Source of the DNA: a virus
Taxonomy: Duplodnaviria; Caudoviricetes
Direction: 5' to 3' (one strand)
DNA: 64,000 nt
IMG/VR virus record: IMGVR_UViG_3300042569_000831
Span: 2,008 to 66,007 of that record
Below, piece by piece: positions 1-64,000 of this stretch (positions are counted from its first letter, which is position 1; each line of letters starts with the position of its first letter). The notes below the pieces were generated by a model. The model saw only the letters and a list, made by a program, of their open reading frames with translations. It did not search any database and was not told the DNA's origin. The position numbers and the translations under genes were made by a program.

Positions 1-360
1 GATTCTGTTGTTAAGGAATTTTACAATGTTCCGTGCAAGGATTTTGATACTACCTTCGGTGATACTAGAATTTCTGTCAGTTCGGGGGTCCTAAGGTACG
101 TGCATACTTGTCCAAAGTGCGATGTAAAGATTATAAAACAAACAAACACAATAGTAGACAGAACACTAGAGAAGGTTCTCAGAGCCTCTATAGTTACTAA
201 GGATTCTATTATAAGTTCCTATATTAAAGTTATTGCCGAAAGGGATGCTACTATTTCTGAGCTAAAAAAGAAGAACAGGTGGATGACTATTAAGATGGGT
301 GCCGCTTTTGCTTTGTTTATTGTGATATTGTTTAGAAAGTTTTTAATACGCCTGATATGA
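1..360 (+). CDS. 5'-truncated membrane-anchored protein, possible spanin-like lysis protein
   Basis: Frame is open from base 1; coiled coil followed by a C-terminal hydrophobic helix and basic tail. Confidence 0.45.
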   Translation, partial: DSVVKEFYNVPCKDFDTTFGDTRISVSSGVLRYVHTCPKCDVKIIKQTNTIVDRTLEKVLRASIVTKDSIISSYIKVIAERDATISELKKKNRWMTIKMGAAFALFIVILFRKFLIRLI

Positions 361-1085
361 ATATAAAGGAAGTTCACGATGTTATATTGTTCTATCTAAA
401 GAAAGATCAGCAGGGGTTTGTTACTCACGCTGAGATAGATGAAGTATTAGATAGAAGTCAGATGGCGTTGTTTAATAAGTATCACTCTAACCCGGTTGTT
501 TACACTGTACCGGGAAAGAAGGAAGGGTTTGGGTATGGAGATTCATTGAGGATGGACGAGGCTTTGGCTCCGTTTAAATCCAAGTACACTTTCTTGAACG
601 TGGATACTCCTTCGGGAATTATAACACTTCCATCTAACCACATGCATATAATCTCATTGTACACTACTACCTACGTGCAATCATTGGCAAGAAATGTTTA
701 CAATGCTATACAGGTATTAAACGAGGAGGAGTTGATTGATAGGCTTAACAGTCAGGTTATTCCTGTTAGTATTGACGACCCTGTGGCGATATTAAATTCT
801 AACAAGAAGATTCAGATGTTCCCGGAGCAGCCTGCGAGTGGAGCGGTTTTCTATTTTAGAAGACCGGCAGTGCCGAGGTTTGGGTACACTGTAAGCGGTA
901 GAACTATTACTTATGTTTCTACTCAGTACGATGCGACTACTAATCCTAATGGGTCGCAGGAGTTAGAGTGGAATGAATTAGACAAGAACAATGTAATTAT
1001 TGAGGCATTATCTTATTATGGAATTAATTTAATGTCTTCTGATATTGTGCAATTTGCTGAGAATAAAATAAATCAAGGACAATAA
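357..1085 (+). CDS. tail ring/adaptor protein (crAss-like)
   Basis: Starts a run of overlapping ~200-250 aa ORFs before the nozzle gene; 'EIDEVLDRSQ...YFRRPAVPRFGY' resembles podovirus ring proteins. Confidence 0.6.
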   Translation: MNIKEVHDVILFYLKKDQQGFVTHAEIDEVLDRSQMALFNKYHSNPVVYTVPGKKEGFGYGDSLRMDEALAPFKSKYTFLNVDTPSGIITLPSNHMHIISLYTTTYVQSLARNVYNAIQVLNEEELIDRLNSQVIPVSIDDPVAILNSNKKIQMFPEQPASGAVFYFRRPAVPRFGYTVSGRTITYVSTQYDATTNPNGSQELEWNELDKNNVIIEALSYYGINLMSSDIVQFAENKINQGQ

Positions 1086-1699
1086 TGACGACCCGCTACA
1101 AAATTTATGAACAAATTCAGAGGCTTTTGTCAGGCAATCCTATTATTAGTGGGCGTGTTCAAAAGAATGATATAAAGTTATTGATTGGGCAGGTGTCTAA
1201 TAAGCTATTAAAGGCTGAGCACTTTTCTATTAATATGCCTGAGGGAGATAGTATTCCCCCGAACTGCATGATTTATACCTACGAGTCGGTTCCTGTAGTT
1301 TCTTATGGTACCGGCAAGAGTAAGTGTACGCTTCCTTCAATGCCGATTAACCTACCTAAGAATGTTGGCGTATTCCATATCTCTAAGACTAACGCATTGG
1401 ACGAGCCTTTTGTTCCGATACCATCAGGGCTTTACGGTATCATAAAGCCGCAAAGTTTATTGGGACAATTAAGTGGATTGATAGGTTACGAGGTTTACGG
1501 GAGCACAGTTATATTTACTCAGGACCTTCCTGCAAATGGTGCTAATGCTGTATTTATGAGATTGGTTGGTGTTGATATTGAATCTGTTGATGACTACACT
1601 ATCCTTCCGATAACAGCAGACATGGAAGCGGATATTGTTACTACTGTATATCAAATATTAGTTGGATTGCCTGTGGCAGATAAACAAACGAACGATTAA
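1085..1699 (+). CDS. tail ring/tubular protein
   Basis: Position and translational coupling (TAATG) within the tail operon. Confidence 0.5.
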   Translation: MTTRYKIYEQIQRLLSGNPIISGRVQKNDIKLLIGQVSNKLLKAEHFSINMPEGDSIPPNCMIYTYESVPVVSYGTGKSKCTLPSMPINLPKNVGVFHISKTNALDEPFVPIPSGLYGIIKPQSLLGQLSGLIGYEVYGSTVIFTQDLPANGANAVFMRLVGVDIESVDDYTILPITADMEADIVTTVYQILVGLPVADKQTND

Positions 1700-2460
1700 T
1701 GAAAACATACACAATAGATAATATAGTTAGGCAAACCCTGACAGATCGGGGGTACACAATGCATTGGTATTTACAATTCCTTAATTACGCTATTAATGCA
1801 CTAAGGGAGTTGAATTTTGATACATTGCAGAATGTGAAGAGTGTTAGGATGCCGGTAGATTCTATAGGTGCCTTAAAGCTTCCTTGTGACTACGTGGACT
1901 TTATTCGCATAGGTAACGAGCTTGGGGAATTTATTGACCCATACGTTCAGCGAGAAGCATTTAATAACATGTACAGATTTGACGAGAACGGAAATAAAAC
2001 AAAGTACGATAATATAGATGCAGCTTCCGGGTACTTTCCGGCTAACTACGATGGATTATTTTACTCTAACTATGCCAATGATAAGGGCGAGTTGACCGGT
2101 AGGATATTTAATGGCCAACCTTCGCTAAGACATTCATTTAAAGTAATCAAAGAAAGAAACGAAATACAGTTGGATATTACCTTTGCTAAAAGCACGATAG
2201 CTTTGGATTATATAACTGACGGGACTAGTGTTGATGCTTCTAATGCAGTTCATCCTTACGCCATTAATACGATTAAGGCTTTCATAGTATGGCAAATGAA
2301 AGAGCATAATAGGTATTATAATTTATCGGAAAGAGAAACTAGCAAGAACATTTACTACAACGAATTAAGAATACTCAGAGGTAGATTAAATTCTATGGAT
2401 GATGTTGATATTAGAAGAAGCCTTGCAGTGGCTTATGGTCCTACAATTAAAATGGCATAA
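1699..2460 (+). CDS. tail ring/tubular protein
   Basis: 'LKLPCDYVDFIRIG' motif typical of crAss-like ring proteins; coupled TAATG. Confidence 0.6.
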   Translation: MKTYTIDNIVRQTLTDRGYTMHWYLQFLNYAINALRELNFDTLQNVKSVRMPVDSIGALKLPCDYVDFIRIGNELGEFIDPYVQREAFNNMYRFDENGNKTKYDNIDAASGYFPANYDGLFYSNYANDKGELTGRIFNGQPSLRHSFKVIKERNEIQLDITFAKSTIALDYITDGTSVDASNAVHPYAINTIKAFIVWQMKEHNRYYNLSERETSKNIYYNELRILRGRLNSMDDVDIRRSLAVAYGPTIKMA

Positions 2461-5400
2461 TGGCAATAACAAAAAAAATATTATTAGGTGGTATTAACTC
2501 TGACGATGTAGAGCATATTATAGATACGAAAGATTATCTTAATGCGCTTAATATGAGATTTATTACCAACGAGAACGGCAAGGCCGGTAAGATGTCTGCT
2601 GTAGAAGGTACCGTTATGAAGAATGCTTTGTTCAACGGGGCTACTACTATTCCATTTGTACTACCTGCCGGGACCAATACTACCATTGGTGTTGTTGAGG
2701 ATTTCAGAAGAAACAGAGTAATATTTTTCAATAAGAACTCTAATAATAACAACGGCATATACTGCTACGATTATTTAGCAAATGTTGTTTATAAGGTTGT
2801 TGACTACTCTCAGGTTGTTGGAGGCTTGGAGTTCGGGAGTGATATACATTCGTGTGCAATTATGGGCGATGTGGTGTATTGGACTGATGGTGATACGCCT
2901 CAGAAAAAAATAAACATAGAAGCAGGTATTAAGGGTAATCATCCTTCTTACGTTTCCGATTATGCTGCATATACTTTCCCTATGGCGGCTAGTGTATTGG
3001 GTTTAGTTAGGAACCAACCTGCATACCCTTTATTGGCATCTAAGTCGAATGACGCTGCGTACTTAAATAATTTTATTAAAAACGAAGCATTTCAGTTTTG
3101 CTACAGATTTGTTTACAGGGATTTTGAAGTAAGTACGTTTTCTCCTTTATCTATTTTGCTCAACTACAATCTAAGTGAAAGCAATCTAAATAGAATAGAA
3201 ATAAATATACCTACTGCTCAAAAAATACAACAAGACGTAATACGAATAGAGATAGCGGTTAAATACGTTTACGGTAATAAATACAGTATTGTAAAGGTTT
3301 GGGATTATTTAAAGGATGCAACTGCTATAGCTAATCATAATTCAGGAACCGCTACTGCGTTAAGGTATTATTTTTATAACGACACTATCGGGGTATCTGT
3401 AGATGATGCAACTGCTACCAAGCCATTTGACTCTATACCGTTATTATCTGAGACTTTGGAAATAGCTAAGGATAGATTATTCTTAGGAAATAATACTGAT
3501 GGATACGCTTCTCCTTCTACTACTTCCCTTTCCAATAGCTTGAACACAACGTCAGGAACTACTCCTACGGGGCAGTGGTATCAGATTCAGTATTACAAAA
3601 TATCTGACCCTACTGCTTACTATGCTTACGTTTTAAAAATAACTAATATTCTTGCGGAAGGATATTATATACCCTCTATAGGAGGTCCATTTGAAAATAC
3701 TCCGCTACCTACTAGTGTGGACTTTAATACTTATATTAGAATTGCTACTGATGAAGATAGCCTTAGGAATTATGTAGATGGTGGTCTTGGTGGTATTAAA
3801 GCTACTGCGGTAATATCTGTAACACCTTACACTGCTACGATTACAAATGCCCCGTCATCATCGGGATTGGTAGGCAAGACAGTATTTAAGAGCGATTCTT
3901 ATTATAAATTAGGCGTAGTTTTCTACGATGAAGCGGGAAGAAAATGCGGCGTTGTGACTAACGATACTGCTAGTACTAAGGCTGTAATACCTGATAGAAA
4001 TTATGCTTCTATTACTTATACAGAGAGTGTAAATTGGACATTATCTAACGCATCCTCTGCTATAGAAATTCCTGATTGGGCTAGGTATTACGGAATAGTA
4101 ATGACTAAGTGTTTGAGAACTAATTTCTTTATGCAGGCACGGGCTGATTATGTTGGGTATATTTCTAAGGATTCTACTACCGGAGAGTTTCAAGCGCCGG
4201 TAACTTCTTATAGTGCTACTGCTTATGGGATAGTAGTACAGGCTAAGAGTCTTAATAGTTTTGGGATAGGGTATGCTTACCAAGCAGGAGATATTTTAAA
4301 ATTGTATAAGTCGGGCGTTACTACCGCTCCATTATCACTTGCTGTTAAAGGAACTTACTCCGACTATGTTATTGTAGAACTTAAGGATATAGGATTAACG
4401 GGATCTACAAATTACTTCTACGAGTTATATACCCCGTACACTTTAAGTTTTAACGAGTATTATTACGAAACCGGGAATACTTATTTGGTGAATAATCCGG
4501 GAACTCCTAGTAGGTCTTATAGTTCGTTAACCGGAACTATAACCGGTGACGTGACTATTCTTCAAAGAAACACTTCTTATTTAGTTGAGGCGATGTCTCC
4601 TAATGATACTTATTGGAAGAATTGGATAACTAATGCGGGAAGAGTTAACATTGTAAACGCAGGGAAACAGACTAAAAAAAGAACGTCTGTCTATTTTAGT
4701 GATGTTAGGATACTTGGTACAGAGTCAAACGGACTAAGTTCTTTTGACGCCCTGAATCAATACGAATTACCTTACGAATTATCGGCCGTTAGAAAGCTTC
4801 AATTAGTAAACAAAGTAGAAACGGAAGGTACTTTAATGTTGGCTATAGGAGAGAACGAAACCGCTGTTATGTACTTGGGCGAGACTCAGGTGTTTGACAA
4901 TACCGGGTCTTCATTCTTAGCTAAGAGTTCGGGGGTGATAGGTAATGTAAATGTTCTTAGGGGAAGTTACGGAACTATAAATCCTGAGAGTGTTTGCAGG
5001 TTTGCCGGAAGTGTTTATTGGTTTGATGCTAATAAGGGCTGCATGGTAGCCTTTAACGAAAGCGGGTTGAATAATATTTCTGACATGAAAATGTTTAACC
5101 ATTGGAAGAAGGTGGGCCAAGATATTTTAGCTAACGGTAAAAAGATATACGGAGGAATAGATCCTTACAACGGTGAAGTGCTAATGTATGCGCCTTACAA
5201 ATCAGTTATACCTGTAGGGATTATATTGAGCGATACTATTGTTAGTAGTACTAATCATTCGTACTCGGCCGGAAGCGGGTCAATAACACTGACATTAACT
5301 TCTGATTGCACTTATACTATATCTTCTACCAACAACGTTACCGTAACTTATGCCGGGGAAACTATTACAAATGCCGGCAGTTCGGGGGTGTTCGTGGCAA

Positions 5401-6020
5401 GAACAGGAATAAACAACATATCTGTAACTGCTGCTGCTTCCGGGACTATAACATTGAATTTAATACAAGAATCTATATACGATACGTATAACGCATTAGA
5501 CGCAACATGGGGTTATTCTATTGCTAATAACAGATGGGAAACTAAATACAGCTTTAAGCCTGATTGGATGAACATGGTTGGCAATAGGTTGATTAGTTTT
5601 TATAATGGCATTCCGTACATACACAACGGACCGATAAATAACTTCTACGGCAGGGTGTACGACAGTGCTGTAGCTGTGGTTCATAGCGAAGGAGGTAATT
5701 CTATTAAGGTTTACAAGTACCTATCAGTAGAGGGCGATACTCCCGACTACGTTCATATTAGGACCGAGATACCTTACGTACAAAGCACTGACATATTAAA
5801 AGATGAATTTGTTATAAGGGAAGGCGTTAATTACGCTGCAATTAAAAGGGACAGATTATCACCAAACGTTACCGGTACTTATGATAGCAAGATGTTTACC
5901 GGTGATCAAATGAGAGGTGAGGTGGCTAAGATTATGATTGTGTACAAGGCGCCTACAACCAAGAAGTCAATTAAGTTTATAGATATAGACTTCGATTTAT
6001 CAATAGGACAAACAGTGTAA
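2460..6020 (+). CDS. tail nozzle/muzzle (stabilization) protein
   Basis: 1186 aa; N-terminal 'GGINSDD...YLNALNMR', 'RLFLGN', 'GVVFYDEAGR', 'YGTINPES' are characteristic of crAss-like/P22 gp10-type nozzle proteins. Confidence 0.75.
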   Translation: MAITKKILLGGINSDDVEHIIDTKDYLNALNMRFITNENGKAGKMSAVEGTVMKNALFNGATTIPFVLPAGTNTTIGVVEDFRRNRVIFFNKNSNNNNGIYCYDYLANVVYKVVDYSQVVGGLEFGSDIHSCAIMGDVVYWTDGDTPQKKINIEAGIKGNHPSYVSDYAAYTFPMAASVLGLVRNQPAYPLLASKSNDAAYLNNFIKNEAFQFCYRFVYRDFEVSTFSPLSILLNYNLSESNLNRIEINIPTAQKIQQDVIRIEIAVKYVYGNKYSIVKVWDYLKDATAIANHNSGTATALRYYFYNDTIGVSVDDATATKPFDSIPLLSETLEIAKDRLFLGNNTDGYASPSTTSLSNSLNTTSGTTPTGQWYQIQYYKISDPTAYYAYVLKITNILAEGYYIPSIGGPFENTPLPTSVDFNTYIRIATDEDSLRNYVDGGLGGIKATAVISVTPYTATITNAPSSSGLVGKTVFKSDSYYKLGVVFYDEAGRKCGVVTNDTASTKAVIPDRNYASITYTESVNWTLSNASSAIEIPDWARYYGIVMTKCLRTNFFMQARADYVGYISKDSTTGEFQAPVTSYSATAYGIVVQAKSLNSFGIGYAYQAGDILKLYKSGVTTAPLSLAVKGTYSDYVIVELKDIGLTGSTNYFYELYTPYTLSFNEYYYETGNTYLVNNPGTPSRSYSSLTGTITGDVTILQRNTSYLVEAMSPNDTYWKNWITNAGRVNIVNAGKQTKKRTSVYFSDVRILGTESNGLSSFDALNQYELPYELSAVRKLQLVNKVETEGTLMLAIGENETAVMYLGETQVFDNTGSSFLAKSSGVIGNVNVLRGSYGTINPESVCRFAGSVYWFDANKGCMVAFNESGLNNISDMKMFNHWKKVGQDILANGKKIYGGIDPYNGEVLMYAPYKSVIPVGIILSDTIVSSTNHSYSAGSGSITLTLTSDCTYTISSTNNVTVTYAGETITNAGSSGVFVARTGINNISVTAAASGTITLNLIQESIYDTYNALDATWGYSIANNRWETKYSFKPDWMNMVGNRLISFYNGIPYIHNGPINNFYGRVYDSAVAVVHSEGGNSIKVYKYLSVEGDTPDYVHIRTEIPYVQSTDILKDEFVIREGVNYAAIKRDRLSPNVTGTYDSKMFTGDQMRGEVAKIMIVYKAPTTKKSIKFIDIDFDLSIGQTV

Positions 6021-6070
6021 AATTCACTGTTAAAGTATATTATTTTGTTATTTTTGTAAAAATTATTATT

Positions 6071-6607
6071 ATGCCATTACCACTTATATTTGCAGCGGCA
6101 GGAGCGGCAAGTAGTTTATTTGGAGCAGCAAAGGGTATTCAAGCCGGGAATCAAATGAAGAGACTTGCCGAGCAAGTTCCTACTAGAGAAAGGTCTCAAT
6201 ACGTGGGCCAACAATTAGGTACCGCTCAGATGGAGGTTAACGCCAATCCTTTTTTATCTGCTCAAAATAGAGCTACTCTTGGAAGACAAGCTAATATGAT
6301 GGCAGGTGCTCAAAAGAATGTTACCGACCCGTCACAATTACTAGCCTTAACTTCTGCGTATGGTGCTCAGGCTTCTGAGGATGCATTTAGAAACGATCAG
6401 GCCAATCAGCAAATGAGGATGCAAAAGCTTCAAGATTTATACAACGCTCAGAGATTAGGTTATACAGAAGACCAAGCAATGTACAACGATAAGATGACTG
6501 CCTTTAATTCTAGGGCTAACTTAATGTCTGCCGGAAATCAATCTATTACAGGAGGACTTCAAAACTTAGGTAAGACATTGGTTTCTGCCGGTGGATTAAA
6601 ATTTTAA
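6071..6607 (+). CDS. ejection/internal virion protein
   Basis: Ala/Gly-rich hydrophobic N-terminus, Gln-rich helical body, follows the nozzle gene. Confidence 0.6.
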   Translation: MPLPLIFAAAGAASSLFGAAKGIQAGNQMKRLAEQVPTRERSQYVGQQLGTAQMEVNANPFLSAQNRATLGRQANMMAGAQKNVTDPSQLLALTSAYGAQASEDAFRNDQANQQMRMQKLQDLYNAQRLGYTEDQAMYNDKMTAFNSRANLMSAGNQSITGGLQNLGKTLVSAGGLKF

Positions 6608-6617
6608 AAAATAAACT

Positions 6618-8195
6618 ATGGCGCAGGAAACTAGAGTAAACCCAATACAATATTCCGACATGGCCGCATCGGCTCTTGATAACTTGGCTGCATTACAGCA
6701 GAGAAGAGAGGAGACTGATAGTGCCGCTGAGCTTGCTAGGTATAAACTTAGAGAGGCAGAGAACTTACGTGTAAGACAAGAGGCTCAGAAAAAGAAAGAG
6801 GATATTGACAAAGAGTATTTAGGCTACTTTGATATACCGGGAACCATGAAGGGGCTTAGTCAGCAGAAAACCACAGAATTATTAGGGGCTATTACTGCAT
6901 TTAAAGGAAGCGATCAGGAAAAAGCGGCGCAAGCTAAGTCGGTTATAGAAGGAATATACAGAGGAAAACAAATAGAAAACTCTGTTAATGAGGCTATAGA
7001 AAAGGGTGTGTCGTTGTTGCCGGAAGATCAGAAAAAGGGCATTAACGTACAGGCCTTGAAGAACATGGCGATACAGGATGCGTTTTATACTAGAGACGCC
7101 AATGGTCAATTAGTTAGAAAAGATTTAGGTCAGATGGACCCTACGGTAGATTACGTGTCGAATATATTGGGGTCTAATAAAGCATTAAAAATATACGACC
7201 CATCATCGGGCCATAACGACTTAGTTAAGTTCTTAAAGGACGTTCCATCTGAAACAGAAAATTTAAAAGTAAAAACAAGAGTAGGTAATAGCGTTAAATC
7301 AGAAATGAATAATGTTACTTATCCTAAATTGTTTTATACGTACAACCCTAAGACGGAAGAGGTTAAGTTGAATACTGATGAGAACGGGTACATAGCTGAT
7401 AACATATACAAACAAGCTACTACTGTTAAAAATATTGACAGGCTATTAGAAAGCAGAACCGATAATTTGATTAATGACTATAATAGCGCTCAGGCTAATA
7501 AGCAAAACTTAGGTGTATTTTATTCTAAGTATGGTATTAAGCCAATGGAGGACGGTCAGTTGATAGACCCTGAAAGCCCGGAGTCTAGGGACTTGATTAA
7601 GAAGGCGATACTTACAGACTACGTGAAGAATAATACCGGAGTTAAACAGGCTGAGTCTTCTGAAAAAACTACCATTATTAATACCGGCGGTGGGTCGGGT
7701 GGTGGAACAGGCGGCGGAGCGGGTAGTGATGTTGGATTTAGAGACGTTTACAGCAAATTAGAAAGAGCTTTTGAATCCGCTTTACCTACTAATGAGGTTA
7801 CTACAAAAAAGGTGGACGGCAAGGTTACTAAAACAAGAAAAGAAGTTGGAAGAAATATTAATTCTTTAGGGTCCGAGTTGCAGCCTTATTTGATTGACAT
7901 GGCTAATAAAATAAACCCTTCAACAGAAGAGGGGGGGAAATACACCCAAGACAACTTGATAATTAGTAAGCAGGGTGGTTCTTATAAACTATACGAATGG
8001 AAGCCTGACACTAAGAGTTTAGGTAAGTTAATTACTTCTATAGACCCTGAGACAATACAAGCGAAAGGTAACAAAGAATTAGGCACTAAATCAGTAAGAA
8101 AAGCCTTATCTTCGGGGCCTGCCGGTTCGGGGCTAAAAAAGTACACGCCTGATGAGATAGCAGAAAGAAGAAGAAGACTAGGATTACCACAATAA
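6618..8195 (+). CDS. internal virion (cargo) protein
   Basis: Helical protein with a Gly-rich linker, lying between the ejection protein and the giant cargo gene. Confidence 0.55.
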   Translation: MAQETRVNPIQYSDMAASALDNLAALQQRREETDSAAELARYKLREAENLRVRQEAQKKKEDIDKEYLGYFDIPGTMKGLSQQKTTELLGAITAFKGSDQEKAAQAKSVIEGIYRGKQIENSVNEAIEKGVSLLPEDQKKGINVQALKNMAIQDAFYTRDANGQLVRKDLGQMDPTVDYVSNILGSNKALKIYDPSSGHNDLVKFLKDVPSETENLKVKTRVGNSVKSEMNNVTYPKLFYTYNPKTEEVKLNTDENGYIADNIYKQATTVKNIDRLLESRTDNLINDYNSAQANKQNLGVFYSKYGIKPMEDGQLIDPESPESRDLIKKAILTDYVKNNTGVKQAESSEKTTIINTGGGSGGGTGGGAGSDVGFRDVYSKLERAFESALPTNEVTTKKVDGKVTKTRKEVGRNINSLGSELQPYLIDMANKINPSTEEGGKYTQDNLIISKQGGSYKLYEWKPDTKSLGKLITSIDPETIQAKGNKELGTKSVRKALSSGPAGSGLKKYTPDEIAERRRRLGLPQ

Positions 8196-8206
8196 AAACA
8201 AACATA

Positions 8207-11200
8207 ATGCCGGATAAAATCAAGGATTTTTTTAAAGCAGAGATAGCACCTACAGGTTTATTTAAAAGTGAAGACGAGTTTAGAACTTATATTTCAGATC
8301 CAAAGAATGCAAGTAGCTTCTATGAGTCGGAAGTAAAGCCGGTTGGACTTTTCAAGGATGCAGAAGAGTTTAATAGTTTTTTAGGTTTAAAAAAAAACGA
8401 TGGTTTGGTTTCTCCTACACAAAATCAGCAAGAGGTTTTACCATCAAATTTGGCGCCTACACAATCAAGTGTACAAAATCCAAGAATAGAGCCAAGTCAA
8501 GAAGAAGATCTTAGCTTGCTTTCTGTTGATGAGCTTTCTAAAAGATACAATAAATCAAAGGAAACTATTAACGCATACAAGGAGCAAGTAGATAAATTTA
8601 AGCAAGAAGGAGAGAAAGGTCAGGTTAGGTTAAGTGGTGTTGCTAATTTGTATAATTACGAAAACAACAACCTAAAGAATATTGCTGATGCGTACAATCA
8701 AAAGATACAGCAGAAAGCACCTAAGACCCCCGAACCGGCACCTCAGGCACCTACGCTTTTAGCTAAAGTTCGGGAGTACCAAAAGATTGCCAATGCTCCT
8801 GTAACTAAGGATTACGAGTTGAACTCTATGGGCGACTTGGATGAGGTTGATAATCCGGCTAGTTTAAAATCTAAGGAGAACGCTAAGGTTGAGTACGACA
8901 AATTAATAAAAGAATACGCTACTACTACAGGAATATCTGAGGATGATTTAAAGCAGACCTTGAATGATTTCCCTAAGATAAGTGAAGACCAAAAGTTAGT
9001 TGATTATACTAAGCAAAGATTAGAAAACCCTGCTGCCTATAAAAGACAAAAGGCCGCTTCTAGTTGGAGTAATGGGCTGAATGATGCGCTTGTTGATTAC
9101 AATCAAAAGGCAATCGCTGAAAATAAAAAGCCTCCTATTGGTAATCCTGTTAGGTTTGCTAATCAAAAAAGAGAAGACCTTAAGGTTATATTAAAAGGAG
9201 CTAATCCTTATTCTCAGTTTATTAATTTTACTGAAAATCTTAGAAAAGAAATAAGCTATTTGCCAAACGAGGTGGTAAATGGTATTATGAAAAATGTAGC
9301 AATAGAAGGCCAAGGTATATTGGAAGGCGCTCCCGATAAGGACCAATATATAAGTAGCGACCCTAAAAGTAAAAATCTTAATAAGTATCAGGTAAGTTGG
9401 TTGAATAGTATTAAAATATCCGACCCTGATTTATACAAAAACAGAACTAGGTTATTGTCGGTACCAATGTCTAAGCTAGAGGAGCAATCATCTGCTAAAA
9501 ACGAGTTTAGTTCTTTAAGTCCAACGTCTGCTATTGGCGCAAGTAAAGCTGCATCTGCCGCAAGAAATCAAAGATTAGCTAGTGAGAGAGTTCAGTTAGA
9601 AGCTGAGGAGGGTGGTATTAGTATGGCAAAAGAAGATAAGACTGAAAAGTTAGACGACTTGATAAGAAAGTCTAAAACTACAGGTATTACTCAGCAGGAG
9701 AAAGAAGTGGCCGATCAGTTGATTGTTGATTTGAATCAATTAGACAAAGACTCTAAGGCGTTAAATGAAAAATACCCATTAGCTACCAAGGATAGAGACG
9801 ATCAGTTATTATTCTCGGCTACCGGTGGTGAATTAAATAGAGCGGAAAGGTTTGCAGCAAAAACAGTTAAAGGATTTGATAATGCTCTTGGATTTATTTC
9901 CGATATAATATCAACCCCTTTCATGTCAAAGGAGCAAAGAGTTATTCAGGATTTGGACGAGCTCGGGGGAAAAAGAAGATTTGAAACTAAAACAGCAAGA
10001 AAGCAGGATGACATTGTTGTAGGCAACTATACTATCAATGCGACTCCTGAGTTTTTAAAATACATAGAAGAAGTAGACAACGACAAGTCTTTGACGTTTG
10101 AGCAAAAGCAACAAAAGAAAAGAGACAAATACAGAGAGGATCCGTACCTAATAACAATTAAGCGAAACGATAATGCGGGTGATTTGTTATTTACTAGCGA
10201 AACTGTATTGAATGCCGTAGAGGATTTTGGGTCGCAAATATTACCGCAACTTGGATTGAGTGCGATTACCGGAGGTGGTGCTGCTATATCTAAGCTAAGA
10301 AGTCTTTCTACTTTATTTGGAACTACATTTGCTTCGGGATACAAAGACAATTATTTATCTGCCGTAGAAGAAGGGGACGCTGCGCCATCTACAACTGCAT
10401 TTAGGAATACCTCAATTGACGCCTTGTACGAATTGATTGGTGATGACTTAGCAATGGTTAAGAAGGTATTTGGTAAAGCGAGTGGATCTATAGGTAAGCT
10501 AGTAAATAGTATTGACGAGGCGGAGTGGAATAAAATATTGTCTAAAAAAACAGGAGCATTTAGAGCGGTAAAAAACGTAGCTAAATCTTTTGGCAAGGAC
10601 GTGTTACTTGAAGGAGCAAAAGAAGCTACCGGTGAGGCTGCTGCCGCAGGTACTACTTCTTATTTAGATAATAAGGAAGCTTACGAGCCAATGAAGACTG
10701 CATTTGTAAATACATTTGTAGGCTCTGTTGCCACAATGGGATTGGGTACCGTGTTTAATTACAAGAATATTACAAGAGCAGAGAAGTACGCAATGTACGC
10801 TGCCGGTGCAAATTCTTCTGCTTACTTGGCCGATATAGATGAAAGCTTAAAGAACGGTACAATTACCGAAGACGAGGCTAATAAGAGAAGGCAAGTTATT
10901 CAATCAATGTCAAACATTGTTAATGAAATGCCTAAAGTAGATGGTATGTCGGACAATGAAGTAGTTGACTTTGCCTTTAACAAATACATTCAAGAGCAGG
11001 CGGGTAAGGCTGAAAAGGTTATACCTGATAACGCCAAGGTAAAGGAGTTGGTTCAAAATTTAAATAACGAAAATAATAATATAATCAATGCCGCTACAGA
11101 AAGCACACAACAAGCAGGGTCTACAGAAAGCAATATCGGCCAACCTACGGGAACTTTACAAGGACAACAAGAAGTTGGAGAAGGGCAACAAGGGGAAGCC

Positions 11201-14200
11201 ACGCAGCAAGGCGCAAATGTTAGCGATAGCAATATCGTCAGCGAAGGGGAATTAACTCCTGAGCAAAAGAAGGAAAGAATTAAATCAAAGTTTGATTTTG
11301 TATCTGAAAATGATTTTGTACCTGAGGCGTTTACTAAAGAAGAAGACGCTCAGTATAGAGATTCTCTTGCTCCGTCAAGGTTTAAGACAGAAAAAGAACT
11401 GACTGATTTTCTTGAAAATAATGAGTACGCAATGTTGACCGGTCAGAATCCTGATGTGGTATCATTATCTAAAGGCGCAAACGCACAGTTAAACGATAAG
11501 GCTAAGCAATGGTTGGCAGATCGGGGGTTAACTGCTGAGCCTATATTTGGAAGGTACGATGGATCGGAAAGGTCGTTCTTGGTTCCTAATATGACTAAAG
11601 AACAGGCATTAGAGTTTTCTAATGATTTCCTGCAACAGTCCGTAGCTCATAGCGAAGGCCTTGTGTATAAGGATGGAACTATTAGAAAAAGAGTAGAAGG
11701 ATATAGTTTAGAACCTAGGTTTGATGCTGACGGAAACAATTACTCTACATTAAAAATAGGCGATAAAAAGGTAGACTTTTCTATAAATTATGATTGGGTT
11801 AGTCCTGTATCTAAAATGGAGGCGCCTAAGCCATTGCCTGCAAAAAACCAAAAGTCTACGGAAATAGCTACCGAATTATCAAGGGAATTAACAGGTCCGA
11901 GTGATATGATTGAATCAGTTAGTCAATCACTTAAGGCTACCGGTATTAATACGGTTCAGTTATCAGGTGAAGAGTTTGCCGCAAGGGCTGCTAAGGATGG
12001 CGCTCAGGCTGACAGTATGGGTTACTTTGACGATCAAGCCAAGGAGTTTGTTTTGAATAAAGATAAGGCTGATAAAGCTACGGTAATTCACGAAGGTGCT
12101 CATCCGGTAATGAATATTATCTACAATACCAATAGGCCATTGTACGACAAGGTTGTTTCCGGAATGAAGCAGGCTGCTGCTAAGAATGCAGGTGTTCAGT
12201 CAGCCATCGAGTTCGGGGGGCAATACGAAATGCAGGAAGGAGAAACAAAGGAGCAAGCGCAAGCCCGGATGGATAACGAAGCACTAGTGGAAACATTAGC
12301 TAAGATAGAAGATGGAGAGATAGACTTGGACGAATTACCAAAATCATTTAAGCAATCCTTAATTGACATGGTGAACTCCGTGGCCAAGTTTTTTGGATTT
12401 GATCAGGTACTTGATGATACTGACGTTGCTGCGTTCAAGAAATTAGTCGGACAGGTTTACGATGCACTAACTACCGGGGAGGATATCTCTAGTATTGTTG
12501 GCGTAGAAAATGTAACCAAGTTTGAGAATAAGATAGGGGAAGGGGTTCAAGAAAGAAGCTCGTTTGTTAATACCGATAAACTAAATTTATCAACAGACAA
12601 AAGAGGTAATGTAAAAATTGAATTAAAGAAAGTTCAGCCTACATCTGAATTAATGAGCGAATACAATAATGCAAGAAACGAAGCATTTAAAATAAGCGAT
12701 AGAGCTGAGGAGCAGTACGACAAAGGGAATGATAAGGAAGGGGATGCATTAATGATTGAATACAAGAAAGCTAGAAAGGACGCAGAAAGATTAATAAAGG
12801 GAACAACTGCATCTACAAGTTCTAGTATAGAGTTGCAAGACGTATTGCCTAAAGAATTTATAGATAAGTATCCTTCTTTAAGTGATATAAAAATAAAATC
12901 ATCTGACGTTTCTTTTGGCAATAGAGGTAATTACAATAAAGAAACTAATACTATTAATGTCATAACTAAAGGAGAAAACTTTGAGCATACATTGTCTCAC
13001 GAAATAGGTCATTTGTTGTGGGATAAAATATTGACTGATAATCAGAAGAAGTTATTTTCAGACAACAATCCTGTAACAGAGCATGGCAAAAAAGTCTTAG
13101 ATAATAAAGAAACAAATTATCAGGAATCTTATGGCGGGAAAAATATACATAATGAGGAGGATTTTGCAGAATTATTCGCAGATAATAATGGAAGTTTAGA
13201 TGATGCAATTAAAGCTAAGAAAAACCAATCCGCCACTTCTAAGAAGGTTCAAGAAAGAAAAACAGAATTACCTGAGAAGCAAGCAAGACAAATGACCGAG
13301 GATGGTAAAGGCAACTACGTATTCTACCACTACTCAGGTAAAAATATTAATACAATTGATCCTAACAAGTTCGGGAGTAACCTAGCTACAGGAAGAGACG
13401 AGAAGCCGGGAGTTGGAATATCAATGTATTACACAAAGAAGGACACATCAGAGCCGGGAGTTCCAAGTAATTTTGGTTATGTAGTTAGAGTTCCAAAAGA
13501 TAAGGTTTATTCTTTTAACGATGATCCGTTGAATTTATTGCCTGCCGCTGAGAAGTTATTTAAAAAGCAATATCCTAATCAGGCGTTTGACCCTAACAAG
13601 CAAATAGGTTTCTTAACAAAAGTAGCTAACAGTAAAGGATACAAGATGACTGTAGCTAATTGGAATATAAAAGGATCCTTTGCATTAAGAGCACAAACTA
13701 CAGAAGCATTAAAGCCTGAGAAGTACACAAGAATAAAGCCGGGTACGTTAAACCAAACAGAGGTTTTATCTCCCGAGCTTGACAAATTAAAGCCTAATTC
13801 TAAGAAGCGAGTTCAGCAAAGAGTTGATACATTAAGTGACGTAGAGAGAAAGCAGAAACAATTAGAAATAATTAATAAGGAGAATCCGGCACCAAATGAC
13901 TATAATACATGGATTAGAAAAGTAGAAGATATAAAAACAGCAGAAGAGGCATTTAAATCATCAGAAAAAGAAGGAGCTATGTATCCTGATTTTACCGAAA
14001 AGGATATGAAAGATGCTTTAAGTAGCGGGGAAGTAACTGTATATTCAAGTCAGCCTATAAAAGAAGGAGTTTTCGTTTCTCCGTCAAAAATAAATGCACA
14101 AGAATATGCAGGTGGCAAAACCGGCAAGCTGTATTCTGAGAAGGTGAAGCTAGAAGATGTTGCATGGATTGATGAAGGCGAAGGGCAGTTTGCATCAACT

Positions 14201-17176
14201 AAAGCAATAGAAGGCCTTTTAGGTAAGCCTAAGAAAGTTCAGCAAAGAAAGTCTGCTGTTGAAAAAACAAAAGAATTTAAGTTAGCTGCGTTTGTAATTA
14301 GAAAGAAATCAGAAGGCGCCTCTGTATTAGAATTAGCTACGGGTATAGCTTCTGTTATGCCGGGCATGTCGCCTGTTGAAATCAACAACTTGATTAACGA
14401 TCCTCAGCAGTACATAAGAGACAAGTTTAGCTACCTAAGCTCTCTTCTTCAAGAAAACTTAATAGCTAGAGCCGGAGGTCAAAACATTTACGCAAACATA
14501 CCTACTAAAAAAAGTGGAGCATTTTCTGCACTATCAGTAGACATATCTAGCATTGAAAACTACTTGTCTTCTAAAAAGAAAGGAAGAATTGATAAAGCGG
14601 TAAAATTCTTAGGCGATGTAAAAACTCAATGGTTTAGTGCTGCTAAAGGAGCTCCTAATTGGGTGCTTGCTTTGAGGGATATTTCTTCCGGAACTAGAAA
14701 CTTAGAAATAGATGTAGCTGTTAATACTACTAAGAAATTAAAGAAGACGGCTAATAGTATTAAATTTAATGATTGGGATGCGTTTACTAAGGCAATCAAA
14801 TCACTATCAGTTAACGCTACTCCTCAGCAGAACAGCTTGCAGGTAGTTCCGCCTGAAATACTAGCATTGCCTCAGGAAATACAGCCGTTTGTGTACGAGA
14901 TGAGAGATCAGATAGATGGACTTACCAAGGACCTTGTTGCGTCAGGGTACGTTACGCCCGATCAGGCCGTTGCGCTTGAATCAAATATTGGTCAGTACGT
15001 AAACAGAGCGTATAGATTGTTTAATGAAAAAGGATATAAGCCATCTAAGGAAGACATAGCTAATGCAATGAAATATTATTCCGATATTTATATTGACGAG
15101 TTAGCAAATAAGAATGCGGGAGTATTAACCTACGATCAGGTAAAGCAGAAAGCTATAGAGATGGCCGACATGGAAGTAAAGGATATTTTAAACAAAAAAG
15201 TAACTCCTTACTTTAAGTCAGGCGATTCTAGGAATGTTGATATACTTAAAAAGAAGGAAGATATTCCGGAGCCAATTAGAAAGTTAATGGGTGAGTACAC
15301 CGATCCGGGAACTGTATTTGTGATGACTGTTGCTAAGCAAGCTGCTTTAAGGTCTGCTAGTCAATTATTAACCGGCCTTAGAGATAGAGGCATGGGGTCT
15401 GTATTCTTTGAGGAGAATGACCCTGAAAGGCCCGATACTCATAGCGAACGAATAGTAGCAGAAGGTACTGAAACTAAGAATCCATTAGGAGGACTTTACA
15501 CGACTCCTGAGATGGCCGCTCAGTTACAGGGTATAGCTAAAACTACAAACCAAGTTTTAGATGTATGGATGAAATTAGTTGGTACTGTTAGATGGGGAAA
15601 GACTGTTGGATCCGTGGTTACTCAGGTTAAAAACTTTGAAAGTAACGTTGGATTTGCGGTAATGAATGGATTAATATTTACCGGTAAGTCGGGGCAGGGA
15701 TTAAAAGGAGCTGCTAGTTATTATGGCGGAAGAATAAGTGGAAGAGAGTTGGATGAATTAACAGCTAAGGTGGTTAGCTTAGGACTTGTTGGCCAAGGCG
15801 TTAACGCAATGGAGCTTAAAAAAATGCTCGGTTCGGGGGACGTACATGACATAGCTGTAGATTTAGCAGTAAATGGAAGATCTAATTACGCTAAAGCAAG
15901 AAACTTTGTATCAGCGCCAATAAGAGCAGCTAATAAGTTTTATCAATTAAGTGATGACTTTTGGAAAGTTTACGCTTACATGAACGAAAGGCACTTAATA
16001 GCTAAGGCGATGTTCGGAAAATCATACGACAAACTAACAGAAGATCAGCAAGTTGATGTGGACATAGAATCGTCCGAAAGAGTTAAGAGCACATGGCCAA
16101 CCTACGACCGTGTATGGGAGGGTGCTAAATACTTGTCAGAAAGAGTTCCACTAATAGGTAACTTTATTTCCTTCCAAGCTGAATCAGTGAGAGTGTTATC
16201 AAATACTGTTAAAATAGCCTTAAAGGATATTAAATCAGGCGACCCGGGCTTTCAAGCGTTAGGGTACAGAAGGCTCTTTGGAATAGCTTCTTACCTATCA
16301 ATAAGAGCAGGATTAACTTACGCTGCCGCTACCTCAGCAGGTATGGCTGTTGCAGGATTGTTAGGAATTATTACAGGGGATGATGAAGAAAAGGAAAAGC
16401 TAAAGGGGATTAAGGACGCCTTACCTCAGTTCATGAAGACCGGGGACTTGTTAGTAATCAAAGGCGATAAGCCGGGAGTATTCACTGTTTACAATATGTC
16501 TTCCATAGACCCTTACAACGTAATGTTTAATACAATGAATGCACTGACAGAGGGCAGGGAAGGAATGGATGCAGGTCCGGCTGCTGCGGTTACTGAGTTC
16601 TTTAATGGATTCATGGAGCCCGAAATGACTTACGAGACTGTATCAAGCTTATTAAGTAATAGAAGCTTAAAAACAGGCGATAAGATTTACTTAGATGCAG
16701 ACAATCCGGGTGACAAGATTCTTAAAGGAGCCAAGTACGTATGGGATAATTTAGAGCCATCGTCAGTTTCATTGGTGAATAGATTAATGGAGAAGGAAAA
16801 TAAGGGAGCAGAAGTTTCCGCTGTATTCGGAGCAAGACCTTACGATGTAGACTTGAACAGGTCGTTTAGAATATTATTATCCACTACTACTCAGGATTTA
16901 GAAACTATAAATAAGCAGTACGGAGCGATAAAGAAAAGCGAAACAGCTACAGCCGAAGAGAAGAAAGCGGCAGAGAAGGAGGCAGAAGAAAAGATTGCCT
17001 ATTACTCAGAAAGAATAGGCAATACTTATAAAAGATTCTTATTATTAGGTGCTAGCAAGGAAGAGCTAGACAATATAGTTAAAGAGAAGAGAGCTGTTAA
17101 ATCAACCGGATGGAGTAAGCAATTAAAGAAATCCATCATATCAGGCAAGATTAACAAGGACGACTTTTTAAAGTAG
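8207..17176 (+). CDS. giant polyvalent cargo protein (two HExxH metallopeptidase-like and ADP-ribosyltransferase-like modules)
   Basis: 2989 aa; HEGAH and HEIGH motifs, 'FYHYSGK' and 'VTVYSS...FVSPSK...EYAG' ART-like segments, hydrophobic helices in the C-terminal region. Confidence 0.7.
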   Translation: MPDKIKDFFKAEIAPTGLFKSEDEFRTYISDPKNASSFYESEVKPVGLFKDAEEFNSFLGLKKNDGLVSPTQNQQEVLPSNLAPTQSSVQNPRIEPSQEEDLSLLSVDELSKRYNKSKETINAYKEQVDKFKQEGEKGQVRLSGVANLYNYENNNLKNIADAYNQKIQQKAPKTPEPAPQAPTLLAKVREYQKIANAPVTKDYELNSMGDLDEVDNPASLKSKENAKVEYDKLIKEYATTTGISEDDLKQTLNDFPKISEDQKLVDYTKQRLENPAAYKRQKAASSWSNGLNDALVDYNQKAIAENKKPPIGNPVRFANQKREDLKVILKGANPYSQFINFTENLRKEISYLPNEVVNGIMKNVAIEGQGILEGAPDKDQYISSDPKSKNLNKYQVSWLNSIKISDPDLYKNRTRLLSVPMSKLEEQSSAKNEFSSLSPTSAIGASKAASAARNQRLASERVQLEAEEGGISMAKEDKTEKLDDLIRKSKTTGITQQEKEVADQLIVDLNQLDKDSKALNEKYPLATKDRDDQLLFSATGGELNRAERFAAKTVKGFDNALGFISDIISTPFMSKEQRVIQDLDELGGKRRFETKTARKQDDIVVGNYTINATPEFLKYIEEVDNDKSLTFEQKQQKKRDKYREDPYLITIKRNDNAGDLLFTSETVLNAVEDFGSQILPQLGLSAITGGGAAISKLRSLSTLFGTTFASGYKDNYLSAVEEGDAAPSTTAFRNTSIDALYELIGDDLAMVKKVFGKASGSIGKLVNSIDEAEWNKILSKKTGAFRAVKNVAKSFGKDVLLEGAKEATGEAAAAGTTSYLDNKEAYEPMKTAFVNTFVGSVATMGLGTVFNYKNITRAEKYAMYAAGANSSAYLADIDESLKNGTITEDEANKRRQVIQSMSNIVNEMPKVDGMSDNEVVDFAFNKYIQEQAGKAEKVIPDNAKVKELVQNLNNENNNIINAATESTQQAGSTESNIGQPTGTLQGQQEVGEGQQGEATQQGANVSDSNIVSEGELTPEQKKERIKSKFDFVSENDFVPEAFTKEEDAQYRDSLAPSRFKTEKELTDFLENNEYAMLTGQNPDVVSLSKGANAQLNDKAKQWLADRGLTAEPIFGRYDGSERSFLVPNMTKEQALEFSNDFLQQSVAHSEGLVYKDGTIRKRVEGYSLEPRFDADGNNYSTLKIGDKKVDFSINYDWVSPVSKMEAPKPLPAKNQKSTEIATELSRELTGPSDMIESVSQSLKATGINTVQLSGEEFAARAAKDGAQADSMGYFDDQAKEFVLNKDKADKATVIHEGAHPVMNIIYNTNRPLYDKVVSGMKQAAAKNAGVQSAIEFGGQYEMQEGETKEQAQARMDNEALVETLAKIEDGEIDLDELPKSFKQSLIDMVNSVAKFFGFDQVLDDTDVAAFKKLVGQVYDALTTGEDISSIVGVENVTKFENKIGEGVQERSSFVNTDKLNLSTDKRGNVKIELKKVQPTSELMSEYNNARNEAFKISDRAEEQYDKGNDKEGDALMIEYKKARKDAERLIKGTTASTSSSIELQDVLPKEFIDKYPSLSDIKIKSSDVSFGNRGNYNKETNTINVITKGENFEHTLSHEIGHLLWDKILTDNQKKLFSDNNPVTEHGKKVLDNKETNYQESYGGKNIHNEEDFAELFADNNGSLDDAIKAKKNQSATSKKVQERKTELPEKQARQMTEDGKGNYVFYHYSGKNINTIDPNKFGSNLATGRDEKPGVGISMYYTKKDTSEPGVPSNFGYVVRVPKDKVYSFNDDPLNLLPAAEKLFKKQYPNQAFDPNKQIGFLTKVANSKGYKMTVANWNIKGSFALRAQTTEALKPEKYTRIKPGTLNQTEVLSPELDKLKPNSKKRVQQRVDTLSDVERKQKQLEIINKENPAPNDYNTWIRKVEDIKTAEEAFKSSEKEGAMYPDFTEKDMKDALSSGEVTVYSSQPIKEGVFVSPSKINAQEYAGGKTGKLYSEKVKLEDVAWIDEGEGQFASTKAIEGLLGKPKKVQQRKSAVEKTKEFKLAAFVIRKKSEGASVLELATGIASVMPGMSPVEINNLINDPQQYIRDKFSYLSSLLQENLIARAGGQNIYANIPTKKSGAFSALSVDISSIENYLSSKKKGRIDKAVKFLGDVKTQWFSAAKGAPNWVLALRDISSGTRNLEIDVAVNTTKKLKKTANSIKFNDWDAFTKAIKSLSVNATPQQNSLQVVPPEILALPQEIQPFVYEMRDQIDGLTKDLVASGYVTPDQAVALESNIGQYVNRAYRLFNEKGYKPSKEDIANAMKYYSDIYIDELANKNAGVLTYDQVKQKAIEMADMEVKDILNKKVTPYFKSGDSRNVDILKKKEDIPEPIRKLMGEYTDPGTVFVMTVAKQAALRSASQLLTGLRDRGMGSVFFEENDPERPDTHSERIVAEGTETKNPLGGLYTTPEMAAQLQGIAKTTNQVLDVWMKLVGTVRWGKTVGSVVTQVKNFESNVGFAVMNGLIFTGKSGQGLKGAASYYGGRISGRELDELTAKVVSLGLVGQGVNAMELKKMLGSGDVHDIAVDLAVNGRSNYAKARNFVSAPIRAANKFYQLSDDFWKVYAYMNERHLIAKAMFGKSYDKLTEDQQVDVDIESSERVKSTWPTYDRVWEGAKYLSERVPLIGNFISFQAESVRVLSNTVKIALKDIKSGDPGFQALGYRRLFGIASYLSIRAGLTYAAATSAGMAVAGLLGIITGDDEEKEKLKGIKDALPQFMKTGDLLVIKGDKPGVFTVYNMSSIDPYNVMFNTMNALTEGREGMDAGPAAAVTEFFNGFMEPEMTYETVSSLLSNRSLKTGDKIYLDADNPGDKILKGAKYVWDNLEPSSVSLVNRLMEKENKGAEVSAVFGARPYDVDLNRSFRILLSTTTQDLETINKQYGAIKKSETATAEEKKAAEKEAEEKIAYYSERIGNTYKRFLLLGASKEELDNIVKEKRAVKSTGWSKQLKKSIISGKINKDDFLK
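11088..11255 (+). CDS. overprinted small basic phage protein (MPLQKAH...MLAIAISSAKGN)
   Basis: 55-aa ORF in the +1 frame of the giant gene, with an A-rich leader; resembles the widespread 'MPLKK..IS.NI.E..GK..QA.AIAL' phage family. Confidence 0.65.
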   Translation: MPLQKAHNKQGLQKAISANLRELYKDNKKLEKGNKGKPRSKAQMLAIAISSAKGN

Positions 17177-17488
17177 ACTCTTAGCGTAACGCTCTATCTC
17201 TAGTCTACCCTCTACGGTAAGGTTGCTCATTATCCGGGCAACCTCATCGTAGATTAATGTATCATCAAACTCTTTGTCCCTTACATCGGTTAGCGATCTC
17301 GGCACCCTTAAGTCAAGGGCGGTTTTGATATAGTCTATTTTCTTCCCTAATGGCCTGATAACATCGTTCTTTGCTCCAACGTGGAAGTCTCGGTCTGCTA
17401 TTAGACTATCACAATACATCTTAGCATTCTTGATGCTTTTGTACATTAAGCACATTGTTTCGCTCTGCGTGTTCGTTAGTTTTATCAT
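17168..17488 (-). CDS. hypothetical protein
   Basis: ORF converging on, and overlapping, the stop of the giant gene. Confidence 0.6.
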   Translation of the reverse strand: MIKLTNTQSETMCLMYKSIKNAKMYCDSLIADRDFHVGAKNDVIRPLGKKIDYIKTALDLRVPRSLTDVRDKEFDDTLIYDEVARIMSNLTVEGRLEIERYAKSLL

Positions 17489-17606
17489 TAATTTCGTTTT
17501 CTAATTTTACTAATATTTGCCCTATTACTATCCCTATCTTAAGGGTATCACCTTCTTCAATAGCCCTAGATAGCGATACGTGTATGTTCTTAAGTAGGTC
17601 AATCAT
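17421..17606 (-). CDS. hypothetical protein
   Basis: Coupled ORF in the - strand operon. Confidence 0.5.
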   Translation of the reverse strand: MIDLLKNIHVSLSRAIEEGDTLKIGIVIGQILVKLENEINDKTNEHAERNNVLNVQKHQEC

Positions 17607-17830
17607 AACTTGTCGTTTAATAATTTTAATACATCATTTTTTTCAATCCACTCCCTAATCAATAGGGAGTCCTCGTGTACGTACGAGTCTTCATCCCAAG
17701 TAAATTGCACTATAGCGTTGCGCTTGATTTTTTCTGTACCAAACTCGTGAGTAAAACTCTCGTCCACCTCTTCTACCTCACCGTAGAATGTGACGTACAG
17801 GTCTTCTGTTATTTCAACTTCAATTTCCAT
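17603..17830 (-). CDS. acidic hypothetical protein
   Basis: ATG ORF, coupled to the next gene. Confidence 0.55.
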   Translation of the reverse strand: MEIEVEITEDLYVTFYGEVEEVDESFTHEFGTEKIKRNAIVQFTWDEDSYVHEDSLLIREWIEKNDVLKLLNDKL

Positions 17831-17987
17831 ATTGCTATTGTTTGAATATAATTATTATTATTTGAAGCCTTTAATTGTACTGTAAGATATTTTATTGGTA
17901 AACAGTGTGTAGTTCTTGTATTATTATTAATAAGGTTCTTCCATACCTCAATAAAATGTGTTGGATTATTCATGGGTAAATGTTTGG

Positions 17988-18239
17988 TTATAATATTTCA
18001 ATTTCAGATTTTAAAAACTCTTGTTTAGATAATTCCATTCCCGAATTAAATTTAGTATTAAAAGAAATTTCCGCTAACTTTTCAGATGGTATTAGTTGTT
18101 GTTTAATTAAATCATAAACATTTAATATTGCTTTACTATCTGAAGATTTTAAAATACCATCTAATCCTTTAACAACATTTATTTGAGTTTCTATCCATTC
18201 ATTACTAATAAGTGAATAGTCTTGTAGTTTAATTTTCAT
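17988..18239 (-). CDS. hypothetical protein
   Basis: ATG ORF in an AT-rich accessory region. Confidence 0.55.
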   Translation of the reverse strand: MKIKLQDYSLISNEWIETQINVVKGLDGILKSSDSKAILNVYDLIKQQLIPSEKLAEISFNTKFNSGMELSKQEFLKSEIEIL

Positions 18240-18242
18240 ATA

Positions 18243-19142
18243 TTATTTCTTTTTAAATTTATTACACCATTCAATAAATAATTCTTCATTAGTTCTTTCT
18301 TTACCTGAAATTTGATTAACCTCTAAGTAGACCCATATTGCAAAATCAATCATATCTTTTTTAGTAAACATTCTTCCTTCCATCCATTTAGCGCCTTCAA
18401 TAAACTCATTTCTTAATTCAGAGTCTTTTTCAGACATACTTCTTGGATATTTTTCAAAGGCAAGTTCTTCTATTGTTTCTTTAGGTATAAACTGTCTATA
18501 ACAAGTTATTTCATTACAACCCTTCATTTGTTCTCTTAGTGTTTTATCGCAAAAATTACAAATCTCTTGTTCAGATTTTTCGATTAGGACTTTAACAAAA
18601 CACCCACAATCATGTCCCGGACTATCCAAAAAACAACCGTTTCCATTATTGCCATTACATTCGCCGATGTATTTTTGTTTAGATTCTTCTTGTGGGATGA
18701 TGATTTTATAAGGTTTGATAAATCTCATTTTTGGATACGGTACAGTATCATCCTGTTCTTTTTCCAATGTTGCAACCTCACAACTACTGTTCTTTACAAA
18801 CCACTCTGCAAATGTATTATCAATAGCTTGTACTCCGCTAACTATTAAATCTTCGTCTGTTGTCAGGATGACTTTTTTACAATATTCTGCACCAATGGCC
18901 ATGCCACCACTATTAGTGACATAGTATATAGTTTTTGAATTTTTTGTATGGCATCTATGTAAATAACCCCCTGTAGTGATGAACCATTCTCCTTCTTTAA
19001 TTTCTAAATCAGCAGTAATATAGATGTGTTGGTTAATTGTATGACCACCTGAATTTTGCAAGATGCTATCTAAGTGTAATTTACCGTTATTAGAGTATAA
19101 CCTACTTGGTTTATCTGTAGGGATTAAGTGAATATTTTTCAT
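18243..19142 (-). CDS. mosaic hypothetical protein with Cys-rich inserts
   Basis: 299-aa ORF 'MKNIHLIPTDKPSRL...KKVILTTD'. Confidence 0.65.
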   Translation of the reverse strand: MKNIHLIPTDKPSRLYSNNGKLHLDSILQNSGGHTINQHIYITADLEIKEGEWFITTGGYLHRCHTKNSKTIYYVTNSGGMAIGAEYCKKVILTTDEDLIVSGVQAIDNTFAEWFVKNSSCEVATLEKEQDDTVPYPKMRFIKPYKIIIPQEESKQKYIGECNGNNGNGCFLDSPGHDCGCFVKVLIEKSEQEICNFCDKTLREQMKGCNEITCYRQFIPKETIEELAFEKYPRSMSEKDSELRNEFIEGAKWMEGRMFTKKDMIDFAIWVYLEVNQISGKERTNEELFIEWCNKFKKK

Positions 19143-19277
19143 CTGTGAATTTTTTTGAATTTATAATGAGTGTATATACTAGATCCGCAGGCCTGAGTCT
19201 CGGATGGTGTTCTACAGGACTGTAAATATACAAGTAGAATAATTGCAATCAAAATCTTTTTCATGTTTTTTTTGTTT

Positions 19278-19325
19278 CGCAGTATTGTAATACCCCGCAA
19301 TGCGGGGATATGTGAGTTATAAGAA
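19278..19325 (+). other. attI-like site 1
   Basis: CGCAGTATTGTAATACCCCGCAATGCGGGGATATGTGA-GTTATAAG; palindromic, lacks an attC body; homologous copy at 32611. Confidence 0.5.
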
Positions 19326-19335
19326 ATAGCTACGT

Positions 19336-19542
19336 TTAGTAGTTTTCAAGATAATCTCTAACTTCTTCCCAATAATCTTTTCCTAAAAACATACCAAAAG
19401 GATTAATTGATTTTATAATCTCATCAACTGCTATTAATGCACATAATACTGCATCCTCATCAGTTATTTTTATATTTCTTTTGTTAAATAAATCATCCTT
19501 TATTTTATTTACAATTTGCTTAGCTTTTTCTTTTGCATCCAT
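19336..19542 (-). CDS. cassette 1 hypothetical protein
   Basis: 'AKEKAK...CALIAVDEII...YWEEV' small phage protein lying within cassette ends. Confidence 0.65.
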   Translation of the reverse strand: MDAKEKAKQIVNKIKDDLFNKRNIKITDEDAVLCALIAVDEIIKSINPFGMFLGKDYWEEVRDYLENY

Positions 19543-19570
19543 AATTACTATTTGTGTTTATATCCGCTAC

Positions 19571-19699
19571 TTCTTATAACAGCAATTTGTATAAAAGGCT
19601 TGTTTAGTGTATGTCGGATAGTTTTGTTGATATTCTTTTTTATTTGTTGTGTTTTAGCTTAATTCACGCCACTTATACAAGTTGCAAAACGTTATAAGC
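19571..19699 (+). repeat. attC-like site 1
   Basis: TTATAAC-AGCAATTTGTATAA...TTATACAAGTTGC-AAAAC-GTTATAA. Confidence 0.8.
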
Positions 19700-19704
19700 A
19701 AGTG

Positions 19705-20523
19705 CTACATTTCGTTTCCAAATAAAGTTCCTACCCATAAGTCTTTTTCTTTTCTTTTTTCTTCCACTTCTTTTTTTGATTTCCCACTGTTAGTAGTTAA
19801 TAACTCCATAAACATATCATAATTTTCATTATGATTATTTTCGCCATATTTTATTTTAACCACTAAATCGTGCTTAATTTGGTCTATCTTAGGGTAAGGT
19901 AGGGTTTCAACAATCAAATCCGAAATACATTTTTTGTCAAAAAAATAGAAATATCTATACTGTCCTCCAAAAACTTTGTATAATGGTGTTCCATAAATAC
20001 CTTCTAATACACGTCTTTCTATTGTTTTATGTTTATGCCACAAAGAAACACTGTGCAATCTTTCACCATCTTTTGTGTACCAAACTCCGCCATCTTTTCT
20101 AAATCCAGTATAAATAAAATTACTTGCTTGGTATATAGTGCCGTTTTTGTTCATCATACCGTCTGCAAATGAAATAACCCATTTAAGTTTAGGGTTTAAT
20201 TTTTTTACCATTTTTAATGACTTTGCGATAACATAGCTTTCAGAATTAAACCCTAATTTATCATCAAGCCACAACCTGTTTAGTTCTAAAAATTCATCTT
20301 GTTTAGTGTTTTTTACCCACTGTGCTGTTTTTTTAGGCATTATCCCAAACCCATATTGAGCAACTCCTAATAAATCACTGCTGTAAAAAATGCCTATATG
20401 GTACTTAACACCTTTTACGGATGTACCGCTATAATGATTTTTTTCAATAATTGAGTTAGCTACTTTTGGTTCTATTAGCTCTAAATGTATGTTCTTAAAA
20501 TCTATATTTTGTTTCTTTTGCAT
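19705..20523 (-). CDS. Mom-like (GNAT-fold) DNA adenine-modification protein
   Basis: 'HYSG', 'LELNRLW', 'ISFAD...GTIYQASNFIYTG' Mom-family motifs. Confidence 0.75.
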   Translation of the reverse strand: MQKKQNIDFKNIHLELIEPKVANSIIEKNHYSGTSVKGVKYHIGIFYSSDLLGVAQYGFGIMPKKTAQWVKNTKQDEFLELNRLWLDDKLGFNSESYVIAKSLKMVKKLNPKLKWVISFADGMMNKNGTIYQASNFIYTGFRKDGGVWYTKDGERLHSVSLWHKHKTIERRVLEGIYGTPLYKVFGGQYRYFYFFDKKCISDLIVETLPYPKIDQIKHDLVVKIKYGENNHNENYDMFMELLTTNSGKSKKEVEEKRKEKDLWVGTLFGNEM

Positions 20524-20617
20524 ATTTCAATTTTTTGTTTTATTTTCCCACCGCACAAAAAAGAAAAGAAAAAGGTTTTGTCTTTCAAATCAAGTTCTAC
20601 ACTATAATACCGCACCA

Positions 20618-20753
20618 GCTTATAACAGCGTGTATATGCAAGTGGCGGTTCTGTGGTTTATCCAACATTCGTTATTCTATCAAACTATCTGCGTAATTGA
20701 AAGGTAAGTGCTTCTAATCGCCACCTGACATATACACGCAAAACGTTAGGTGC
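20618..20753 (+). repeat. attC-like site 2
   Basis: TAAC-AGCGTGTATATGCAAGTGGCG...CGCCACCTGACATATACACGC-AAAAC-GTTA, with extra bases on the right arm. Confidence 0.85.
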
Positions 20754-20757
20754 AATG

Positions 20758-20973
20758 CTAATTTCTACTCCTAACAAAACCTGCTATTATTAGAAATCCT
20801 ATTACCATATTAGTTGTTGGTTTAAGGATTCTACTATTCTCACTATAACATATCAAATTCCCAATTATTAATCCTATTAATAACAAGATTGGGAAGATAT
20901 GTTTCCGCACTGCACCTAACACCGGTTTTGTGCCATTGGCGGTTTCGTTCTTCGATTTAACTTTTGTACTCAT
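20758..20973 (-). CDS. cassette 3 small two-TM membrane protein
   Basis: Two hydrophobic helices; start codon lies inside the attC-3 loop. Confidence 0.55.
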   Translation of the reverse strand: MSTKVKSKNETANGTKPVLGAVRKHIFPILLLIGLIIGNLICYSENSRILKPTTNMVIGFLIIAGFVRSRN

Positions 20974-21048
20974 ATCAAGTTTTGTTTTTCAATTTAAAAT
21001 TTGTGGTTTAAGTCGCCAACGGACACAAAGCCCCGAAACGTTATGCTC
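20912..21048 (+). repeat. attC-like site 3
   Basis: GCACCTAAC-ACCGGTTTTGTGCCATTGGCG...CGCCAACGGACACAAAGCCCCGAAAC-GTTA. Confidence 0.8.
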
Positions 21049-21104
21049 CATTGCTACATTCGTGCTTCGATTGAAGTTTTGTGCTAACATACCGTATTTA
21101 TTTT

Positions 21105-21983
21105 TTATTTTCCTCGCTCTTTTGGATAAGGATAAATTTTATTTCTTTCTTCATATATTTTACGAAGTTGTTTTGTTTCTTTTTTATCTTTCCCTAAAAC
21201 ATAAGCGTATTTGTGTTTTGAAGGCATAGATATTTTTTCGCATACCGTTTGTTTGTATTTTGAATAATCTCTTAGTTGCTTCTCAATTTCTTTCGGCATT
21301 TTATCCCAATTCATGCCAGTAGCGTGTGACCAATCTTTTTGCCACTCAATATTTAATTCCTTTGCAAATTTTCGATAGGCTGTTTTTTGTCTAAAATATC
21401 TATCACTTACCACCTTTCCTGTATATGGGTTAATAAATCGGGTTGTAGTCCCAGCAGTTTGCCCCATATAGTAGAAATTACAAGCCTGATAGATAGTTCC
21501 AAGTTCCTTTGCTGTTGGGTCTGAATATGCAGTAAATAACCTCCATTGAGTATTATCAACCATATGTTTTATACACCACATTAAAAATGAACTTGCTAAA
21601 TTTTTTGGCGACCAAGATATACAAGCACCTCTACTAATCAATCTCTCCAATTCTTTGGTGTTATCTCCAAGTGTTTTTGAAAAAGCATTTGGCATATTAA
21701 ATAAAATTACACCAGCAATAATGCCTTTATGATAACAAGCAAACCAATGTGTTGTATATTGAGATAAATTCCCCAACCATTCGTGTCTTTCAATAAATTG
21801 TTTTAGCCTTTGTTGTTCCTTTTTATCTGTAACATTAACAAACAAAAAATCAGGAACTCTTAACGTATCAACATATTCTTTTGTAAAACCACATTCCGTT
21901 AAATCTCCTTCAAGGTTTTTCACTCTAATATCATACTGCCAACATTGGTCTTTATCGTATGTGTTCAATCTTTCTTGTATCAT
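21105..21983 (-). CDS. second Mom-like (GNAT-fold) DNA-modification protein
   Basis: 'RLISRGAC...AYSDP...GTIYQACNFYYMG' motifs. Confidence 0.7.
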   Translation of the reverse strand: MIQERLNTYDKDQCWQYDIRVKNLEGDLTECGFTKEYVDTLRVPDFLFVNVTDKKEQQRLKQFIERHEWLGNLSQYTTHWFACYHKGIIAGVILFNMPNAFSKTLGDNTKELERLISRGACISWSPKNLASSFLMWCIKHMVDNTQWRLFTAYSDPTAKELGTIYQACNFYYMGQTAGTTTRFINPYTGKVVSDRYFRQKTAYRKFAKELNIEWQKDWSHATGMNWDKMPKEIEKQLRDYSKYKQTVCEKISMPSKHKYAYVLGKDKKETKQLRKIYEERNKIYPYPKERGK

Positions 21984-22077
21984 TTTAATTTTTTAAATTA
22001 ATTTTTGCCAACGCTCATAAAAAATAAATACTACTTATGTGCTTCGATTTAAATTCCTCGTTAATAAACCGCAACGA

Positions 22078-22176
22078 GAGCATAACACGTGCTATAAGCA
22101 AGTTTGCCAATAATATTTGTGCTAATTTGAAACATTCTACAAGGCAAACCTGCTCATAGCACCATACGTTAGTTGC
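22078..22176 (+). repeat. attC-like site 4
   Basis: GAGCATAAC-ACGTGCTATAAGCAAGTTTGCC...GGCAAACCTGCTCATAGCACCATAC-GTTA. Confidence 0.85.
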
Positions 22177-22411
22177 AATTTTTCTTACACCACATTATCT
22201 TGCTACCTCTCCGCAAATGAACTAATCGTAATTCATAACCTTTATTCATCATTTGTTGCATTTCTTCTAATTCTTTAAGTTCTACATCATTGAAAGAGCG
22301 TTCATTTGCTCCATCTTTAATCTTAATGTAATTCTTAGCAAAATCATAAAAACTGCAACTAACATCGTGTATAGCACATTGCTTTTCGTGTTTCAAATTA
22401 TCTTTATTCAT
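22169..22411 (-). CDS. cassette 5 hypothetical protein
   Basis: Starts inside attC-5; its TAA stop overlaps the GTTA of attC-4. Confidence 0.55.
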   Translation of the reverse strand: MNKDNLKHEKQCAIHDVSCSFYDFAKNYIKIKDGANERSFNDVELKELEEMQQMMNKGYELRLVHLRRGSKIMWCKKNCN

Positions 22412-22484
22412 ATTATTAAGTTTTGTGTTTGCATTTGTTTTTTTTAATTAAGTTCCTACTGATAAGCCGCCAAACGTTAATACC
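22355..22484 (+). repeat. degenerate/chimeric attC-like site 5
   Basis: GCAACTAAC left end and AAAC-GTTA right end, but the arms pair poorly; GTTA coincides with the thyX stop codon. Confidence 0.55.
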
Positions 22485-23121
22485 CGAACGCCTTTAACGT
22501 CCACTTAAAGGGATTTCCCTCTATGTTTTTCACAGCTTCTAGCATTTGACTTGCCACCTCCCTAGTCTCTTGCTGCGCATCCGGTTTTAACCTAAGGTTC
22601 CATAAATGAATAAATGCTAGCAAACTTCCCGTCCAAATAAATGTAGTATTAAGATTTAAAGGAAGAATTGTCCTTGCTTGTTCTTTAGATACGCCTAATT
22701 TTAACAACTCTTCGTATGCTTTTTTGCACTGATCAATTACACATCTTTCAATATAAGCGGCTGACAATTGTGATTGTATTAGTCCATCACTCCCCTGCTT
22801 GCTATCTTTAGATTGCTTTCTCCATTCCTTAATAGTAGTGTAACTATCACTAAAGTCTACATACCTACCACTTATACTATTGGCGGATAGTCCAATTTGA
22901 TGTTTAAAAAGCTGTCTTTCTACATAAATAGGACAAGTTATTCTAAACTGTAACTGAGGGTGTCTAAAAGGCGCTGTGTGTTTATGTTCAACTAAATATT
23001 CTATAAGTCTTTCATCCTTTTCATCTAGCATGTCTTTTGACTTGCCGAATGACACACGAGCCGAATTTACCGCCATTAAATCATCTCCAAAATGCGAAAG
23101 CAATTCTACTTTATTTTCCAT
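22477..23121 (-). CDS. thyX: flavin-dependent thymidylate synthase
   Basis: 'HTAPF', 'RQLFKHQIGLSANSISGRY', 'EQARTILP', 'LRL...AQQE' ThyX motifs. Confidence 0.95.
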   Translation of the reverse strand: MENKVELLSHFGDDLMAVNSARVSFGKSKDMLDEKDERLIEYLVEHKHTAPFRHPQLQFRITCPIYVERQLFKHQIGLSANSISGRYVDFSDSYTTIKEWRKQSKDSKQGSDGLIQSQLSAAYIERCVIDQCKKAYEELLKLGVSKEQARTILPLNLNTTFIWTGSLLAFIHLWNLRLKPDAQQETREVASQMLEAVKNIEGNPFKWTLKAFGY

Positions 23122-23338
23122 TCTCTAATAATTGTATTTTTCTGTTAAGATAAAATGATGCCTTCTTTAAATCTTCAATCTCCGTTTCTACGCTTTTCTT
23201 CCCGGCTCTAGCTATGTACTTCGCTACATTAAATAAATAGGCGTCCATGTGCAAGCCCCATGCTTCGCACACATTAATTACTTCATACGTTCCTTCACCC
23301 CCATAATGGGATGGGTGATCTACTAAATTATTTGGCAT
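23111..23338 (-). CDS. DUF3310-family protein
   Basis: 'VDHPSHY...NVAKYIARAGKK...EDLKKA.FYL'. Confidence 0.85.
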   Translation of the reverse strand: MPNNLVDHPSHYGGEGTYEVINVCEAWGLHMDAYLFNVAKYIARAGKKSVETEIEDLKKASFYLNRKIQLLENGK

Positions 23339-23389
23339 TATTTATTGTTTTAGTTATTGTTTTTTTCTCTAAATTCAATCCTAGAATCG

Positions 23390-23584
23390 TTAATATGCAA
23401 TAATATTATTAACAATTCGGTTAGCTTCCGAATAGCTTAGTTTAATATTACTGTCCTTAGCTCGTTGGATAGTAATATTATTACCATCGTCAACAGCTTT
23501 CATTACTATTTTGCCCCTGTACTCTTTATTCCAATGTTTAGAATATTTTACACAATTATTATCTATGTCGTACTCATTAGACAT
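23390..23584 (-). CDS. hypothetical protein
   Basis: ORF in operon. Confidence 0.45.
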   Translation of the reverse strand: MSNEYDIDNNCVKYSKHWNKEYRGKIVMKAVDDGNNITIQRAKDSNIKLSYSEANRIVNNIIAY

Positions 23585-23613
23585 TAAATTAGGCTATGCT
23601 TCTATGTGAACCC

Positions 23614-23862
23614 TTACCATATTTTTAGTATTTTATCTCCTTTAGTTAATATTCTTATTTCAAAGTGGTTGTCATAAAAGGATACAATATCGCTAACTAA
23701 ATTGTTTATATTACTAAAATTAATCATTAAGTACTGATTGATTGAGTGTATAAACCCATTGAAATCTAAGACACGCTTTGGATTAGTATCCAAGTACACA
23801 TCGTACATGAATTGATAAGTCATATTTGACCTATTAGCTAGATAGTATTCCTTTGTTATCAT
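23614..23862 (-). CDS. hypothetical protein
   Basis: ORF in operon. Confidence 0.55.
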   Translation of the reverse strand: MITKEYYLANRSNMTYQFMYDVYLDTNPKRVLDFNGFIHSINQYLMINFSNINNLVSDIVSFYDNHFEIRILTKGDKILKIW

Positions 23863-23863
23863 T

Positions 23864-24397
23864 TTAAAAGTTTTTAAACATCATTGATTCGACCGGTAGG
23901 CTTGATTGATGATTGTACTTTGCTGATTTTTTTGTATCATAAGGATTAATTACATTTCCCTTTATAGCATGATATACTAATTGGCCTATTGGCATGTTTG
24001 CATATATTCTAACAGGCTTTACGGCGGTAATTTCTAGCGTCCAATACCCTTTAAAATTTACGTCACCTAGCCCTGCTGTTATATGGATAGAAATACCTAA
24101 CCTGCCGGTGCTTGACTTGCCTTCTAATATTGGAACATGGCGGTAAGTTTCTGTGTACTCGATAGTAGAACCTAGATAAAGCACGTTTGGCTGTAATACA
24201 AATCCTTCTTTCGGTATGTTAAAACAATTAATCTTATTGTGCTTCTTAGCGTCTAATACTTCTGAGTCGTAAACAGCTAGTGTCTTGCCCAAGTGAACAT
24301 CGTAACTATTGCTACCTAAATGTTCTATGTTAAATGGGAATATCGCAATATTACCATCTTCCATTTGATTTAATATTTCACTGTCTGATAGTATCAT
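23864..24397 (-). CDS. dcd: dCTP deaminase
   Basis: 'MILSD.EI', 'SYDVHL', 'EGKSSTGRLG', 'GYWTLEI', 'PIGQL' trimeric dUTPase-fold Dcd motifs. Confidence 0.9.
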   Translation of the reverse strand: MILSDSEILNQMEDGNIAIFPFNIEHLGSNSYDVHLGKTLAVYDSEVLDAKKHNKINCFNIPKEGFVLQPNVLYLGSTIEYTETYRHVPILEGKSSTGRLGISIHITAGLGDVNFKGYWTLEITAVKPVRIYANMPIGQLVYHAIKGNVINPYDTKKSAKYNHQSSLPVESMMFKNF

Positions 24398-24407
24398 AAA
24401 TTTAGTT

Positions 24408-24436
24408 TAAAAGCCCCCGAACTCTCAGGGGCTTTA
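24408..24436 (-). terminator. intrinsic terminator-like hairpin
   Basis: AAAGCCCC...GGGGCTTT stem with flanking A/T runs. Confidence 0.6.
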
Positions 24437-24441
24437 TTGAT

Positions 24442-24681
24442 TTAAAATGGTAATCCGTCATTGCTCTGCTTGTCTTCTGCTTTTTTTTCAGTAGGAACCC
24501 AAGTATTTAACTCTAGGTACGGTCTACCATCCTTAGAACTTTTAAGTACAAAGTTTTTCCAACCATCGAACTTAACGCCAATCTTTTCCCAATCCTGAGG
24601 ACCAAAAGAGATGGCTGTTTCAACTTGTCCAAACTTGTTTTCCTTTTGGGATACTTTCCCAACATAGATTTTTTCGCTCAT
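24442..24681 (-). CDS. small SSB-like protein
   Basis: Acidic C-terminal tail ending DGLPF. Confidence 0.55.
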   Translation of the reverse strand: MSEKIYVGKVSQKENKFGQVETAISFGPQDWEKIGVKFDGWKNFVLKSSKDGRPYLELNTWVPTEKKAEDKQSNDGLPF

Positions 24682-24829
24682 GTTTATTAAAATTTAAAAG
24701 TTAATTCAAACGCAAAATTTAAGAACCCTACCGCTAACGCAACTTCCTTTCGATAACTATCATAAATCAGTGCAACTGCCGGAAATAATAAATAGATAAA
24801 CTCTTCCTTTTCTACATTAAAAGTTGTTT

Positions 24830-25165
24830 TCATATAATTTTATTTAATTTAAGCATGTCAATTAATTCTTTGAAACTATCTAAGCTCATTGCTACGATGG
24901 TTCCTTGTCTTGTTTTTTTGTGGAACACTAGATTGTAATTAGAGTCTTTAGGCATACTGTCTAGTACTTTATGAATACTACCAAGATTCTCTACCGCCTT
25001 TAATTGGCAGTTAAATGGATTGGTATTGGTTAAGTCTACCTTAAGATCGTCTAGCATCTTTGATTCGTACCGAGAGGTTTTACAATTCTCGAACCCCCGA
25101 TCTCGCCACCATTTAGCTATCTCCCTTTCGTATGTATGCCCTTTGGCTCTAGCGTTAATCTTCAT
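24830..25165 (-). CDS. Holliday junction resolvase (PD-(D/E)XK, Hjc-like)
   Basis: 'RAKGHTYERE...VDL...CQLK'. Confidence 0.75.
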   Translation of the reverse strand: MKINARAKGHTYEREIAKWWRDRGFENCKTSRYESKMLDDLKVDLTNTNPFNCQLKAVENLGSIHKVLDSMPKDSNYNLVFHKKTRQGTIVAMSLDSFKELIDMLKLNKII

Positions 25166-25358
25166 AGTGTATTTTTGTTTGTGTGTACATTGGCGGTAAA
25201 GTGTAAAACCTATTGGATTTTTTTACTACACCTTCCTCTACCATGTTATTTAATTCGATTGATACGTCCGCAAAACTAGAAGAGAGTAGACTGAATATCC
25301 CTACTATGCTTACTGACGGGTGGTTTGCTATCGCTCTTTTTATCTGTTCTCTTAACAT
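25155..25358 (-). CDS. small hypothetical protein
   Basis: Coupled ORF. Confidence 0.45.
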   Translation of the reverse strand: MLREQIKRAIANHPSVSIVGIFSLLSSSFADVSIELNNMVEEGVVKKSNRFYTLPPMYTQTKIHYED

Positions 25359-25582
25359 AAATTCTTTTTGCTGTTAAAAAATCTTCTATTGTTGACCATT
25401 CAACTTCGTTATGGAAAGTGCTAAGATAGAAAATATTTTTATTAATTGGGTCAACTAAATAAAATTTATTTTCATTTGGCACAACTTCTTCCGGCTCAGC
25501 TAGCCTTAACATATCAATCCCCTTTTCTAATATCACCCACTCCCTGATTTTACCTCCGTTATTAGCGCTCTTCCATGAATCT

Positions 25583-27304
25583 TTATAGATTACCTGCTGC
25601 AAGGAATCGTGTATAATCGGTTGGTTGGTTTTTAAATTTCGTTTTATCGAGGACATTTAAGTTACTTGTTGGTGTGTAAATAGAATTTGATATGTTAAAA
25701 ACAAAGCTGTCGGTGCCTAGCTGACCTGAGAATTTAAACCTTACTTTCCAAAAGTGAATCTCGGTTGTGTTCTCACGCCTGTAAACTGTGATGCCATTAT
25801 CGGGGGCGTTGTAATAGTGGGAAGAGTCGCCAACATCATAGCCGGTAGGGATTTCGTAAACGCCATTTGCCTTGCTCATTTTTTTAGGGTGAGCCACTAG
25901 CCAAACGTGTACATCGTGCTTTCTTGCAAACTTCCTTAGGTCTCTCATCATATCACCTATGGCGTTATGCCTTTTATCCCCCGAACTGACAATTCCACGC
26001 TCAACAGAAGACATGTTGTCTATAACGATACCCCTTATTCCGGTGCGCTTAATCATCTCTTCGGCCTTGGCCATGATGGACTCTATTGTGCTATCATTCT
26101 CGTCAAGTTCGTAATACTTAAAGTGGTCGTTGATAAATAAAGTCTCCATTTCTACCTCCGACTTTGTGATTCTCTGACAGTTCGGGGAAAAGAAAAAACT
26201 CTTACCGGTCTTAATAGAAATCAAATCAGTAATAGCCATCTTTGCGCTTGCCTCCTCAGCAGAGTACAACATAAACGACCATCCATGACGGTTAGCTAAA
26301 TTCATCAAGACATTCTTTAGCCAAGTAGTTTTACCATGACCCGGTATCCCGGTAATCAAAGTAACCATTCCGGGGTGCCAAACGAAGTGGTCGTCCATAT
26401 TTGCCCATCCGGTATCGTACCCCTTAGGATAACCCTCTTCCCACAGTAAGGCCATATCAGCCCCATTAACGACCTCAATACCGTCAATAGGGAAATACTC
26501 GGCATTTAAAATACAAGCCTCTAATGCCTCCTTTCCGTGCGATTTCAGCGTATCGTTAGCGTCCTTTTCAGGGAAGACAACTACCTTACAGTTTTGTTTA
26601 CCTAGTCTTCTAGCTAACTCATCCCTAAGGTTTCTGCCGGCCTCATCCATATCAACTGCCAAGTAAATAGTTTTGCCTTCCAAATACGGGAGCATTTCTT
26701 CCAACCACTCTAGCTTCTGATTACCCTTAGATGCGCCATTTGGAACGCTTACCGCATTCTTAATACCCGCTTCGTAAAACGCCATAACATCACACTCGCC
26801 TTCACAAATAACCAATGAGTCAGAACTGTTATCCAATGCAACATCAAGTCCATACAAGCACAACTGAGCGCCGCTAACAAGCTTAAAGTTCTTGTCACGA
26901 TCCCTAAATTTAACATTGACTAATTCGTTATTGATGAAGTAATTAAAGTGTATGGCGTTTCTATTCTCTCCGGCTTGTGGCATGAATACAGATCCTTCTG
27001 ATACTTGGTATCTAAGAAGAGTTTGATTAGTTATCCCCCGAGCTGCGAACCAATCTATTACAGGCTGAGAAAGCCTTTTAAGTTCAGTTGTGTTAGGGCG
27101 AGTGTATTCCTTTTTAGAAAAGTTACTTACCCCTCCTTTGAAGTCGCAATGATGGCACCTATAAAGACCCTTCTCTACGTTAACCGATAAAGATAAATCG
27201 CTTTTGTTTTTTCGATCAGGGCTGCACTTCGGGCATTTAACCTTAACGTCTCCTCTTGATCCTAGTTTAACATCTATCCCTAGATTACGTAGTTTATTGA
27301 TCAT
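25583..27304 (-). CDS. T7 gp4/Twinkle-like primase-helicase
   Basis: Zn finger (CPKC...CHHC), TOPRIM (CEGECD, DMDEAG, KDAND), Walker A GIPGHGKT, 'LVAHP'. Confidence 0.95.
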   Translation of the reverse strand: MINKLRNLGIDVKLGSRGDVKVKCPKCSPDRKNKSDLSLSVNVEKGLYRCHHCDFKGGVSNFSKKEYTRPNTTELKRLSQPVIDWFAARGITNQTLLRYQVSEGSVFMPQAGENRNAIHFNYFINNELVNVKFRDRDKNFKLVSGAQLCLYGLDVALDNSSDSLVICEGECDVMAFYEAGIKNAVSVPNGASKGNQKLEWLEEMLPYLEGKTIYLAVDMDEAGRNLRDELARRLGKQNCKVVVFPEKDANDTLKSHGKEALEACILNAEYFPIDGIEVVNGADMALLWEEGYPKGYDTGWANMDDHFVWHPGMVTLITGIPGHGKTTWLKNVLMNLANRHGWSFMLYSAEEASAKMAITDLISIKTGKSFFFSPNCQRITKSEVEMETLFINDHFKYYELDENDSTIESIMAKAEEMIKRTGIRGIVIDNMSSVERGIVSSGDKRHNAIGDMMRDLRKFARKHDVHVWLVAHPKKMSKANGVYEIPTGYDVGDSSHYYNAPDNGITVYRRENTTEIHFWKVRFKFSGQLGTDSFVFNISNSIYTPTSNLNVLDKTKFKNQPTDYTRFLAAGNL

Positions 27305-27445
27305 TTGTATAGTTTTTTGTATAGCAACCTTAACTCTTCATTCTTTGCAGCTATATCTTTTTTCAGATACTTTGCTTGCCGGTGTAGCTCATTGAAATTG
27401 TCAATCATTTTGACTAACTTATCTTCCAACTGCTCTACTTTTAAT

Positions 27446-27871
27446 TTAATGTTGTCCGCCATTTTGTTTTGATTTTAATATCCAATACTCATTGGCGTCC
27501 TCCCAATAAGTCATAAATTTATTTTTACTTCCGAACAAAGTAGCCGGCCTAAGGTATTGCCTCATCTCCGGATCGTTACCCCACTTTTCTTTTTTATGAA
27601 GAATAACGCTTTCAAAGTGAGCAAATGTAACCTTAGGAATTTGTCTTATTACTGCCTTTATTTTTTCAGTATTAGAATAATTTGTTTCGCAAGTTTCATT
27701 AAAAAAATCTAGTACTTTCTTAGCTAAGCCCTTGTCATCAAACGATTCAATTTCTTTTTTCATTTGAATCCAATGCATATCGTCATCGGCATTAAATATT
27801 ATTAATAAATTGATAGCGGCAAGAGCATCGGCCTTTGTACTGAATAGGTTAATTATCTTCTGAGTATTCAT
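27446..27871 (-). CDS. replication initiator-type protein (conserved phage C-terminal domain)
   Basis: 'W...EMRQYLRPATLFG.KF..Y' motif. Confidence 0.75.
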   Translation of the reverse strand: MNTQKIINLFSTKADALAAINLLIIFNADDDMHWIQMKKEIESFDDKGLAKKVLDFFNETCETNYSNTEKIKAVIRQIPKVTFAHFESVILHKKEKWGNDPEMRQYLRPATLFGSKNKFMTYWEDANEYWILKSKQNGGQH

Positions 27872-28055
27872 TCATTACGCTTTTAATTGTATCAATACTC
27901 CATCCCGCTAGAACCAATAAGTTAGCTATTGCCTCTATTGCATCAGGAAGGCTTGTCTCATCAATCACGTCCTTGTTCATAAATGGAAGGCCATTTGCCC
28001 CCCATTCATTCTCATAGGTGTATTTATTCTTGTAATGCTCGATAGTTATTTTCAT
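27849..28055 (-). CDS. hypothetical protein
   Basis: Coupled ORF. Confidence 0.5.
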   Translation of the reverse strand: MKITIEHYKNKYTYENEWGANGLPFMNKDVIDETSLPDAIEAIANLLVLAGWSIDTIKSVMNEYSEDN

Positions 28056-28345
28056 ATCTCCCTGATTGATTGTAAATTAATTTTATGAAAAAACAGTTCG
28101 GGGGACTTACGGTTATTCTCAGAACTTATCTTAACAGTAAACTTGCATACTGAACCGACCTCCGGTAACTCTAAATCGTACCAATCAGTAACAGCTAACC
28201 TATTCTTACCAATTAATAACGGCTCTTGGTTATTGTCTGACAACAGAAACAAGATAGTCCGGTACGTATAGTCTGTATTATTTTTATTAAAAACAATGGG
28301 GTCTGATACGCTGATAATCCTTCCGTGAAACGTTATGTTACTCAT
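28052..28345 (-). CDS. OB-fold ssDNA-binding protein (DUF3127-like)
   Basis: Beta-rich 'ITFHGRII...VGSVCKFTVKISS' pattern; located in the recombination operon. Confidence 0.5.
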   Translation of the reverse strand: MSNITFHGRIISVSDPIVFNKNNTDYTYRTILFLLSDNNQEPLLIGKNRLAVTDWYDLELPEVGSVCKFTVKISSENNRKSPELFFHKINLQSIREI

Positions 28346-28730
28346 GTGTTATGTATTTTTCTAGTTTTAAGTAGGGTTCGGTATTGTAATTAAGTTTAAT
28401 GTAATTTAATACTAAGCTTGTTTTGTAGTAAAACTTCTTGATATTGTCTTCTTCAAGGTTTATGTAACCTCTATTTACTCTTCTCTGAGCTTCCTTAAAT
28501 GAAGCCTTAAACTCGCTTAACTTGTTTCGGTATGAGTCGTAGCCCATATCTAAGAAGTTTGTAATGTCTCCGGATTTAAACCCGTACATGTCAGCCACAC
28601 CAACAAAAATCATTCTAGCTAAATCCTTGGTTCCTTCCTGATCCTGATTCAATTGAAGGGGCTTTAACGCCGATCTGTCAAAGATAAACTGTGGTCTCAT
28701 TGCTCTTTCGATGTCTCTAAGTTTTGTCAT
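28338..28730 (-). CDS. hypothetical DNA-binding protein
   Basis: ATG follows the exonuclease stop; HTH-like middle segment. Confidence 0.5.
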   Translation of the reverse strand: MTKLRDIERAMRPQFIFDRSALKPLQLNQDQEGTKDLARMIFVGVADMYGFKSGDITNFLDMGYDSYRNKLSEFKASFKEAQRRVNRGYINLEEDNIKKFYYKTSLVLNYIKLNYNTEPYLKLEKYITHE

Positions 28731-28732
28731 GT

Positions 28733-29734
28733 TTATTGTTTTAATTTTACTAAAAAGGATTTTCTCCAAGTTATTTTTCCGGATGGCAAGGTCATACTAG
28801 TAGCGCCTTGCTTTTCCATGTGTTGTTTTAATTTGTTTTGTAATAGTTGTTTATTTTCTTCTAAGGATTTTATCTCACTACTTACAGTGACATACTCCAA
28901 AGCTAAGTTATTTTCAGCTTCTTCGCCAATTATATTTATTTCTTCTTCCCTTTGCTTGTGCTTCTCAGATATGAATCTATTGAAATCATCAGAGGCGTCC
29001 GCATCAGGCTCGTATTGGCTAGCTATTTGCCATAACATATCCTTATCAGTTATGCCGGCAGTGGCTTCTCTAAAAGCTAATACCCTAGACTGAAACTCAT
29101 TGGCCGATTCTAATATTGCATTCTGAATAATTGGGTCAGCTTCGTAAACCACTCTTCCCAACTCCCTGCCATCCTTAAGATAACAAATGCACGCCCACTT
29201 AAATCCGGTAACTAGCATGTAATGGTTAATCTGACAAACGTATGATGGGGGAATACCGCCAACGTAACTATCGGAGGCGTAACCTGATATAGTTTTGATT
29301 TCTAATATACCATGTTCGCTTTTCTTGCCATCAAACTTTGTTATAATCCCATCAATATTTGCAGCAAGAGCCGGATACTTAGGATTTACAATTATTTTCT
29401 TGTACTTTCTGTACTTGTTTACTTTATTATTTGCTAAGGTATTGGCAATCCATCCTTCGTCAGTGCCGTCATAGTACTGCCAACACTTTGCAACGTAATC
29501 TTCCAACTGCTTACCGTGAAGTAAGGCGTTGTTCATTACACTAGGTAGTGGGACTAATCCAATGGCGTTATAAAATAAACTTATAGGCGATTTGTATTTG
29601 CTGAGCCCTAATAAGACTGCGCAATCCGATCCGCCTATACAACCCTTTAATGAGAACTGAGACCTAGCAAACTGCCATTCTTCTTCGCTCATTTTAGAGG
29701 CATCAATCAAGGTAAAGTTTTTAAATGCTTTCAT
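28733..29734 (-). CDS. YqaJ/lambda-type exonuclease
   Basis: 'IGGSD', 'G..LE', 'ANIDG', 'LEIKT', 'Y.CQ..HYM'. Confidence 0.92.
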   Translation of the reverse strand: MKAFKNFTLIDASKMSEEEWQFARSQFSLKGCIGGSDCAVLLGLSKYKSPISLFYNAIGLVPLPSVMNNALLHGKQLEDYVAKCWQYYDGTDEGWIANTLANNKVNKYRKYKKIIVNPKYPALAANIDGIITKFDGKKSEHGILEIKTISGYASDSYVGGIPPSYVCQINHYMLVTGFKWACICYLKDGRELGRVVYEADPIIQNAILESANEFQSRVLAFREATAGITDKDMLWQIASQYEPDADASDDFNRFISEKHKQREEEINIIGEEAENNLALEYVTVSSEIKSLEENKQLLQNKLKQHMEKQGATSMTLPSGKITWRKSFLVKLKQ

Positions 29735-29746
29735 ATTTTTTAAATT

Positions 29747-29776
29747 AAAAAAGGCAGGCCGTAGAAACAGCCCGCC
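29747..29776 (-). terminator. intrinsic terminator-like hairpin
   Basis: GGCGGGC...GCCTGCC followed by a T-run on the - strand. Confidence 0.5.
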
Positions 29777-29800
29777 GTAGTGCTTAAACGATGGAAATAT

Positions 29801-30454
29801 TTATTTCTTGTTAATAAGAGTTGTTAATAAAGTTCTTTGTTGTAAGGTTAAATCGTACTTTGGTAGTGCCGCCTTTACATCATCAACCTTTCCGTCATTA
29901 ATAGCTTTTACCATTGCATCATAGGTCTTAGAATCTAGCTTCTTTAATTCTGCCGGTTCGGGGGAAGAAGGTTTCTCAGGTTGTTTAACCTTTTTACTGC
30001 TTCTAGTATTAATATGTTTAGTAAGATCCCAAACTCTCTGTCCGCTATCATCTACAACATTACCAAACTGATCGCACGGCAATGTAACCGGAGGTATTTC
30101 ATAAATAAATCTACCAATACCCCACTGAACAGCAGCTCTTTTAAAGGCATCCGATGCTGACGATTTTCCCGCTTGCTCGAACATATTGTCTTTAGAGTCA
30201 TTCTCTATTCTTGATCCGGCATCCCACTTCCAATAAGTTTTCCCGTCAACCTCTATACCAATACCGGCAAATATAAACCCTGCAATCTCCTTAAAATCTG
30301 ACTGCCAAGCTGCACCTGAGGAGTCCAACAGAGTCATCACATCCCTAGCATCAATGTAGGCAGTACAGATGGCTTTAGTTTTGTCTTTGTTCCTAGACTG
30401 CACCCGCCACTGATAGGGGATTTCTTTGCTAAGCTGTTTAATTAGTTCATTCAT
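29801..30454 (-). CDS. Rad52/Sak-family single-strand annealing protein
   Basis: 'AYIDARDVM', 'SDAFKRAAVQWGIGRFIY'. Confidence 0.9.
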   Translation of the reverse strand: MNELIKQLSKEIPYQWRVQSRNKDKTKAICTAYIDARDVMTLLDSSGAAWQSDFKEIAGFIFAGIGIEVDGKTYWKWDAGSRIENDSKDNMFEQAGKSSASDAFKRAAVQWGIGRFIYEIPPVTLPCDQFGNVVDDSGQRVWDLTKHINTRSSKKVKQPEKPSSPEPAELKKLDSKTYDAMVKAINDGKVDDVKAALPKYDLTLQQRTLLTTLINKK

Positions 30455-30468
30455 TCGATAAAATTTAG

Positions 30469-30541
30469 TTGCGGGAGTTGGATTCGAACCAACGACTCAG
30501 AGCTTATGAGGCTCCGCTGCTGACCACTGCATTATCCCGCA
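30469..30541 (-). tRNA. tRNA-Met (CAT)
   Basis: Acceptor TGCGGGA/TCCCGCA, anticodon loop CTCATAA, T-arm GTTGG-TTCGAAT-CCAAC. Confidence 0.85.
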
Positions 30542-30546
30542 TTTAG

Positions 30547-30617
30547 GAGTGGGAGCCGGAATCGAACCGACAACTAAGCGAACAGGTGAAAACGTCCCTG
30601 CCAACCTTTTTCCCACT
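30547..30617 (-). ncRNA. aberrant tRNA-like RNA
   Basis: Acceptor AGTGGGA/TCCCACT and T-arm GTCGG-TTCGATT-CCGGC intact; no canonical D or anticodon arm. Confidence 0.55.
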
Positions 30618-30843
30618 ATAAAGAATTAATATACTCGTTAATTATACCGTACTCGGAAGCGGTAAAATAAATACATTGCCAATCAAAAGTAAACACAATC
30701 TTCTTATCTTTTAAAATTGCCTTAATAAAATGATTGGTGCATAAATCACTTTGATTAGCTAAAAGCCATTTACGGTAAGGCTTTAATTCGTAAGTCTTAC
30801 CGTTAAGCGTAAACGTATCGTTAATATAATCGTATTTCACCAT
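30616..30843 (-). CDS. hypothetical protein
   Basis: ATG at 30843 (MVKYD). Confidence 0.5.
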   Translation of the reverse strand: MVKYDYINDTFTLNGKTYELKPYRKWLLANQSDLCTNHFIKAILKDKKIVFTFDWQCIYFTASEYGIINEYINSL

Positions 30844-30884
30844 GCGAATGTACGACACTATAAGTAAAAATATATTCACATTGA

Positions 30885-31208
30885 CTATAATTTACTCACA
30901 TAGACGTTATTCATTTTGGTAGAAAGTTTTTTGTTGTGAATCAGTACATCAATTCTTTTTGTGTGTCTCTTGTTCATTAGGTCGTGTACGTAATAGATGC
31001 CGTTAAATATTCCGGCGTTAGATACGAGCACCCGATCTCCCCATTTTAAGGTTTTTTTAAGGTCTCTTGATACTGCTATTATTTTTTTATTGGACGATCC
31101 TATTCTGTAACCTGAGGCTGTAATGTTTGGACTACTATCGCACTCCCGAACCGTAGGCATGTAGGTAGTAAGTGTTACTATCTGTATTAAAATGGCTAAT
31201 AGTTGCAT
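30885..31208 (-). CDS. 3D-domain (MltA-like) putative peptidoglycan-active protein
   Basis: 'T.Y...D..P.ITASG...IIAVSRDL...V.D.M..R...RIDV', N-terminal hydrophobic stretch. Confidence 0.8.
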   Translation of the reverse strand: MQLLAILIQIVTLTTYMPTVRECDSSPNITASGYRIGSSNKKIIAVSRDLKKTLKWGDRVLVSNAGIFNGIYYVHDLMNKRHTKRIDVLIHNKKLSTKMNNVYVSKL

Positions 31209-31233
31209 GTTTTAAGTTTTATTTAGTGTCAGT

Positions 31234-31419
31234 TTAATCAGTAGTTATGTCTTCCGGCATTATGACCGACCTTATATAACCCTTACTCTTAAACTCTTCA
31301 ATCTTTAATTCTAATTCTAAGACCGCCTCTCCGCTATAAATCATAGCGTCAACTAGTTCGCCTAATATTTTATGTCTTTCAGGCAGAGACATTTCGCACC
31401 ATGTTGGTAGTTTGTTCAT
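31234..31419 (-). CDS. hypothetical protein
   Basis: ATG ORF with A-rich leader. Confidence 0.5.
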   Translation of the reverse strand: MNKLPTWCEMSLPERHKILGELVDAMIYSGEAVLELELKIEEFKSKGYIRSVIMPEDITTD

Positions 31420-31429
31420 GTGTTTAGTT

Positions 31430-31456
31430 TTAAAGCCCCTCCATTACAGAGGGGCT
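31430..31456 (-). terminator. intrinsic terminator
   Basis: AGCCCCTC...GAGGGGCT-TT downstream of the YadA-like gene. Confidence 0.65.
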
Positions 31457-31463
31457 GTGTTAT

Positions 31464-32573
31464 TTAGAATCCAAAAGAAAATCCAAGGCCGGCAGCAGCA
31501 GCTCGTGTGTTACTACCTGACGCCACGTTTGCAGAAATCTTAGCATTAGGGCTTACAAAGTAAGAAAACCCTGCTGAAACAGCGGCAGCATTACCATAAA
31601 ATCCCGTACCAAAAGACAAGTTTCCTCTCTTCTGAGAGTTGTAAATCTGTGATCCGTTAGCCGCACTCATTGCCGCAGACATTGCAGCAATACCCATCAT
31701 CTCATTTGTTATTGCTCCTTCGGCAAGTCTCGCTCTTCTTGATTCAAGGCTTAAATCGGTACGCAATTCACGCTCTGCTTCTCTAGCTCTTTCTGCTTCC
31801 TTATCAATTCTATTACCTAACGCATTCTCTGCGTTGATTGCTCTAATACTTTCAGCGTCCGTGTATGCTTTTGCTTCTGCTTTATTAGACTCAACGGTTT
31901 TGGTTAAGTCAGCTACCTTAGTGTCGGTTGCGCCAATACGCTTATCTAGGCGAGTAACTTCTGTGTTGACCTTATTGTCTAATGAAGTAAACTTACTGTC
32001 TGTATAATCATTAGATGTTTTAATGGCTTCATCTTTAGCTTTCTTAATATCTAATGCAACTTGCGTCTTATCTGCTTTATTGTTCTGTAAATTTACAATA
32101 TCAGCTTCTGTTGCAGTTACTCTATTGGTTAAATTAGTAACACTTGATGCAGATGCTTTTAATGATACAGCGTCTTTTAAGTTTATGATTTCATTACCTA
32201 CATTCATTCCGCCTGTAAATAATTGAGATCCTGTAATAGTTCCTGCTGTGGAAATGCCTGTTTTATTAATGGTAGTAATCGTTCCTTGCTGATTAAATAC
32301 AGTTTTTTCACCGTTAATAAACGTTTGGGCGCTCCCAATGGTAGTATAAGTAGTTTGAATATTAGTAGAGTTACCAATAATAGTAGTGTTCTTGCCGGAA
32401 CTTCCTATTTCAACACCCCCTAAACCGCCACTTACAGTTGTCGTGTAAATACTTGTAATCTTTGTGTCTTTGCCTTGTAGTGTTGTCTGCGTTGCAACAG
32501 CTCCTACTGTCGTTTGTGCGTTTAAAACTGCTGTATTCATCAATACAGTTAATGCGAAAATAATTCTTTTCAT
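31464..32573 (-). CDS. YadA-like trimeric autotransporter
   Basis: Signal peptide, coiled-coil stalk with 'YTD' repeats, 'GIAAMSAAM' helix, four alternating beta strands, terminal Phe. Confidence 0.85.
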   Translation of the reverse strand: MKRIIFALTVLMNTAVLNAQTTVGAVATQTTLQGKDTKITSIYTTTVSGGLGGVEIGSSGKNTTIIGNSTNIQTTYTTIGSAQTFINGEKTVFNQQGTITTINKTGISTAGTITGSQLFTGGMNVGNEIINLKDAVSLKASASSVTNLTNRVTATEADIVNLQNNKADKTQVALDIKKAKDEAIKTSNDYTDSKFTSLDNKVNTEVTRLDKRIGATDTKVADLTKTVESNKAEAKAYTDAESIRAINAENALGNRIDKEAERAREAERELRTDLSLESRRARLAEGAITNEMMGIAAMSAAMSAANGSQIYNSQKRGNLSFGTGFYGNAAAVSAGFSYFVSPNAKISANVASGSNTRAAAAGLGFSFGF

Positions 32574-32610
32574 TTTGTTTTTATTTTTTGATTATTAAAT
32601 ACTTTATTGT

Positions 32611-32975
32611 TGCGCAGTATTACAATACTGCGCATTGCGGTGATTTGAGAATTAGTGGATATCAATTGCCTAGTCAGCTATTCTCCATATTTGTTCGTGC
32701 GTTGGATTTTGATTATCACATATCTTTTCAATGTTATGTAAGGCAATTAACAGTTCGCTTCGCCCACTAACATCGGATATACTCAATAATTTTAACTTAG
32801 CATCGTGGTATCTACGAAGTGCATCTTTTATTTCATTCAGTTCCTTGTAGCTGTACCTGCATAAATCTATTCCCGCCTCTTGTAAGCAATTTTCTTTAAT
32901 TTCGTTATCTGTCATTGTTTCTATTTTAAAGTCGTTAAAATTACTGCGTATAGCCGTTTACCGTCCGTTAGCAGT
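32611..32975 (+). mobile_element. second cassette locus (attI-like site plus one cassette with attC-like site 32764-32975)
   Basis: Homologue of the 19278 site followed by TTAGTGG, which matches CCACTAAC; arms CGGATATACTCAATAATTTTAAC / GTTAAAATTACTGCGTATAGCCG. Confidence 0.7.
32670..32915 (-). CDS. cassette hypothetical protein
   Basis: Starts within the attC-like loop and reads through its arm ('ISDVSGRS'). Confidence 0.55.
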   Translation of the reverse strand: MTDNEIKENCLQEAGIDLCRYSYKELNEIKDALRRYHDAKLKLLSISDVSGRSELLIALHNIEKICDNQNPTHEQIWRIAD

Positions 32976-32979
32976 AAGT

Positions 32980-33159
32980 TTACAATCCTAAACTCTTAGC
33001 ATCTTTCCATTCATCCTGAGAAAGCTCTCTACTATAAAGTAAATGTACTTCCCTACCTAACTTAATCTCAATAGCCATAAATGCTTCCAATGAACTTACT
33101 TCTGCAAATTCTGTTACATATTTTCCATCACGTAAGAATGTTAAATGATACCTTTTCAT
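32980..33159 (-). CDS. small hypothetical protein (59 aa, MKRYHLTF...)
   Basis: ATG ORF below the ORF-track cutoff, fills the gap in the operon. Confidence 0.45.
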   Translation of the reverse strand: MKRYHLTFLRDGKYVTEFAEVSSLEAFMAIEIKLGREVHLLYSRELSQDEWKDAKSLGL

Positions 33160-33165
33160 TATTAT

Positions 33166-33747
33166 TTATTTATTAATGTATGGATTTTCAGTGGTTAATA
33201 AATTATAACAAATTCCGTTTTCATCATTAAATGGATCTATGGCTGTTGTTATATAAACTCCTTTCTCTTTCCGCATAAATTGCGCACATATCCAATCAGA
33301 ATTTTCACTATCTCTCACCCATACAATTTGCCCTCTTTCGGGTAATAGTTCTGCTCTTTCTTGGCTGAAACCTTGTAAGGTGTATTCTGTGAAGGATAAT
33401 AAAGGGGTTAAACTATCTAAATCATTGTCAAGACCGGCATAAGTATAATAATCGTTATAACCGTTGCATTTATCAAATGCAACCTCAATAGGATATTTTG
33501 TACTAAAAGATATATCAGTAACTTCACCCCATCCATAGCGAGCATCGTACACTTTATCCCCAACTTTAAATACTGTTTTCATATTATTTACTATTTGATA
33601 ATTTAATGAATCAATTAATTCTTTTTCGGTTACTCCTAATGGAACTCTAACAACTTTATTGTCAAAATCAATAAGACTTCCTATTTCTTTTATTATTTCT
33701 ATCGGGGTAGTGTTAGGGTCTTGTTCAGCTTTTACTTTTATAATCAT
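33166..33747 (-). CDS. hypothetical protein
   Basis: 'FKVGDKVYD..YGWGEV' domain preceded by an apparent fused N-terminal piece. Confidence 0.6.
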   Translation of the reverse strand: MIIKVKAEQDPNTTPIEIIKEIGSLIDFDNKVVRVPLGVTEKELIDSLNYQIVNNMKTVFKVGDKVYDARYGWGEVTDISFSTKYPIEVAFDKCNGYNDYYTYAGLDNDLDSLTPLLSFTEYTLQGFSQERAELLPERGQIVWVRDSENSDWICAQFMRKEKGVYITTAIDPFNDENGICYNLLTTENPYINK

Positions 33748-34949
33748 TGTTTAAATATTTTATTGTAATAAGATCCTATTTCACTTTTAAAATTACTCTC
33801 TACAAATCCAACGTACCGGTTAAAGGAACTTGAATTTGGTTTGTGACCACTTGCAAATCTGACATGCTCGGGGGACACTCCGTTGGAAAGCATACAAGTA
33901 ATAGCTGTTTTCCTTAACATGTGTGGATGAACCCAATCGTACATTTTTTTTGTTTCAACTACTTTAGATCCATCCGGCTTAGTTATTTTAATGGATACTT
34001 CTTTGTGCATGGCAGGGAACTTGCTGAAATACTTTTTAATGTTTTTTCTGTAATAGCTTTCGTCAGCGTTCAGACTATATACTCCCCCGAACTCGGAAAT
34101 ATTGCCGGAAATATGGTCTGCCAATACCTTAGGAAGCGGGATGGAAGTGTTGGTTCCGGTCTTCTTATTTTCTTTAATCAAGAATCCATTATTTATATCC
34201 GACTTATCTAGGCTGATTGCATCCGATATTCTAAGCGAAGTAACCATCATAACGCATGACAACTCCCACATAAACCGGTCTTTATTGTTAGTATGCAGCG
34301 TATTTAATACAAAGTCGTTAACAAATTCTTGATCCAATACTACTATTGGCGGCTCGTTTCTACCCAAACTTTTTATTTTAGGTAAATTCAGGAACAACTT
34401 TTCTTTGTAGTGGTTAACTATGATAGTTATGTTCTTGATTACGTCAGCTCGTGTGTTAATTTTGTACTCCTTTTCTTGCATCCAACTATCTAACCCATTA
34501 AAGTATGCGTCAAATCGATCAGAAAGGGCTGATTTAACCCTTAAATCTAGTCCGTCAAGTGTAAAGTCGTTAAGATCAATAGATCCTTTAAATGAGGCGT
34601 ATTCTCGCAAAGTTTTAATAGAAAATCCGTAGGTGCTGATTGATGATGGTTTAATGATGGAGTTGGACTTTGTTCTAATAGTCCCCCGAACTGCCTCCCT
34701 TATATATTTTTCGCAAAGCTCCACTAAGTCGCTGCTGCTTTCGCCTTTGGTTTCTAAGTATCTGTTCTTAATATTAGCAATACCGCCATCAGTGATAAGC
34801 CTCTCTATCTTAAACAGTTCTTCTTTAGCCAAATTCAAGTCCTTGCATCCGGTAGATAGCCGGATAGCTTCTTTGTTGTGGTAAATTCTAGCGTAATAAA
34901 CGCCATCACGGGAGTATAGTTTTATATTCATACGTATTGGGGTTGACAC
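33744..34949 (-). CDS. tyrosine recombinase/integrase
   Basis: N-terminal arm-binding-like domain (YYARIY...RLSTG); catalytic 'LRISD', 'KKTG', 'HMLRKT', 'SGH', 'RY'. Confidence 0.9.
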   Translation of the reverse strand: MSTPIRMNIKLYSRDGVYYARIYHNKEAIRLSTGCKDLNLAKEELFKIERLITDGGIANIKNRYLETKGESSSDLVELCEKYIREAVRGTIRTKSNSIIKPSSISTYGFSIKTLREYASFKGSIDLNDFTLDGLDLRVKSALSDRFDAYFNGLDSWMQEKEYKINTRADVIKNITIIVNHYKEKLFLNLPKIKSLGRNEPPIVVLDQEFVNDFVLNTLHTNNKDRFMWELSCVMMVTSLRISDAISLDKSDINNGFLIKENKKTGTNTSIPLPKVLADHISGNISEFGGVYSLNADESYYRKNIKKYFSKFPAMHKEVSIKITKPDGSKVVETKKMYDWVHPHMLRKTAITCMLSNGVSPEHVRFASGHKPNSSSFNRYVGFVESNFKSEIGSYYNKIFKQ

Positions 34950-35251
34950 TGCTCCATCAACTCTTCAATTGAAAAGTCGATATCTTCGCAGTCCTTAATG
35001 AGTGCCTTTAATTTAAGCAGGTTTTCTTCTGTGAATGCGAACCTATGAGACGAAAAATACTCGTATGGTAAATTATCGTCAGTAAGTTCTATTTCAGCCA
35101 ACTGAAAGGCTAGAGTTTTTTTAGTAAATGCTGCATCTAAAAATGCGGTACACGTAAAGATTACATTGTACTTTTTGTTTTCTTCTAGCCATTTATTTTT
35201 AGGTATTTCCTTTGGCCTATTGGCGTTATTTATACAGATAGTTTCTACCAT
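34928..35251 (-). CDS. hypothetical protein
   Basis: ATG ORF (MVETICIN). Confidence 0.6.
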   Translation of the reverse strand: MVETICINNANRPKEIPKNKWLEENKKYNVIFTCTAFLDAAFTKKTLAFQLAEIELTDDNLPYEYFSSHRFAFTEENLLKLKALIKDCEDIDFSIEELMEQCQPQYV

Positions 35252-35278
35252 AAAAAAAACCGGCAATAGTTGCCGGTT
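35252..35278 (-). terminator. intrinsic terminator
   Basis: AACCGGCAA-cta-TTGCCGGTT followed by a long T-run. Confidence 0.65.
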
Positions 35279-35285
35279 CGGGGGA

Positions 35286-35612
35286 TTAAATGTTATTAAT
35301 AAGTGTAAGTACCTCTACTAAGTTAGGGTCAGGAGAATCGCTTATTTTTTTAGTAAGAGCTTTGTGTATATCGTAATACATTACATCGCTTCTCATCCAA
35401 CTTTCGTGCTGATTTCTGTGGTATATAATGGAGGTATGATCTCTATACTTTAAGAATGCGGCAATCTCTTCAAGAGTAAACCCGTACATTCTAGTGGAAA
35501 TATAAATAAATGCCACCTTAACTCTGATATTGTGGCGCTTTCTGCCTTTAATACGGAGTACGTCAATATCAGTTATCTCCTTTATCCAATTTCTTAATTC
35601 TTCTAGCTTCAT
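35286..35612 (-). CDS. DnaA C-terminal-like HTH protein
   Basis: 'TLEEIAAFL.YRDHTSIIY' matches the DnaA domain IV signature. Confidence 0.8.
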   Translation of the reverse strand: MKLEELRNWIKEITDIDVLRIKGRKRHNIRVKVAFIYISTRMYGFTLEEIAAFLKYRDHTSIIYHRNQHESWMRSDVMYYDIHKALTKKISDSPDPNLVEVLTLINNI

Positions 35613-35772
35613 GTTCTTTAATTAATCTAACTAAACGGTCATTAAGTGCTTCCATGTATATAATCTGCCTATTTATACAAGCCTTGCGGTCTACATCATT
35701 GGAACTTAACGCCTGATTTAATTCGTTTACAATTTTGTTAAATGTTCGGTTTATTGTTGGGATACTACTCAT
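35569..35772 (-). CDS. hypothetical protein
   Basis: Coupled ORF. Confidence 0.5.
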   Translation of the reverse strand: MSSIPTINRTFNKIVNELNQALSSNDVDRKACINRQIIYMEALNDRLVRLIKEHEARRIKKLDKGDN

Positions 35773-36007
35773 AATACAATGCTATTTTTCCGTTAGGTAA
35801 TGGTTCAAATCCCATAATTAAATAGTCTTTATATAAAGATTTCTTTACAAACTCTTGTAAATGCCAACCTACTGCCGATGAATTTTCAACTACGCAGTTG
35901 GGCTCTTTACCTACAAATCTATCGGGGAAATGATTAAAGCCATTTAGATCGAACCCAAACGGCTTGTTAAGTTCTATGTGCTCAATAACTTTTTTAAATA
36001 TACTCAT
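35765..36007 (-). CDS. hypothetical protein
   Basis: Coupled ORF. Confidence 0.5.
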   Translation of the reverse strand: MSIFKKVIEHIELNKPFGFDLNGFNHFPDRFVGKEPNCVVENSSAVGWHLQEFVKKSLYKDYLIMGFEPLPNGKIALYYE

Positions 36008-36207
36008 CTGAATGTAATTTTTTTGTTTAAACGATTAGTGTAGCTTCTGTGTTTGAATTTGATGCAGTCCTGAATGATTGAATGCTTAAGTCCGGTAAGG
36101 CGGGAAGCTTCGCTCATCGTTTCGCATTCTGCAATCAGTTCTTTTTTGTCTATGTCGTAGACCTTGACTTTACGTTTATTAAAGTCGTTTAATTCGTGTA
36201 CTTTCAT
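36004..36207 (-). CDS. NUMOD1-like HTH DNA-binding protein
   Basis: 'KVKVYD....LIAE..TMSEASRLTG....I..CI'. Confidence 0.7.
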   Translation of the reverse strand: MKVHELNDFNKRKVKVYDIDKKELIAECETMSEASRLTGLKHSIIQDCIKFKHRSYTNRLNKKITFR

Positions 36208-36227
36208 GTTGTTTAGGTTTGTTTTAG

Positions 36228-36297
36228 CGACCAATGCCGGAATCGAACCGGCAACTACCCGATACAGTCAGGCGCTTTCCCATTAAGCTAAGTGGTC
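36228..36297 (-). ncRNA. tRNA-like RNA with 5-nt anticodon loop
   Basis: Acceptor GACCACT/ATTGGTC, D-arm GCTT/AAGC, stem CCTGA-CTGTA-TCGGG, T-arm GCCGG-TTCGATT-CCGGC. Confidence 0.7.
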
Positions 36298-36313
36298 ATT
36301 GCATTTCTGCAAT

Positions 36314-36523
36314 TTAATAAAGATTGGCTAGTGCCTCGTCTTCGGTCTTATAAACTTTAGAAGTGGCGAGAATTGAATTGTCGGACAATTCCTTTCTAAC
36401 CGCTCTGAATCCATTTTTAACGGGGTAAACTTCCGTTTTTTGACCTAGGACTTTTTCTGAATTAGCTAGAATTTCACTAGCTAGTAAATGTTGGTTGTAC
36501 GGTACTTGATTTAATGCTCTCAT
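36314..36523 (-). CDS. hypothetical protein
   Basis: ATG ORF with A-rich leader. Confidence 0.55.
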   Translation of the reverse strand: MRALNQVPYNQHLLASEILANSEKVLGQKTEVYPVKNGFRAVRKELSDNSILATSKVYKTEDEALANLY

Positions 36524-36568
36524 AATATGTGTTTTTTACGAATTTACTAATAATTGTTTTTAAAAGGC

Positions 36569-36598
36569 AAAAAAGAGAGGCAGCCTGAGCCGCCTCCC
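36569..36598 (-). terminator. terminator of the early operon
   Basis: GGGAGGCGGC-TCAG-GCTGCCTCTC followed by TTTTTT. Confidence 0.75.
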
Positions 36599-36667
36599 TA
36601 ACCTCAACAACCAAAACTTGTTACTAGTTACGATTGAACGCCACGGCTTGACCGCTAGTATAGAACT

Positions 36668-36904
36668 TTATATAAGTCCTAAGTCCGACTGCCTGAAAAG
36701 TGATCTTAACTTGCAGTCGTTCATGTATTCCTTTACGTCAATATTAAGTTCCCTTAATATGATTAAAGTCCTACTGTGGTTTGATGGTTTCACAAATCTT
36801 CTTATAATTCGTCCATCAGGTTTAGCGGATACTACCGCTTTTGTTTTTTTGCGCATGAGGCTTGATTTGAAGATTAAAAAAGGAACTGCATGTGTATCGC
36901 TCAC
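36668..36904 (-). CDS. early hypothetical basic protein
   Basis: ORF between repeat elements; start uncertain. Confidence 0.45.
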   Translation of the reverse strand: MSDTHAVPFLIFKSSLMRKKTKAVVSAKPDGRIIRRFVKPSNHSRTLIILRELNIDVKEYMNDCKLRSLFRQSDLGLI

Positions 36905-37068
36905 AATAACATCTAAATGTTTGCAGTTCGGGGGACTAAATGTTATCAGCTAGTGTACATAGTAACAAGACTAAAATAATAGCAATAACTTTAAGGGCGT
37001 TTTTCATAGTGTAGTATTTTATACCCGATAGGGCATTATTAATAAGGTTTAAGGGGAAACTGTACCCG

Positions 37069-37290
37069 TTAAGGTACATTGAGCATAGCTTCAATAGCCC
37101 AATGATGAAGCGTATCCCATGTAATACCAATACTTGCATCATGGCTAGATATCATTTTTTCTAGTGCCCATTTAGCCTGATTTTCGCTTAATCCCCAATC
37201 GGAAAAGTCGCTTACAGACCATTTAACCGATTCTTTTTTGTACTGTTCAAATTCAGCTAGTAGCTGTTCGTACTTTTGTTTGTAATCCAT
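37069..37290 (-). CDS. early hypothetical protein
   Basis: Preceded by the AAACCTCAAAAC leader. Confidence 0.65.
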   Translation of the reverse strand: MDYKQKYEQLLAEFEQYKKESVKWSVSDFSDWGLSENQAKWALEKMISSHDASIGITWDTLHHWAIEAMLNVP

Positions 37291-37356
37291 GTTTTGAGGT
37301 TTTGATGAGTGCCTATTTACAATTGAATGTTACGGCTAAACCGATAGGCAAGAAAG

Positions 37357-37554
37357 CTAAAAATAAAAATTATCAATATGGATATCGTGACCCTGCAATC
37401 CATATATCAATTCTACAAAATTATTATAGGTATTTTCGCCTATAATGCCGTTGGTGACTATTTTACCGTCCTTAATTTCTACATGCCCAATACATTCTTT
37501 ATTTTGCCTTATAGACATCAAATGTTGGTCTCTAGTTAAATCTAAATTTTGCAT
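37357..37554 (-). CDS. early hypothetical protein
   Basis: Preceded by the AAACCTCAAA leader. Confidence 0.65.
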   Translation of the reverse strand: MQNLDLTRDQHLMSIRQNKECIGHVEIKDGKIVTNGIIGENTYNNFVELIYGLQGHDIHIDNFYF

Positions 37555-37749
37555 CTGTTTGAGGTTTTGATGAGCTCCTGAGTGTAATCGAATACCACGG
37601 CTAAACCGTCAGGAAGTTTTGCTATTCAAATATAGCGTTAAATTCTACATCAGTATCGGGCTCCTTAAGTGCATCATTTGCGATTAACACAGAAATAAAG
37701 ATAGCGCCTAAAATAATAAAAAATGTCATGTGACTGAGGTTTTAAAGGT

Positions 37750-37947
37750 TTAAAATAAAATTCCGTTTTTATCTAGCTTATTTGCTAATTCTAACTTTTC
37801 AGGATCGTTTTTTATGGCTCTCATTCTGAAAAACATCATTTTATCTATTACAAATGTGCTTTCTTCTTTTGGGATGCCATACAATCTAACATGCTCTATT
37901 AATTCGAGTACGTTTTTTTTAAAAGTTGACTTTTCTTTTGTAGTCAT
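37750..37947 (-). CDS. early hypothetical protein
   Basis: Preceded by the AAACCTCAAAAAC leader. Confidence 0.65.
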   Translation of the reverse strand: MTTKEKSTFKKNVLELIEHVRLYGIPKEESTFVIDKMMFFRMRAIKNDPEKLELANKLDKNGILF

Positions 37948-38013
37948 GTTTTTGAGGTTTAATGAGAGCCTATTCGTAATTGAATACCACGGCTAAACCG
38001 ATAGGCTAGTTAA

Positions 38014-38298
38014 CTAAATTTTAATCCACGAACCGTTCCATTTTTGCCCGTTTAAATACCACTCGCCCTTTTTTTGGCAGATACTTACATTAGGGATAGC
38101 GTTCAAGCGCTCTTTTGTAGTTCTAGTTTGCCATCCCGCATTAGAGATAAAAATACCTTCGCTGTTTTTTTTGGCGATTAAATTGTTGTGCAGTCTTAAT
38201 TCTACACAGTCGGGATAAATACGAACAGTAGTGTTATCCTTAACAAAATTTTGACTGTTCAAAAAAGCGCTAACCGCTTGTTGTGTAATTTGTTTCAT
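38014..38298 (-). CDS. early conserved phage protein
   Basis: Start reassigned to MKQITQQ after the leader; 'LH.NLIA...GW.T.TTKERLN...QK...WY' motif. Confidence 0.7.
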   Translation of the reverse strand: MKQITQQAVSAFLNSQNFVKDNTTVRIYPDCVELRLHNNLIAKKNSEGIFISNAGWQTRTTKERLNAIPNVSICQKKGEWYLNGQKWNGSWIKI

Positions 38299-38363
38299 GT
38301 TTTGAGGTTTGTTGAGCTCCCATTTGCGATCGAACGCCACGGCTTAACCGACGGGAAAGGGGA

Positions 38364-38708
38364 TTATACGATAGGCGAAGGGATAATTTCAAATACTCTT
38401 AAGCAAATATTATTAGTGTATAAGGTTTTTTTACCTTGTTTCCATTGCTCAATTTCTGATTCGGTAGCTTCTGAATTATTACCGTCTACCAAATTTGAAT
38501 AATGCAATGAATTTTCTTCGTCAATAATGCAATGATCAAAATTAAAAGAAAAGTACAATTCTTTTTGAAAATAGAGCTCAATTGCTTTTTTTACATTTTC
38601 AGCTTCTATTTTAGCTTCCTGAATATAACCGTTTGCATGGCCTAATTCGCCCTGATCATAACTATCTACATAAACATCATGGATAGTTTTAATTAAAAAA
38701 TACTTCAT
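38364..38708 (-). CDS. early hypothetical protein
   Basis: Preceded by the leader. Confidence 0.65.
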   Translation of the reverse strand: MKYFLIKTIHDVYVDSYDQGELGHANGYIQEAKIEAENVKKAIELYFQKELYFSFNFDHCIIDEENSLHYSNLVDGNNSEATESEIEQWKQGKKTLYTNNICLRVFEIIPSPIV

Positions 38709-38774
38709 GTTTTTGAGGTTTTGATTAGAGACTATTCACAATTGAATGTCACGGCTTAACCGATAGTCTATTTT

Positions 38775-38906
38775 TTAGCATCCTAGCCCGTCACAACTGC
38801 AATTTCCATCACATTCAATATGAAGCGGCATATTGCAATAATGTTTATTATAATCAATTGGCAAATTTATTAGCAATATTGCTAATATTAAAAGTAATTT
38901 TTTCAT
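38775..38906 (-). CDS. small secreted Cys-rich peptide (43 aa)
   Basis: Leader followed by MKKLLLILAILL and a C-terminal CDGNCSCDGLGC. Confidence 0.55.
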   Translation of the reverse strand: MKKLLLILAILLINLPIDYNKHYCNMPLHIECDGNCSCDGLGC

Positions 38907-38979
38907 GTTTTTGAGGTTTTGTTGAGGAACTGCCCGTGTATTGATCACGTTAACATCTACATGTTGGCAGCTCGGGGGA

Positions 38980-39297
38980 TTAATAGTTAATAAAGTACTC
39001 TTCATTATAAGAATACCTTTCACCTACATAAGAGGGATTATAAACAAGATAGCCAACTTCATTAACCTTTATGGCAATTGCATCCTGCTCTAAGGTAACA
39101 CATAAACGCTCTACCATAATAATAATGTCCGATAAGTCCCAATTTTCAGTTATTCTACTAACTACAGTTGGTTCAACTGCTTCGCTCCATTGGCTATGGT
39201 CTAGTCTACTTTCAGCTAAAAACATTAAATTCAATATTCTGCTGCATTGCTCGAATGAATACGGGTTGTTATTTAGCCCGATGTTTAGTTGGATCAT
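38980..39297 (-). CDS. first gene of the early operon, hypothetical
   Basis: 'NIGL...EPTVV...LCVTLEQDAIA'; immediately downstream of the hammerhead. Confidence 0.65.
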   Translation of the reverse strand: MIQLNIGLNNNPYSFEQCSRILNLMFLAESRLDHSQWSEAVEPTVVSRITENWDLSDIIIMVERLCVTLEQDAIAIKVNEVGYLVYNPSYVGERYSYNEEYFINY

Positions 39298-39309
39298 TTT
39301 GTTTGTTTT

Positions 39310-39362
39310 GAGGTTTCGCTATTCTGTAGCTCATCAGTATAGATAACACATCTATAAACCTC
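39310..39362 (-). ncRNA. type III hammerhead ribozyme
   Basis: GAGG-U-U / stem I UAUAGAU-GUGUU-AUCUAUA / CUGAUGA / stem II GCUA-CAGAA-UAGC / GAAA-CCUC; complete core, GUU cleavage triplet. Confidence 0.9.
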
Positions 39363-39562
39363 TACGACCTTTTTAGCCTCGTGACTACGCCTATATTATA
39401 ACGATAAATCAGAAATAACAGCGAAAGGAAGACTACTAATTAACGCATGTAAGGGGTAAGACGGGTAAACTATTGTTTATTTGTGGGTTGCAATCGTGTA
39501 GGATGCAGTGCCGATGTCCGTACTTAACGGCGGTGTACCGTGTCGCATGTGTAACTTTCGTG

Positions 39563-39579
39563 CCAATATTTCAGAGAAC
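39563..39579 (-). promoter_or_regulatory. boxA-like antitermination element
   Basis: GTTCTCTGAAATATT about 30 nt downstream of the promoter; resembles rrn boxA. Confidence 0.4.
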
Positions 39580-39609
39580 TCGAAAACGATTCGTTAACCG
39601 TTAACAATG

Positions 39610-39642
39610 CAAACATAAGGCGAATGTGAATATCAATCCAAA
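39610..39642 (-). promoter_or_regulatory. Bacteroidota primary-sigma promoter of the early operon
   Basis: TTTG-N21-TATGTTTG (-33/-7 consensus TTTG...TAnnTTTG). Confidence 0.75.
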
Positions 39643-39979
39643 TTTATTTTTAAAAAATGCCAATTAAAGTTTTGTTAAAAGCCTGAAATGCAATGCAGTA
39701 TTGAATTGTAGCCAAATGTTAAAGTTTTGTTAACGCTAATAAATGTGAATATAAATACTAGAAAACAATCAAAGTTTGACGGCTCGGGGGACTAATAGTG
39801 TAAAGGGATATATAAGACCAAATAAACAGTAAAATAGGCGCAAAACAATATAAATAAGCGCAAATAACGATTAAAGCAGAATAAACGCATTCAGGTACGA
39901 ATAAAAACCGTATAAACGATTCTGACAGCCTTTAAATGTTAAAATAGTGTTAAGTTTAGTTAAAGAAATGTTAAACGGG

Positions 39980-40303
39980 TTATAATCTGAAATTGATCAA
40001 ATAACGGTTAACACGATAAATAAATTCCCTACCTTCTGCCGTAACCGTATAAAAGTCTTTATCCTTTATAAGAAGATTATTTTCGGCTAAAGTGATTAAT
40101 CCTTCCCGTATAGTTCTGACTGTAAAGGTTAGAAAGTATTTGTCACATAGTCGGCCAACAATTGCAGCCGATATGTTGCCATGTATCCGCCTACATAGGT
40201 ATAATAAGGTTAGCTCAGATAAAGTAAGGTTTTTAACTTTCATCCTTTGCGAAGTTAATCGGACTGCTTCGGGAAATAGAAATAAATATTTATCAACTTT
40301 CAT
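39980..40303 (-). CDS. winged-helix transcriptional regulator
   Basis: 'LTLSELTLL...RTIREGLITLAENNLL....YTVTAEGR' wHTH pattern; isolated gene in the control region. Confidence 0.7.
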   Translation of the reverse strand: MKVDKYLFLFPEAVRLTSQRMKVKNLTLSELTLLYLCRRIHGNISAAIVGRLCDKYFLTFTVRTIREGLITLAENNLLIKDKDFYTVTAEGREFIYRVNRYLINFRL

Positions 40304-41706
40304 ATACAACAAATATATAGATTATTAGACTAATTGGAAAGGTTGCCGGTTCGGGGGTATACTTGTTACATAGAGAGAGAACAAAGCAATGAGATATATA
40401 GGAGGGTAAGAAAGGATTAAAACATGGATTAATATATAAGGAGAAAGGATGGCATATTGAAATAAGGATGAATAGATGGCAAAGTATTAATTGAAAAGTA
40501 GATGGATTGATATATTATGGAAGGTATTAAGGACTGAAATAAGGAGGAGCTAATATGTTGGAAAAGGTATTGAATGATGAAAAGTAGGGGGGTTATTGCT
40601 CTTTTACGTCCAATATTGGCGTACAAATGTCAACTAAAAACCGTATAAGCTATTCTCAGCGCCTTCATTCGCTACTTTTGCCCCAATTTGCCCCAATATA
40701 TACCAATGGGATAATATATTTTTTATATATGTTTCCCTATATGAGGTAGTTTAGCACAGTTCAGCACAGTGTGTGTGTCACGGGTATAAACATAACACGC
40801 TATGTATCAACACATTACATACGCATATATACTAACAAGTCAGTAGTTAGCCGCCTGATTTTGGATTTTGGAATTGGAATTTGAGACCCCACTCGGTCGC
40901 TCGTTCGCAGTTCGCATACGGACTCATGTGTACCCGATATATGATATAACCCCCTCTCTTCACCCTCACAAACCCCTTAATCGCCACGTTGGGACGTAGG
41001 ATTTTGATTTGTCAAATACCACGACTTCTTGTTTGGCGTATTTCTTCATTACAGGCTGATTTAGACACTTTAATTTTAAAATGATACAATCACCCTCTTT
41101 CTCCCCTCCCCTCCTTAAACAGCCCCAAAATGGGCATTAATTAATATACCCACTTACAAACCCCATGTGGAGAAGTTTGTTTTATTAGTTCGGGGGTATT
41201 GGTTAAGTTTGCTTGTCAGTTTATGCGTCTTTTTCTCGATTCGGCTGATAGTAAGAAGTGATTAGAATGGGGCGGTAGTCAATCACAGGGGAGTGCTGAA
41301 TAATGAACCCTACTACCATGACAGAGGATATGTCATTAAGTTACATTAGAGTGTTGTAATTCCTAATATCAACACAGCCATAAGCGGTGGAGAGGAGACT
41401 CGAAACATATAGCAGAGGTTAGCACTGAATAGTTTAAACACTTGTTAGGGCTATTTGTGCTTTAACCACTGTACGATGAAGGAAAAGATCTGAAACATAT
41501 ATTTAGAATAGTAATTATAATTGTTAATATAATTATTAATTGTTTTCTTATATTTGCTTAACAGTACTAATTAATATACCATAAGAATTATTAATAAGTC
41601 ATTTTGGCTCGGGCTAGTTACCGGAGTTTTGCTTCGGTAACATTTTTAAATTATCATTTATAGTAAAAACGTCAGGTTAAACCTGATATTAATAATATAA
41701 AAAAAT

Positions 41707-41737
41707 TTTGTAGTTGTTTAATAAAACCCTATATTTG
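41707..41737 (+). promoter_or_regulatory. Bacteroidota promoter for the rightward arm
   Basis: TTTG-N19-TATATTTG. Confidence 0.7.
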
Positions 41738-41897
41738 TATCCGGTCAAATTTTTTTATCAGCCATGGGCAGCTACCTGAGTACGGGAATACTTCGGTAGC
41801 ATTTTAAAAATTAATTATATGAGACTTTAAATAAACTTATAGGACAGGGCGACTTGCTTAACAGTTAATTAACAGGCGAGTTGTCTGAGCAGTCCTT

Positions 41898-42053
41898 GGT
41901 CGGGTGGCGGAATGTAGGTACAAAGAGCAATAGTATGTGCTTACTTGGTAGACGCTAAGTTAGAATTGGTATTGGGAGATGCAGCGTGGAAACTGTACCG
42001 CCCGTCAGAAAAGCCGCTAACAACTATTACGGGTTCAAATCCTGTCTTGACCG
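41898..42053 (+). ncRNA. expanded tRNA-like RNA (156 nt)
   Basis: Acceptor GGTCGGG/CTTGACC, Leu-type D-arm TGGCGGAA...GGTAGACGC with an inserted hairpin, T-arm ACGGG-TTCAAAT-CCTGT, long insertion replacing the anticodon arm. Confidence 0.7.
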
Positions 42054-42127
42054 CTCCCATGCTGACAATAGCATTGGTAAATTCAACGGAAGTTGATGAC
42101 AGCCGGGAAAGCCCGGCACTTTTTATT

Positions 42128-42382
42128 ATGAAAAAGCACACTAAAATTTACTTTGACTACTTCGGCCACGGTGAGCAATCCTTCGTTCCGTGCGAGGTTT
42201 GTGGAATGCGTGCAAATGACATTCATCATATCGAAGCTCGGGGGATGGGTGGTAGTAAAGAAAAAGATAATATAGAAAACCTTCAAGCCTTGTGTAGACC
42301 ATGCCACATAAACTTTGGCGATAAAAAACAACACATGCAGTTTCTCCGTGATATTCACGAACTTCGATTGAAAGTGATTTAG
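42128..42382 (+). CDS. HNH endonuclease
   Basis: CEVC...DIHHI...NLQALCRPCH; start reassigned to ATG 42128. Confidence 0.9.
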   Translation: MKKHTKIYFDYFGHGEQSFVPCEVCGMRANDIHHIEARGMGGSKEKDNIENLQALCRPCHINFGDKKQHMQFLRDIHELRLKVI

Positions 42383-42426
42383 TATAATTTGATTTTTATT
42401 TATTAACTTTGCTTTAAAACAAAACC

Positions 42427-42639
42427 ATGACAAAAGAACAAGCCTTACAAGTATTACAAGTTTTCGTAGATTTTTCTTGGGAATGTTTCCGAGAGGAATA
42501 TGTATCATGCGATCTAAAGTCTATGTTGCTTGAAATAGAAGAACTAGATGTAACAGGATTTTTAGAACATCAAGATGGTGAGACAATATTAGACATCAAG
42601 AAACTAGCCGAAGCGGCATTAAATACTTTAAAGAATTAA
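42427..42639 (+). CDS. hypothetical protein
   Basis: ATG ORF with A-rich leader. Confidence 0.55.
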   Translation: MTKEQALQVLQVFVDFSWECFREEYVSCDLKSMLLEIEELDVTGFLEHQDGETILDIKKLAEAALNTLKN

Positions 42640-42655
42640 TAGTATATTTGCGTAT

Positions 42656-43231
42656 ATGCAACCCGTATTTAACAAAATATTTGTACAGATAGATAAAAAG
42701 TTCCGTGATGAGGTTTCTACCGACAGCGGAATAGTTTTCTATAAGGATACTTCCTACGCATTGGAGGATAACTCGACTACGTTTGGTACCGTGGTAGCCA
42801 TCCCGGTTAACGTTGATAAGAACTTGGTAGATAAGGATTTTATCCATAATGTTCAAGTTGGCGATAAGCTTTACTTTAACTTTAATGTGGTGCTTGATAC
42901 TGATAATCTAATTGAGCACGAAGGCCAAGAGTATTGGATTGTTGACTATTGGAATGCCATCTGTATTGTTCGTGATGGCGTTGTTATTCCTACCGGGTCT
43001 TACATCTTGGTATCCCCTGTAGAGGAGGAGATTAAATCTGATTTGATTGTTATACCTGATATTGCTAAGAAGAAGGAGAAGAATCGTGGTGTAGTTTGGT
43101 CCACGAACTGTCCGGATTTGCCGGTCGGTTCTGAGGTCGAGTACGATGCTATAGGTAAGTTTTGGAACGTGATAGAAGGAAAGAGGGTATATTGCATGTT
43201 CAACGATAATATATCACTTAAATTTAATTAA
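42656..43231 (+). CDS. GroES-like co-chaperonin (tandem domains)
   Basis: 'QPVFNKIFV...SGI...GTVVAIP...VQVGDKLYF' and a second 'PTGSYILV...LIVIPD...GVV' repeat. Confidence 0.75.
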   Translation: MQPVFNKIFVQIDKKFRDEVSTDSGIVFYKDTSYALEDNSTTFGTVVAIPVNVDKNLVDKDFIHNVQVGDKLYFNFNVVLDTDNLIEHEGQEYWIVDYWNAICIVRDGVVIPTGSYILVSPVEEEIKSDLIVIPDIAKKKEKNRGVVWSTNCPDLPVGSEVEYDAIGKFWNVIEGKRVYCMFNDNISLKFN

Positions 43232-43232
43232 C

Positions 43233-43592
43233 ATGTTAATAAAAATGTTTTTGATTAAGCCTGACGTACTCATCAGGAAGTTTTACTCTCTATCTGTATT
43301 AGCTCATATCGAGCACGTCAATACTAAGGTTGGGTTTCACCACGAGGCTCTTGGTGAGTTCTACGAGCAGGTGAACGATGTAAAGGACCGGATAGCTGAG
43401 TATTTGATTGGCGATCAGCAATTGTCAAGAGTTAACGTGCCAATGCTAGAGATTGGTACCGACATCAAGGCCGAAGCTTACAGTGCGGCAGAGATGCTGT
43501 GTAGCTTTTCGGATGACGAAGCAATAGAGAATATTGCCGGTGAGTTTAAAGAACACGTAGCCAAATTAAAATACAAACTATCAATGAGCTAG
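43233..43592 (+). CDS. ferritin/Dps-like four-helix protein
   Basis: 'AHIEH...HEALGEFY...DRIAE...KLKYKL'. Confidence 0.65.
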   Translation: MLIKMFLIKPDVLIRKFYSLSVLAHIEHVNTKVGFHHEALGEFYEQVNDVKDRIAEYLIGDQQLSRVNVPMLEIGTDIKAEAYSAAEMLCSFSDDEAIENIAGEFKEHVAKLKYKLSMS

Positions 43593-43601
43593 TTTTAAAA
43601 T

Positions 43602-43946
43602 ATGAAAAAAAACCAAATCAAGCACATCAGAGGAATAGCTAATAGATTACCTCCGGTTTACGAGCAATGCGTGTCCGGGGGTACTTTAGTTGATGACAAG
43701 TTCGTTCCTAACGTTTACACTGTTCAAGTAAATCACCAAAGAAGACTTAGGCTCGCATACGAAAAACTTGGAATGTCAGGAATAATGTCGTACCTTGAAT
43801 CCATCAGTAAACTACAAAAAGAGCGCAATGAAAAAGCACTTGGAGATAACGGGAATCAATCAGTTGATGTTTTACCAATACTACCTGATAGTGTTGGGGA
43901 TTCGGATACCGTACAAGCTCAGGACCAAGTCTCTGACGGAGTTTAG
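43602..43946 (+). CDS. hypothetical protein
   Basis: ATG ORF in operon. Confidence 0.5.
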   Translation: MKKNQIKHIRGIANRLPPVYEQCVSGGTLVDDKFVPNVYTVQVNHQRRLRLAYEKLGMSGIMSYLESISKLQKERNEKALGDNGNQSVDVLPILPDSVGDSDTVQAQDQVSDGV

Positions 43947-43967
43947 AAAAGAAATCTACAGAAATTA

Positions 43968-44474
43968 TTGGGAATGCAACTAGACTGTAATACAGAGAAG
44001 GGCAAGGTGTTTATTAATGAGCAGTATAATGTTCAGGATAGGATTTCTAAGTTCGGCTATGTGGTAGTTAGTACCAATGGTTACAGTAATAATGCTGACG
44101 CTATTCTGTGCAAAAATATTAATGAAAGATTAACTGTTTGCGGTGTAGCTGAGATTAAAAGTCGTAAGACGGCTCGGGGGATTCCATTAACTCAGAAGTA
44201 CTTGGAGGAAAATGGAGGGTACTTAATTACTGCCGAAAAAATTACATTTGGGGTGGACTTGGCTAAGAAGCTGAGTGTACCCTTTTTTGTTATAGTTAGC
44301 CTGATGGTAGAGAATAAATTGTTGATTTGGAAGATTAGCGATAAGTTTGGTAGTATCTATCCCGGCATTAAGTACCAAAAAACTAAGACCATGGCTACTA
44401 TTAATGGCGGTGTTGCCGAAAGATTAAATGCGTTTTTGCCTATGTTTACTAAAAACTTGACCATAATTGAATAG
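43968..44474 (+). CDS. PD-(D/E)XK nuclease-like protein
   Basis: 'ADAIL...VAEIKSR'; probable start ATG 43974. Confidence 0.65.
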   Translation: MGMQLDCNTEKGKVFINEQYNVQDRISKFGYVVVSTNGYSNNADAILCKNINERLTVCGVAEIKSRKTARGIPLTQKYLEENGGYLITAEKITFGVDLAKKLSVPFFVIVSLMVENKLLIWKISDKFGSIYPGIKYQKTKTMATINGGVAERLNAFLPMFTKNLTIIE

Positions 44475-44832
44475 CGGATTAGAAGCAGAAGTGCTGTTTG
44501 ACTACTTGGCGATTGAGAAAAATATCATGGTCTCCCGACCTGCCGGTGATGCCGACTACGATCGTATCTGTGATTGTAACGGCAAGCTTACCAAAGTGCA
44601 GATTAAGAGTACCACTTTCAGAGAAAAGGGCTGTTATATTATAAAAACTAGCAAGCGCTTCAAAGGTGCTAGGGTGATTTATGGCTCGGACGTTGATATT
44701 ATTGCGGTTTATGTTAAGCCGGAATCTTGTTGGTTATTAGTACCTTCGGCTATCATTAAATCAACTGTACTTAAGTTTAGCGTTAAGGGTAAGTACAGGA
44801 AATATATAAATAATTGGTCATGCCTTGTATAA
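44467..44832 (+). CDS. PD-(D/E)XK homing-type endonuclease
   Basis: 'G..AE...VS.P....YDRI......KVQIKST...Y...DVDIIAVY'. Confidence 0.75.
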   Translation: MNSGLEAEVLFDYLAIEKNIMVSRPAGDADYDRICDCNGKLTKVQIKSTTFREKGCYIIKTSKRFKGARVIYGSDVDIIAVYVKPESCWLLVPSAIIKSTVLKFSVKGKYRKYINNWSCLV

Positions 44833-45200
44833 AAAAAGTAAGTTTTAAAGTTGACTTATTCTCTGTAAAAGTAAGCTTATACCTTTACGATACTGATGAT
44901 AATATGCTTGTTGGTTGTAATAGAGTTATTAAAAAACATGGAGAAGAACCGATGCAACATCAATGTCACGGTGTGACGTTTACCCCCGATGAGGACGGAT
45001 CTTTATATTATATTTTTTTATCATTAGAGAGTTTGGATATTAATACCATTACCCACGAAACCGATCACGTAAGAAATTATATAATGAACTACTTTAATAT
45101 AAGTCAAGACCTAGACTCTAACGAGGCGTCAGCTAATTTGAGTGGGTACATCAACGAGAAAGTATTCTCATTCTTAAAACAGTATAAAATTAAAATGTAA
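44820..45200 (+). CDS. HExxH metallopeptidase-like protein
   Basis: 'TITHETDH...NEASA' zincin-like motif. Confidence 0.6.
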   Translation: MPCIKKVSFKVDLFSVKVSLYLYDTDDNMLVGCNRVIKKHGEEPMQHQCHGVTFTPDEDGSLYYIFLSLESLDINTITHETDHVRNYIMNYFNISQDLDSNEASANLSGYINEKVFSFLKQYKIKM

Positions 45201-45448
45201 TGTTTACAAACAGATACGTAAAGCTTGAAGTAATTAAAGAGGAAGAGGGCGATACCGGCATTGCCGTAGTGTTTGATTTAATGATTAACCCGTTTCATAT
45301 TAAGTGTTACTGTGAAAGCTTTGCTCAATACGTCAACGAAAATAATAAACTGCAAAAAGTTACAACAACTAAGGTTTATACTTCTGAGGATGAGTTCGAT
45401 GTTCTGATGACGGTACCGCAGTTCGAGGAATATATGAACCAATTTTAG
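45200..45448 (+). CDS. hypothetical protein
   Basis: Coupled ORF. Confidence 0.55.
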   Translation: MFTNRYVKLEVIKEEEGDTGIAVVFDLMINPFHIKCYCESFAQYVNENNKLQKVTTTKVYTSEDEFDVLMTVPQFEEYMNQF

Positions 45449-45498
45449 GTGTTATTTTTGTTTAATGTGATTAATAACGTTAATATCTTTGGGGCTTT

Positions 45499-46089
45499 AT
45501 GATAACAGACTATTCAAAAATGGAATTTGATCCGACTAGTAAAAAATCATTACTAGTTCAGTACCCTAAATTAAAGCATGTTGTTGGAGATGTTGATGAC
45601 AAAATGCTTAGGTACGTGCTGCTTATGTACGATCAAAAATCTCCGTTAAGGGAGTATTACCCCGAACTGTCAAAAAGAAAAACCTTTGCAGCTTCAATAG
45701 CCGGGTACGATGTTGACGATGATAGTATTGTGGAACTGTTTGATTTTAAGGTTAAAAACGATGAGGGTGAGTTAGAGCACAATGAAGAGATATTGGAATT
45801 GATTATTAAATACCTTAAGTACCAAAACAATTGGGTTTGGTCTTTGATTATTAGTAACGAACAGGCTTTCTACGAGTTTAACAAGAGAGTGTTAATGCCG
45901 GTAGACGGTCAGAAGGACAAGGATATTTTGCAGGCAATTGATATTAAAACTAAGATTATGCAGTCTCAGGATGAAATATCCCAAAGACTAAAAAAGTACT
46001 TCAAGGAATTGTCCGGTGGTGATGACGACTTGGAGGACGCTATTGTAAAAAGAAAAAGACTAAGTCCTGAATCACAGGCTAAAAGATAA
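45499..46089 (+). CDS. putative terminase small subunit
   Basis: Helical protein coupled directly upstream of TerL (positional inference). Confidence 0.45.
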   Translation: MITDYSKMEFDPTSKKSLLVQYPKLKHVVGDVDDKMLRYVLLMYDQKSPLREYYPELSKRKTFAASIAGYDVDDDSIVELFDFKVKNDEGELEHNEEILELIIKYLKYQNNWVWSLIISNEQAFYEFNKRVLMPVDGQKDKDILQAIDIKTKIMQSQDEISQRLKKYFKELSGGDDDLEDAIVKRKRLSPESQAKR

Positions 46090-48080
46090 TGTATAGAAAA
46101 ATAGAAAACGGTACATTAGAAACTATTCAAGGCATAGACTGTTGGATTCCACCGGTCGGTTACGGCGTTGATAGGCTTACTAATGAATTGGTTTTTGTTG
46201 GCGTTCATACCTCCTCCCCTAGAAAAGCAGAGCAAAAGTTTGAGAGAATATTACTACCAAAAGATTACGACAAGAAGAGGGCTAAGGAAGAAGCCCGCAT
46301 GTCTCAGGACCCGGATTATTTTGACCCGGAGTTGGAGGAGATAAGGACTAAACATTGGAATTGGCGTAAGTGTGGATTTTGGTTTAAGAATAATGGCGTT
46401 GATACCTACATAACCGGCACCCATTGGTTTTACCTTAATTGGTGTGTAACCAATATTGGGTACATGGATTACCGTAATACTGACCGTAAAATATTTTATT
46501 GTTTACTGTCCTGCGAGACGGATGACCGTTCGGGGGGATTAGTTTACATATCACGGAGGAGGGGCGGGAAAACTTTTGCTGCGGGATCATGGATGCTAGA
46601 CCGTGTCAGTCTTGGGTTAGACAAGATTGGGGGAATACAAAGTAAGACCGATGAAGATGCTAAATTAGTGTTCAATAAAACGATTGTCAACTATTTCGTA
46701 AACCTTCCCCATTTCTTTAAGCCAATCTATGATACCTCTCAGGGATTAAGACCTAAAAAGGAATTAAGATTTTTCAAGCCTACTATTAAGGGGAAAAACT
46801 CAGACGCCATGTTGTTTGGCGATGAGCTCAGAAGTATAATCAACTTCGGGTCTTCCGAGCCTTTCCATTACGATGGTAACGCATTGTACGCCTACATATT
46901 GGATGAGTTTGGTAAGCCGCAAAGGTCTAACGTTTGGGATACTTTGAATATCGTAAGGTATTGTATGGACCAAGACGGCAGGTGGGTTGGTAAGGCGTTT
47001 ATTACTTCTACCATTGAGGACATGCAGGTTACAGGTAAAGGCCCTAAAGATATTTGGGTAAACTCTGACCAAAACGTTCGAGACGAAAACGGTCGTACTA
47101 CTTCCGGAATGTACAGAATATTCTTCGGTGCGCACGAATCTACCTTCTTTGACGAGTTCGGTAACGAAATGGTTGAGAAAGGTTTGACGTATTATAATAA
47201 CATGCGTAGTGGATTTAAAAATGATACTAGGCAATTATCGTCTATTATCAGAAAGAATCCATTTACTATTGAGGAGGCGTTTAGGATAGATGGGGACGAT
47301 TGCTTGTACGATGCAATGTTATTGAATGAAAGATTAGACTTACTTAGTTGGAAGGAGAATCTTACCACTAGGGGTAGTTTTGTGTGGGTTAACGGTGAGC
47401 GTGATTCTCGTGTAGAATTTCAGCCGTCTTTGAATGGTAAGTGGGAAGTAGCGTACCTTGATGACGAAAAATCAAACAGGATTCAGAAGAGAAGCGATCA
47501 GTACTACCCGAACAATCAGGAGTATGTGGCCGGTGTCGATCCCTTTGACCACATCAAGACCACGGACAGTAGAATGTCTAATGGTGCAATAGTTATTTTA
47601 AAAAAATATAGTCCGGTAGATGATAAGTATAATAATGCATTTGTTGCCAAGTATTGTTACAGACCTGATACTCCTCAGATATTTTATGAGGAAGTTATTA
47701 AGGCTTGTGTATATTATGGCTGTGAAGTGTTATTTGAGAATCAGAAAATAGGAATGCAGCATTATTTGACAGATCGGGGGTACTATAATTTCCTTATGTG
47801 GCTTCCTGAAAGAAACCAACCGGGTATTGCAGCTAGCCCTAAAACTACTCAGTACATAGCAGAAATAACTGACACTTACATTAAGGAAGACATTCAAAAC
47901 GTTTACTTTAAGGACTTAATTAAGGATTGGCTAGAGTTTGATACACTTAATACTACCGCTAGAGACTTATCTATGGCGGCCGGTTACACGTTGATAGCTG
48001 CTAGAAATAAACTAAAGAAGGTTAATAAAGAAGAAGTTGTTGAAGTAAAAGAATATTTTAGGTTAAATAAAATAAGATAA
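46089..48080 (+). CDS. terL: terminase large subunit
   Basis: 'ITGTHWFYL', Walker A SRRRGGKT, Walker B YILDEFGK, nuclease 'AGVDPFD', 'P.TIEEAF'. Confidence 0.95.
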   Translation: MYRKIENGTLETIQGIDCWIPPVGYGVDRLTNELVFVGVHTSSPRKAEQKFERILLPKDYDKKRAKEEARMSQDPDYFDPELEEIRTKHWNWRKCGFWFKNNGVDTYITGTHWFYLNWCVTNIGYMDYRNTDRKIFYCLLSCETDDRSGGLVYISRRRGGKTFAAGSWMLDRVSLGLDKIGGIQSKTDEDAKLVFNKTIVNYFVNLPHFFKPIYDTSQGLRPKKELRFFKPTIKGKNSDAMLFGDELRSIINFGSSEPFHYDGNALYAYILDEFGKPQRSNVWDTLNIVRYCMDQDGRWVGKAFITSTIEDMQVTGKGPKDIWVNSDQNVRDENGRTTSGMYRIFFGAHESTFFDEFGNEMVEKGLTYYNNMRSGFKNDTRQLSSIIRKNPFTIEEAFRIDGDDCLYDAMLLNERLDLLSWKENLTTRGSFVWVNGERDSRVEFQPSLNGKWEVAYLDDEKSNRIQKRSDQYYPNNQEYVAGVDPFDHIKTTDSRMSNGAIVILKKYSPVDDKYNNAFVAKYCYRPDTPQIFYEEVIKACVYYGCEVLFENQKIGMQHYLTDRGYYNFLMWLPERNQPGIAASPKTTQYIAEITDTYIKEDIQNVYFKDLIKDWLEFDTLNTTARDLSMAAGYTLIAARNKLKKVNKEEVVEVKEYFRLNKIR

Positions 48081-50507
48081 ATGGCAATTCCACAGAGTTT
48101 TCCGTCACATTTGATTCCGTCCAACGAGAAGGGGAGGGATTGGATACTACAGTATTGTAAAGCCGCTTGGTTTAATTTCGATACTGCTACTCCAAGGAAT
48201 ATCTTCTTTCATGCAAGGTACAACTACGAGCAGCAGAAGATGTATGCTTTTGGTAGTCAGTCTATTAATAAGTACAAGCCGTTACTTGGCGTTGACGAAG
48301 AAAGTAACGAAACTGCTTTAAATATAGATTGGTCAGTAATTCCTATCGTTCCTAAGTTTAGGAGAATTGCGCTAGGCAAACTGAATAAAATTGACTACAA
48401 TATTGTTGCTACTGCTATTGATGCGTTAGCTAACGAGGACGTAAACAAGTACTTCGATGAAGTTAAAGCGAAGATTATTATACGTGAACAAGCGGCTCAG
48501 ATAGACCCCGAACTGTTAGACAATCCGGCCCTTCAATTAAGTCCTAAGGAAGCCAAGGATTTGGAAGAGTTAGAAATGCAAATGAATTATACCTTTAAGC
48601 ATCAAATGAGTTTGGAGGCGGAGCAGGCTATTAAATTGGTATTGGAGCAGAACTTTATCGAGAAGATGAGGGAGAAAATCAAGGAAGATTTTTTTGACCA
48701 TGGTGTTGCCGGATACAAGGAGTGGATTGACAATAACGGTGCTATAAAAATCCGGGCAATTAATCCAAGAAACATTATATCTAACCACTGCAAGAATAAA
48801 GACTTTAGTGATGCCGAGTACGTTGGTGAGATTGTGGAGCTATCAATAGCAGACCTTAAGCAAATGGCGGGACGTCAATTCTCAGAAGAGGAATATCAGG
48901 ACATTGCCAAGAGAAACGTAGGTGCCTTCGGTAATCCTACCGATTGGCCGGTATCTTATTCCATCTACAATAGAGGTTACGATAAATTTAAGATACGTGT
49001 ACTAGACTTGGAGTTTTTCTCCGTGAACGAAATGGTGTACGAGGGCCGTGTTGACAAAAGAGGCAATAAGATTTATGCTCGTGCTAAGTTTGAAGATAGG
49101 AACAAGAAAAAAGACAAGTTCGAGAGATTTGCTTACAAGGTTGTTTACAAGGGTTGTTGGGTATTGAATACAGAATACATTTATGATTACGGTTTGCAGA
49201 CTGACATGAAGAGGGCTAAGAATAGTTTGATGGATACTACGTTGAATTATCACTTGTACGCTCCTGAGTTTTGGGATATGAGGGCTTTTGGAATGATGGA
49301 GCAGCTTATCCCTATCGCAGATGCTATTCAATTGAATTGGTATCACTTACAGAACGCCATAAACCAAGCAAGGCCAAAGGGTATTATTATTGAGATGGGC
49401 GCTTTGGAAGACATTCCGTTGGGTGCCGGTGGAAAGAAGCTTACGCCGATGAAGGTGTTAGACTTGTACAACAAGACGGGTACGTTAGTTTACAGAAAGT
49501 CTGACTCTCAGGGTAGGGCTACCAACTATAAACCTATTGAGGAATTAGAGAATGGTCTTGGCCGGGACGTTATGAACTATTGGCAATTAATCCAAAATAA
49601 TATTCAATTAATTCGTGATATTACCGGAATGAACGAGATGACCGATGGGTCAACTCCTGACGCAAGAACGCTTACCACTGTAGCCAAGTTGGCTTACGAA
49701 GGAACAAATAACGCATTGGCTCACATTGTTCAGGGCGACAAGAAGCTTTTGGAATCATTGTCTAACGCTATCGTCCTAAGAATGCAGGACGTAGTTCAGG
49801 CAGGAGAGGTGAAAGGTTACGTTAGGGCGTTGGGTAATAATACCATGAACTTTATTAGAGTTAATCCTAATTTGAGTTTACACGAGTTCGGTATATTCTT
49901 GGAGGATAAACCAACTGACGATCAAAGACAAATGCTAATGCAGCAGGTAATGTCAAGTCAAGCGAGCGGTTTACTTGACATCGAGGATTCTATTATCATA
50001 CAAAATACCGATAACCTTAAGGTTGCTCAGCAGATGTTGGCGTACAAGATTAAGAAGAGAAGGGAAGAAGAAGAGAAGAAGGCTATCAGAATGCAGCAGA
50101 TGAATGCAGAAACTCAGCAGCAGTCGGCATTGGTTGCAGAGCAAGCTAAACAGCAGACTATGCAGGTTGAGGGTCAGGTTAAAGCTCAGGTTGAGCAAAT
50201 TAAAGGTGAAGTTGAGGGTAAGTTAATAGAGCTTAAGTATAAGTACGAATTAATGTTGGAGGAGATGAGACAGACCGGGAAGTACGTTACTAAGCGTGTT
50301 GAGAATAAGGGTAACAAGAGTGTTGCTAAAATTAAGACCGGACAGATTGATGATGAGGATGATGATTTGAGTTCTGAGTTTCAGGCTCAGCAGGTGGACG
50401 AGCAGCAGATGGCGGAGCAGCAAATGATAGAGCAGCAGATGAATCAACAACAAGCAATTCCGGAGGATTTTTCTAATACTCCTTCTGACGAACTAATAAC
50501 TGAATAG
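48081..50507 (+). CDS. portal protein
   Basis: 808 aa after TerL; 'IPIVPKF', 'IRDITGMNE..DG', long Gln-rich C-terminal barrel helix. Confidence 0.9.
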   Translation: MAIPQSFPSHLIPSNEKGRDWILQYCKAAWFNFDTATPRNIFFHARYNYEQQKMYAFGSQSINKYKPLLGVDEESNETALNIDWSVIPIVPKFRRIALGKLNKIDYNIVATAIDALANEDVNKYFDEVKAKIIIREQAAQIDPELLDNPALQLSPKEAKDLEELEMQMNYTFKHQMSLEAEQAIKLVLEQNFIEKMREKIKEDFFDHGVAGYKEWIDNNGAIKIRAINPRNIISNHCKNKDFSDAEYVGEIVELSIADLKQMAGRQFSEEEYQDIAKRNVGAFGNPTDWPVSYSIYNRGYDKFKIRVLDLEFFSVNEMVYEGRVDKRGNKIYARAKFEDRNKKKDKFERFAYKVVYKGCWVLNTEYIYDYGLQTDMKRAKNSLMDTTLNYHLYAPEFWDMRAFGMMEQLIPIADAIQLNWYHLQNAINQARPKGIIIEMGALEDIPLGAGGKKLTPMKVLDLYNKTGTLVYRKSDSQGRATNYKPIEELENGLGRDVMNYWQLIQNNIQLIRDITGMNEMTDGSTPDARTLTTVAKLAYEGTNNALAHIVQGDKKLLESLSNAIVLRMQDVVQAGEVKGYVRALGNNTMNFIRVNPNLSLHEFGIFLEDKPTDDQRQMLMQQVMSSQASGLLDIEDSIIIQNTDNLKVAQQMLAYKIKKRREEEEKKAIRMQQMNAETQQQSALVAEQAKQQTMQVEGQVKAQVEQIKGEVEGKLIELKYKYELMLEEMRQTGKYVTKRVENKGNKSVAKIKTGQIDDEDDDLSSEFQAQQVDEQQMAEQQMIEQQMNQQQAIPEDFSNTPSDELITE

Positions 50508-50509
50508 AT

Positions 50510-51691
50510 ATGAATCTTAACTTAATTATTCCCGAAGGATTTGCAACTGACGGGTTAAAGAAAAAAGAGGCCCCCGAACCGGTACCTTTAGTAAAGGCCG
50601 GGGGTATTGCAAATAACTCTCAGCTTGCGCCAACCGAAGGTGACACACCCGATATCCTTAAAAAGAAGGCAGAAGACCGGGCTAAGCTTTGGGATACATC
50701 AAATATTGATGATATAAATCAGCGTGTTAAAATAAACGAGAACAGGATAAAGTTTGGCGTTAATGATAAAGAGAAATACAATTGGGATAAACAAGAGTTG
50801 TATCAATCTTTGAACACGCCATTGCCTATTGACAACAAGACTGTTACCGAACTTTCCGGCCAAGCAGCTAAAAAGATTGGCATTAGCCCGGAGCTTCTTT
50901 CTATGAATATGCTACAGGAGGGAGTTCGGGGGATAGTAAAGCAAGGTCTAGCTAAATCACAAGCCTACGATGAGGCGAATATAGACAAAGAAAAGTACAA
51001 GATAGATGGAGGAGCCTTGAACTACGGATTAGACAACTTCGGCGATATGGCCGACATGTTTAAAAAGAAGGGTTATCTTCCTAAGGATTTTGATTTTGCT
51101 AAAGTTCCCGGTACTAATAACAGAGGTGTTGTTGCCAACGGTCCGGCATTTAAAAATAACGAAGACGCCATGGTTGCGGTTGCTGCTTATCTTAAGTACA
51201 ACCAAGATCAGGTTAGCGATTACGCCAAAGAGAAGGGTGTTAAGCTTACAGAAGAGGCTAAGGATTACTTGACAAGTAAGGCTTATAATTCCGGGCCGAA
51301 AAGGGCTAACGAAATTATAGACGGCATCAAGTCCGGGAAAGTAAAGATGGAAGACTTTGAGGGTAATGCTGATAAGATGCAGGGCAAAACGAACGCTCAT
51401 TTTAATATCGGCGCTAGAATGTGGATTAGGAATCAATTAAAAAATCCTGATGCATTAAAAGGCGAGGGGTCTAATGTAAAGCAAGAGCAGCCGGCACCCA
51501 AGAAACAACAGTCAGATCCTAAATGGAATAGCGTAAACATTGTTCCTAATATGGAGTCGGGCACAATGATAATGAAAAACAGTTCGGGGGACGCTATTGA
51601 TTTAGGTGTAGATATTTCTGAATGGAAAAAGCTTAGTCCTCAGGAAAAGGTAGCTATAACTTCCAAAGCAAGGCCCATAAATCACCCCTGA
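50510..51691 (+). CDS. putative lysozyme/lytic-transglycosylase-like virion protein
   Basis: 'AAKKIGISPELL...QEG...YGL...AVAAYLK...AYNSGP' SLT-like motif order. Confidence 0.55.
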   Translation: MNLNLIIPEGFATDGLKKKEAPEPVPLVKAGGIANNSQLAPTEGDTPDILKKKAEDRAKLWDTSNIDDINQRVKINENRIKFGVNDKEKYNWDKQELYQSLNTPLPIDNKTVTELSGQAAKKIGISPELLSMNMLQEGVRGIVKQGLAKSQAYDEANIDKEKYKIDGGALNYGLDNFGDMADMFKKKGYLPKDFDFAKVPGTNNRGVVANGPAFKNNEDAMVAVAAYLKYNQDQVSDYAKEKGVKLTEEAKDYLTSKAYNSGPKRANEIIDGIKSGKVKMEDFEGNADKMQGKTNAHFNIGARMWIRNQLKNPDALKGEGSNVKQEQPAPKKQQSDPKWNSVNIVPNMESGTMIMKNSSGDAIDLGVDISEWKKLSPQEKVAITSKARPINHP

Positions 51692-51747
51692 TTTTTAACT
51701 ATAATATAAACTGTTAATATCAATTTTGTAAAACCAAATTATAAACA

Positions 51748-52743
51748 ATGAGTGAAGAACTAGATTTTAGTACTTTGAAATTAGATGACATAAGTGTAGG
51801 TGGTCAGCCTTTAGTTGCTCCTAGTGAAGCGCAAGCAGAACCTAGTCAGCCGGAAACAGTAAACACGCCCACAGAACAAGTGGTCGATCCTGTTGAAACT
51901 CCTGCTGAAACTCCTGCTGAGCAGCCCGTTGAAACGGTTGCTGATCAGGTAAGTGCTGAGTACAAGTTTAAAGATGATTTCATCAAAGGCGTTGTAGATT
52001 TCTACGAAAAGACCGGAGATATATCAGCTTACTTACAAGCAAAACTTACCGACTTTAATCAGATGTCTGACGAAGAGATTATGAGACGTAGTCTTAAAGA
52101 GCAGTACCCTGATGTTTCTGAAAAAGCTTTTGAAAGGCTTTATCAGCAACAAGTTGGTGACAAATATAAACTAGACGCAGATGTGTACGATGAAGATGAT
52201 GTGCTGCTTGGTAGAGAATTACTGAAAGGTGAAGCTGATAAGGCACGTCAAAAGTACATGGATTGGCAAAAAAACTTTTCGGCACCGGAACCAAAAAGTG
52301 AAAATACCCAACCTGACACATCTGTTTCAGATGCGATTCAAAAATTCAACGAGACTGTTAAGTCTGATGCTAACACCAAGTCTCTCTTAGAAAACAAGAG
52401 AATTGTTGTAGGGGGAGGTGAATCAGAGTTTAACTATGAAGTTCCGGAGGTTGAATCGCTATTAGAAATGACACTCGACAATGACAAGTTCTTTTCGCAG
52501 TTTGCTTTAGGCGAGGGCAAAGTGGATCTTAACAAGTGGTACAAGATGGCTGCTTACAGTAAGAACCCTGAGCTTTTTGAAAAATCCCTAATCAATCACG
52601 GCAAGGCTCTTGGCAGGCAAGAGGTCACAAAAGAAATCAAGAATCCTTCTCAGGCTCTTAAGGGGGATATTCCTACTGAGAGTTCGGGAGACTTCGCTTC
52701 GGGATTACTGCAAGCGTTTGCTGATAGAGGGGTTCATAAATAA
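51748..52743 (+). CDS. scaffolding protein
   Basis: Acidic Pro/Glu-rich N-terminus; directly upstream of the capsid gene. Confidence 0.7.
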   Translation: MSEELDFSTLKLDDISVGGQPLVAPSEAQAEPSQPETVNTPTEQVVDPVETPAETPAEQPVETVADQVSAEYKFKDDFIKGVVDFYEKTGDISAYLQAKLTDFNQMSDEEIMRRSLKEQYPDVSEKAFERLYQQQVGDKYKLDADVYDEDDVLLGRELLKGEADKARQKYMDWQKNFSAPEPKSENTQPDTSVSDAIQKFNETVKSDANTKSLLENKRIVVGGGESEFNYEVPEVESLLEMTLDNDKFFSQFALGEGKVDLNKWYKMAAYSKNPELFEKSLINHGKALGRQEVTKEIKNPSQALKGDIPTESSGDFASGLLQAFADRGVHK

Positions 52744-52769
52744 TTTAACCCAATTTAAAAAAATAACAA

Positions 52770-54071
52770 ATGGCTATTAGTACAGGTTTATTGGATAAGA
52801 AGTACGTGTCTTCTATCTCGTTCTTGGATCAACGTGAGATCCTTAATAAAGTGTTGGACATCACCAACGAAGAAAGTTCATTCCTAGATGTAATGGAATT
52901 GAGTGGTCGTTCTACGCCTACTGCTGTTCCGTCTTACCATCACTTTGTGAATGAAGAGTTGTATGTAATTGGTACGGCTGCTGCTGTTACCGGTTCGGGT
53001 ACTACTTCATTAACAATTACATTGGATGCTACTTCTGCCGCTGCAACAACTGTTGGCGAGTTGGTATTGTTCCCTAACAAGAATGTAGGTTACATTTTCT
53101 CTAAGAACAACTTAGATATCGTTGTTAAGAGTGTTGATGGAACTAACTTGGTTTTAGCTTCTACAAACAAAATTTCATTCTTCTCTACTGCATCAGGTGA
53201 AGGTTCTCTTTCTCCGGAAGCTAAGAAGTGGGGTGTTATTAAGTACTACAACCAAGTTCAGACCTTCAAGGGTAAGTTTACTATCACTGATATTCAAAAG
53301 ACCTCTAAGGTTGAAGTTGAGTTCCAAGGCAAGCCGTTCTACATGTACAAGGGTCAGCACGAGAGCTTAATGAAGTTCCGTGGCGATATTTCTGCTGCTT
53401 TAATGTTCGGTAAGATGAGTGCTACTCAGTACGGTGACGCTTCTCCTGTTCTTGTTGATTCAGAAGGAAAGGCTATCCAAACTACTGCCGGTCTTGATCA
53501 GTACACGACTAGCTACGGTATCAATCAGGACTTAGCTACCGCAGGTACTTTAGCTTTAGCCGATATCACCTCTTTGACTCAGAAATTAAACGCTGCTCGT
53601 TGCCCACAAGAGTACTTCTTGTTTACAGGTACTACTCAGAACATTGCATGGGATAACTTCTTCAATGCATTAGGTAACGGTGCGATTGTTTCTCAGGCTG
53701 CAAGATTCCAAATCAACTCTAAGTTAGACTTAGGAATTGACAGTGTGAAAATCTATGGTCGTACCTTCCACAAGAAATACTTGCCATTGTTAGATCACAA
53801 GAACATTGTTAACTTTACCGGTGGACCTAACTTTGCTTCTTCTGCTTACGGTGCTCCTGCTACCAAGCAAAAGACTATTGATGGTCAAATGGTTGATCGT
53901 ATCGGTACAAGATACATGGTTGGAGATGGTACTGACTTAAAATATCGTGAGATTGTTTTAGGTGGACTTGCTCCGGTTCCTACTAACGAAAGATCTGTAT
54001 TAGAGTTACACTACTCTTCTACTCAGGGTCTTGAAATCTTAGGTGCTAATCAGTTCTTCAAGATAGTTTAG
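52770..54071 (+). CDS. major capsid protein
   Basis: 433 aa, strong codon bias, 'NQVQTFK', 'ALMFG', 'T.GL' HK97-fold hallmarks; followed by a terminator. Confidence 0.85.
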   Translation: MAISTGLLDKKYVSSISFLDQREILNKVLDITNEESSFLDVMELSGRSTPTAVPSYHHFVNEELYVIGTAAAVTGSGTTSLTITLDATSAAATTVGELVLFPNKNVGYIFSKNNLDIVVKSVDGTNLVLASTNKISFFSTASGEGSLSPEAKKWGVIKYYNQVQTFKGKFTITDIQKTSKVEVEFQGKPFYMYKGQHESLMKFRGDISAALMFGKMSATQYGDASPVLVDSEGKAIQTTAGLDQYTTSYGINQDLATAGTLALADITSLTQKLNAARCPQEYFLFTGTTQNIAWDNFFNALGNGAIVSQAARFQINSKLDLGIDSVKIYGRTFHKKYLPLLDHKNIVNFTGGPNFASSAYGAPATKQKTIDGQMVDRIGTRYMVGDGTDLKYREIVLGGLAPVPTNERSVLELHYSSTQGLEILGANQFFKIV

Positions 54072-54080
54072 TTCTAAATA

Positions 54081-54104
54081 AGGGAGTCATTAATTTGGCT
54101 CCCT
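54081..54104 (+). terminator. hairpin after the capsid gene
   Basis: AGGGAGTCA-ttaatt-TGGCTCCCT. Confidence 0.6.
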
Positions 54105-54133
54105 TAATATTTTAATAACCAACAAATAAAGAG

Positions 54134-54961
54134 ATGAAAAAAACGAAATTGTATAACAATTTGCCTGACAAGTTGTTAAAAAAAATGTTGCTTAAACCGG
54201 GGGAGAGAGTTGTCTACAAGTTATACAACATTACTTCCGCTCCAATGGACCCAACTAGATTAGCCATCCCGGCCTATAGGAATGTTCCGCCGATTGATCA
54301 GATTTACGATAAAGAATCAGAGTCGTACATTGACATTGCTGCCGTAAAATCGGTAGACGCAGAGGGTAATCATACCTTCCATGATATTTACTTCACATCT
54401 CAGCAAGCCGGCCACATGATCCTGTTCGGGGGTAGAGCTGTTGATCAGGAAATTCACAGTTACTTATCATTATGTAATCATAATGCATCCAATAAAGACA
54501 GGGACACTACAAAAGAAGTTATATTTGAATTGGTTGATGAGGAAGCTAAAGCAGAAAAAGAATCTACCACACGTAATAAGAAGCGTGACGCCTTAAATAT
54601 TGCCGCTGATTTAACTCCGGAAGATGTTAAGGATTACACTGCTGCATTGGGTAAGAGCGAAGACAGGCCAATTAAAGTTCTTAGAAATGAATTAGAGGCC
54701 TTGGCGGATAGAGATCCTGAGGAGTTCTTAAGCTTGATTAATAACAAGCAAGCTGTAATGAAAGCTACCATTAACAGGGCATTAGCTAAAGGCGCTATCT
54801 TATTCTCAGAAGAGCAATCTATGTACAAGTGGGCGAACGGAGAAGCTATCCTCACTGTTGCACGAGGAACAGAAGCGATTGACGAGTTTGTTTCATTCTG
54901 TGTTAGCTCTGCTAAGGGAGAAAAAGTATATCAAAATTTACAATCAAAATCAAAAAAGTAG
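54134..54961 (+). CDS. conserved crAss-like protein downstream of the capsid gene
   Basis: Helical C-terminal half 'LRNEL..LA..DPEEFL'; conserved position. Confidence 0.55.
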   Translation: MKKTKLYNNLPDKLLKKMLLKPGERVVYKLYNITSAPMDPTRLAIPAYRNVPPIDQIYDKESESYIDIAAVKSVDAEGNHTFHDIYFTSQQAGHMILFGGRAVDQEIHSYLSLCNHNASNKDRDTTKEVIFELVDEEAKAEKESTTRNKKRDALNIAADLTPEDVKDYTAALGKSEDRPIKVLRNELEALADRDPEEFLSLINNKQAVMKATINRALAKGAILFSEEQSMYKWANGEAILTVARGTEAIDEFVSFCVSSAKGEKVYQNLQSKSKK

Positions 54962-55012
54962 GGACCTAGTCTACAACTAGACAAGGGTTCATTCTCTGTT
55001 TTTGGTTTGGTT

Positions 55013-55044
55013 ACCCCGTCTAATTCTTTAGATGGGGTTTTTTA
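55013..55044 (+). terminator. intrinsic terminator
   Basis: ACCCCGTCTAA...TTAGATGGGGT followed by a T-run. Confidence 0.75.
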
Positions 55045-55093
55045 TAAGGGTATTTTATTGATGTAAAAGTTATTATATAGTTAATTTTGCAGA

Positions 55094-57217
55094 ATGCCAA
55101 CAATAGCAAACGTTTCATTTAATGTGAAGTTCGACTTAACGGGAGTCCCTTCTCTTGTTCTTACGGACACTACATCGAGTGCTCCTACAGGATTGGTTGG
55201 AATATTTGAAATTACTCAACCTGACAAATACACCCGTTCGGGGGATATAAATTCACCTGACGTTTCATCTGCCGGTGATGATTTTACTTACCCATTAAGA
55301 TTAGATTCTTTAGGTAAAACACAATGCGGAACTTATACAATTAAATACACGGCTAACGCTCCGGGGTATTTATCTACTGACTTTACTAGAACATTTGTTT
55401 TTCAATACGTAGCTTCTGAATTAGTTTTAACAGAAGATTTTGATGTTTTTACCCCCGAACTGAGATATTTAGACGATACTGTCTACGCTCAATCGGGTTA
55501 TACAAATTCTAGCGTATCAAGAAGTTGGTCCGCAATATCTACCCCTACCGGTACAATAACCGGAACGGCTCAGATATTTGACATGAAGTATAATACTAAA
55601 TACTACTCTGCTGTATATTCTGTTAGTTTAACTTCTGCTTTAACTTATACAAGCACAACGTACCCTTGGCTTACAATACAAGAGTCTTTATCGGGAACCG
55701 CTTCTTCTTGTGCGGGCGTTCCTCCGGGAGTTGAAGAAATTATTCAGCAGATTTCTGATATAAAATTAGAGTACGATAATAGTGTTAATGCATGCAAGGA
55801 AAGAGTTGATTTAAAGGCTCAGTTTGAATGGGCCGAAACATTATTTCAACATATAATTGACAGGGTTAGTATTGGCGATACTGATAATATATCTAACGAC
55901 CTGTTTGATTTGATTAAGGTATTGAATAATAATCAATACGTATGCAACCCTACTAATGCAATCATACCTCCTTACGATATAAACCAATTAATTAGCTCTG
56001 CTATTTGGGGGTATATAGTTGGAGATATAACTCAACAAACTGATTTAATGTTGCTTCTTGCGCAGAAGCAGGATGATATAACGCTTACTACTATTGGAGA
56101 AAGCGGACCGGCTACTTTTAACCCTACTACTTCTGTTTTAAATATACCTAATTACCAAGGTGGCGTTACTTCATTTAATACTCGTACCGGTGCAATTACC
56201 TTAACAAATGGAGATGTTGTTTCTGCGTTAGGGTTTACGCCTGAAAATGTTGCCAATAAAAGCACAAGTACTAGTTTAGGCACTAGTAATACGTTGTACC
56301 CAACTCAGAATGCAGTAAAGGTTTACGTAGACTCGCAGGTTGCGGGTGCCACTATACCTGACGCTACGGCTACCGTAAAGGGTAAATTAAAGTTGACAGG
56401 AGATTTGGGAGGTACGGCAGATTCGCCTACTGTTCCTGATCTTGCAAATAAAGAGCCATTAATAAGTGCCGGAACCACTTCTCAGTATTGGAGGGGAGAT
56501 AAGAGTTGGCAAACGTTAGATAAGTCTGCGGTAGGATTAAGTAATGTTGACAATACTAGTGATGCAGATAAGCCAATTAGCGATGATACTCAGGATGCGT
56601 TAGATTTAAAAGAAGATGTTGCCAATAAAAGTACTGACGTAAATTTAGGTACTAGTGATACTCTGTACCCTTCTCAGAAGGCGGTTAAGGAGTATGTAGA
56701 CGGTAAGTTGGTTACTAATATAAGATCGGTACAGACTTTTAATGCAACTGCCGGGCAGACTTCGTTTACTATTTCGGGCGGATATACTGTAGGACAGGTT
56801 GATGTTTTTATAAATGGTGATAGGCAGACGAGTTCTGAATACACTGCGACTAATGGAACTAGTATAAGTTTCACTTCGGGATTAGTTTTAAATGACGTTG
56901 TTGATGTTGTTATATACACGGTGTCTACCGGACTGACCGGAACTATGACTGTGTCTACTAGCGGGTTCGGGGATAATATAAGTTACAATCCTATAACCGA
57001 TGTGCTTGTAATTGACAAGTATAATTGGATGGACCTAGCTCGGGGATATACTGTTGAGCCAACTTTGTTTTCATCATCTGCATCAGCAGAGGTTTACGAA
57101 TACGTGTACACAACATCTACATTTTACAGAAACATAAAAACAGACGGAACAGAAGATGCGTTTTATAGCGACAGCGCATTGACAATTAAATTGTGTGATA
57201 AAAAGATAATAATATAA
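55094..57217 (+). CDS. tail hub/fibre protein
   Basis: Fibre repeats 'E.VANKST...LYP.Q.AVK.YVD' x2, 'VGLSNVDNTSD.DKP', 'ATAGQTSF'. Confidence 0.75.
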   Translation: MPTIANVSFNVKFDLTGVPSLVLTDTTSSAPTGLVGIFEITQPDKYTRSGDINSPDVSSAGDDFTYPLRLDSLGKTQCGTYTIKYTANAPGYLSTDFTRTFVFQYVASELVLTEDFDVFTPELRYLDDTVYAQSGYTNSSVSRSWSAISTPTGTITGTAQIFDMKYNTKYYSAVYSVSLTSALTYTSTTYPWLTIQESLSGTASSCAGVPPGVEEIIQQISDIKLEYDNSVNACKERVDLKAQFEWAETLFQHIIDRVSIGDTDNISNDLFDLIKVLNNNQYVCNPTNAIIPPYDINQLISSAIWGYIVGDITQQTDLMLLLAQKQDDITLTTIGESGPATFNPTTSVLNIPNYQGGVTSFNTRTGAITLTNGDVVSALGFTPENVANKSTSTSLGTSNTLYPTQNAVKVYVDSQVAGATIPDATATVKGKLKLTGDLGGTADSPTVPDLANKEPLISAGTTSQYWRGDKSWQTLDKSAVGLSNVDNTSDADKPISDDTQDALDLKEDVANKSTDVNLGTSDTLYPSQKAVKEYVDGKLVTNIRSVQTFNATAGQTSFTISGGYTVGQVDVFINGDRQTSSEYTATNGTSISFTSGLVLNDVVDVVIYTVSTGLTGTMTVSTSGFGDNISYNPITDVLVIDKYNWMDLARGYTVEPTLFSSSASAEVYEYVYTTSTFYRNIKTDGTEDAFYSDSALTIKLCDKKIII

Positions 57218-57218
57218 T

Positions 57219-60065
57219 ATGGCATTTGCGTATTCAGCAGCAGTAGCAGGAGTAGGAACAGTAAGTTGTGCAGGAACTACAACCGTAACAGGTTCGGGTA
57301 CTGCATTTGCCATTGGGCTTGGCGGTGCAGCAGGTACTAACCAAGCAAGAGTAGGCGGAACGATTACCGTTGGCGGAGTTACTAAAACTATTGTAGCTAT
57401 TGCATCAGCAACTTCATTAACCGTAGATACTGCATTTGGTACTTTTACAGGGCAAGCCTTTACGGTTCAAACTGAAATTATCCAAACCGGAACAGATACA
57501 ATGAATCTTTCATTAGGTGCCGCAACAGGTATATTAATTACCAATAGAGCAGACCTCCAAAGAACATTTGATGTAAGAGGTTGCGATTTTACTATTAACG
57601 GAATTTTAACAGTAGACAGTACCGTTGCTCAATTACGAAACGATGGAAGTTGTACTAATAGATTTACGGTTAATGGTTCTGTAAGTGGTGGCGAAGTTAT
57701 ATTTAATGGTAGAATAGCGGCTGCCGCAAATGCCCCATTCCCGTATGTAGGATTTGATTGGTTGGGTCAGAATGGGCAAAAGATAATTAAATTAGCGAGT
57801 ACCAACGCTACTTACCCGGCAAAATTCACAATGATTAACGCTGCTGTAAGATTTGGTTCTGATTGGTTAACAACCGATTCGGGTAACTTCTCAAGAATTA
57901 CAACGCAAGGAAATGAATGTTGGATACTTTGTGCAAGAGGTACAGGTACTTCACAAGCACGTTTAAGACAAGACAATACAACCGCTTCAATAGATTTCCA
58001 AGCCGGTCAAACATGGGTAGGGGTATGGCTAAACTTTGGAGTACCTCAATTAAGTTTGAAAGGGTACACTCCAATTAACACAGATGGACCCGAAATTAAC
58101 CTTGCATCAGTTCCGGTAGCTTCATTGATTACAATTGATAATTATAACACAACCCACGTAGTAGCGAACTATTATGCAGGGGTTCAAATAGTTTTATTAG
58201 GTTCTGCATGGACAAGGTTAAAAAACAACTTATTAGGCACTAACATTGCTTGGCGTAGTTCAAGTTCTTCGGGTGGCAGACATAACGTAATTGAGTTCTC
58301 AAAGCAAATTACTATTAAAGTTCAAGATACAGCAGGTAATTTATTGAGCGATGGATATATGTACTATCAGCCCGTTGGTAGTAACGTAGCGGGGGTACGT
58401 GGTAAAGCAATGACTACTGATATTACTTTTGATTTATCCCAACAAAATATTGCAACAGTAGCAGGTGTAGCAACAAGTGAGTTCCGTTTTGCATGGGGCT
58501 TCACAACAGCAACAACAAACCTTAGTACATACGCTTACTTTTGTACAGGGCAAACAAAAGGGGCTGAAACGCATTTGGTTGGTTCGAGCCGTTACGGATA
58601 CGATAAGCAATACATTACAGTAGGATTAGCAGGTAACAACGATGCGACCCCAACTTATGTACATACTTCATTACCAACCTCAAGTAAAGTAATTGCAACG
58701 GCGGCGGCTATTAGTGGTATTGCATTTAACTTTACTACCAAGGTAATGAGTATTACAGGTAATTTAACTTATCAGCAGATTTATGATGCTTATCAATACG
58801 CTCTAAATGTAACCGCAAACTTATTTCAAGCTGATAACTGTTTGACTGCAAATTCAACTTCAAACTATGTAGGTTGGACTATTAATGTAGCAACAGGAGT
58901 TACAATTTCAGCAGGTAGCGGTAACTTCACTAAACTACAAGCACAAACAATAACCTTAACAGGAACGGCTCAAATTACAGGTATCTACCAAGACAGTACC
59001 GGCACTTCAACCGTATTACAAATAAGCGGCTTCGATGCAGGCAGCGCGGTATTTGTAGAAGATAATTTATTCGTACAAAAGTTTTATTCAGCATCAGCAA
59101 GCGGTACGGTTACGGTTTACATTCCACCAACGGGGACGGGCAGTTGGTACTATGCAGTTGAAAAGTATGGTATTCAGAGACAATCTGATTTCTTTACTTT
59201 TAGCGGAGGGTTAAAATCAATAGTAGTAAAAGCAATACCTGATACCGGAATTACAGTAAGCAACAGCGCAACAGTAGCGGCTTATGCGGCATTAGAAAAC
59301 CCGGATAAGATATACGACTACGTGGCTTATCTACGTTTATCGGTACCGCACATTAGTTATGGGCAGATAGTATTTAAAGATGGTACAAGCCTTGACTTGC
59401 AAGATGCATCAATGTTGGTTAATCAATCGTTCGGGAGTGTTGCGAGTTTTGATTACGATACCAAGTTGCTTACTGTTAAATCTTTGATTCTTGAAACAGG
59501 AGTTTCTTATAATAAAATAGTAGCCGACCCGCCTGCAACGGTTACAGCAAATACAAATGAGATTATTACAATTCTTATTGAAGATGCTAATGGAGACTCA
59601 AAGCTTTCTATATTGGGAGGTGATAATTTAGGTTATGAATTATGGAAGGTTACTACTGCTACTGCAACTGACGACTATGCGACAGGAACTTTACTTACTA
59701 CATTAGCTGATAATACATTGTCTTATAGATTCATAGGAATAAGTGGTTTTGATATAGTTGGAAGAGATGTCAGTTCGGGGGTTCGTAGAAGAAGTTCAAT
59801 GCTTAAGGGTACTTATGAACAAGCGTTTTACGTAGGTACACAAATTCAACTTGCAACGGATGCACCTCAATTAATTGAGAATAATCAAAAGTTAGATGAA
59901 TTAATTTTAAAGACTGATACTAATTTAGATGTAAAGGTTAGCACAAGAGCAACGCTTGCTCAAATAGAAAGCAGTACTGTGATTGGCAAAAAGGAAGACC
60001 TAGTAATTATTAACAACGGAGTTAAAAAAGCAAGTAAATTCATTCCACATAACACAAATATATAA
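57219..60065 (+). CDS. tail spike/fibre-associated protein
   Basis: 948 aa, Thr/Gly/Ala-rich beta structure, located in the tail operon. Confidence 0.6.
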   Translation: MAFAYSAAVAGVGTVSCAGTTTVTGSGTAFAIGLGGAAGTNQARVGGTITVGGVTKTIVAIASATSLTVDTAFGTFTGQAFTVQTEIIQTGTDTMNLSLGAATGILITNRADLQRTFDVRGCDFTINGILTVDSTVAQLRNDGSCTNRFTVNGSVSGGEVIFNGRIAAAANAPFPYVGFDWLGQNGQKIIKLASTNATYPAKFTMINAAVRFGSDWLTTDSGNFSRITTQGNECWILCARGTGTSQARLRQDNTTASIDFQAGQTWVGVWLNFGVPQLSLKGYTPINTDGPEINLASVPVASLITIDNYNTTHVVANYYAGVQIVLLGSAWTRLKNNLLGTNIAWRSSSSSGGRHNVIEFSKQITIKVQDTAGNLLSDGYMYYQPVGSNVAGVRGKAMTTDITFDLSQQNIATVAGVATSEFRFAWGFTTATTNLSTYAYFCTGQTKGAETHLVGSSRYGYDKQYITVGLAGNNDATPTYVHTSLPTSSKVIATAAAISGIAFNFTTKVMSITGNLTYQQIYDAYQYALNVTANLFQADNCLTANSTSNYVGWTINVATGVTISAGSGNFTKLQAQTITLTGTAQITGIYQDSTGTSTVLQISGFDAGSAVFVEDNLFVQKFYSASASGTVTVYIPPTGTGSWYYAVEKYGIQRQSDFFTFSGGLKSIVVKAIPDTGITVSNSATVAAYAALENPDKIYDYVAYLRLSVPHISYGQIVFKDGTSLDLQDASMLVNQSFGSVASFDYDTKLLTVKSLILETGVSYNKIVADPPATVTANTNEIITILIEDANGDSKLSILGGDNLGYELWKVTTATATDDYATGTLLTTLADNTLSYRFIGISGFDIVGRDVSSGVRRRSSMLKGTYEQAFYVGTQIQLATDAPQLIENNQKLDELILKTDTNLDVKVSTRATLAQIESSTVIGKKEDLVIINNGVKKASKFIPHNTNI

Positions 60066-63000
60066 TGGGCAAAACAAGAAAGTTAGCGGATTTGGTAAAT
60101 GTAGTAGTCACAGATATGCAAAATAATGTGACATTACCTAAGGCATTAACTATTGGCGAAGTGCCGGCTATTGATGATGATAGCTTTAAGGTGCCCACTA
60201 CTAGTTGGGTAAATGACAAGTTAGTTGGATCTAACATACCGGCAGGTGGAACTACCGGGCAATTATTAGGCAAGCAGTCTAACACAAACTACGACTTTAC
60301 GTGGTTTGATCCATCTTCCCCTGCGTCATTTGCAAGTGTTTTAAAGCACACGGTAAAGGCAGGTGAGGCATTAACTAAGGGACAAGCGGTTTACGTTAGT
60401 AGTGCTGACGGTACGAATATTATTGTATCGAAAGCTTCTAATACTACCGAGCAGGCTAGTAGTAAGACGATGGGTTTGATTGCTCAGAACTTAGCTAATA
60501 ACGGAATAGGCGAGGTTGTTACCGAGGGATTGCTGGCCGGATTAAATACGAGTACTGCTTTGGCCGGTGATCCGGTTTGGTTAGGTGTTAATGGTAATTT
60601 AATTTTTGGTCTTACAAATAAACCATACGCTCCCAATCACTTGGTATTTATAGGTATAGTGACTAGGGTTAATACTAATAACGGAGAGATATTTGTTAAA
60701 GTTCAGAATGGATTTGAACTTCAAGAAATTCACAATGTAGATTTAAAGACTAATGCCCCTGTAAATGGGGAGTTGCTTGGATTTAACGGTGCGTTGTGGG
60801 TGAATAAAACAATTGCCGGTTGGTTGGGTTATACTCCTGCTAACGCTGCTGCGTATGTTCCGTACACGGGGGCTACTACTAATGTTAATTTAGGTTCTAA
60901 TAGCATTACAGCTAATTCGTTTATAAAATCGGGTGGTACTTCTTCTCAGTTTTTAAAGGCGGATGGCAGTGTTGATAGTTCTATTTATAGCACTACTACC
61001 GGGACGGTTACGAGTGTAGCTGCCTTAACGTTAGGCACTTCCGGAACCGATTTGTCTAGTACGGTTGCAACAGGAACTACTACTCCGGTAATTACATTGA
61101 ATGTACCTACGGCTTCTGCTACTAATAGAGGTGCGTTGAGTTCGGGGGATTGGATTTTATTTAACGGAAAGCAAGCTCAGTTAAATGGTACCGGATTTGT
61201 AAAGGCAAATGGCACTACAATTACTTACGACAATAGTTCTTATTTAACGTCTATATCAGGCATTACTGCCGGGGGTGAACTTTCAGGAACATACCCTAAC
61301 CCGACATTGGTTAACAGTGCTGTTACAGGCAAGTTATTGACCGGGGTTAATATTACCGGGGGAAGTATTGCTGCTACTGATAGCATATTGACCGCATTTG
61401 GCAAGGTTCAAAATCAAATTAATAGTTTAGTTGGCGGGGTTAACTACCAAGGTACTTGGAATGCTAGTACAAATTTGCCTGCGTTGACTAGTAGTGTTGG
61501 TACAAAGGGGTATTATTATGTTGTAACTACTGCCGGGACTACAAGTTTGAATGGTATTAATGATTGGAAGTTAGGTGATTGGGTTATTTTTAATGGTACA
61601 ACATGGGACAAGGTTGACAATACCGATTCGGTTATATCGGTTAATGGATTTACAGGGGCGGTTAGTTTAACTACTGATAATATTAGCGAAGGGTCTACAA
61701 ATTTATACTACACAAATGCGAGAGTTCGGGGGGCTATAGGTTTAACCACAAGTGGTAGTTCAGGTGTAGCTACTTATACTGCTTCAACAGGAGTTTTAAA
61801 TATCCCTACTTATACATTAGCAGGATTGGGTGGACAACCATTACTTACCAACCCAACCACAGGGACAGGTACTACCAACTATGTAACTAAGTGGACAGGA
61901 ACAAGTGCGTTGGGTAATAGTCAAATATTTGATAATGGTACTAATGTGGGGATAGGGACGGCTTCGCCAACCACTAAAACACAGATAACAACTAATTTAG
62001 GTGGAACTAATCCTTCAACATATACAGACGTATTAACAATAGGAGTTTCTAATGGACAAAATGAAACCGTAAAACCAAATATTGGAAGTTCATTAGTATT
62101 CAGAGGTATTGAATATTATAACCAAGAATTTGCACTAGCAAGAATAGCGGCACAAAAAACATTAGCAGATTGGAATGGGTTTTTGACATTTCATACTAAT
62201 CCCGGTAATCAAGATGGAACTACAACCGAACGCCTCCGTATCACCTCCGCAGGTAACGTAGGTATAGGAACTGCTTCACCTGCTGAAAAACTATCAGTTG
62301 CAGGAAATATATACCAAACAGGAGATACATATCGGATTAAAAATAATTCTTCAAATGTTTCATACATAAGAGCAGAAGAAAATACAACAACTGCTGCATA
62401 TACTTATGTTACTATGGATGGTAGGTCTACTGGTTATTATGCTATTAGCACTAACGACATTGAACGTATGCGTATAACCTCCACAGGCAACGTAGGTATA
62501 GGAACTGCAAGTCCAACAACAAAATTGCACGTTTTAGCAAATAGTGCAGCAGATGAGGGCAATGCAGCTGTAATTATAAGACAAGGAGGTGGTAATAATA
62601 ATAACGGATTATTAGTAGACGTTACAAATTCTGTTAATGCTTACATAGCTGATTTTAGACAAGCTAATTCGTCTTTAATGAGATTGACTGGCGCTGGGAA
62701 TTTAGGTATAGGAACTACTTCGCCTGCTGATAAATTAGAAGTAGCAGGTGTAGCAAGATTTACAGGTTCAGGAGGAAGAAGTGTTGTTGTAAATGGAACA
62801 AGCAATGGTAGAATAGATATTAATGGAGATGGCTCTACGTATGCCACAGGGATTTTATTTAATAGTCAACTTGGCGGTACAGCATTAAGTGGAATATGGA
62901 ATTTTGGCAGCGGAACAAGTCAGCAATGGTTAGCGTTGGGTGGTACTGCATACAACACTTCAGCAATGTACATATTGCCTTCAGGTAACGTAGGTATAGG

Positions 63001-63346
63001 TACTACATCGCCTACTTATAAATTAGATGTAAACGGAAATGTAAGAGTAACAGGAACAATGACAGCAACATTAGGAGGATTTAATTCCGATATTAATGAT
63101 AAGAAAGATTTGATTTACGGAGCTAAGAGTAACGTATTAGACTTGAACGCTGTATCATATTTAAGAAAATCTACCAATAATAAAGAGTACGGTTATATAG
63201 CACAAGATGTTAAGAAGGTGCTTCCCGAAGCGGTTTACGAAACTGTATCAGGGTTAGCGGTATCATACCACATGGTAAACGCAGCTAAGATACAGGCATT
63301 ACAAGAGGAGATAAAAGAATTAAAAGCTAAACTATTAAGTAAATGA
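60065..63346 (+). CDS. long tail fibre with C-terminal S74 chaperone domain
   Basis: Five GN(V/L)GIGT repeats, 'YQGTWNA...GDWVI', C-terminal 'SD...K...GYIAQDV...PEAV' and coiled coil. Confidence 0.9.
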   Translation: MGKTRKLADLVNVVVTDMQNNVTLPKALTIGEVPAIDDDSFKVPTTSWVNDKLVGSNIPAGGTTGQLLGKQSNTNYDFTWFDPSSPASFASVLKHTVKAGEALTKGQAVYVSSADGTNIIVSKASNTTEQASSKTMGLIAQNLANNGIGEVVTEGLLAGLNTSTALAGDPVWLGVNGNLIFGLTNKPYAPNHLVFIGIVTRVNTNNGEIFVKVQNGFELQEIHNVDLKTNAPVNGELLGFNGALWVNKTIAGWLGYTPANAAAYVPYTGATTNVNLGSNSITANSFIKSGGTSSQFLKADGSVDSSIYSTTTGTVTSVAALTLGTSGTDLSSTVATGTTTPVITLNVPTASATNRGALSSGDWILFNGKQAQLNGTGFVKANGTTITYDNSSYLTSISGITAGGELSGTYPNPTLVNSAVTGKLLTGVNITGGSIAATDSILTAFGKVQNQINSLVGGVNYQGTWNASTNLPALTSSVGTKGYYYVVTTAGTTSLNGINDWKLGDWVIFNGTTWDKVDNTDSVISVNGFTGAVSLTTDNISEGSTNLYYTNARVRGAIGLTTSGSSGVATYTASTGVLNIPTYTLAGLGGQPLLTNPTTGTGTTNYVTKWTGTSALGNSQIFDNGTNVGIGTASPTTKTQITTNLGGTNPSTYTDVLTIGVSNGQNETVKPNIGSSLVFRGIEYYNQEFALARIAAQKTLADWNGFLTFHTNPGNQDGTTTERLRITSAGNVGIGTASPAEKLSVAGNIYQTGDTYRIKNNSSNVSYIRAEENTTTAAYTYVTMDGRSTGYYAISTNDIERMRITSTGNVGIGTASPTTKLHVLANSAADEGNAAVIIRQGGGNNNNGLLVDVTNSVNAYIADFRQANSSLMRLTGAGNLGIGTTSPADKLEVAGVARFTGSGGRSVVVNGTSNGRIDINGDGSTYATGILFNSQLGGTALSGIWNFGSGTSQQWLALGGTAYNTSAMYILPSGNVGIGTTSPTYKLDVNGNVRVTGTMTATLGGFNSDINDKKDLIYGAKSNVLDLNAVSYLRKSTNNKEYGYIAQDVKKVLPEAVYETVSGLAVSYHMVNAAKIQALQEEIKELKAKLLSK

Positions 63347-63642
63347 GTTGGTCTACATTAGCAAGTAATCAGTTCGTCTGTTTTAACGATATGTCTGAAT
63401 CGGGCATACCATTAAACAGCGGACAATCCCATACCTACACGCAGCAATTTATTACCAAAGCGGAGGTGATAACTAAATACAATGTTAATACTTCTTATTT
63501 AGCTTCTTTTACTTCAAGCCAATGGATACCTAAAAGCGCATTAACAACAGGAGTGATAGCTTATTATTGGTGTATGGGATATTCAACAACGGCAGCTTCA
63601 TTAGCTTGTTCGGATGCAGCGGAGGGTTGTACATCACTTTAA
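63343..63642 (+). CDS. small tail-associated protein
   Basis: Coupled to the fibre gene. Confidence 0.55.
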   Translation: MSWSTLASNQFVCFNDMSESGIPLNSGQSHTYTQQFITKAEVITKYNVNTSYLASFTSSQWIPKSALTTGVIAYYWCMGYSTTAASLACSDAAEGCTSL

Positions 63643-63653
63643 ATTAAAAAATT

Positions 63654-64000
63654 ATGCCATCAATATTATGCACCTCTACCCCTACAATATCAGTAGGTAC
63701 GAGCATTTACACATCAGACACCCTCACTACATTAGTACCAACAGGCTATTACTCAACAGGAGGAAATAGTTATTATGTACTTAATGGTGTGGTTCAGAGT
63801 ATTGGAAGTTGTAGTCCAAGTAATTCAGGATACGTTAAAGTAGCTGCTTTTGGAGATTCATCAATATGTAGTTCATCGGTCGTTGCGTTACTTGTGTTTT
63901 TTAGTAATATATATATAGACATAGACGCAGCTTTAACAGGGGGAGCTACAATCTATACTGATTCTTTTCTTAGTAGCCCATTAACAGGATACGGTTGGAT
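63654..64000 (+). CDS. 3'-truncated tail-associated protein
   Basis: ATG with A-rich leader; frame reads open toward the window end; 'IYTSD.LT..VP.GYYS'. Confidence 0.55.
   Translation, partial: MPSILCTSTPTISVGTSIYTSDTLTTLVPTGYYSTGGNSYYVLNGVVQSIGSCSPSNSGYVKVAAFGDSSICSSSVVALLVFFSNIYIDIDAALTGGATIYTDSFLSSPLTGYGW

Follow-up and report, generated by a model that had tools for sequence, protein, structure and literature searches.

Positions 19316-22479 of the window (the whole 64,000-nucleotide stretch analysed here, taken from IMG/VR record IMGVR_UViG_3300042569_000831) hold an array of five cassettes with attC-like hairpins between them, in which the sites read on the + strand and the genes lie on the - strand. 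The array is likely to be of integron type, without a nearby integrase, and is situated within a leftward operon of an uncultured phage whose hosts probably belong to the Flavobacteriia. On the + strand, each cassette begins with the TTA of a GTTA and ends with the G of the following one, and comprises a single - strand gene together with an attC-like hairpin at its right end, upstream of its own gene. This is the reverse of the classical integron cassette, in which the attC follows a promoterless gene of the top strand, whereas all annotatable ORFs between the sites of the window are on the - (bottom) strand.

On the left, the array is bounded by a GTTA at 19316-19319 (+ strand), beyond which no hairpin site occurs, so that we regard this boundary as a probable attI-like junction. 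The sequence that follows it, GTTATAAGAAATAG, can pair with the box preceding the TAAC at 19577 at 13 of 14 positions. Unlike sequence lies to the left of 19316 in four (X1) and three (X4) wastewater contigs; the public wastewater runs labelled RNA-Seq are probably DNA, given as contigs, and say nothing on transcripts or starts, several run joints with sides of 18-34 letters were left out, and no meaning was attached to uncovered parts. In four cultured Flavobacterium phages the left junction is one and the same, and the first cassette after it is different in each phage. The left junction of the window, represented by one genome only, is unlike theirs in sequence.

Cassette 0 (19317-19691, - strand) carries ORF 19336-19542, a 68-aa member of phrog_21441 (function unknown), with its hairpin upstream. 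This site, H0 (19577-19694, + strand), scores 87.2 bits with the covariance model described below, folds at -14.0 kcal/mol on the - strand vs -11.3 kcal/mol on the + strand, and is 81-88% identical in its hairpin region to sites of 46 Flavobacterium phage records. Cassette 1 (19692-20745, - strand) encodes a Mom-family DNA-modification gene (19705-20523; Pfam PF25680, E = 6.2e-58) that starts 100 nt downstream of its hairpin, and its boxes are complementary over 9 and 10 nt to those of the neighbouring sites. Its site, H1 (20623-20748, + strand), scores 81.2 bits, with a - strand fold of z = -3.19. Cassette 2 (20746-21040, - strand) contains ORF 20758-20973, encoding 71 aa with two hydrophobic stretches, which begins in the loop of H2 and ends 12 nt inside the cassette. 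H2 (20917-21043, + strand; 97.2 bits), whose loop includes an ATG at 20973 and an A-rich leader, is 85-94% identical to sites of more than 40 viral loci.

The second Mom-family gene (21105-21983; Pfam PF25680, E = 8.6e-15) belongs to cassette 3 (21041-22168, - strand), starts at the same distance from its hairpin as the first, and is enclosed by the mutually complementary boxes GTTATGCTC and GAGCATAAC. The associated site, H3 (22083-22171, + strand), has a short loop and 20-nt arms that are 90% complementary, and scores 51 bits (z = -3.46 for the - strand fold). In cassette 4 (22169-22476, - strand), the first three bases provide the stop codon of ORF 22169-22411 (80 aa), and the boxes at 22168-22183 and 22348-22363 are complementary over 16 nt at 94%; relatives of this ORF (L123-L125) are 94% identical over residues 13-80 and differ in the upstream region and leader. 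The terminal site, H4 (22360-22479, + strand), is decayed. It retains the left box, left arm and CGTTA, but its right arm has degenerated so that the arms are unpaired, it forms a hairpin on neither strand (z = +0.8), and it scores 29.2 bits (E = 0.004) as a site outside the training set of the model. H4 abuts the stop codon of thyX (22477-23121). We considered thyX as a sixth cassette and rejected it, as no partner box for GTTAATACC was found downstream of H4.

A lone sixth cassette probably lies at 32652-32970 (- strand), consisting of ORF 32670-32915 (81 aa) and a site at 32768-32970, with a partner box (TTAGTGG) at 32652. The site is atypical, in that its 137-nt 'loop' encodes the first 45 residues of the ORF, and the covariance model has no match there. 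We count it as a site because of its arms (an inverted repeat of 23 nt at 32774-32796 and 32934-32956, 87% complementary), its leader class and two related contigs (L121 and L122), in which the arms and first 51 residues are kept and the C-terminal bodies differ. Pfam, NCBIfam and PHROGs gave no match for the three small ORFs (20758-20973, 22169-22411 and 32670-32915). At gathering thresholds, Rfam detected two tRNAs in the window and nothing else; to our knowledge Rfam has no attC family, and this result is consequently uninformative on the sites.

Structure and breadth of the hairpin sites

The sites take the form TAAC-arm-loop-arm-(A)ACGTTA on the + strand. TAAC and CGTTA are invariant in all 29 aligned sites, and the purine/pyrimidine pattern of the 7-nt attC consensus is sometimes broken (e.g. 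GTTATGC). Covariation shows that the hairpin is conserved: 530 of 638 pair cells are Watson-Crick, with many double changes, and several stem pairs exist as three or four distinct pair types. The arms are equal in length, and next to the boxes lies an asymmetric internal loop of 1 x 5 nt. Extrahelical bases, by which classical attC sites are marked, are absent from the aligned sites, which instead possess conserved mismatches (an A.C mismatch in the stem is invariant, and a second mismatch is variable). A T.G pair is present in 22 of the 29 sites.

A covariance model built on these 29 sites, among them H0-H3 and not H4, returned E = 3.7e-16 to 2.6e-07 for H0-H3, values that apply to members of the training set. 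In a survey sample of 103 loci, gathered via one sequence pattern, 80 viral loci together gave 369 matches to the model (E <= 0.001), and 21 genome loci gave 63 (E <= 0.01). A simple hairpin scan gave scores of 32, 30, 25, 22 and 22 for the five top sites, compared with top scores of 22, 19, 18, 20 and 18 in five shuffles. By itself, AACGTTA shows no enrichment over the window (16 occurrences vs 13.2 expected) and was dropped as evidence; the site signal is the structure plus the box complementarity, and not the motif itself.

The two strands differ in folding potential. Over the 29 sites, 56 cells are G:T-capable on the - strand vs 25 on the + strand, and the - strand fold is stabler by 2.4-4.5 kcal/mol in all four window sites that fold. 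A bottom strand that is both stabler and richer in G:T pairs than the top is described for attC sites in the accessible text of Nivina 2016, and by these criteria the - strand has the properties of the canonical 'bottom' strand.

Cassette ends and the point of exchange

Directly after each right-hand GTTA come 9-16 nt whose reverse complement is found just ahead of the next TAAC, and box complementarity of at least 9 nt occurs in 35 of the 41 consecutive site pairs from the window and four cultured phages. With such ends, a circularised cassette would rebuild a full site. In host arrays, the same complementarity exists between the cassette-start box and the box before the cassette's own hairpin.

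Near-identical hairpins from different viral loci are linked to their surroundings on one side. Among such hairpins, 54 pairs share the left flank only and none the right flank only, and identity falls from 1.00 to 0.23-0.35 immediately past the GTTA. These comparisons show the exchange point to be the right-hand CGTTA box (resolved to this invariant box, and not to a single bond), with the hairpin travelling with the left-hand gene, which in turn means that the sites read on + and the genes on -. Cassette 2 recurs at another viral locus (L094, 10920-10617) with 96% identity, the homology stopping at AACGTTA on both sides, and the four nucleotide differences between the copies comprise three synonymous third-position changes and one replacement. 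Additionally, L003 carries one extra cassette relative to L004, and close phages vary in cassette order, with clean indels. The initial annotation had proposed an array reading on + with all of its genes on -, and this is upheld by the 54 pairs against none, by the limits of cassette 2 at both GTTAs relative to L094, and by the stabler and G:T-richer - strand. Host array pairs provided no informative case as to crossover side (36 differ on both flanks, 2 were scored '?D' and 1 'D?'), and because of this the placement of the host hairpin downstream of its gene is an assumption that we make from the shared site asymmetry.

Gene orientation in phage and host arrays

Cassettes in the IMG/VR loci number 246 antisense and 4 sense with respect to their sites, with 42 ambiguous and 4 without an ORF, while the window and four cultured phages contribute 31 antisense and no sense cassettes (7 ambiguous and 1 without an ORF). 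The resulting bias of 277 antisense vs 4 sense extends over many unrelated contigs, and the cassettes counted are mutually related, a dependence that a control using one member per family lessens and does not remove. Flavobacterium chromosomal arrays of the same site family contain 34 sense cassettes in seven loci. Inversion is thus shown to be the rule, with few exceptions, in the phage arrays, and sense orientation the state of the host chromosomal arrays with this site family. Matches between host and phage arrays are of hairpin length only (at most 163 nt), with no cassette bodies in common.

L107 and L108, the last two of the 82 viral loci, have 3 antisense cassettes that were tallied under 'genome'; the remaining antisense cases in genome loci come from short MAG contigs with mixed labels. 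On a 1.7-kb MAG contig (L021), a recombinase fragment is co-directional with the sites, yet one ORF is antisense.

Probable translation starts within the sites

The starts of three ORFs had been assigned to hairpin loops in the initial annotation, with translation continuing through the arm. For ORF 20758-20973 this is correct, given that its start (20973) lies in the loop of the site at 20917-21043, the arm being read as ...NGTKPVLGAV.... The start of ORF 22169-22411 must be reassigned, as it lies in a relic site and not in a hairpin loop, because the right arm of H4 has decayed and there is no fold on either strand. ORF 32670-32915 does start within its inverted repeat, in the atypical site missed by the covariance model. 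The arm-encoded peptides KPVLGAV, AIHDVSCS and SISDVSGRS were all found, the latter two within ...QCAIHDVSCS... and ...LLSISDVSGRS..., and the TAA stop of ORF 22169-22411 is, as had been noted, the TTA of the neighbouring GTTA (22168-22171).

Over the phage arrays, with a loop start, the arm is read in one of two frames, to yield leaders of the form ...N(G/S)TKPxL... or ...(T/H)(D/A)V(S/M)..., and such leader peptides were found on 71 unrelated protein families. Identical leaders precede bodies that are unrelated, the change from leader to body falling sharply at TAAC. A further proposal, that crossover at the sites could build chimeric N-termini, is not supported: crossover takes place at the far side of the hairpin, outside the genes, where in gene direction it follows the TAA of the previous gene, so that leader and body would move together as one cassette, and exchange at the left (TAAC) box was seen in 0 of the 54 informative pairs.

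An alternative explanation is that the loop ATGs are unused, that the true starts are downstream of the left box, and that the N-terminal extension is a by-product of arms open in two frames. The longest ORF starts in the loop in about half of phage cassettes, and 113 of 227 clearly start downstream of the hairpin, as both Mom genes do at a distance of 100 nt. Relative to the gene body, loop ATGs are distributed 125/66/20 by frame, leaving 66 + 20 out of frame, and ORF 20758-20973 has possible alternative starts further along its frame (GTG at 20922 and 20910, TTG at 20886). However, an in-frame excess is found among bodies of at least 600 nt (41/15/6 by frame; in frame 41 of 62, p = 1.3e-7) and again when one member is taken per body family (80/50/12, p = 1.6e-8), and loop starts show a sharp peak at 40-70 nt from the left box (84 of 114). 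In the family of ORF 32670-32915, nucleotide differences over the 51 loop-encoded residues are distributed 7/0/8 by codon position in one comparison, so that second positions account for 0 of 15, and in a further comparison they account for 2 of 17. The single change between L094 and the leader-coding part of ORF 20758-20973 is synonymous. We therefore regard disuse of the loop ATGs as unlikely. These patterns show recombination sites under joint DNA-structure and protein-coding constraint, and support the earlier proposal that the sites may double as translation-start modules and coding sequence.

Recombinases associated with the arrays

No recombinase of the array-linked type was found in the 64-kb window or in the 66-kb record, which is estimated to be 58% complete. 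A tyrosine recombinase of the window (33744-34949) was rejected as the array enzyme, its best NCBIfam score being 35.9 bits against a cut-off of 220; it is unrelated to the array-linked host protein (BLASTP E = 0.05) and is a phage integrase by PHROG. The four complete cultured phages with arrays contain no tyrosine recombinase of any kind, so that mobility would need an enzyme acting in trans.

Two host arrays (L119 and L109) do adjoin a recombinase, the gene being upstream of, and co-directional with, the sites and genes. Phage homologues of this array-linked recombinase, 265-305 aa in length, occur at the left end of the arrays in four phage loci (L034, L039, L057 and L062), where the gene runs opposite to the top strand of the sites, at the 3' end of the cassette operon. 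Compared with the system of PMC4889954 (2016), so far as the accessible text describes it, the arrangement in L119 and L109 is alike and that in the four phage loci is not. On TIGR02249, the host array-linked proteins score 200-205 bits, in two stretches, against a cut-off of 265, and their middle region falls short of that of the Vibrio integron integrase (chain 2a3v_A) by approximately 43 residues. The insertion that integron integrases have is thus missing, to the extent of about 43 residues, from the linked recombinases.

Cargo of the cassettes

Among 149 cassette ORFs of at least 90 aa, we identified 26 N6_N4 methylases, 3 C5 methylases and 3 Mom genes, together with one each of MT-A70, Dam and D12. 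The cargo of the window comprises its two Mom-family genes, and that of its relatives is mainly DNA methyltransferases. In cultured phages, methyltransferase content tracks plating efficiency, according to the accessible part of Nilsson 2020. The methylase and Mom cargo, taken with this published link, suggests a modular counter-restriction kit, the parts of which may be swapped.

Relationship to integrons and other systems

The phage arrays resemble integrons and CALINs (Qi 2023, PMC9892861) in their imperfect hairpins bounded by ...AAC and GTT... boxes, cassette-end complementarity, exchange at the GTT box, stabler and G:T-richer bottom strand, entry junction (conserved, with variable first cassettes, in the four cultured phages) and DNA methyltransferase cargo. 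They differ in that nearly all of their genes are on the bottom strand with the site upstream of the gene, the site itself contains start codons and codes for leader peptides, the boxes are complementary over 10-16 nt as opposed to 7, and the linked recombinases are without the insertion mentioned above. A CALIN, as defined in the available text of Cury 2016, has at least two same-strand sites less than 4 kb apart and no integron integrase nearby; the window, with five same-strand sites within 2.9 kb and such an integrase absent, falls within this definition. An integrase with the family-specific additional domain, which would make a complete integron, was not found beside the window array. 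The accessible part of Qi 2023 refers to 17 phage CALINs in Table S1, which may include Flavobacterium phages, and 'Flavobacteri' is absent from the main text (PMC9892861). Polaribacter phage P12002L, named in Qi 2023, has sites of the same family between minus-strand Mom and methylase genes. The terms 'hairpin', 'inverted repeat' and 'integron' are absent from the accessible part of Nilsson 2020. In the literature searched, we found no paper on inverted cassettes or loop-encoded starts in phage arrays.

In sedentary chromosomal integrons, some cassettes, a minority, are reverse-oriented and self-expressed (e.g. toxin-antitoxin). The phage cassettes resemble these in having a gene antisense to attC and independent of the platform promoter, but differ in that inversion is the rule and the start codon is in the site.

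As a whole, the locus is probably best explained as an inverted integron-type array. Under this explanation the - strand, which is also the mRNA-sense strand, would fold and be recombined by a Xer-like tyrosine recombinase, and given that the window holds none of that type, the enzyme would be supplied by the host or by another phage. New cassettes would be inserted at the left junction, which is the end of the operon farthest from its promoter and where a start module within the site may keep them expressed.

The hairpins might instead be regulatory stem-loops comparable to the PeSLs found in T4-type phages, acting as promoter/terminator or in RNA processing, with shuffling due to homologous recombination and no site-specific recombinase. 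We know of no end-to-end box complementarity, one-sided linkage, recombinase association or coding through the stem in PeSLs. These are intergenic stem-loops flanking small accessory genes in variable regions subject to gene shuffling, and accessible parts of two papers describe them as mobile regulatory cassettes (PMC2839356, PMC4122927). A regulatory role would suit hairpins that lie between the genes of an early-type operon, fold best on the mRNA-sense strand, have A-rich leaders and start codons in their loops, and occur in four complete phages without a tyrosine recombinase. However, homologous exchange leaves unexplained the cassette-specific end complementarity of 9-16 nt, the one-sided linkage (54 vs 0), the breaks in identity exactly at TAAC and GTTA, and the presence of the same site family beside IntI-like recombinase genes in hosts and four phage loci, and we consider this reading very improbable. 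Least probable of all is that the phage picked up an inert fragment of a chromosomal integron from its host, a dead CALIN oriented by an accident of capture, since although the integrase is not nearby, the terminal site H4 is decayed, and phage CALINs are explained as captured fragments in section 3.4 of Qi 2023 (PMC9892861), host and phage arrays share hairpin-length matches and no bodies, the orientation bias (277 vs 4) recurs across many unrelated contigs, close phages have their cassettes in different orders with clean indels, and the cargo is typical of phage counter-defence.

Implications for phage and host biology

An extension of the inverted integron-type array, which we advance tentatively and hold to be slightly more likely wrong than right, is that Flavobacteriia phages may run an integron-like system of their own. 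Some would encode a Xer-type recombinase without the insertion, and cassettes from an inverted pool would enter an early operon at its distal end, through a fixed junction. The hairpin of each cassette would bring along its means of expression, namely the leader, the start codon and an N-terminal peptide. By this means unrelated phages would trade counter-defence genes (DNA methylases, Mom and RNA-repair enzymes), in a mirror image of the sense arrays of their hosts, and leaders and bodies would on rare occasions be brought into new combinations by exchange at the left box.

In bacteria, integrons serve to capture genes, and a promoter in the platform drives their cassettes; phage-borne attC clusters have been reported only recently, as rare fragments. 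Here, one site family joins host chromosomal arrays and hundreds of phage sites (the 369 matches in 80 loci), and the phage version is reversed, in that the gene is antisense to the site and the site appears to give the translation start and often the first 20-50 residues. Bacteroidota are not known to have classical ribosome-binding sites, and the arrangement offers a testable answer as to how a newly captured, promoter-distal gene is expressed in this group. The proposed counter-restriction kit is open to testing at the bench, since Muminvirus phages are in culture together with their hosts, Flavobacterium LMO6 and LMO9. If Flavobacteriia phages do operate an integron-like system of their own, unrelated phages could swap counter-defence genes.

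Layout of the array

The window covers bases 2008-66007 of a 66,007-base IMG/VR virus record with an estimated completeness of 58% and contains two tRNA genes. Its only DNA-level similarity to cultured phages is in a short piece at about 19.54-19.72 kb, for which 46 Flavobacterium phage records show 81-88% identity. The majority of ORFs at about 17.2-38 kb lie on the - strand, and a single 2989-aa ORF (8207-17176, +) sits immediately left of this block. On the + strand we find four good sites, each running from TAAC(A) through an arm, a loop, a second arm and an A-rich spacer to CGTTA (19577-19694, 20623-20748, 20917-21043 and 22083-22171), together with a weaker site (22360-22479) and an atypical one (32768-32970). 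Every ORF between sites is on the - strand: a 68-aa ORF, a Mom-family gene (19705-20523), a 71-aa ORF (20758-20973), a second Mom-family gene (21105-21983), an 80-aa ORF (22169-22411) and, following this, thyX. The peptides and start positions given by the initial annotation, and the TAA stop shared with GTTA at 22169-22171, were confirmed on the sequence.

The left end of the array is the GTTA at 19316-19319, which has no hairpin site before it. Four complete cultured Flavobacterium phages carrying arrays of the same site family are identical to one another to the left of their first GTTA, and each array begins with a different cassette. Contigs from public runs (probably DNA) break at 19316, 19694, 20749 and 22170, and the bare heptamer AACGTTA is not enriched in the window. 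The second Mom gene has on either side, at 21054-21094 and 22031-22071 and inside cassette 21041-22168, an armless partial copy of the left portion of a hairpin loop (...TGCTTCGATT..., repeat family D9); these copies may be remnants of older sites.

Two other repeats were observed. A distinct family (D1, D2, D6) occupies 36628-38767, where a 56-90 nt unit occurs five or six times, every copy having its own short stem and lying directly upstream of a small minus-strand ORF. The motif GTTCGGGGG(A/T) (families D5, D7, D10, D12, D14) occurs in both gene blocks, at 63-89, 5363-5389, 15831, 29949-40380, 51582 and 59756-61149, often follows a short GC-rich stem, and may be a terminator or other regulatory signal.

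Hairpin structure and reading direction

Alignment of 29 sites from the window and the four cultured phages gives a 22-pair stem with Watson-Crick pairing in 530 of 638 cells; many of the pairs vary among three or four pair types, one A.C mismatch is the same in all sites, and 22 of the 29 carry a T.G pair. The covariance model built from these sites recovers the window's four training sites and also detects 22360-22479, which was not used in training (29.2 bits, E = 0.004). In DNA folding, all four good sites are more stable on the - strand than on the + strand (-14.0 versus -11.3 kcal/mol at 19577-19694, -21.0 versus -18.6 at 20623-20748, -19.9 versus -15.4 at 20917-21043, and -18.5 versus -14.8 at 22083-22171), and 22348-22489 forms a hairpin on neither strand. 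Judged from sequence, the window sites are a structured, repeated element. Each GTTA is followed by the reverse complement of the bases that precede the next TAAC, for example over 14 nt (20745-20758 and 20907-20920) and 16 nt (22168-22183 and 22348-22363). Complementary runs of at least 9 nt were found in 35 of 41 consecutive site pairs from the window and the four phages, the six misses including the jump from 22171 to 32768. Complementary cassette ends of this kind are a cassette signature that the window array shares with integrons.

Box complementarity is unchanged by strand reversal, and direction was therefore tested by flank linkage instead. The related loci, 82 from IMG/VR and 21 from genomes, were all collected with a single conserved-arm pattern, so that this sample, with 369 and 63 covariance-model sites respectively, is biased to one site subfamily. 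Among hairpin pairs at least 90% identical and in different viral loci, both flanks were shared in 168, only the left in 54, only the right in 0 and neither in 330, the left flank being unclear in 16. Identity between paired hairpins is 1.00 up to and including the final base of GTTA and drops to 0.23-0.35 directly past it. Window 20742-21045 is 96% identical to the viral locus L094, the match stopping at AACGTTA on both sides between unrelated flanks, and locus L003 has one more unit than L004, with TTA at its start and its own hairpin at its end. Because of the flank linkage and these two comparisons, we delimit the predicted cassette as TTA...gene(-)...hairpin...G on the + strand, which puts the hairpin upstream of the gene it belongs to. 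The - strand of the sites is also G:T-richer and of lower folding energy, which fits published marks of the bottom strand (Nivina 2016). Both the left-flank linkage (54 versus 0) and the - strand as bottom strand bear out the earlier orientation call of an array on + with genes on -.

Phage and host arrays

We scored orientation by the longest ORF between neighbouring same-strand sites, in cassettes that are related to one another and so not independent; on this count the IMG/VR loci hold 246 antisense and 4 sense cassettes (42 ambiguous, 4 with no ORF), and the window and four cultured phages 31 and 0 (7 ambiguous, 1 with no ORF). Sense cassettes number 34 in the Flavobacterium genome loci L010, L013, L019, L020, L023, L026 and L119. 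The 15 antisense cases in the genome set are mostly on short MAG contigs, and 3 of them lie in L107 and L108, both viral. In L119, 11 sites and at least nine genes come after a gene for a 356-aa recombinase, on one strand throughout, with TAA stops within the TAAC box; the layout of L109 is similar. Host arrays likewise possess box complementarity (9-10 nt), and DNA matches between host and phage arrays are of hairpin length only. Long sense arrays of the same hairpin family were seen on Flavobacterium chromosomes (L119 1-12319, its 11 sites extending across 10.5 kb; L109 1276-3488; L013, L019, L020), adjoining a co-directional recombinase gene.

The sole tyrosine recombinase of the window (33744-34949) is of phage-integrase type and unrelated to the array-linked proteins, and none was found in any of the four complete cultured phages. 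This 401-aa integrase lies near a tRNA-Thr gene (36227-36297), which suggests a temperate lifestyle. In five Flavobacterium genomes, the best match to an integron-integrase model is a 355-409-aa frame scoring 200-205 bits (cut-off 265), and 215-218 bits on a Xer/integron-integrase model (cut-off 220). The nearest solved relative of this host recombinase is the Vibrio integron integrase, from which it differs in having about 43 residues fewer where the family-specific insertion lies. In four viral loci the array has at its left end, on the cassette-gene strand, a gene for a Xer-like homologue of 265-305 aa (L062 9456-10253, L057 7598-8431, L034 1743-2546 and L039 10550-11467), and these loci look like complete phage-borne platforms.

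Bacteroidota are listed in a review among the phyla with integrons, and 10,705 phage genomes have yielded 17 attC clusters (Qi 2023, PMC9892861). One of these, in Polaribacter phage P12002L, carries two methylases and sites "with divergent directions", and IntI1 recombined one of its attC sites in the published assay. Our model places six sites in this phage, at 30008-39245 and 14502-14625, which may or may not be the assayed ones; five of the six are on +, between minus-strand Mom-like and methyltransferase genes. In the literature searched, we found no description of systematic inversion or loop-encoded starts in phage arrays. Among 149 phage cassette ORFs of at least 90 aa, we identified 26 N6_N4 DNA methylases, 3 C5 methylases, 3 Mom proteins, one each of MT-A70, Dam and D12 methylases, 5 YopX proteins, 2 RNA ligases, and Thg1 and some others once. 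Plating efficiency of the cultured phages correlates with methyltransferase content (Nilsson 2020).

Translation starts and leader fusions

The longest ORF begins inside a site in 114 of 227 non-redundant antisense cassettes, and 84 of these 114 starts are 40-70 nt from TAAC. Counted against the frame of the gene body, 125/66/20 loop ATGs are in frame 0/1/2, and 41/15/6 for bodies of at least 600 nt (p = 1.3e-7), where 28 of 53 cassettes have an open in-frame loop ATG. With kinship reduced by drawing one random member from each of 171 body families, mean counts are 80/50/12 (p = 1.6e-8). This enrichment in the gene frame supports the earlier proposal that the sites are predicted start modules as well as coding sequence. 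Stop codons lie 12 nt into the cassette in 71 cases and coincide with the TTA of GTTA in 37. Four bases separate the 71-aa window ORF from its L094 copy; three of the changes, among them the sole one in the leader-coding part, are synonymous. At locus L002 (2733-2837) and at window 20592-20665, the loop ATG opens a short out-of-frame ORF ending just before the gene start; such ORFs are frequent where the gene begins downstream of the hairpin, and may be coupling uORFs.

The GTTA is read by 97 loop-start ORFs, as GTT/A in 45, xxG/TTA in 49 and in the third frame in 3, giving the leaders ...(T/H)(D/A)V(S/M)... and ...N(G/S)TKPxL.... The clearest example of a leader fusion is ORF 32670-32915, of which two viral contigs (L121 and L122) retain the arms and first 51 residues, one diverging from about residue 60 and the other directly after the box; differences over the 153 shared bases are distributed 7/0/8 and 7/2/8 by codon position. 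ORF 22169-22411 presents the opposite situation: its residues 13-80 are 94% identical in three contigs, and the upstream region and leader differ. Where near-identical hairpins adjoin different genes, the T of TAAC is the precise point at which the match ends (330 pairs). The initial annotation had proposed crossover at the sites as the source of chimeric N-termini, an origin that is unsupported because the exchange point lies outside the genes and left-box exchange was found in 0 of 54 informative pairs. As judged from these alignments, the leader-body fusions are themselves real, and the expectation that the same leader motifs recur on unrelated bodies holds across the 71 body families of loop-start ORFs, with the TKPxL leader present in 32 ORFs of 24 families and one exact 11-residue leader in 7 ORFs of 7 families.

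What the first reader, a model, noticed from the sequence alone, without database searches (positions are those of the whole stretch)
39310..39362. Canonical hammerhead ribozyme whose stem III sequesters the first early gene's leader
Seen: all core nucleotides (CUGAUGA, GAAA, GUU triplet) and three perfect stems are present, with predicted cleavage between 39357 and 39356. The 3' strand of stem III is the shared ACCUC leader, 12 nt from the ATG at 39297. Known: type III hammerheads occur in phage intergenic regions with unclear roles. Inference: self-cleavage separates a ~245-nt leader RNA from the mRNA, leaves a 5'-OH end and frees the translation leader.
Basis: partly seen in the sequence, partly recalled or inferred. 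Interest (0 to 1): 0.8.

Follow-up and report, generated by a model that had tools for sequence, protein, structure and literature searches.

The report
Hammerhead ribozyme heading a phage operon
A genuine, evolutionarily conserved self-cutting hammerhead RNA sits 12 bases in front of the first early gene of a lake-water phage, and dozens of related phages keep the same ribozyme at the same distance from a start codon, which gives a testable job to phage hammerheads.

Summary
Window 39362-39310 (minus strand) has every hammerhead core nucleotide and three perfect helices in type III topology. Predicted cleavage follows U17, between 39357 and 39356. None of 400 composition-matched simulations gave such a motif.

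It belongs to a phage-borne type III family. A covariance model built from 26 other phage sequences hits it at 66.2 bits (E 3.7e-16). In the 27-sequence alignment, 14 of 17 base pairs show compensatory changes. Rfam 15 does not detect it (17.7 bits; cut-off 48.5).

- The stem III 3' strand ACCUC is a leader shared by seven early genes.
- A Bacteroidetes-type promoter about 250 nt upstream is conserved in relatives.
- In 45 of 58 unique relatives the ribozyme ends 12-14 nt before a start codon; 2.8% of random positions do.

Most likely, self-cleavage removes the long leader, leaves a 5'-OH mRNA and unpairs positions -20 to -13 for ribosome loading in a host without Shine-Dalgarno sites. Cleavage itself is untested.

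Hammerheads in phages, including one 13 nt before a first early gene, were described in 2011. This scan has noted many phage hammerheads on other DNA. This is a new member of a known kind, with an unusually clear architecture.

The parts
39310..39362 (-). Type III hammerhead ribozyme, complete (53 nt)
   Evidence: Sequence. Only descriptor hit in the window. Family model R1, built without the window: 66.2 bits, E 3.7e-16. Single copy in the whole 66-kb record.
39356..39357 (-). Predicted self-cleavage site, 3' of U17 (39357) and 5' of N1.1 (39356)
   Evidence: Position relative to the core. In strain variants the only listed change inside the ribozyme is U17 to A17, which is an allowed H.
39358..39362 (-). 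Stem III 5' strand GAGGU; it leaves with the upstream fragment after cleavage
   Evidence: Pairs with 39314-39310. Stem III covaries in the family.
39338..39356 (-). Stem I hairpin (7 bp) with loop I GUGUU
   Evidence: All 7 stem I pairs are 100% paired across 27 family sequences, and 6 of 7 show compensatory change.
39331..39337 (-). Catalytic core CUGAUGA (C3-A9)
   Evidence: Invariant in the family alignment, though partly fixed by the search pattern.
39318..39330 (-). Stem II (4 bp) with loop II CAGAA
   Evidence: Three of 4 pairs show compensatory change. The identical stem II occurs in L049, L053, L055 and L058.
39310..39317 (-). Core GAA, then stem III 3' strand ACCUC (A15.1 to 15.5); ACCUC is also the leader motif shared by the early genes
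39298..39309 (-). 12-nt A-rich, Shine-Dalgarno-less translation leader
   Evidence: It fits the 12-14 nt spacing seen in 45 of 58 unique relatives.
38980..39297 (-). First ORF of the leftward (early, then replication) block: 105 aa, no PHROG family
   Evidence: Homologues are listed. The 29%-identical homologue in L038 also has the ribozyme 13 nt upstream.
39610..39642 (-). Candidate Bacteroidetes-type promoter: -33 TTTG at 39642-39639 and -7 TATGTTTG at 39617-39610
   Evidence: Pattern match. An extended box is conserved upstream of the ribozyme in 13 loci. The two-box pattern occurs in 22 of 59 upstream regions against 2.3% of random 500-nt windows. The consensus itself is recalled, not taken from a call.
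39363..39604 (-). ORF-less leader of about 245 nt that would be cut off; it contains the block GTTCTCTGAAATATT at 39579-39565
   Evidence: No minus-strand ORF of 40 aa or more. The fold is no more stable than shuffles (z +2.1). The block is shared with L073 and L085, and partly with L038.

Best explanation
This is an active type III hammerhead ribozyme in the 5' untranslated region of the phage's leftward early operon.

Transcription probably starts about 250 nt upstream, at a Bacteroidetes-type promoter. As the ribozyme emerges it folds and cuts after U17 (39357). [quoted passage not shown] The mRNA then begins with a 5'-hydroxyl, the ribozyme body (stem I and stem II hairpins) and about 20 unpaired, A-rich nucleotides (GAA, ACCUC and the 12-nt leader) before the AUG.

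The cut therefore does three things:
- It uncouples the mRNA from whatever the leader does.
- It gives the mRNA a defined 5' end without triphosphate or monophosphate.
- It unpairs -20 to -13, the outer part of the zone that must be unstructured for initiation in hosts that do not use Shine-Dalgarno pairing.

What is shown: the motif, its family, the covariation, the fixed spacing to start codons and the conserved promoter box. What is inferred: cleavage itself, the transcription start, and the effects on stability and translation.

The confidence of 0.65 is for the whole statement. That this is a genuine hammerhead of a conserved family I put at about 0.93.
For: Identity of the motif:
- All core nucleotides and three perfect helices are present.
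- It passes the acceptance rules that Perreault et al. 2011 state for hammerhead hits: the core is intact and there is no mispair next to the core (passage read).
- 0 of 400 simulations reach the observed stem lengths.

Family:
- A loop I plus core pattern found 55 IMG/VR loci, of which 39 carry complete type III hammerheads.
- A core plus loop II pattern found 67 loci, of which 66 are complete.
- In 27 distinct sequences, 95.4% of cells pair against 69.0% in shuffles (0 of 500 shuffles reach it), and 14 of 17 pairs show double-sided changes.
- Model R1, built without the window, hits the window at 66.2 bits. The next hit scores 14.8 bits.

Strain variants:
- Lake-metagenome contigs differ by about 5% in the flanks: 22 differences in 405 nt and 29 in 603 nt.
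- Inside the ribozyme the only listed change is U17 to A17.

Orthology: L038 has the same promoter type, leader, ribozyme and a 13-nt spacer before a 29%-identical homologue of the first gene. All three helices differ in sequence but still pair.

Spacing and context:
- The end of stem III lies 12-14 nt from a start codon in 49 of 64 loci and in 45 of 58 unique sequences. Of random positions, 2.8% do so.
- Leaders are 81% A+T, and 9 of 58 carry a Shine-Dalgarno-like 4-mer.
- The downstream genes are diverse: 65 proteins fall in 45 clusters. The module therefore goes with a position, not with a gene.
- 38 of 58 scorable loci have more than 300 nt without an ORF of 60 aa or more before the ribozyme.

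Promoter.

Host-type translation: F. johnsoniae lacks Shine-Dalgarno use and shows low structure from -20 to +20 (abstract, section 17).

Chemistry of the ends: a passage in PMC10250234.

Precedent: in haloviruses HF1 and HF2 a hammerhead lies 13 nt before the first early gene, and the transcript's 5' end maps within 3 nt of the cleavage site (passage read).
Against: - No cleavage, RNA end or expression data exist. No RNA run holds the region.
- Rfam Hammerhead_3 gives only 17.7 bits against a cut-off of 48.5. None of 14 family loci reaches any Rfam gathering score.
- The isolated 53-mer folds only modestly better than shuffles: z -1.8, with 12 of 200 shuffles as good. Its centroid lacks stems I and II.
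- Stem I has one G-C pair in seven. In the computed fold of the cleaved mRNA, stem I is replaced by long-range pairs, so a protective 5' hairpin is not secure.
- The loop I to loop II tertiary contact needed at physiological Mg2+ is not testable here.
- The transcription start is unmapped. A TATAAT lies at 39400-39395, only about 32 nt upstream of the ribozyme, although that stretch is the most variable among strains.
- One strain variant (run X6, record 18) carries about 242 extra bases between the ribozyme and this ATG. Adjacency to this particular gene is therefore not obligatory.
Confidence: 0.65

Rival explanations
1. The ribozyme's main job is upstream. It makes the 3' end of a functional leader RNA of about 250 nt, either an antitermination-type leader or a separate small RNA. 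The effect on the mRNA would be incidental.
For: A conserved promoter lies 120-370 nt upstream in 13 loci. Leader blocks are conserved within subgroups.
Against: The tight ruler runs to the downstream start codon, not to anything upstream: leaders vary from 110 to 300 nt. The window's leader is less structured than shuffles (z +2.1). Nine of 58 scorable loci have the ribozyme within 100 nt after an upstream same-strand ORF, with no room for such a leader.
Confidence: 0.15
2. Cleavage is conditional on temperature, Mg2+, a factor or transcription speed. It would time early-gene translation as a switch rather than acting constitutively.
For: Stem III sequesters part of the initiation zone until cleavage. 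Perreault et al. 2011 raise regulated cleavage for phage hammerheads (passage read).
Against: There is no aptamer-like insertion. The loops are short and the core is consensus, as in fast constitutive hammerheads. No ligand-related gene context was found.
Confidence: 0.08
3. The motif is a chance match or a decayed relic that no longer cuts.
For: It fails the Rfam gathering score. The thermodynamic z-score is modest. The scan covers very many windows, so rare chance motifs are expected somewhere.
Against: The family model gives E 3.7e-16. There is covariation, conservation among strains, an orthologous position in L038 and no deviation from the core.
Confidence: 0.04

Closest known systems
Type III hammerhead ribozymes (Rfam RF00008 Hammerhead_3)
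   Same: Same catalytic core, three helices, open helix III and closed helices I and II.
   Different: It scores 17.7 bits against a gathering score of 48.5, with an out-of-register alignment. This family's loops are GUGU(U) in loop I and CAGAA or AAAA in loop II. It is DNA-phage encoded, whereas a 2026 paper states that type III is typical of circular RNAs and type I of bacteria and phages (passage in PMC13725137).
Hammerheads of phages and prophages, including HHphage of haloviruses HF1/HF2 (Perreault et al. 2011, PMC3088659; passages read)
   Same: They flank single genes or short gene blocks in phage DNA. HHphage lies 13 nt before the start codon of the first early gene, and the mapped 5' end is within 3 nt of the cleavage site.
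   Different: HHphage is a variant that needs high salt and comes from an archaeal virus. Here the core is fully consensus, the host type is bacterial without Shine-Dalgarno use, and the 12-14 nt spacing is shown across 58 unique loci. I could not see that paper's supplementary alignments, which may already hold members of this family.
Type I hammerheads (weakly RAGATH-1-hammerhead-like) in relatives of this phage
   Same: They sit before homologues of the same 105-aa gene and its small neighbours (L002-L004, L006, L010, L011). In L094 they end 13-14 nt before the ATG.
   Different: The topology is circularly permuted. After cleavage a type I leaves only a 19-20 nt 5'-OH leader on the mRNA, whereas type III leaves the whole ribozyme body.
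Synthetic ribozyme insulators such as RiboJ (Lou et al. 2012, as described in PMC6993053; passages read)
   Same: A hammerhead placed between promoter and ribosome-binding region cuts off the variable 5' leader and leaves a structured 5' end that exposes the ribosome-binding site.
   Different: RiboJ is engineered and carries an added hairpin. The element here is natural, and its stem III strand is itself part of the leader.
Self-cleaving ribozymes used for translation initiation by RNA viruses (PMC13725137; passages read)
   Same: The ribozyme lies a few nucleotides upstream of an ORF start. In the example read there, the cleavage site is 7 nt upstream.
   Different: Those are eukaryotic RNA viruses with mostly type I hammerheads. 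That study set DNA bacteriophage hits aside.

Membership tests
Hammerhead ribozyme (class) | Conserved core C3 U4 G5 A6 N7 G8 A9, G12 A13 A14, A15.1-U16.1 and H17 (not G) | tested here: met
   All are present: CUGAUGA at 39337-39331, GAA at 39317-39315, A15.1 (39314) paired with U16.1 (39358), and U17 at 39357. The criteria are as stated in PMC3088659 (passage read).
Hammerhead ribozyme (class) | Three helices around the core, with no mispair next to the core (1.1-2.1, 10.1-11.1, 15.1-16.1) | tested here: met
   The pairs are U39356-A39338, G39330-C39318 and A39314-U39358. The stems are 7(8), 4 and 5 bp without mismatch.
Hammerhead ribozyme (class) | Helices supported by covariation among homologues | tested here: met
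   14 of 17 pairs show double-sided changes. 95.4% of cells pair against 69.0% in shuffles (0 of 500 reach it). Slid controls pair at 26-42%. Part of stem I, loop I and the core were fixed by the search pattern; stems II and III and four stem I pairs were free.
Hammerhead ribozyme (class) | Site-specific self-cleavage giving 2',3'-cyclic phosphate and 5'-OH ends | not testable with these tools
   No RNA data: no RNA holder is listed.
Hammerhead ribozyme (class) | Loop I to loop II tertiary contact for activity at low Mg2+ | tested here: inconclusive
   The last two A of loop II are invariant, and UGUGU of loop I is nearly invariant even in family members not selected by the pattern. However, CAGAA loops also occur with quite different loop I sequences, and no 3D test was possible.
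Type III topology | Helices I and II closed by loops, helix III open | tested here: met
   No type I or type II reading fits.
Rfam RF00008 Hammerhead_3 (model membership) | Bit score at or above the curated gathering score of 48.5 | tested here: not met
   17.7 bits, E 0.33 on 301 nt. There is nothing at gathering in the window or in 14 family loci. I file it under the ribozyme class, not under this Rfam model.
Phage type III family defined here (model R1) | Significant full-length match to a model built without the window | tested here: met
   66.2 bits, E 3.7e-16, model positions 1-54 of 54.
Phage type III family defined here (model R1) | Stem III ends 12-14 nt before a start codon on the same strand | tested here: met
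   The window has 12 nt. The family shows 12-14 nt in 45 of 58 unique sequences, against 2.8% of random positions.

The most novel reading that the evidence does not exclude
The hammerhead may be one of several interchangeable 'cistron-head' RNA modules in these phages.

- In the window, the first gene has the type III hammerhead. Each of six later genes has an unclassified three-way-junction RNA of about 48 nt, followed by the same ACCUC leader.
- In relative L094, a type III hammerhead, three type I hammerheads and three-way-junction elements stand in series in one operon.
- All of them would leave about 20 unpaired A-rich nucleotides before the AUG.

On this reading, RNA cutting at every cistron head is a licensing step for translation in hosts without Shine-Dalgarno use. 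The three-way junction would then be either a new self-cleaving class or a new RNase P/Z-type processing signal. The head ribozyme would also sever a boxA-like antitermination leader from the message.
Probability: 0.3. Interest if true: 0.75.

Novelty: new member of a known kind. Interest (0 to 1): 0.5.

Why it matters
Hammerheads have been known in phage DNA since 2011, but reviews still call their role undefined (PMC6765202, passage read). This locus and its family offer a concrete and unusually regular architecture: a host-type promoter, an ORF-less leader of 110-300 nt, a type III hammerhead, 12-14 A/U-rich nucleotides and then the AUG. It usually stands at the head of a block of small early genes, in phages whose hosts probably do not use Shine-Dalgarno pairing.

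This turns 'what are phage hammerheads for?' into a reporter experiment in Flavobacterium johnsoniae. It also supplies a natural counterpart of the synthetic RiboJ insulator. The family is missed by Rfam 15 at its curated thresholds, so routine annotation under-counts it.

Tried and rejected
Searches that led nowhere:
- GenBank phages, blastn 'distant', with 1.3 kb around the site: no match.
- The exact 28-mer of core, stem II and stem III in IMG/VR: no match.
The metagenome scan returned only relatives at 30-37% identity. Close-relative evidence therefore rests on contigs laid.
- No RNA holder is listed for the region, so expression and RNA ends could not be examined.

Readings considered and rejected:
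- Structured leader RNA: the 284-nt leader folds worse than shuffles (z +2.1).
The later leaders have no G before AAACCUC.
- Mini-ORF, with the GAGGU of stem III as a Shine-Dalgarno site for the AUG in loop I: the stem III sequence is not conserved in the family, so I take this as coincidence.
- TATAAT at 39400-39395 as the promoter: 39399-39419 is the most variable stretch among strains. Relatives conserve the two-box promoter further upstream. I consider it less likely, but it is not excluded.
- Long-range pairing of 39369-39364 with the start codon, seen in one minimum-energy fold: not conserved in relatives, so not pursued.
- Prokaryote genomes: the core plus loop II pattern gave 11 hits in 185,579 species genomes. 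Four are convincing complete type III hammerheads, all in Firmicutes or Oscillospiraceae MAGs, and one more is dubious. No host could be assigned this way.

Supplementary files of the papers were closed. Dataset S1 of PMC3088659 may already contain members of this family.

Full report
**What is there.** Read on the minus strand, window 39362-39310 spells a complete type III hammerhead:
- stem III 5' strand GAGGU
- U17 at 39357
- a 7-bp stem I (39356-39350 with 39344-39338) closed by loop GUGUU
- the core CUGAUGA (39337-39331)
- a 4-bp stem II with loop CAGAA
- GAA
- stem III 3' strand ACCUC (39314-39310)

Twelve A-rich nucleotides follow, and then the ATG at 39297 of a 105-aa ORF. The pairs next to the core (1.1-2.1, 10.1-11.1, 15.1-16.1) are all standard. 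The motif therefore passes the acceptance rules of Perreault et al. 2011 (passage read).

**Chance.** My descriptor scans find this as the only hammerhead of any topology in the window. In 400 composition-matched 64-kb simulations, 11 had a hit at minimal stems, 2 at 4/3/4 bp and none at 5/4/5 bp or at the observed lengths. The scan reads very many windows, so chance alone is not excluded by this figure. Comparative evidence was needed.

**Rfam.** Nothing but two tRNAs reaches a gathering score in the window. A permissive scan gives Hammerhead_3 at 17.7 bits (cut-off 48.5) with stem I deleted and stem III out of register. Fourteen family loci also give nothing at gathering.

**Family.** Homologues of the downstream protein led to distant relatives.
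- Several of these carry type I hammerheads before the homologous gene and its small neighbours: L002-L004, L006, L010 and L011.
- L016 carries a type III hammerhead with the same loop I. L009 carries a variant, and L007 a degenerate copy.
- A pattern made of loop I and the core found 55 IMG/VR loci, 39 with complete type III hammerheads.
- A pattern made only of the core and loop II found 67 loci, 66 of them complete.
- In 27 distinct sequences including the window (alignment A2), 95.4% of pair cells are standard pairs against 69.0% in shuffles. No shuffle of 500 reaches the observed value on any of the five measures.
- 14 of 17 pairs show changes on both sides, and sliding the partners drops pairing to 26-42%.
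- A covariance model built from the 26 non-window sequences hits the window at 39363-39309 with 66.2 bits and E 3.7e-16. The next hit scores 14.8 bits.
- The 66-kb record holds one copy.

**Close relatives.** Contigs from four lake-metagenome runs were laid on 38900-39900. Variants about 5% divergent in the flanks show one listed change inside the 53 nt, at 39357. It turns U17 into A17, which is an allowed cleavage-site nucleotide and the commonest one in the family. The table was cut ('32 more not shown'), so weaker variants may exist. One contig (run X6, record 18) has about 242 extra bases between the ribozyme and the ATG. Other contigs in that run match only the ribozyme core and then diverge; they are other family members in the same water.

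**Architecture.**
- The gene block to the left of the ribozyme runs from small ORFs of unknown function to an integrase, a RecE-like exonuclease and a primase/helicase. The rightward block from 42656 holds terminase, portal and structural genes. This ORF is therefore the first of the leftward block.
- ACCUC followed by an A-rich run and ATG precedes seven minus-strand ORFs.
- In the family, the end of stem III lies 12-14 nt from a start codon in 49 of 64 loci with a scorable ORF and in 45 of 58 unique sequences. Of 26,800 random positions in the same loci, 2.8% do so.
- Leaders are 81% A+T and rarely Shine-Dalgarno-like (9 of 58).
- The genes served are diverse: 65 proteins in 45 clusters.
- The window's protein clusters with that of L038 (29% identity). 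L038 has the ribozyme 13 nt upstream with all three helices re-written.
- In 38 of 58 scorable loci, more than 300 nt without an ORF of 60 aa or more precede the ribozyme.

**Promoter and leader.**
- A two-box pattern of the Bacteroidetes type lies at 39642-39610. The consensus is recalled, not taken from a call.
- The same pattern occurs within 500 nt upstream of the ribozyme in 22 of 59 loci, against 2.3% of random 500-nt windows.
- An extended box occurs exactly once per locus in 13 loci, always on the ribozyme's strand and 120-370 nt upstream.
- The leader has no ORF and no excess structure.
- It shares one 15-nt block with L073 and L085. I did not test that resemblance.

- In type III topology the whole ribozyme body stays on the mRNA, and only GAGGU plus U17 leaves with the leader.
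- Before cleavage, -17 to -13 are paired. After release of the 5-6-bp helix, about 20 nt before the AUG are free.
- Computed unpaired probability at -20 to -13 rises from 0.18 to 0.72. This follows from the model and is not independent evidence.
- In F. johnsoniae, initiation is tuned by structure, with a low-structure zone from -20 to +20 and a favourable A at -3. The window has A at -3.
- In L094, three type I hammerheads end 13-14 nt before their ATGs and would leave 19-20-nt 5'-OH leaders.
- Both topologies therefore mask about 6 nt of the same zone until they cut. This supports the unmasking idea, but by inference only.
- The protective value of the 5' end is less secure. Stem I is A-U rich and is not kept in the computed fold of the cleaved RNA.

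**Comparison with what is known.**
- Hammerheads near phage genes, clusters flanking single genes, and a hammerhead 13 nt before the first early gene of haloviruses HF1 and HF2 with a mapped 5' end were described in 2011.
- A 2019 review still calls the role undefined.
- A 2026 paper on RNA viruses proposes ribozymes for translation initiation, but it set DNA phage hits aside and describes phage hammerheads as usually type I.
- My four literature searches returned no paper describing a fixed 12-14 nt spacing for a type III family in DNA phages. Supplements were closed and subscription journals are not covered, so this is not proof of absence.
- This scan has many earlier notes of hammerheads in phage operons on other DNA.

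**Verdict.** This is a real hammerhead and a new member of a known kind. It is of moderate interest because the family-wide regularity makes the function testable.

Noticed in passing
window 38771-38724, 38359-38312, 38009-37962, 37617-37570, 37352-37305, 36663-36616 (minus strand): Six copies of a three-way-junction RNA of about 48 nt. A covarying outer stem encloses a CGG-UUWAG-CCG hairpin and a 3-bp hairpin with a T-loop-like UUCRAU loop. Each lies about 20 nt before an early-gene ATG, and five of the six are followed by the ACCUC leader. No Rfam family matches even at E up to 10. Model R2 finds the sixth copy (47.5 bits) and one copy in another phage, L094 6312-6359 (39.7 bits). It stands where relatives have type I hammerheads, so it may be a processing signal or a new ribozyme.
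   Followed up: partly
L094 3857-6810 (plus strand): One operon of small genes carries in series a type III hammerhead at its head, three type I hammerheads (4118-4169, 4562-4613, 4961-5010) and at least three three-way-junction-type elements. One of these elements is followed by a leader almost identical to the window's.
   Followed up: partly
window 39298-39304, seen in run X6 record 18: A strain variant has about 242 extra bases between the hammerhead and the ATG, with a 7-base overlap at the junction. This suggests gain or loss of a small gene cassette by recombination between the repeated leaders. The inserted sequence could not be read.
   Followed up: no
window 39565-39579 (minus strand): The 15-nt block GTTCTCTGAAATATT in the cut-off leader is shared with L073 and L085, and partly with L038, about 50 nt after the conserved promoter box. 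If it loads antitermination factors, the hammerhead would sever it from the message.
   Followed up: partly
L018 4480-4506, L068 (three sites), L064 11250-11280: In members of the family that lie between cistrons, a G+C-rich hairpin directly precedes the hammerhead. After cleavage the upstream mRNA would therefore end in a hairpin plus a few nucleotides, a possible 3'-end stabiliser.
   Followed up: no
window 39363-42655: About 3.3 kb between the divergent gene blocks have few ORFs and several short direct and inverted repeats. One example is TTAAAGTTTTGTTAA, twice at 39664 and 39719.
   Followed up: no
L127 58-82 and L131 4033-4057: Two contigs of one MAG carry a type I-looking hammerhead with a very short helix III next to AT dinucleotide repeats. 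They look more like eukaryotic satellite-type hammerheads, which raises possible contamination of that bin.
   Followed up: no
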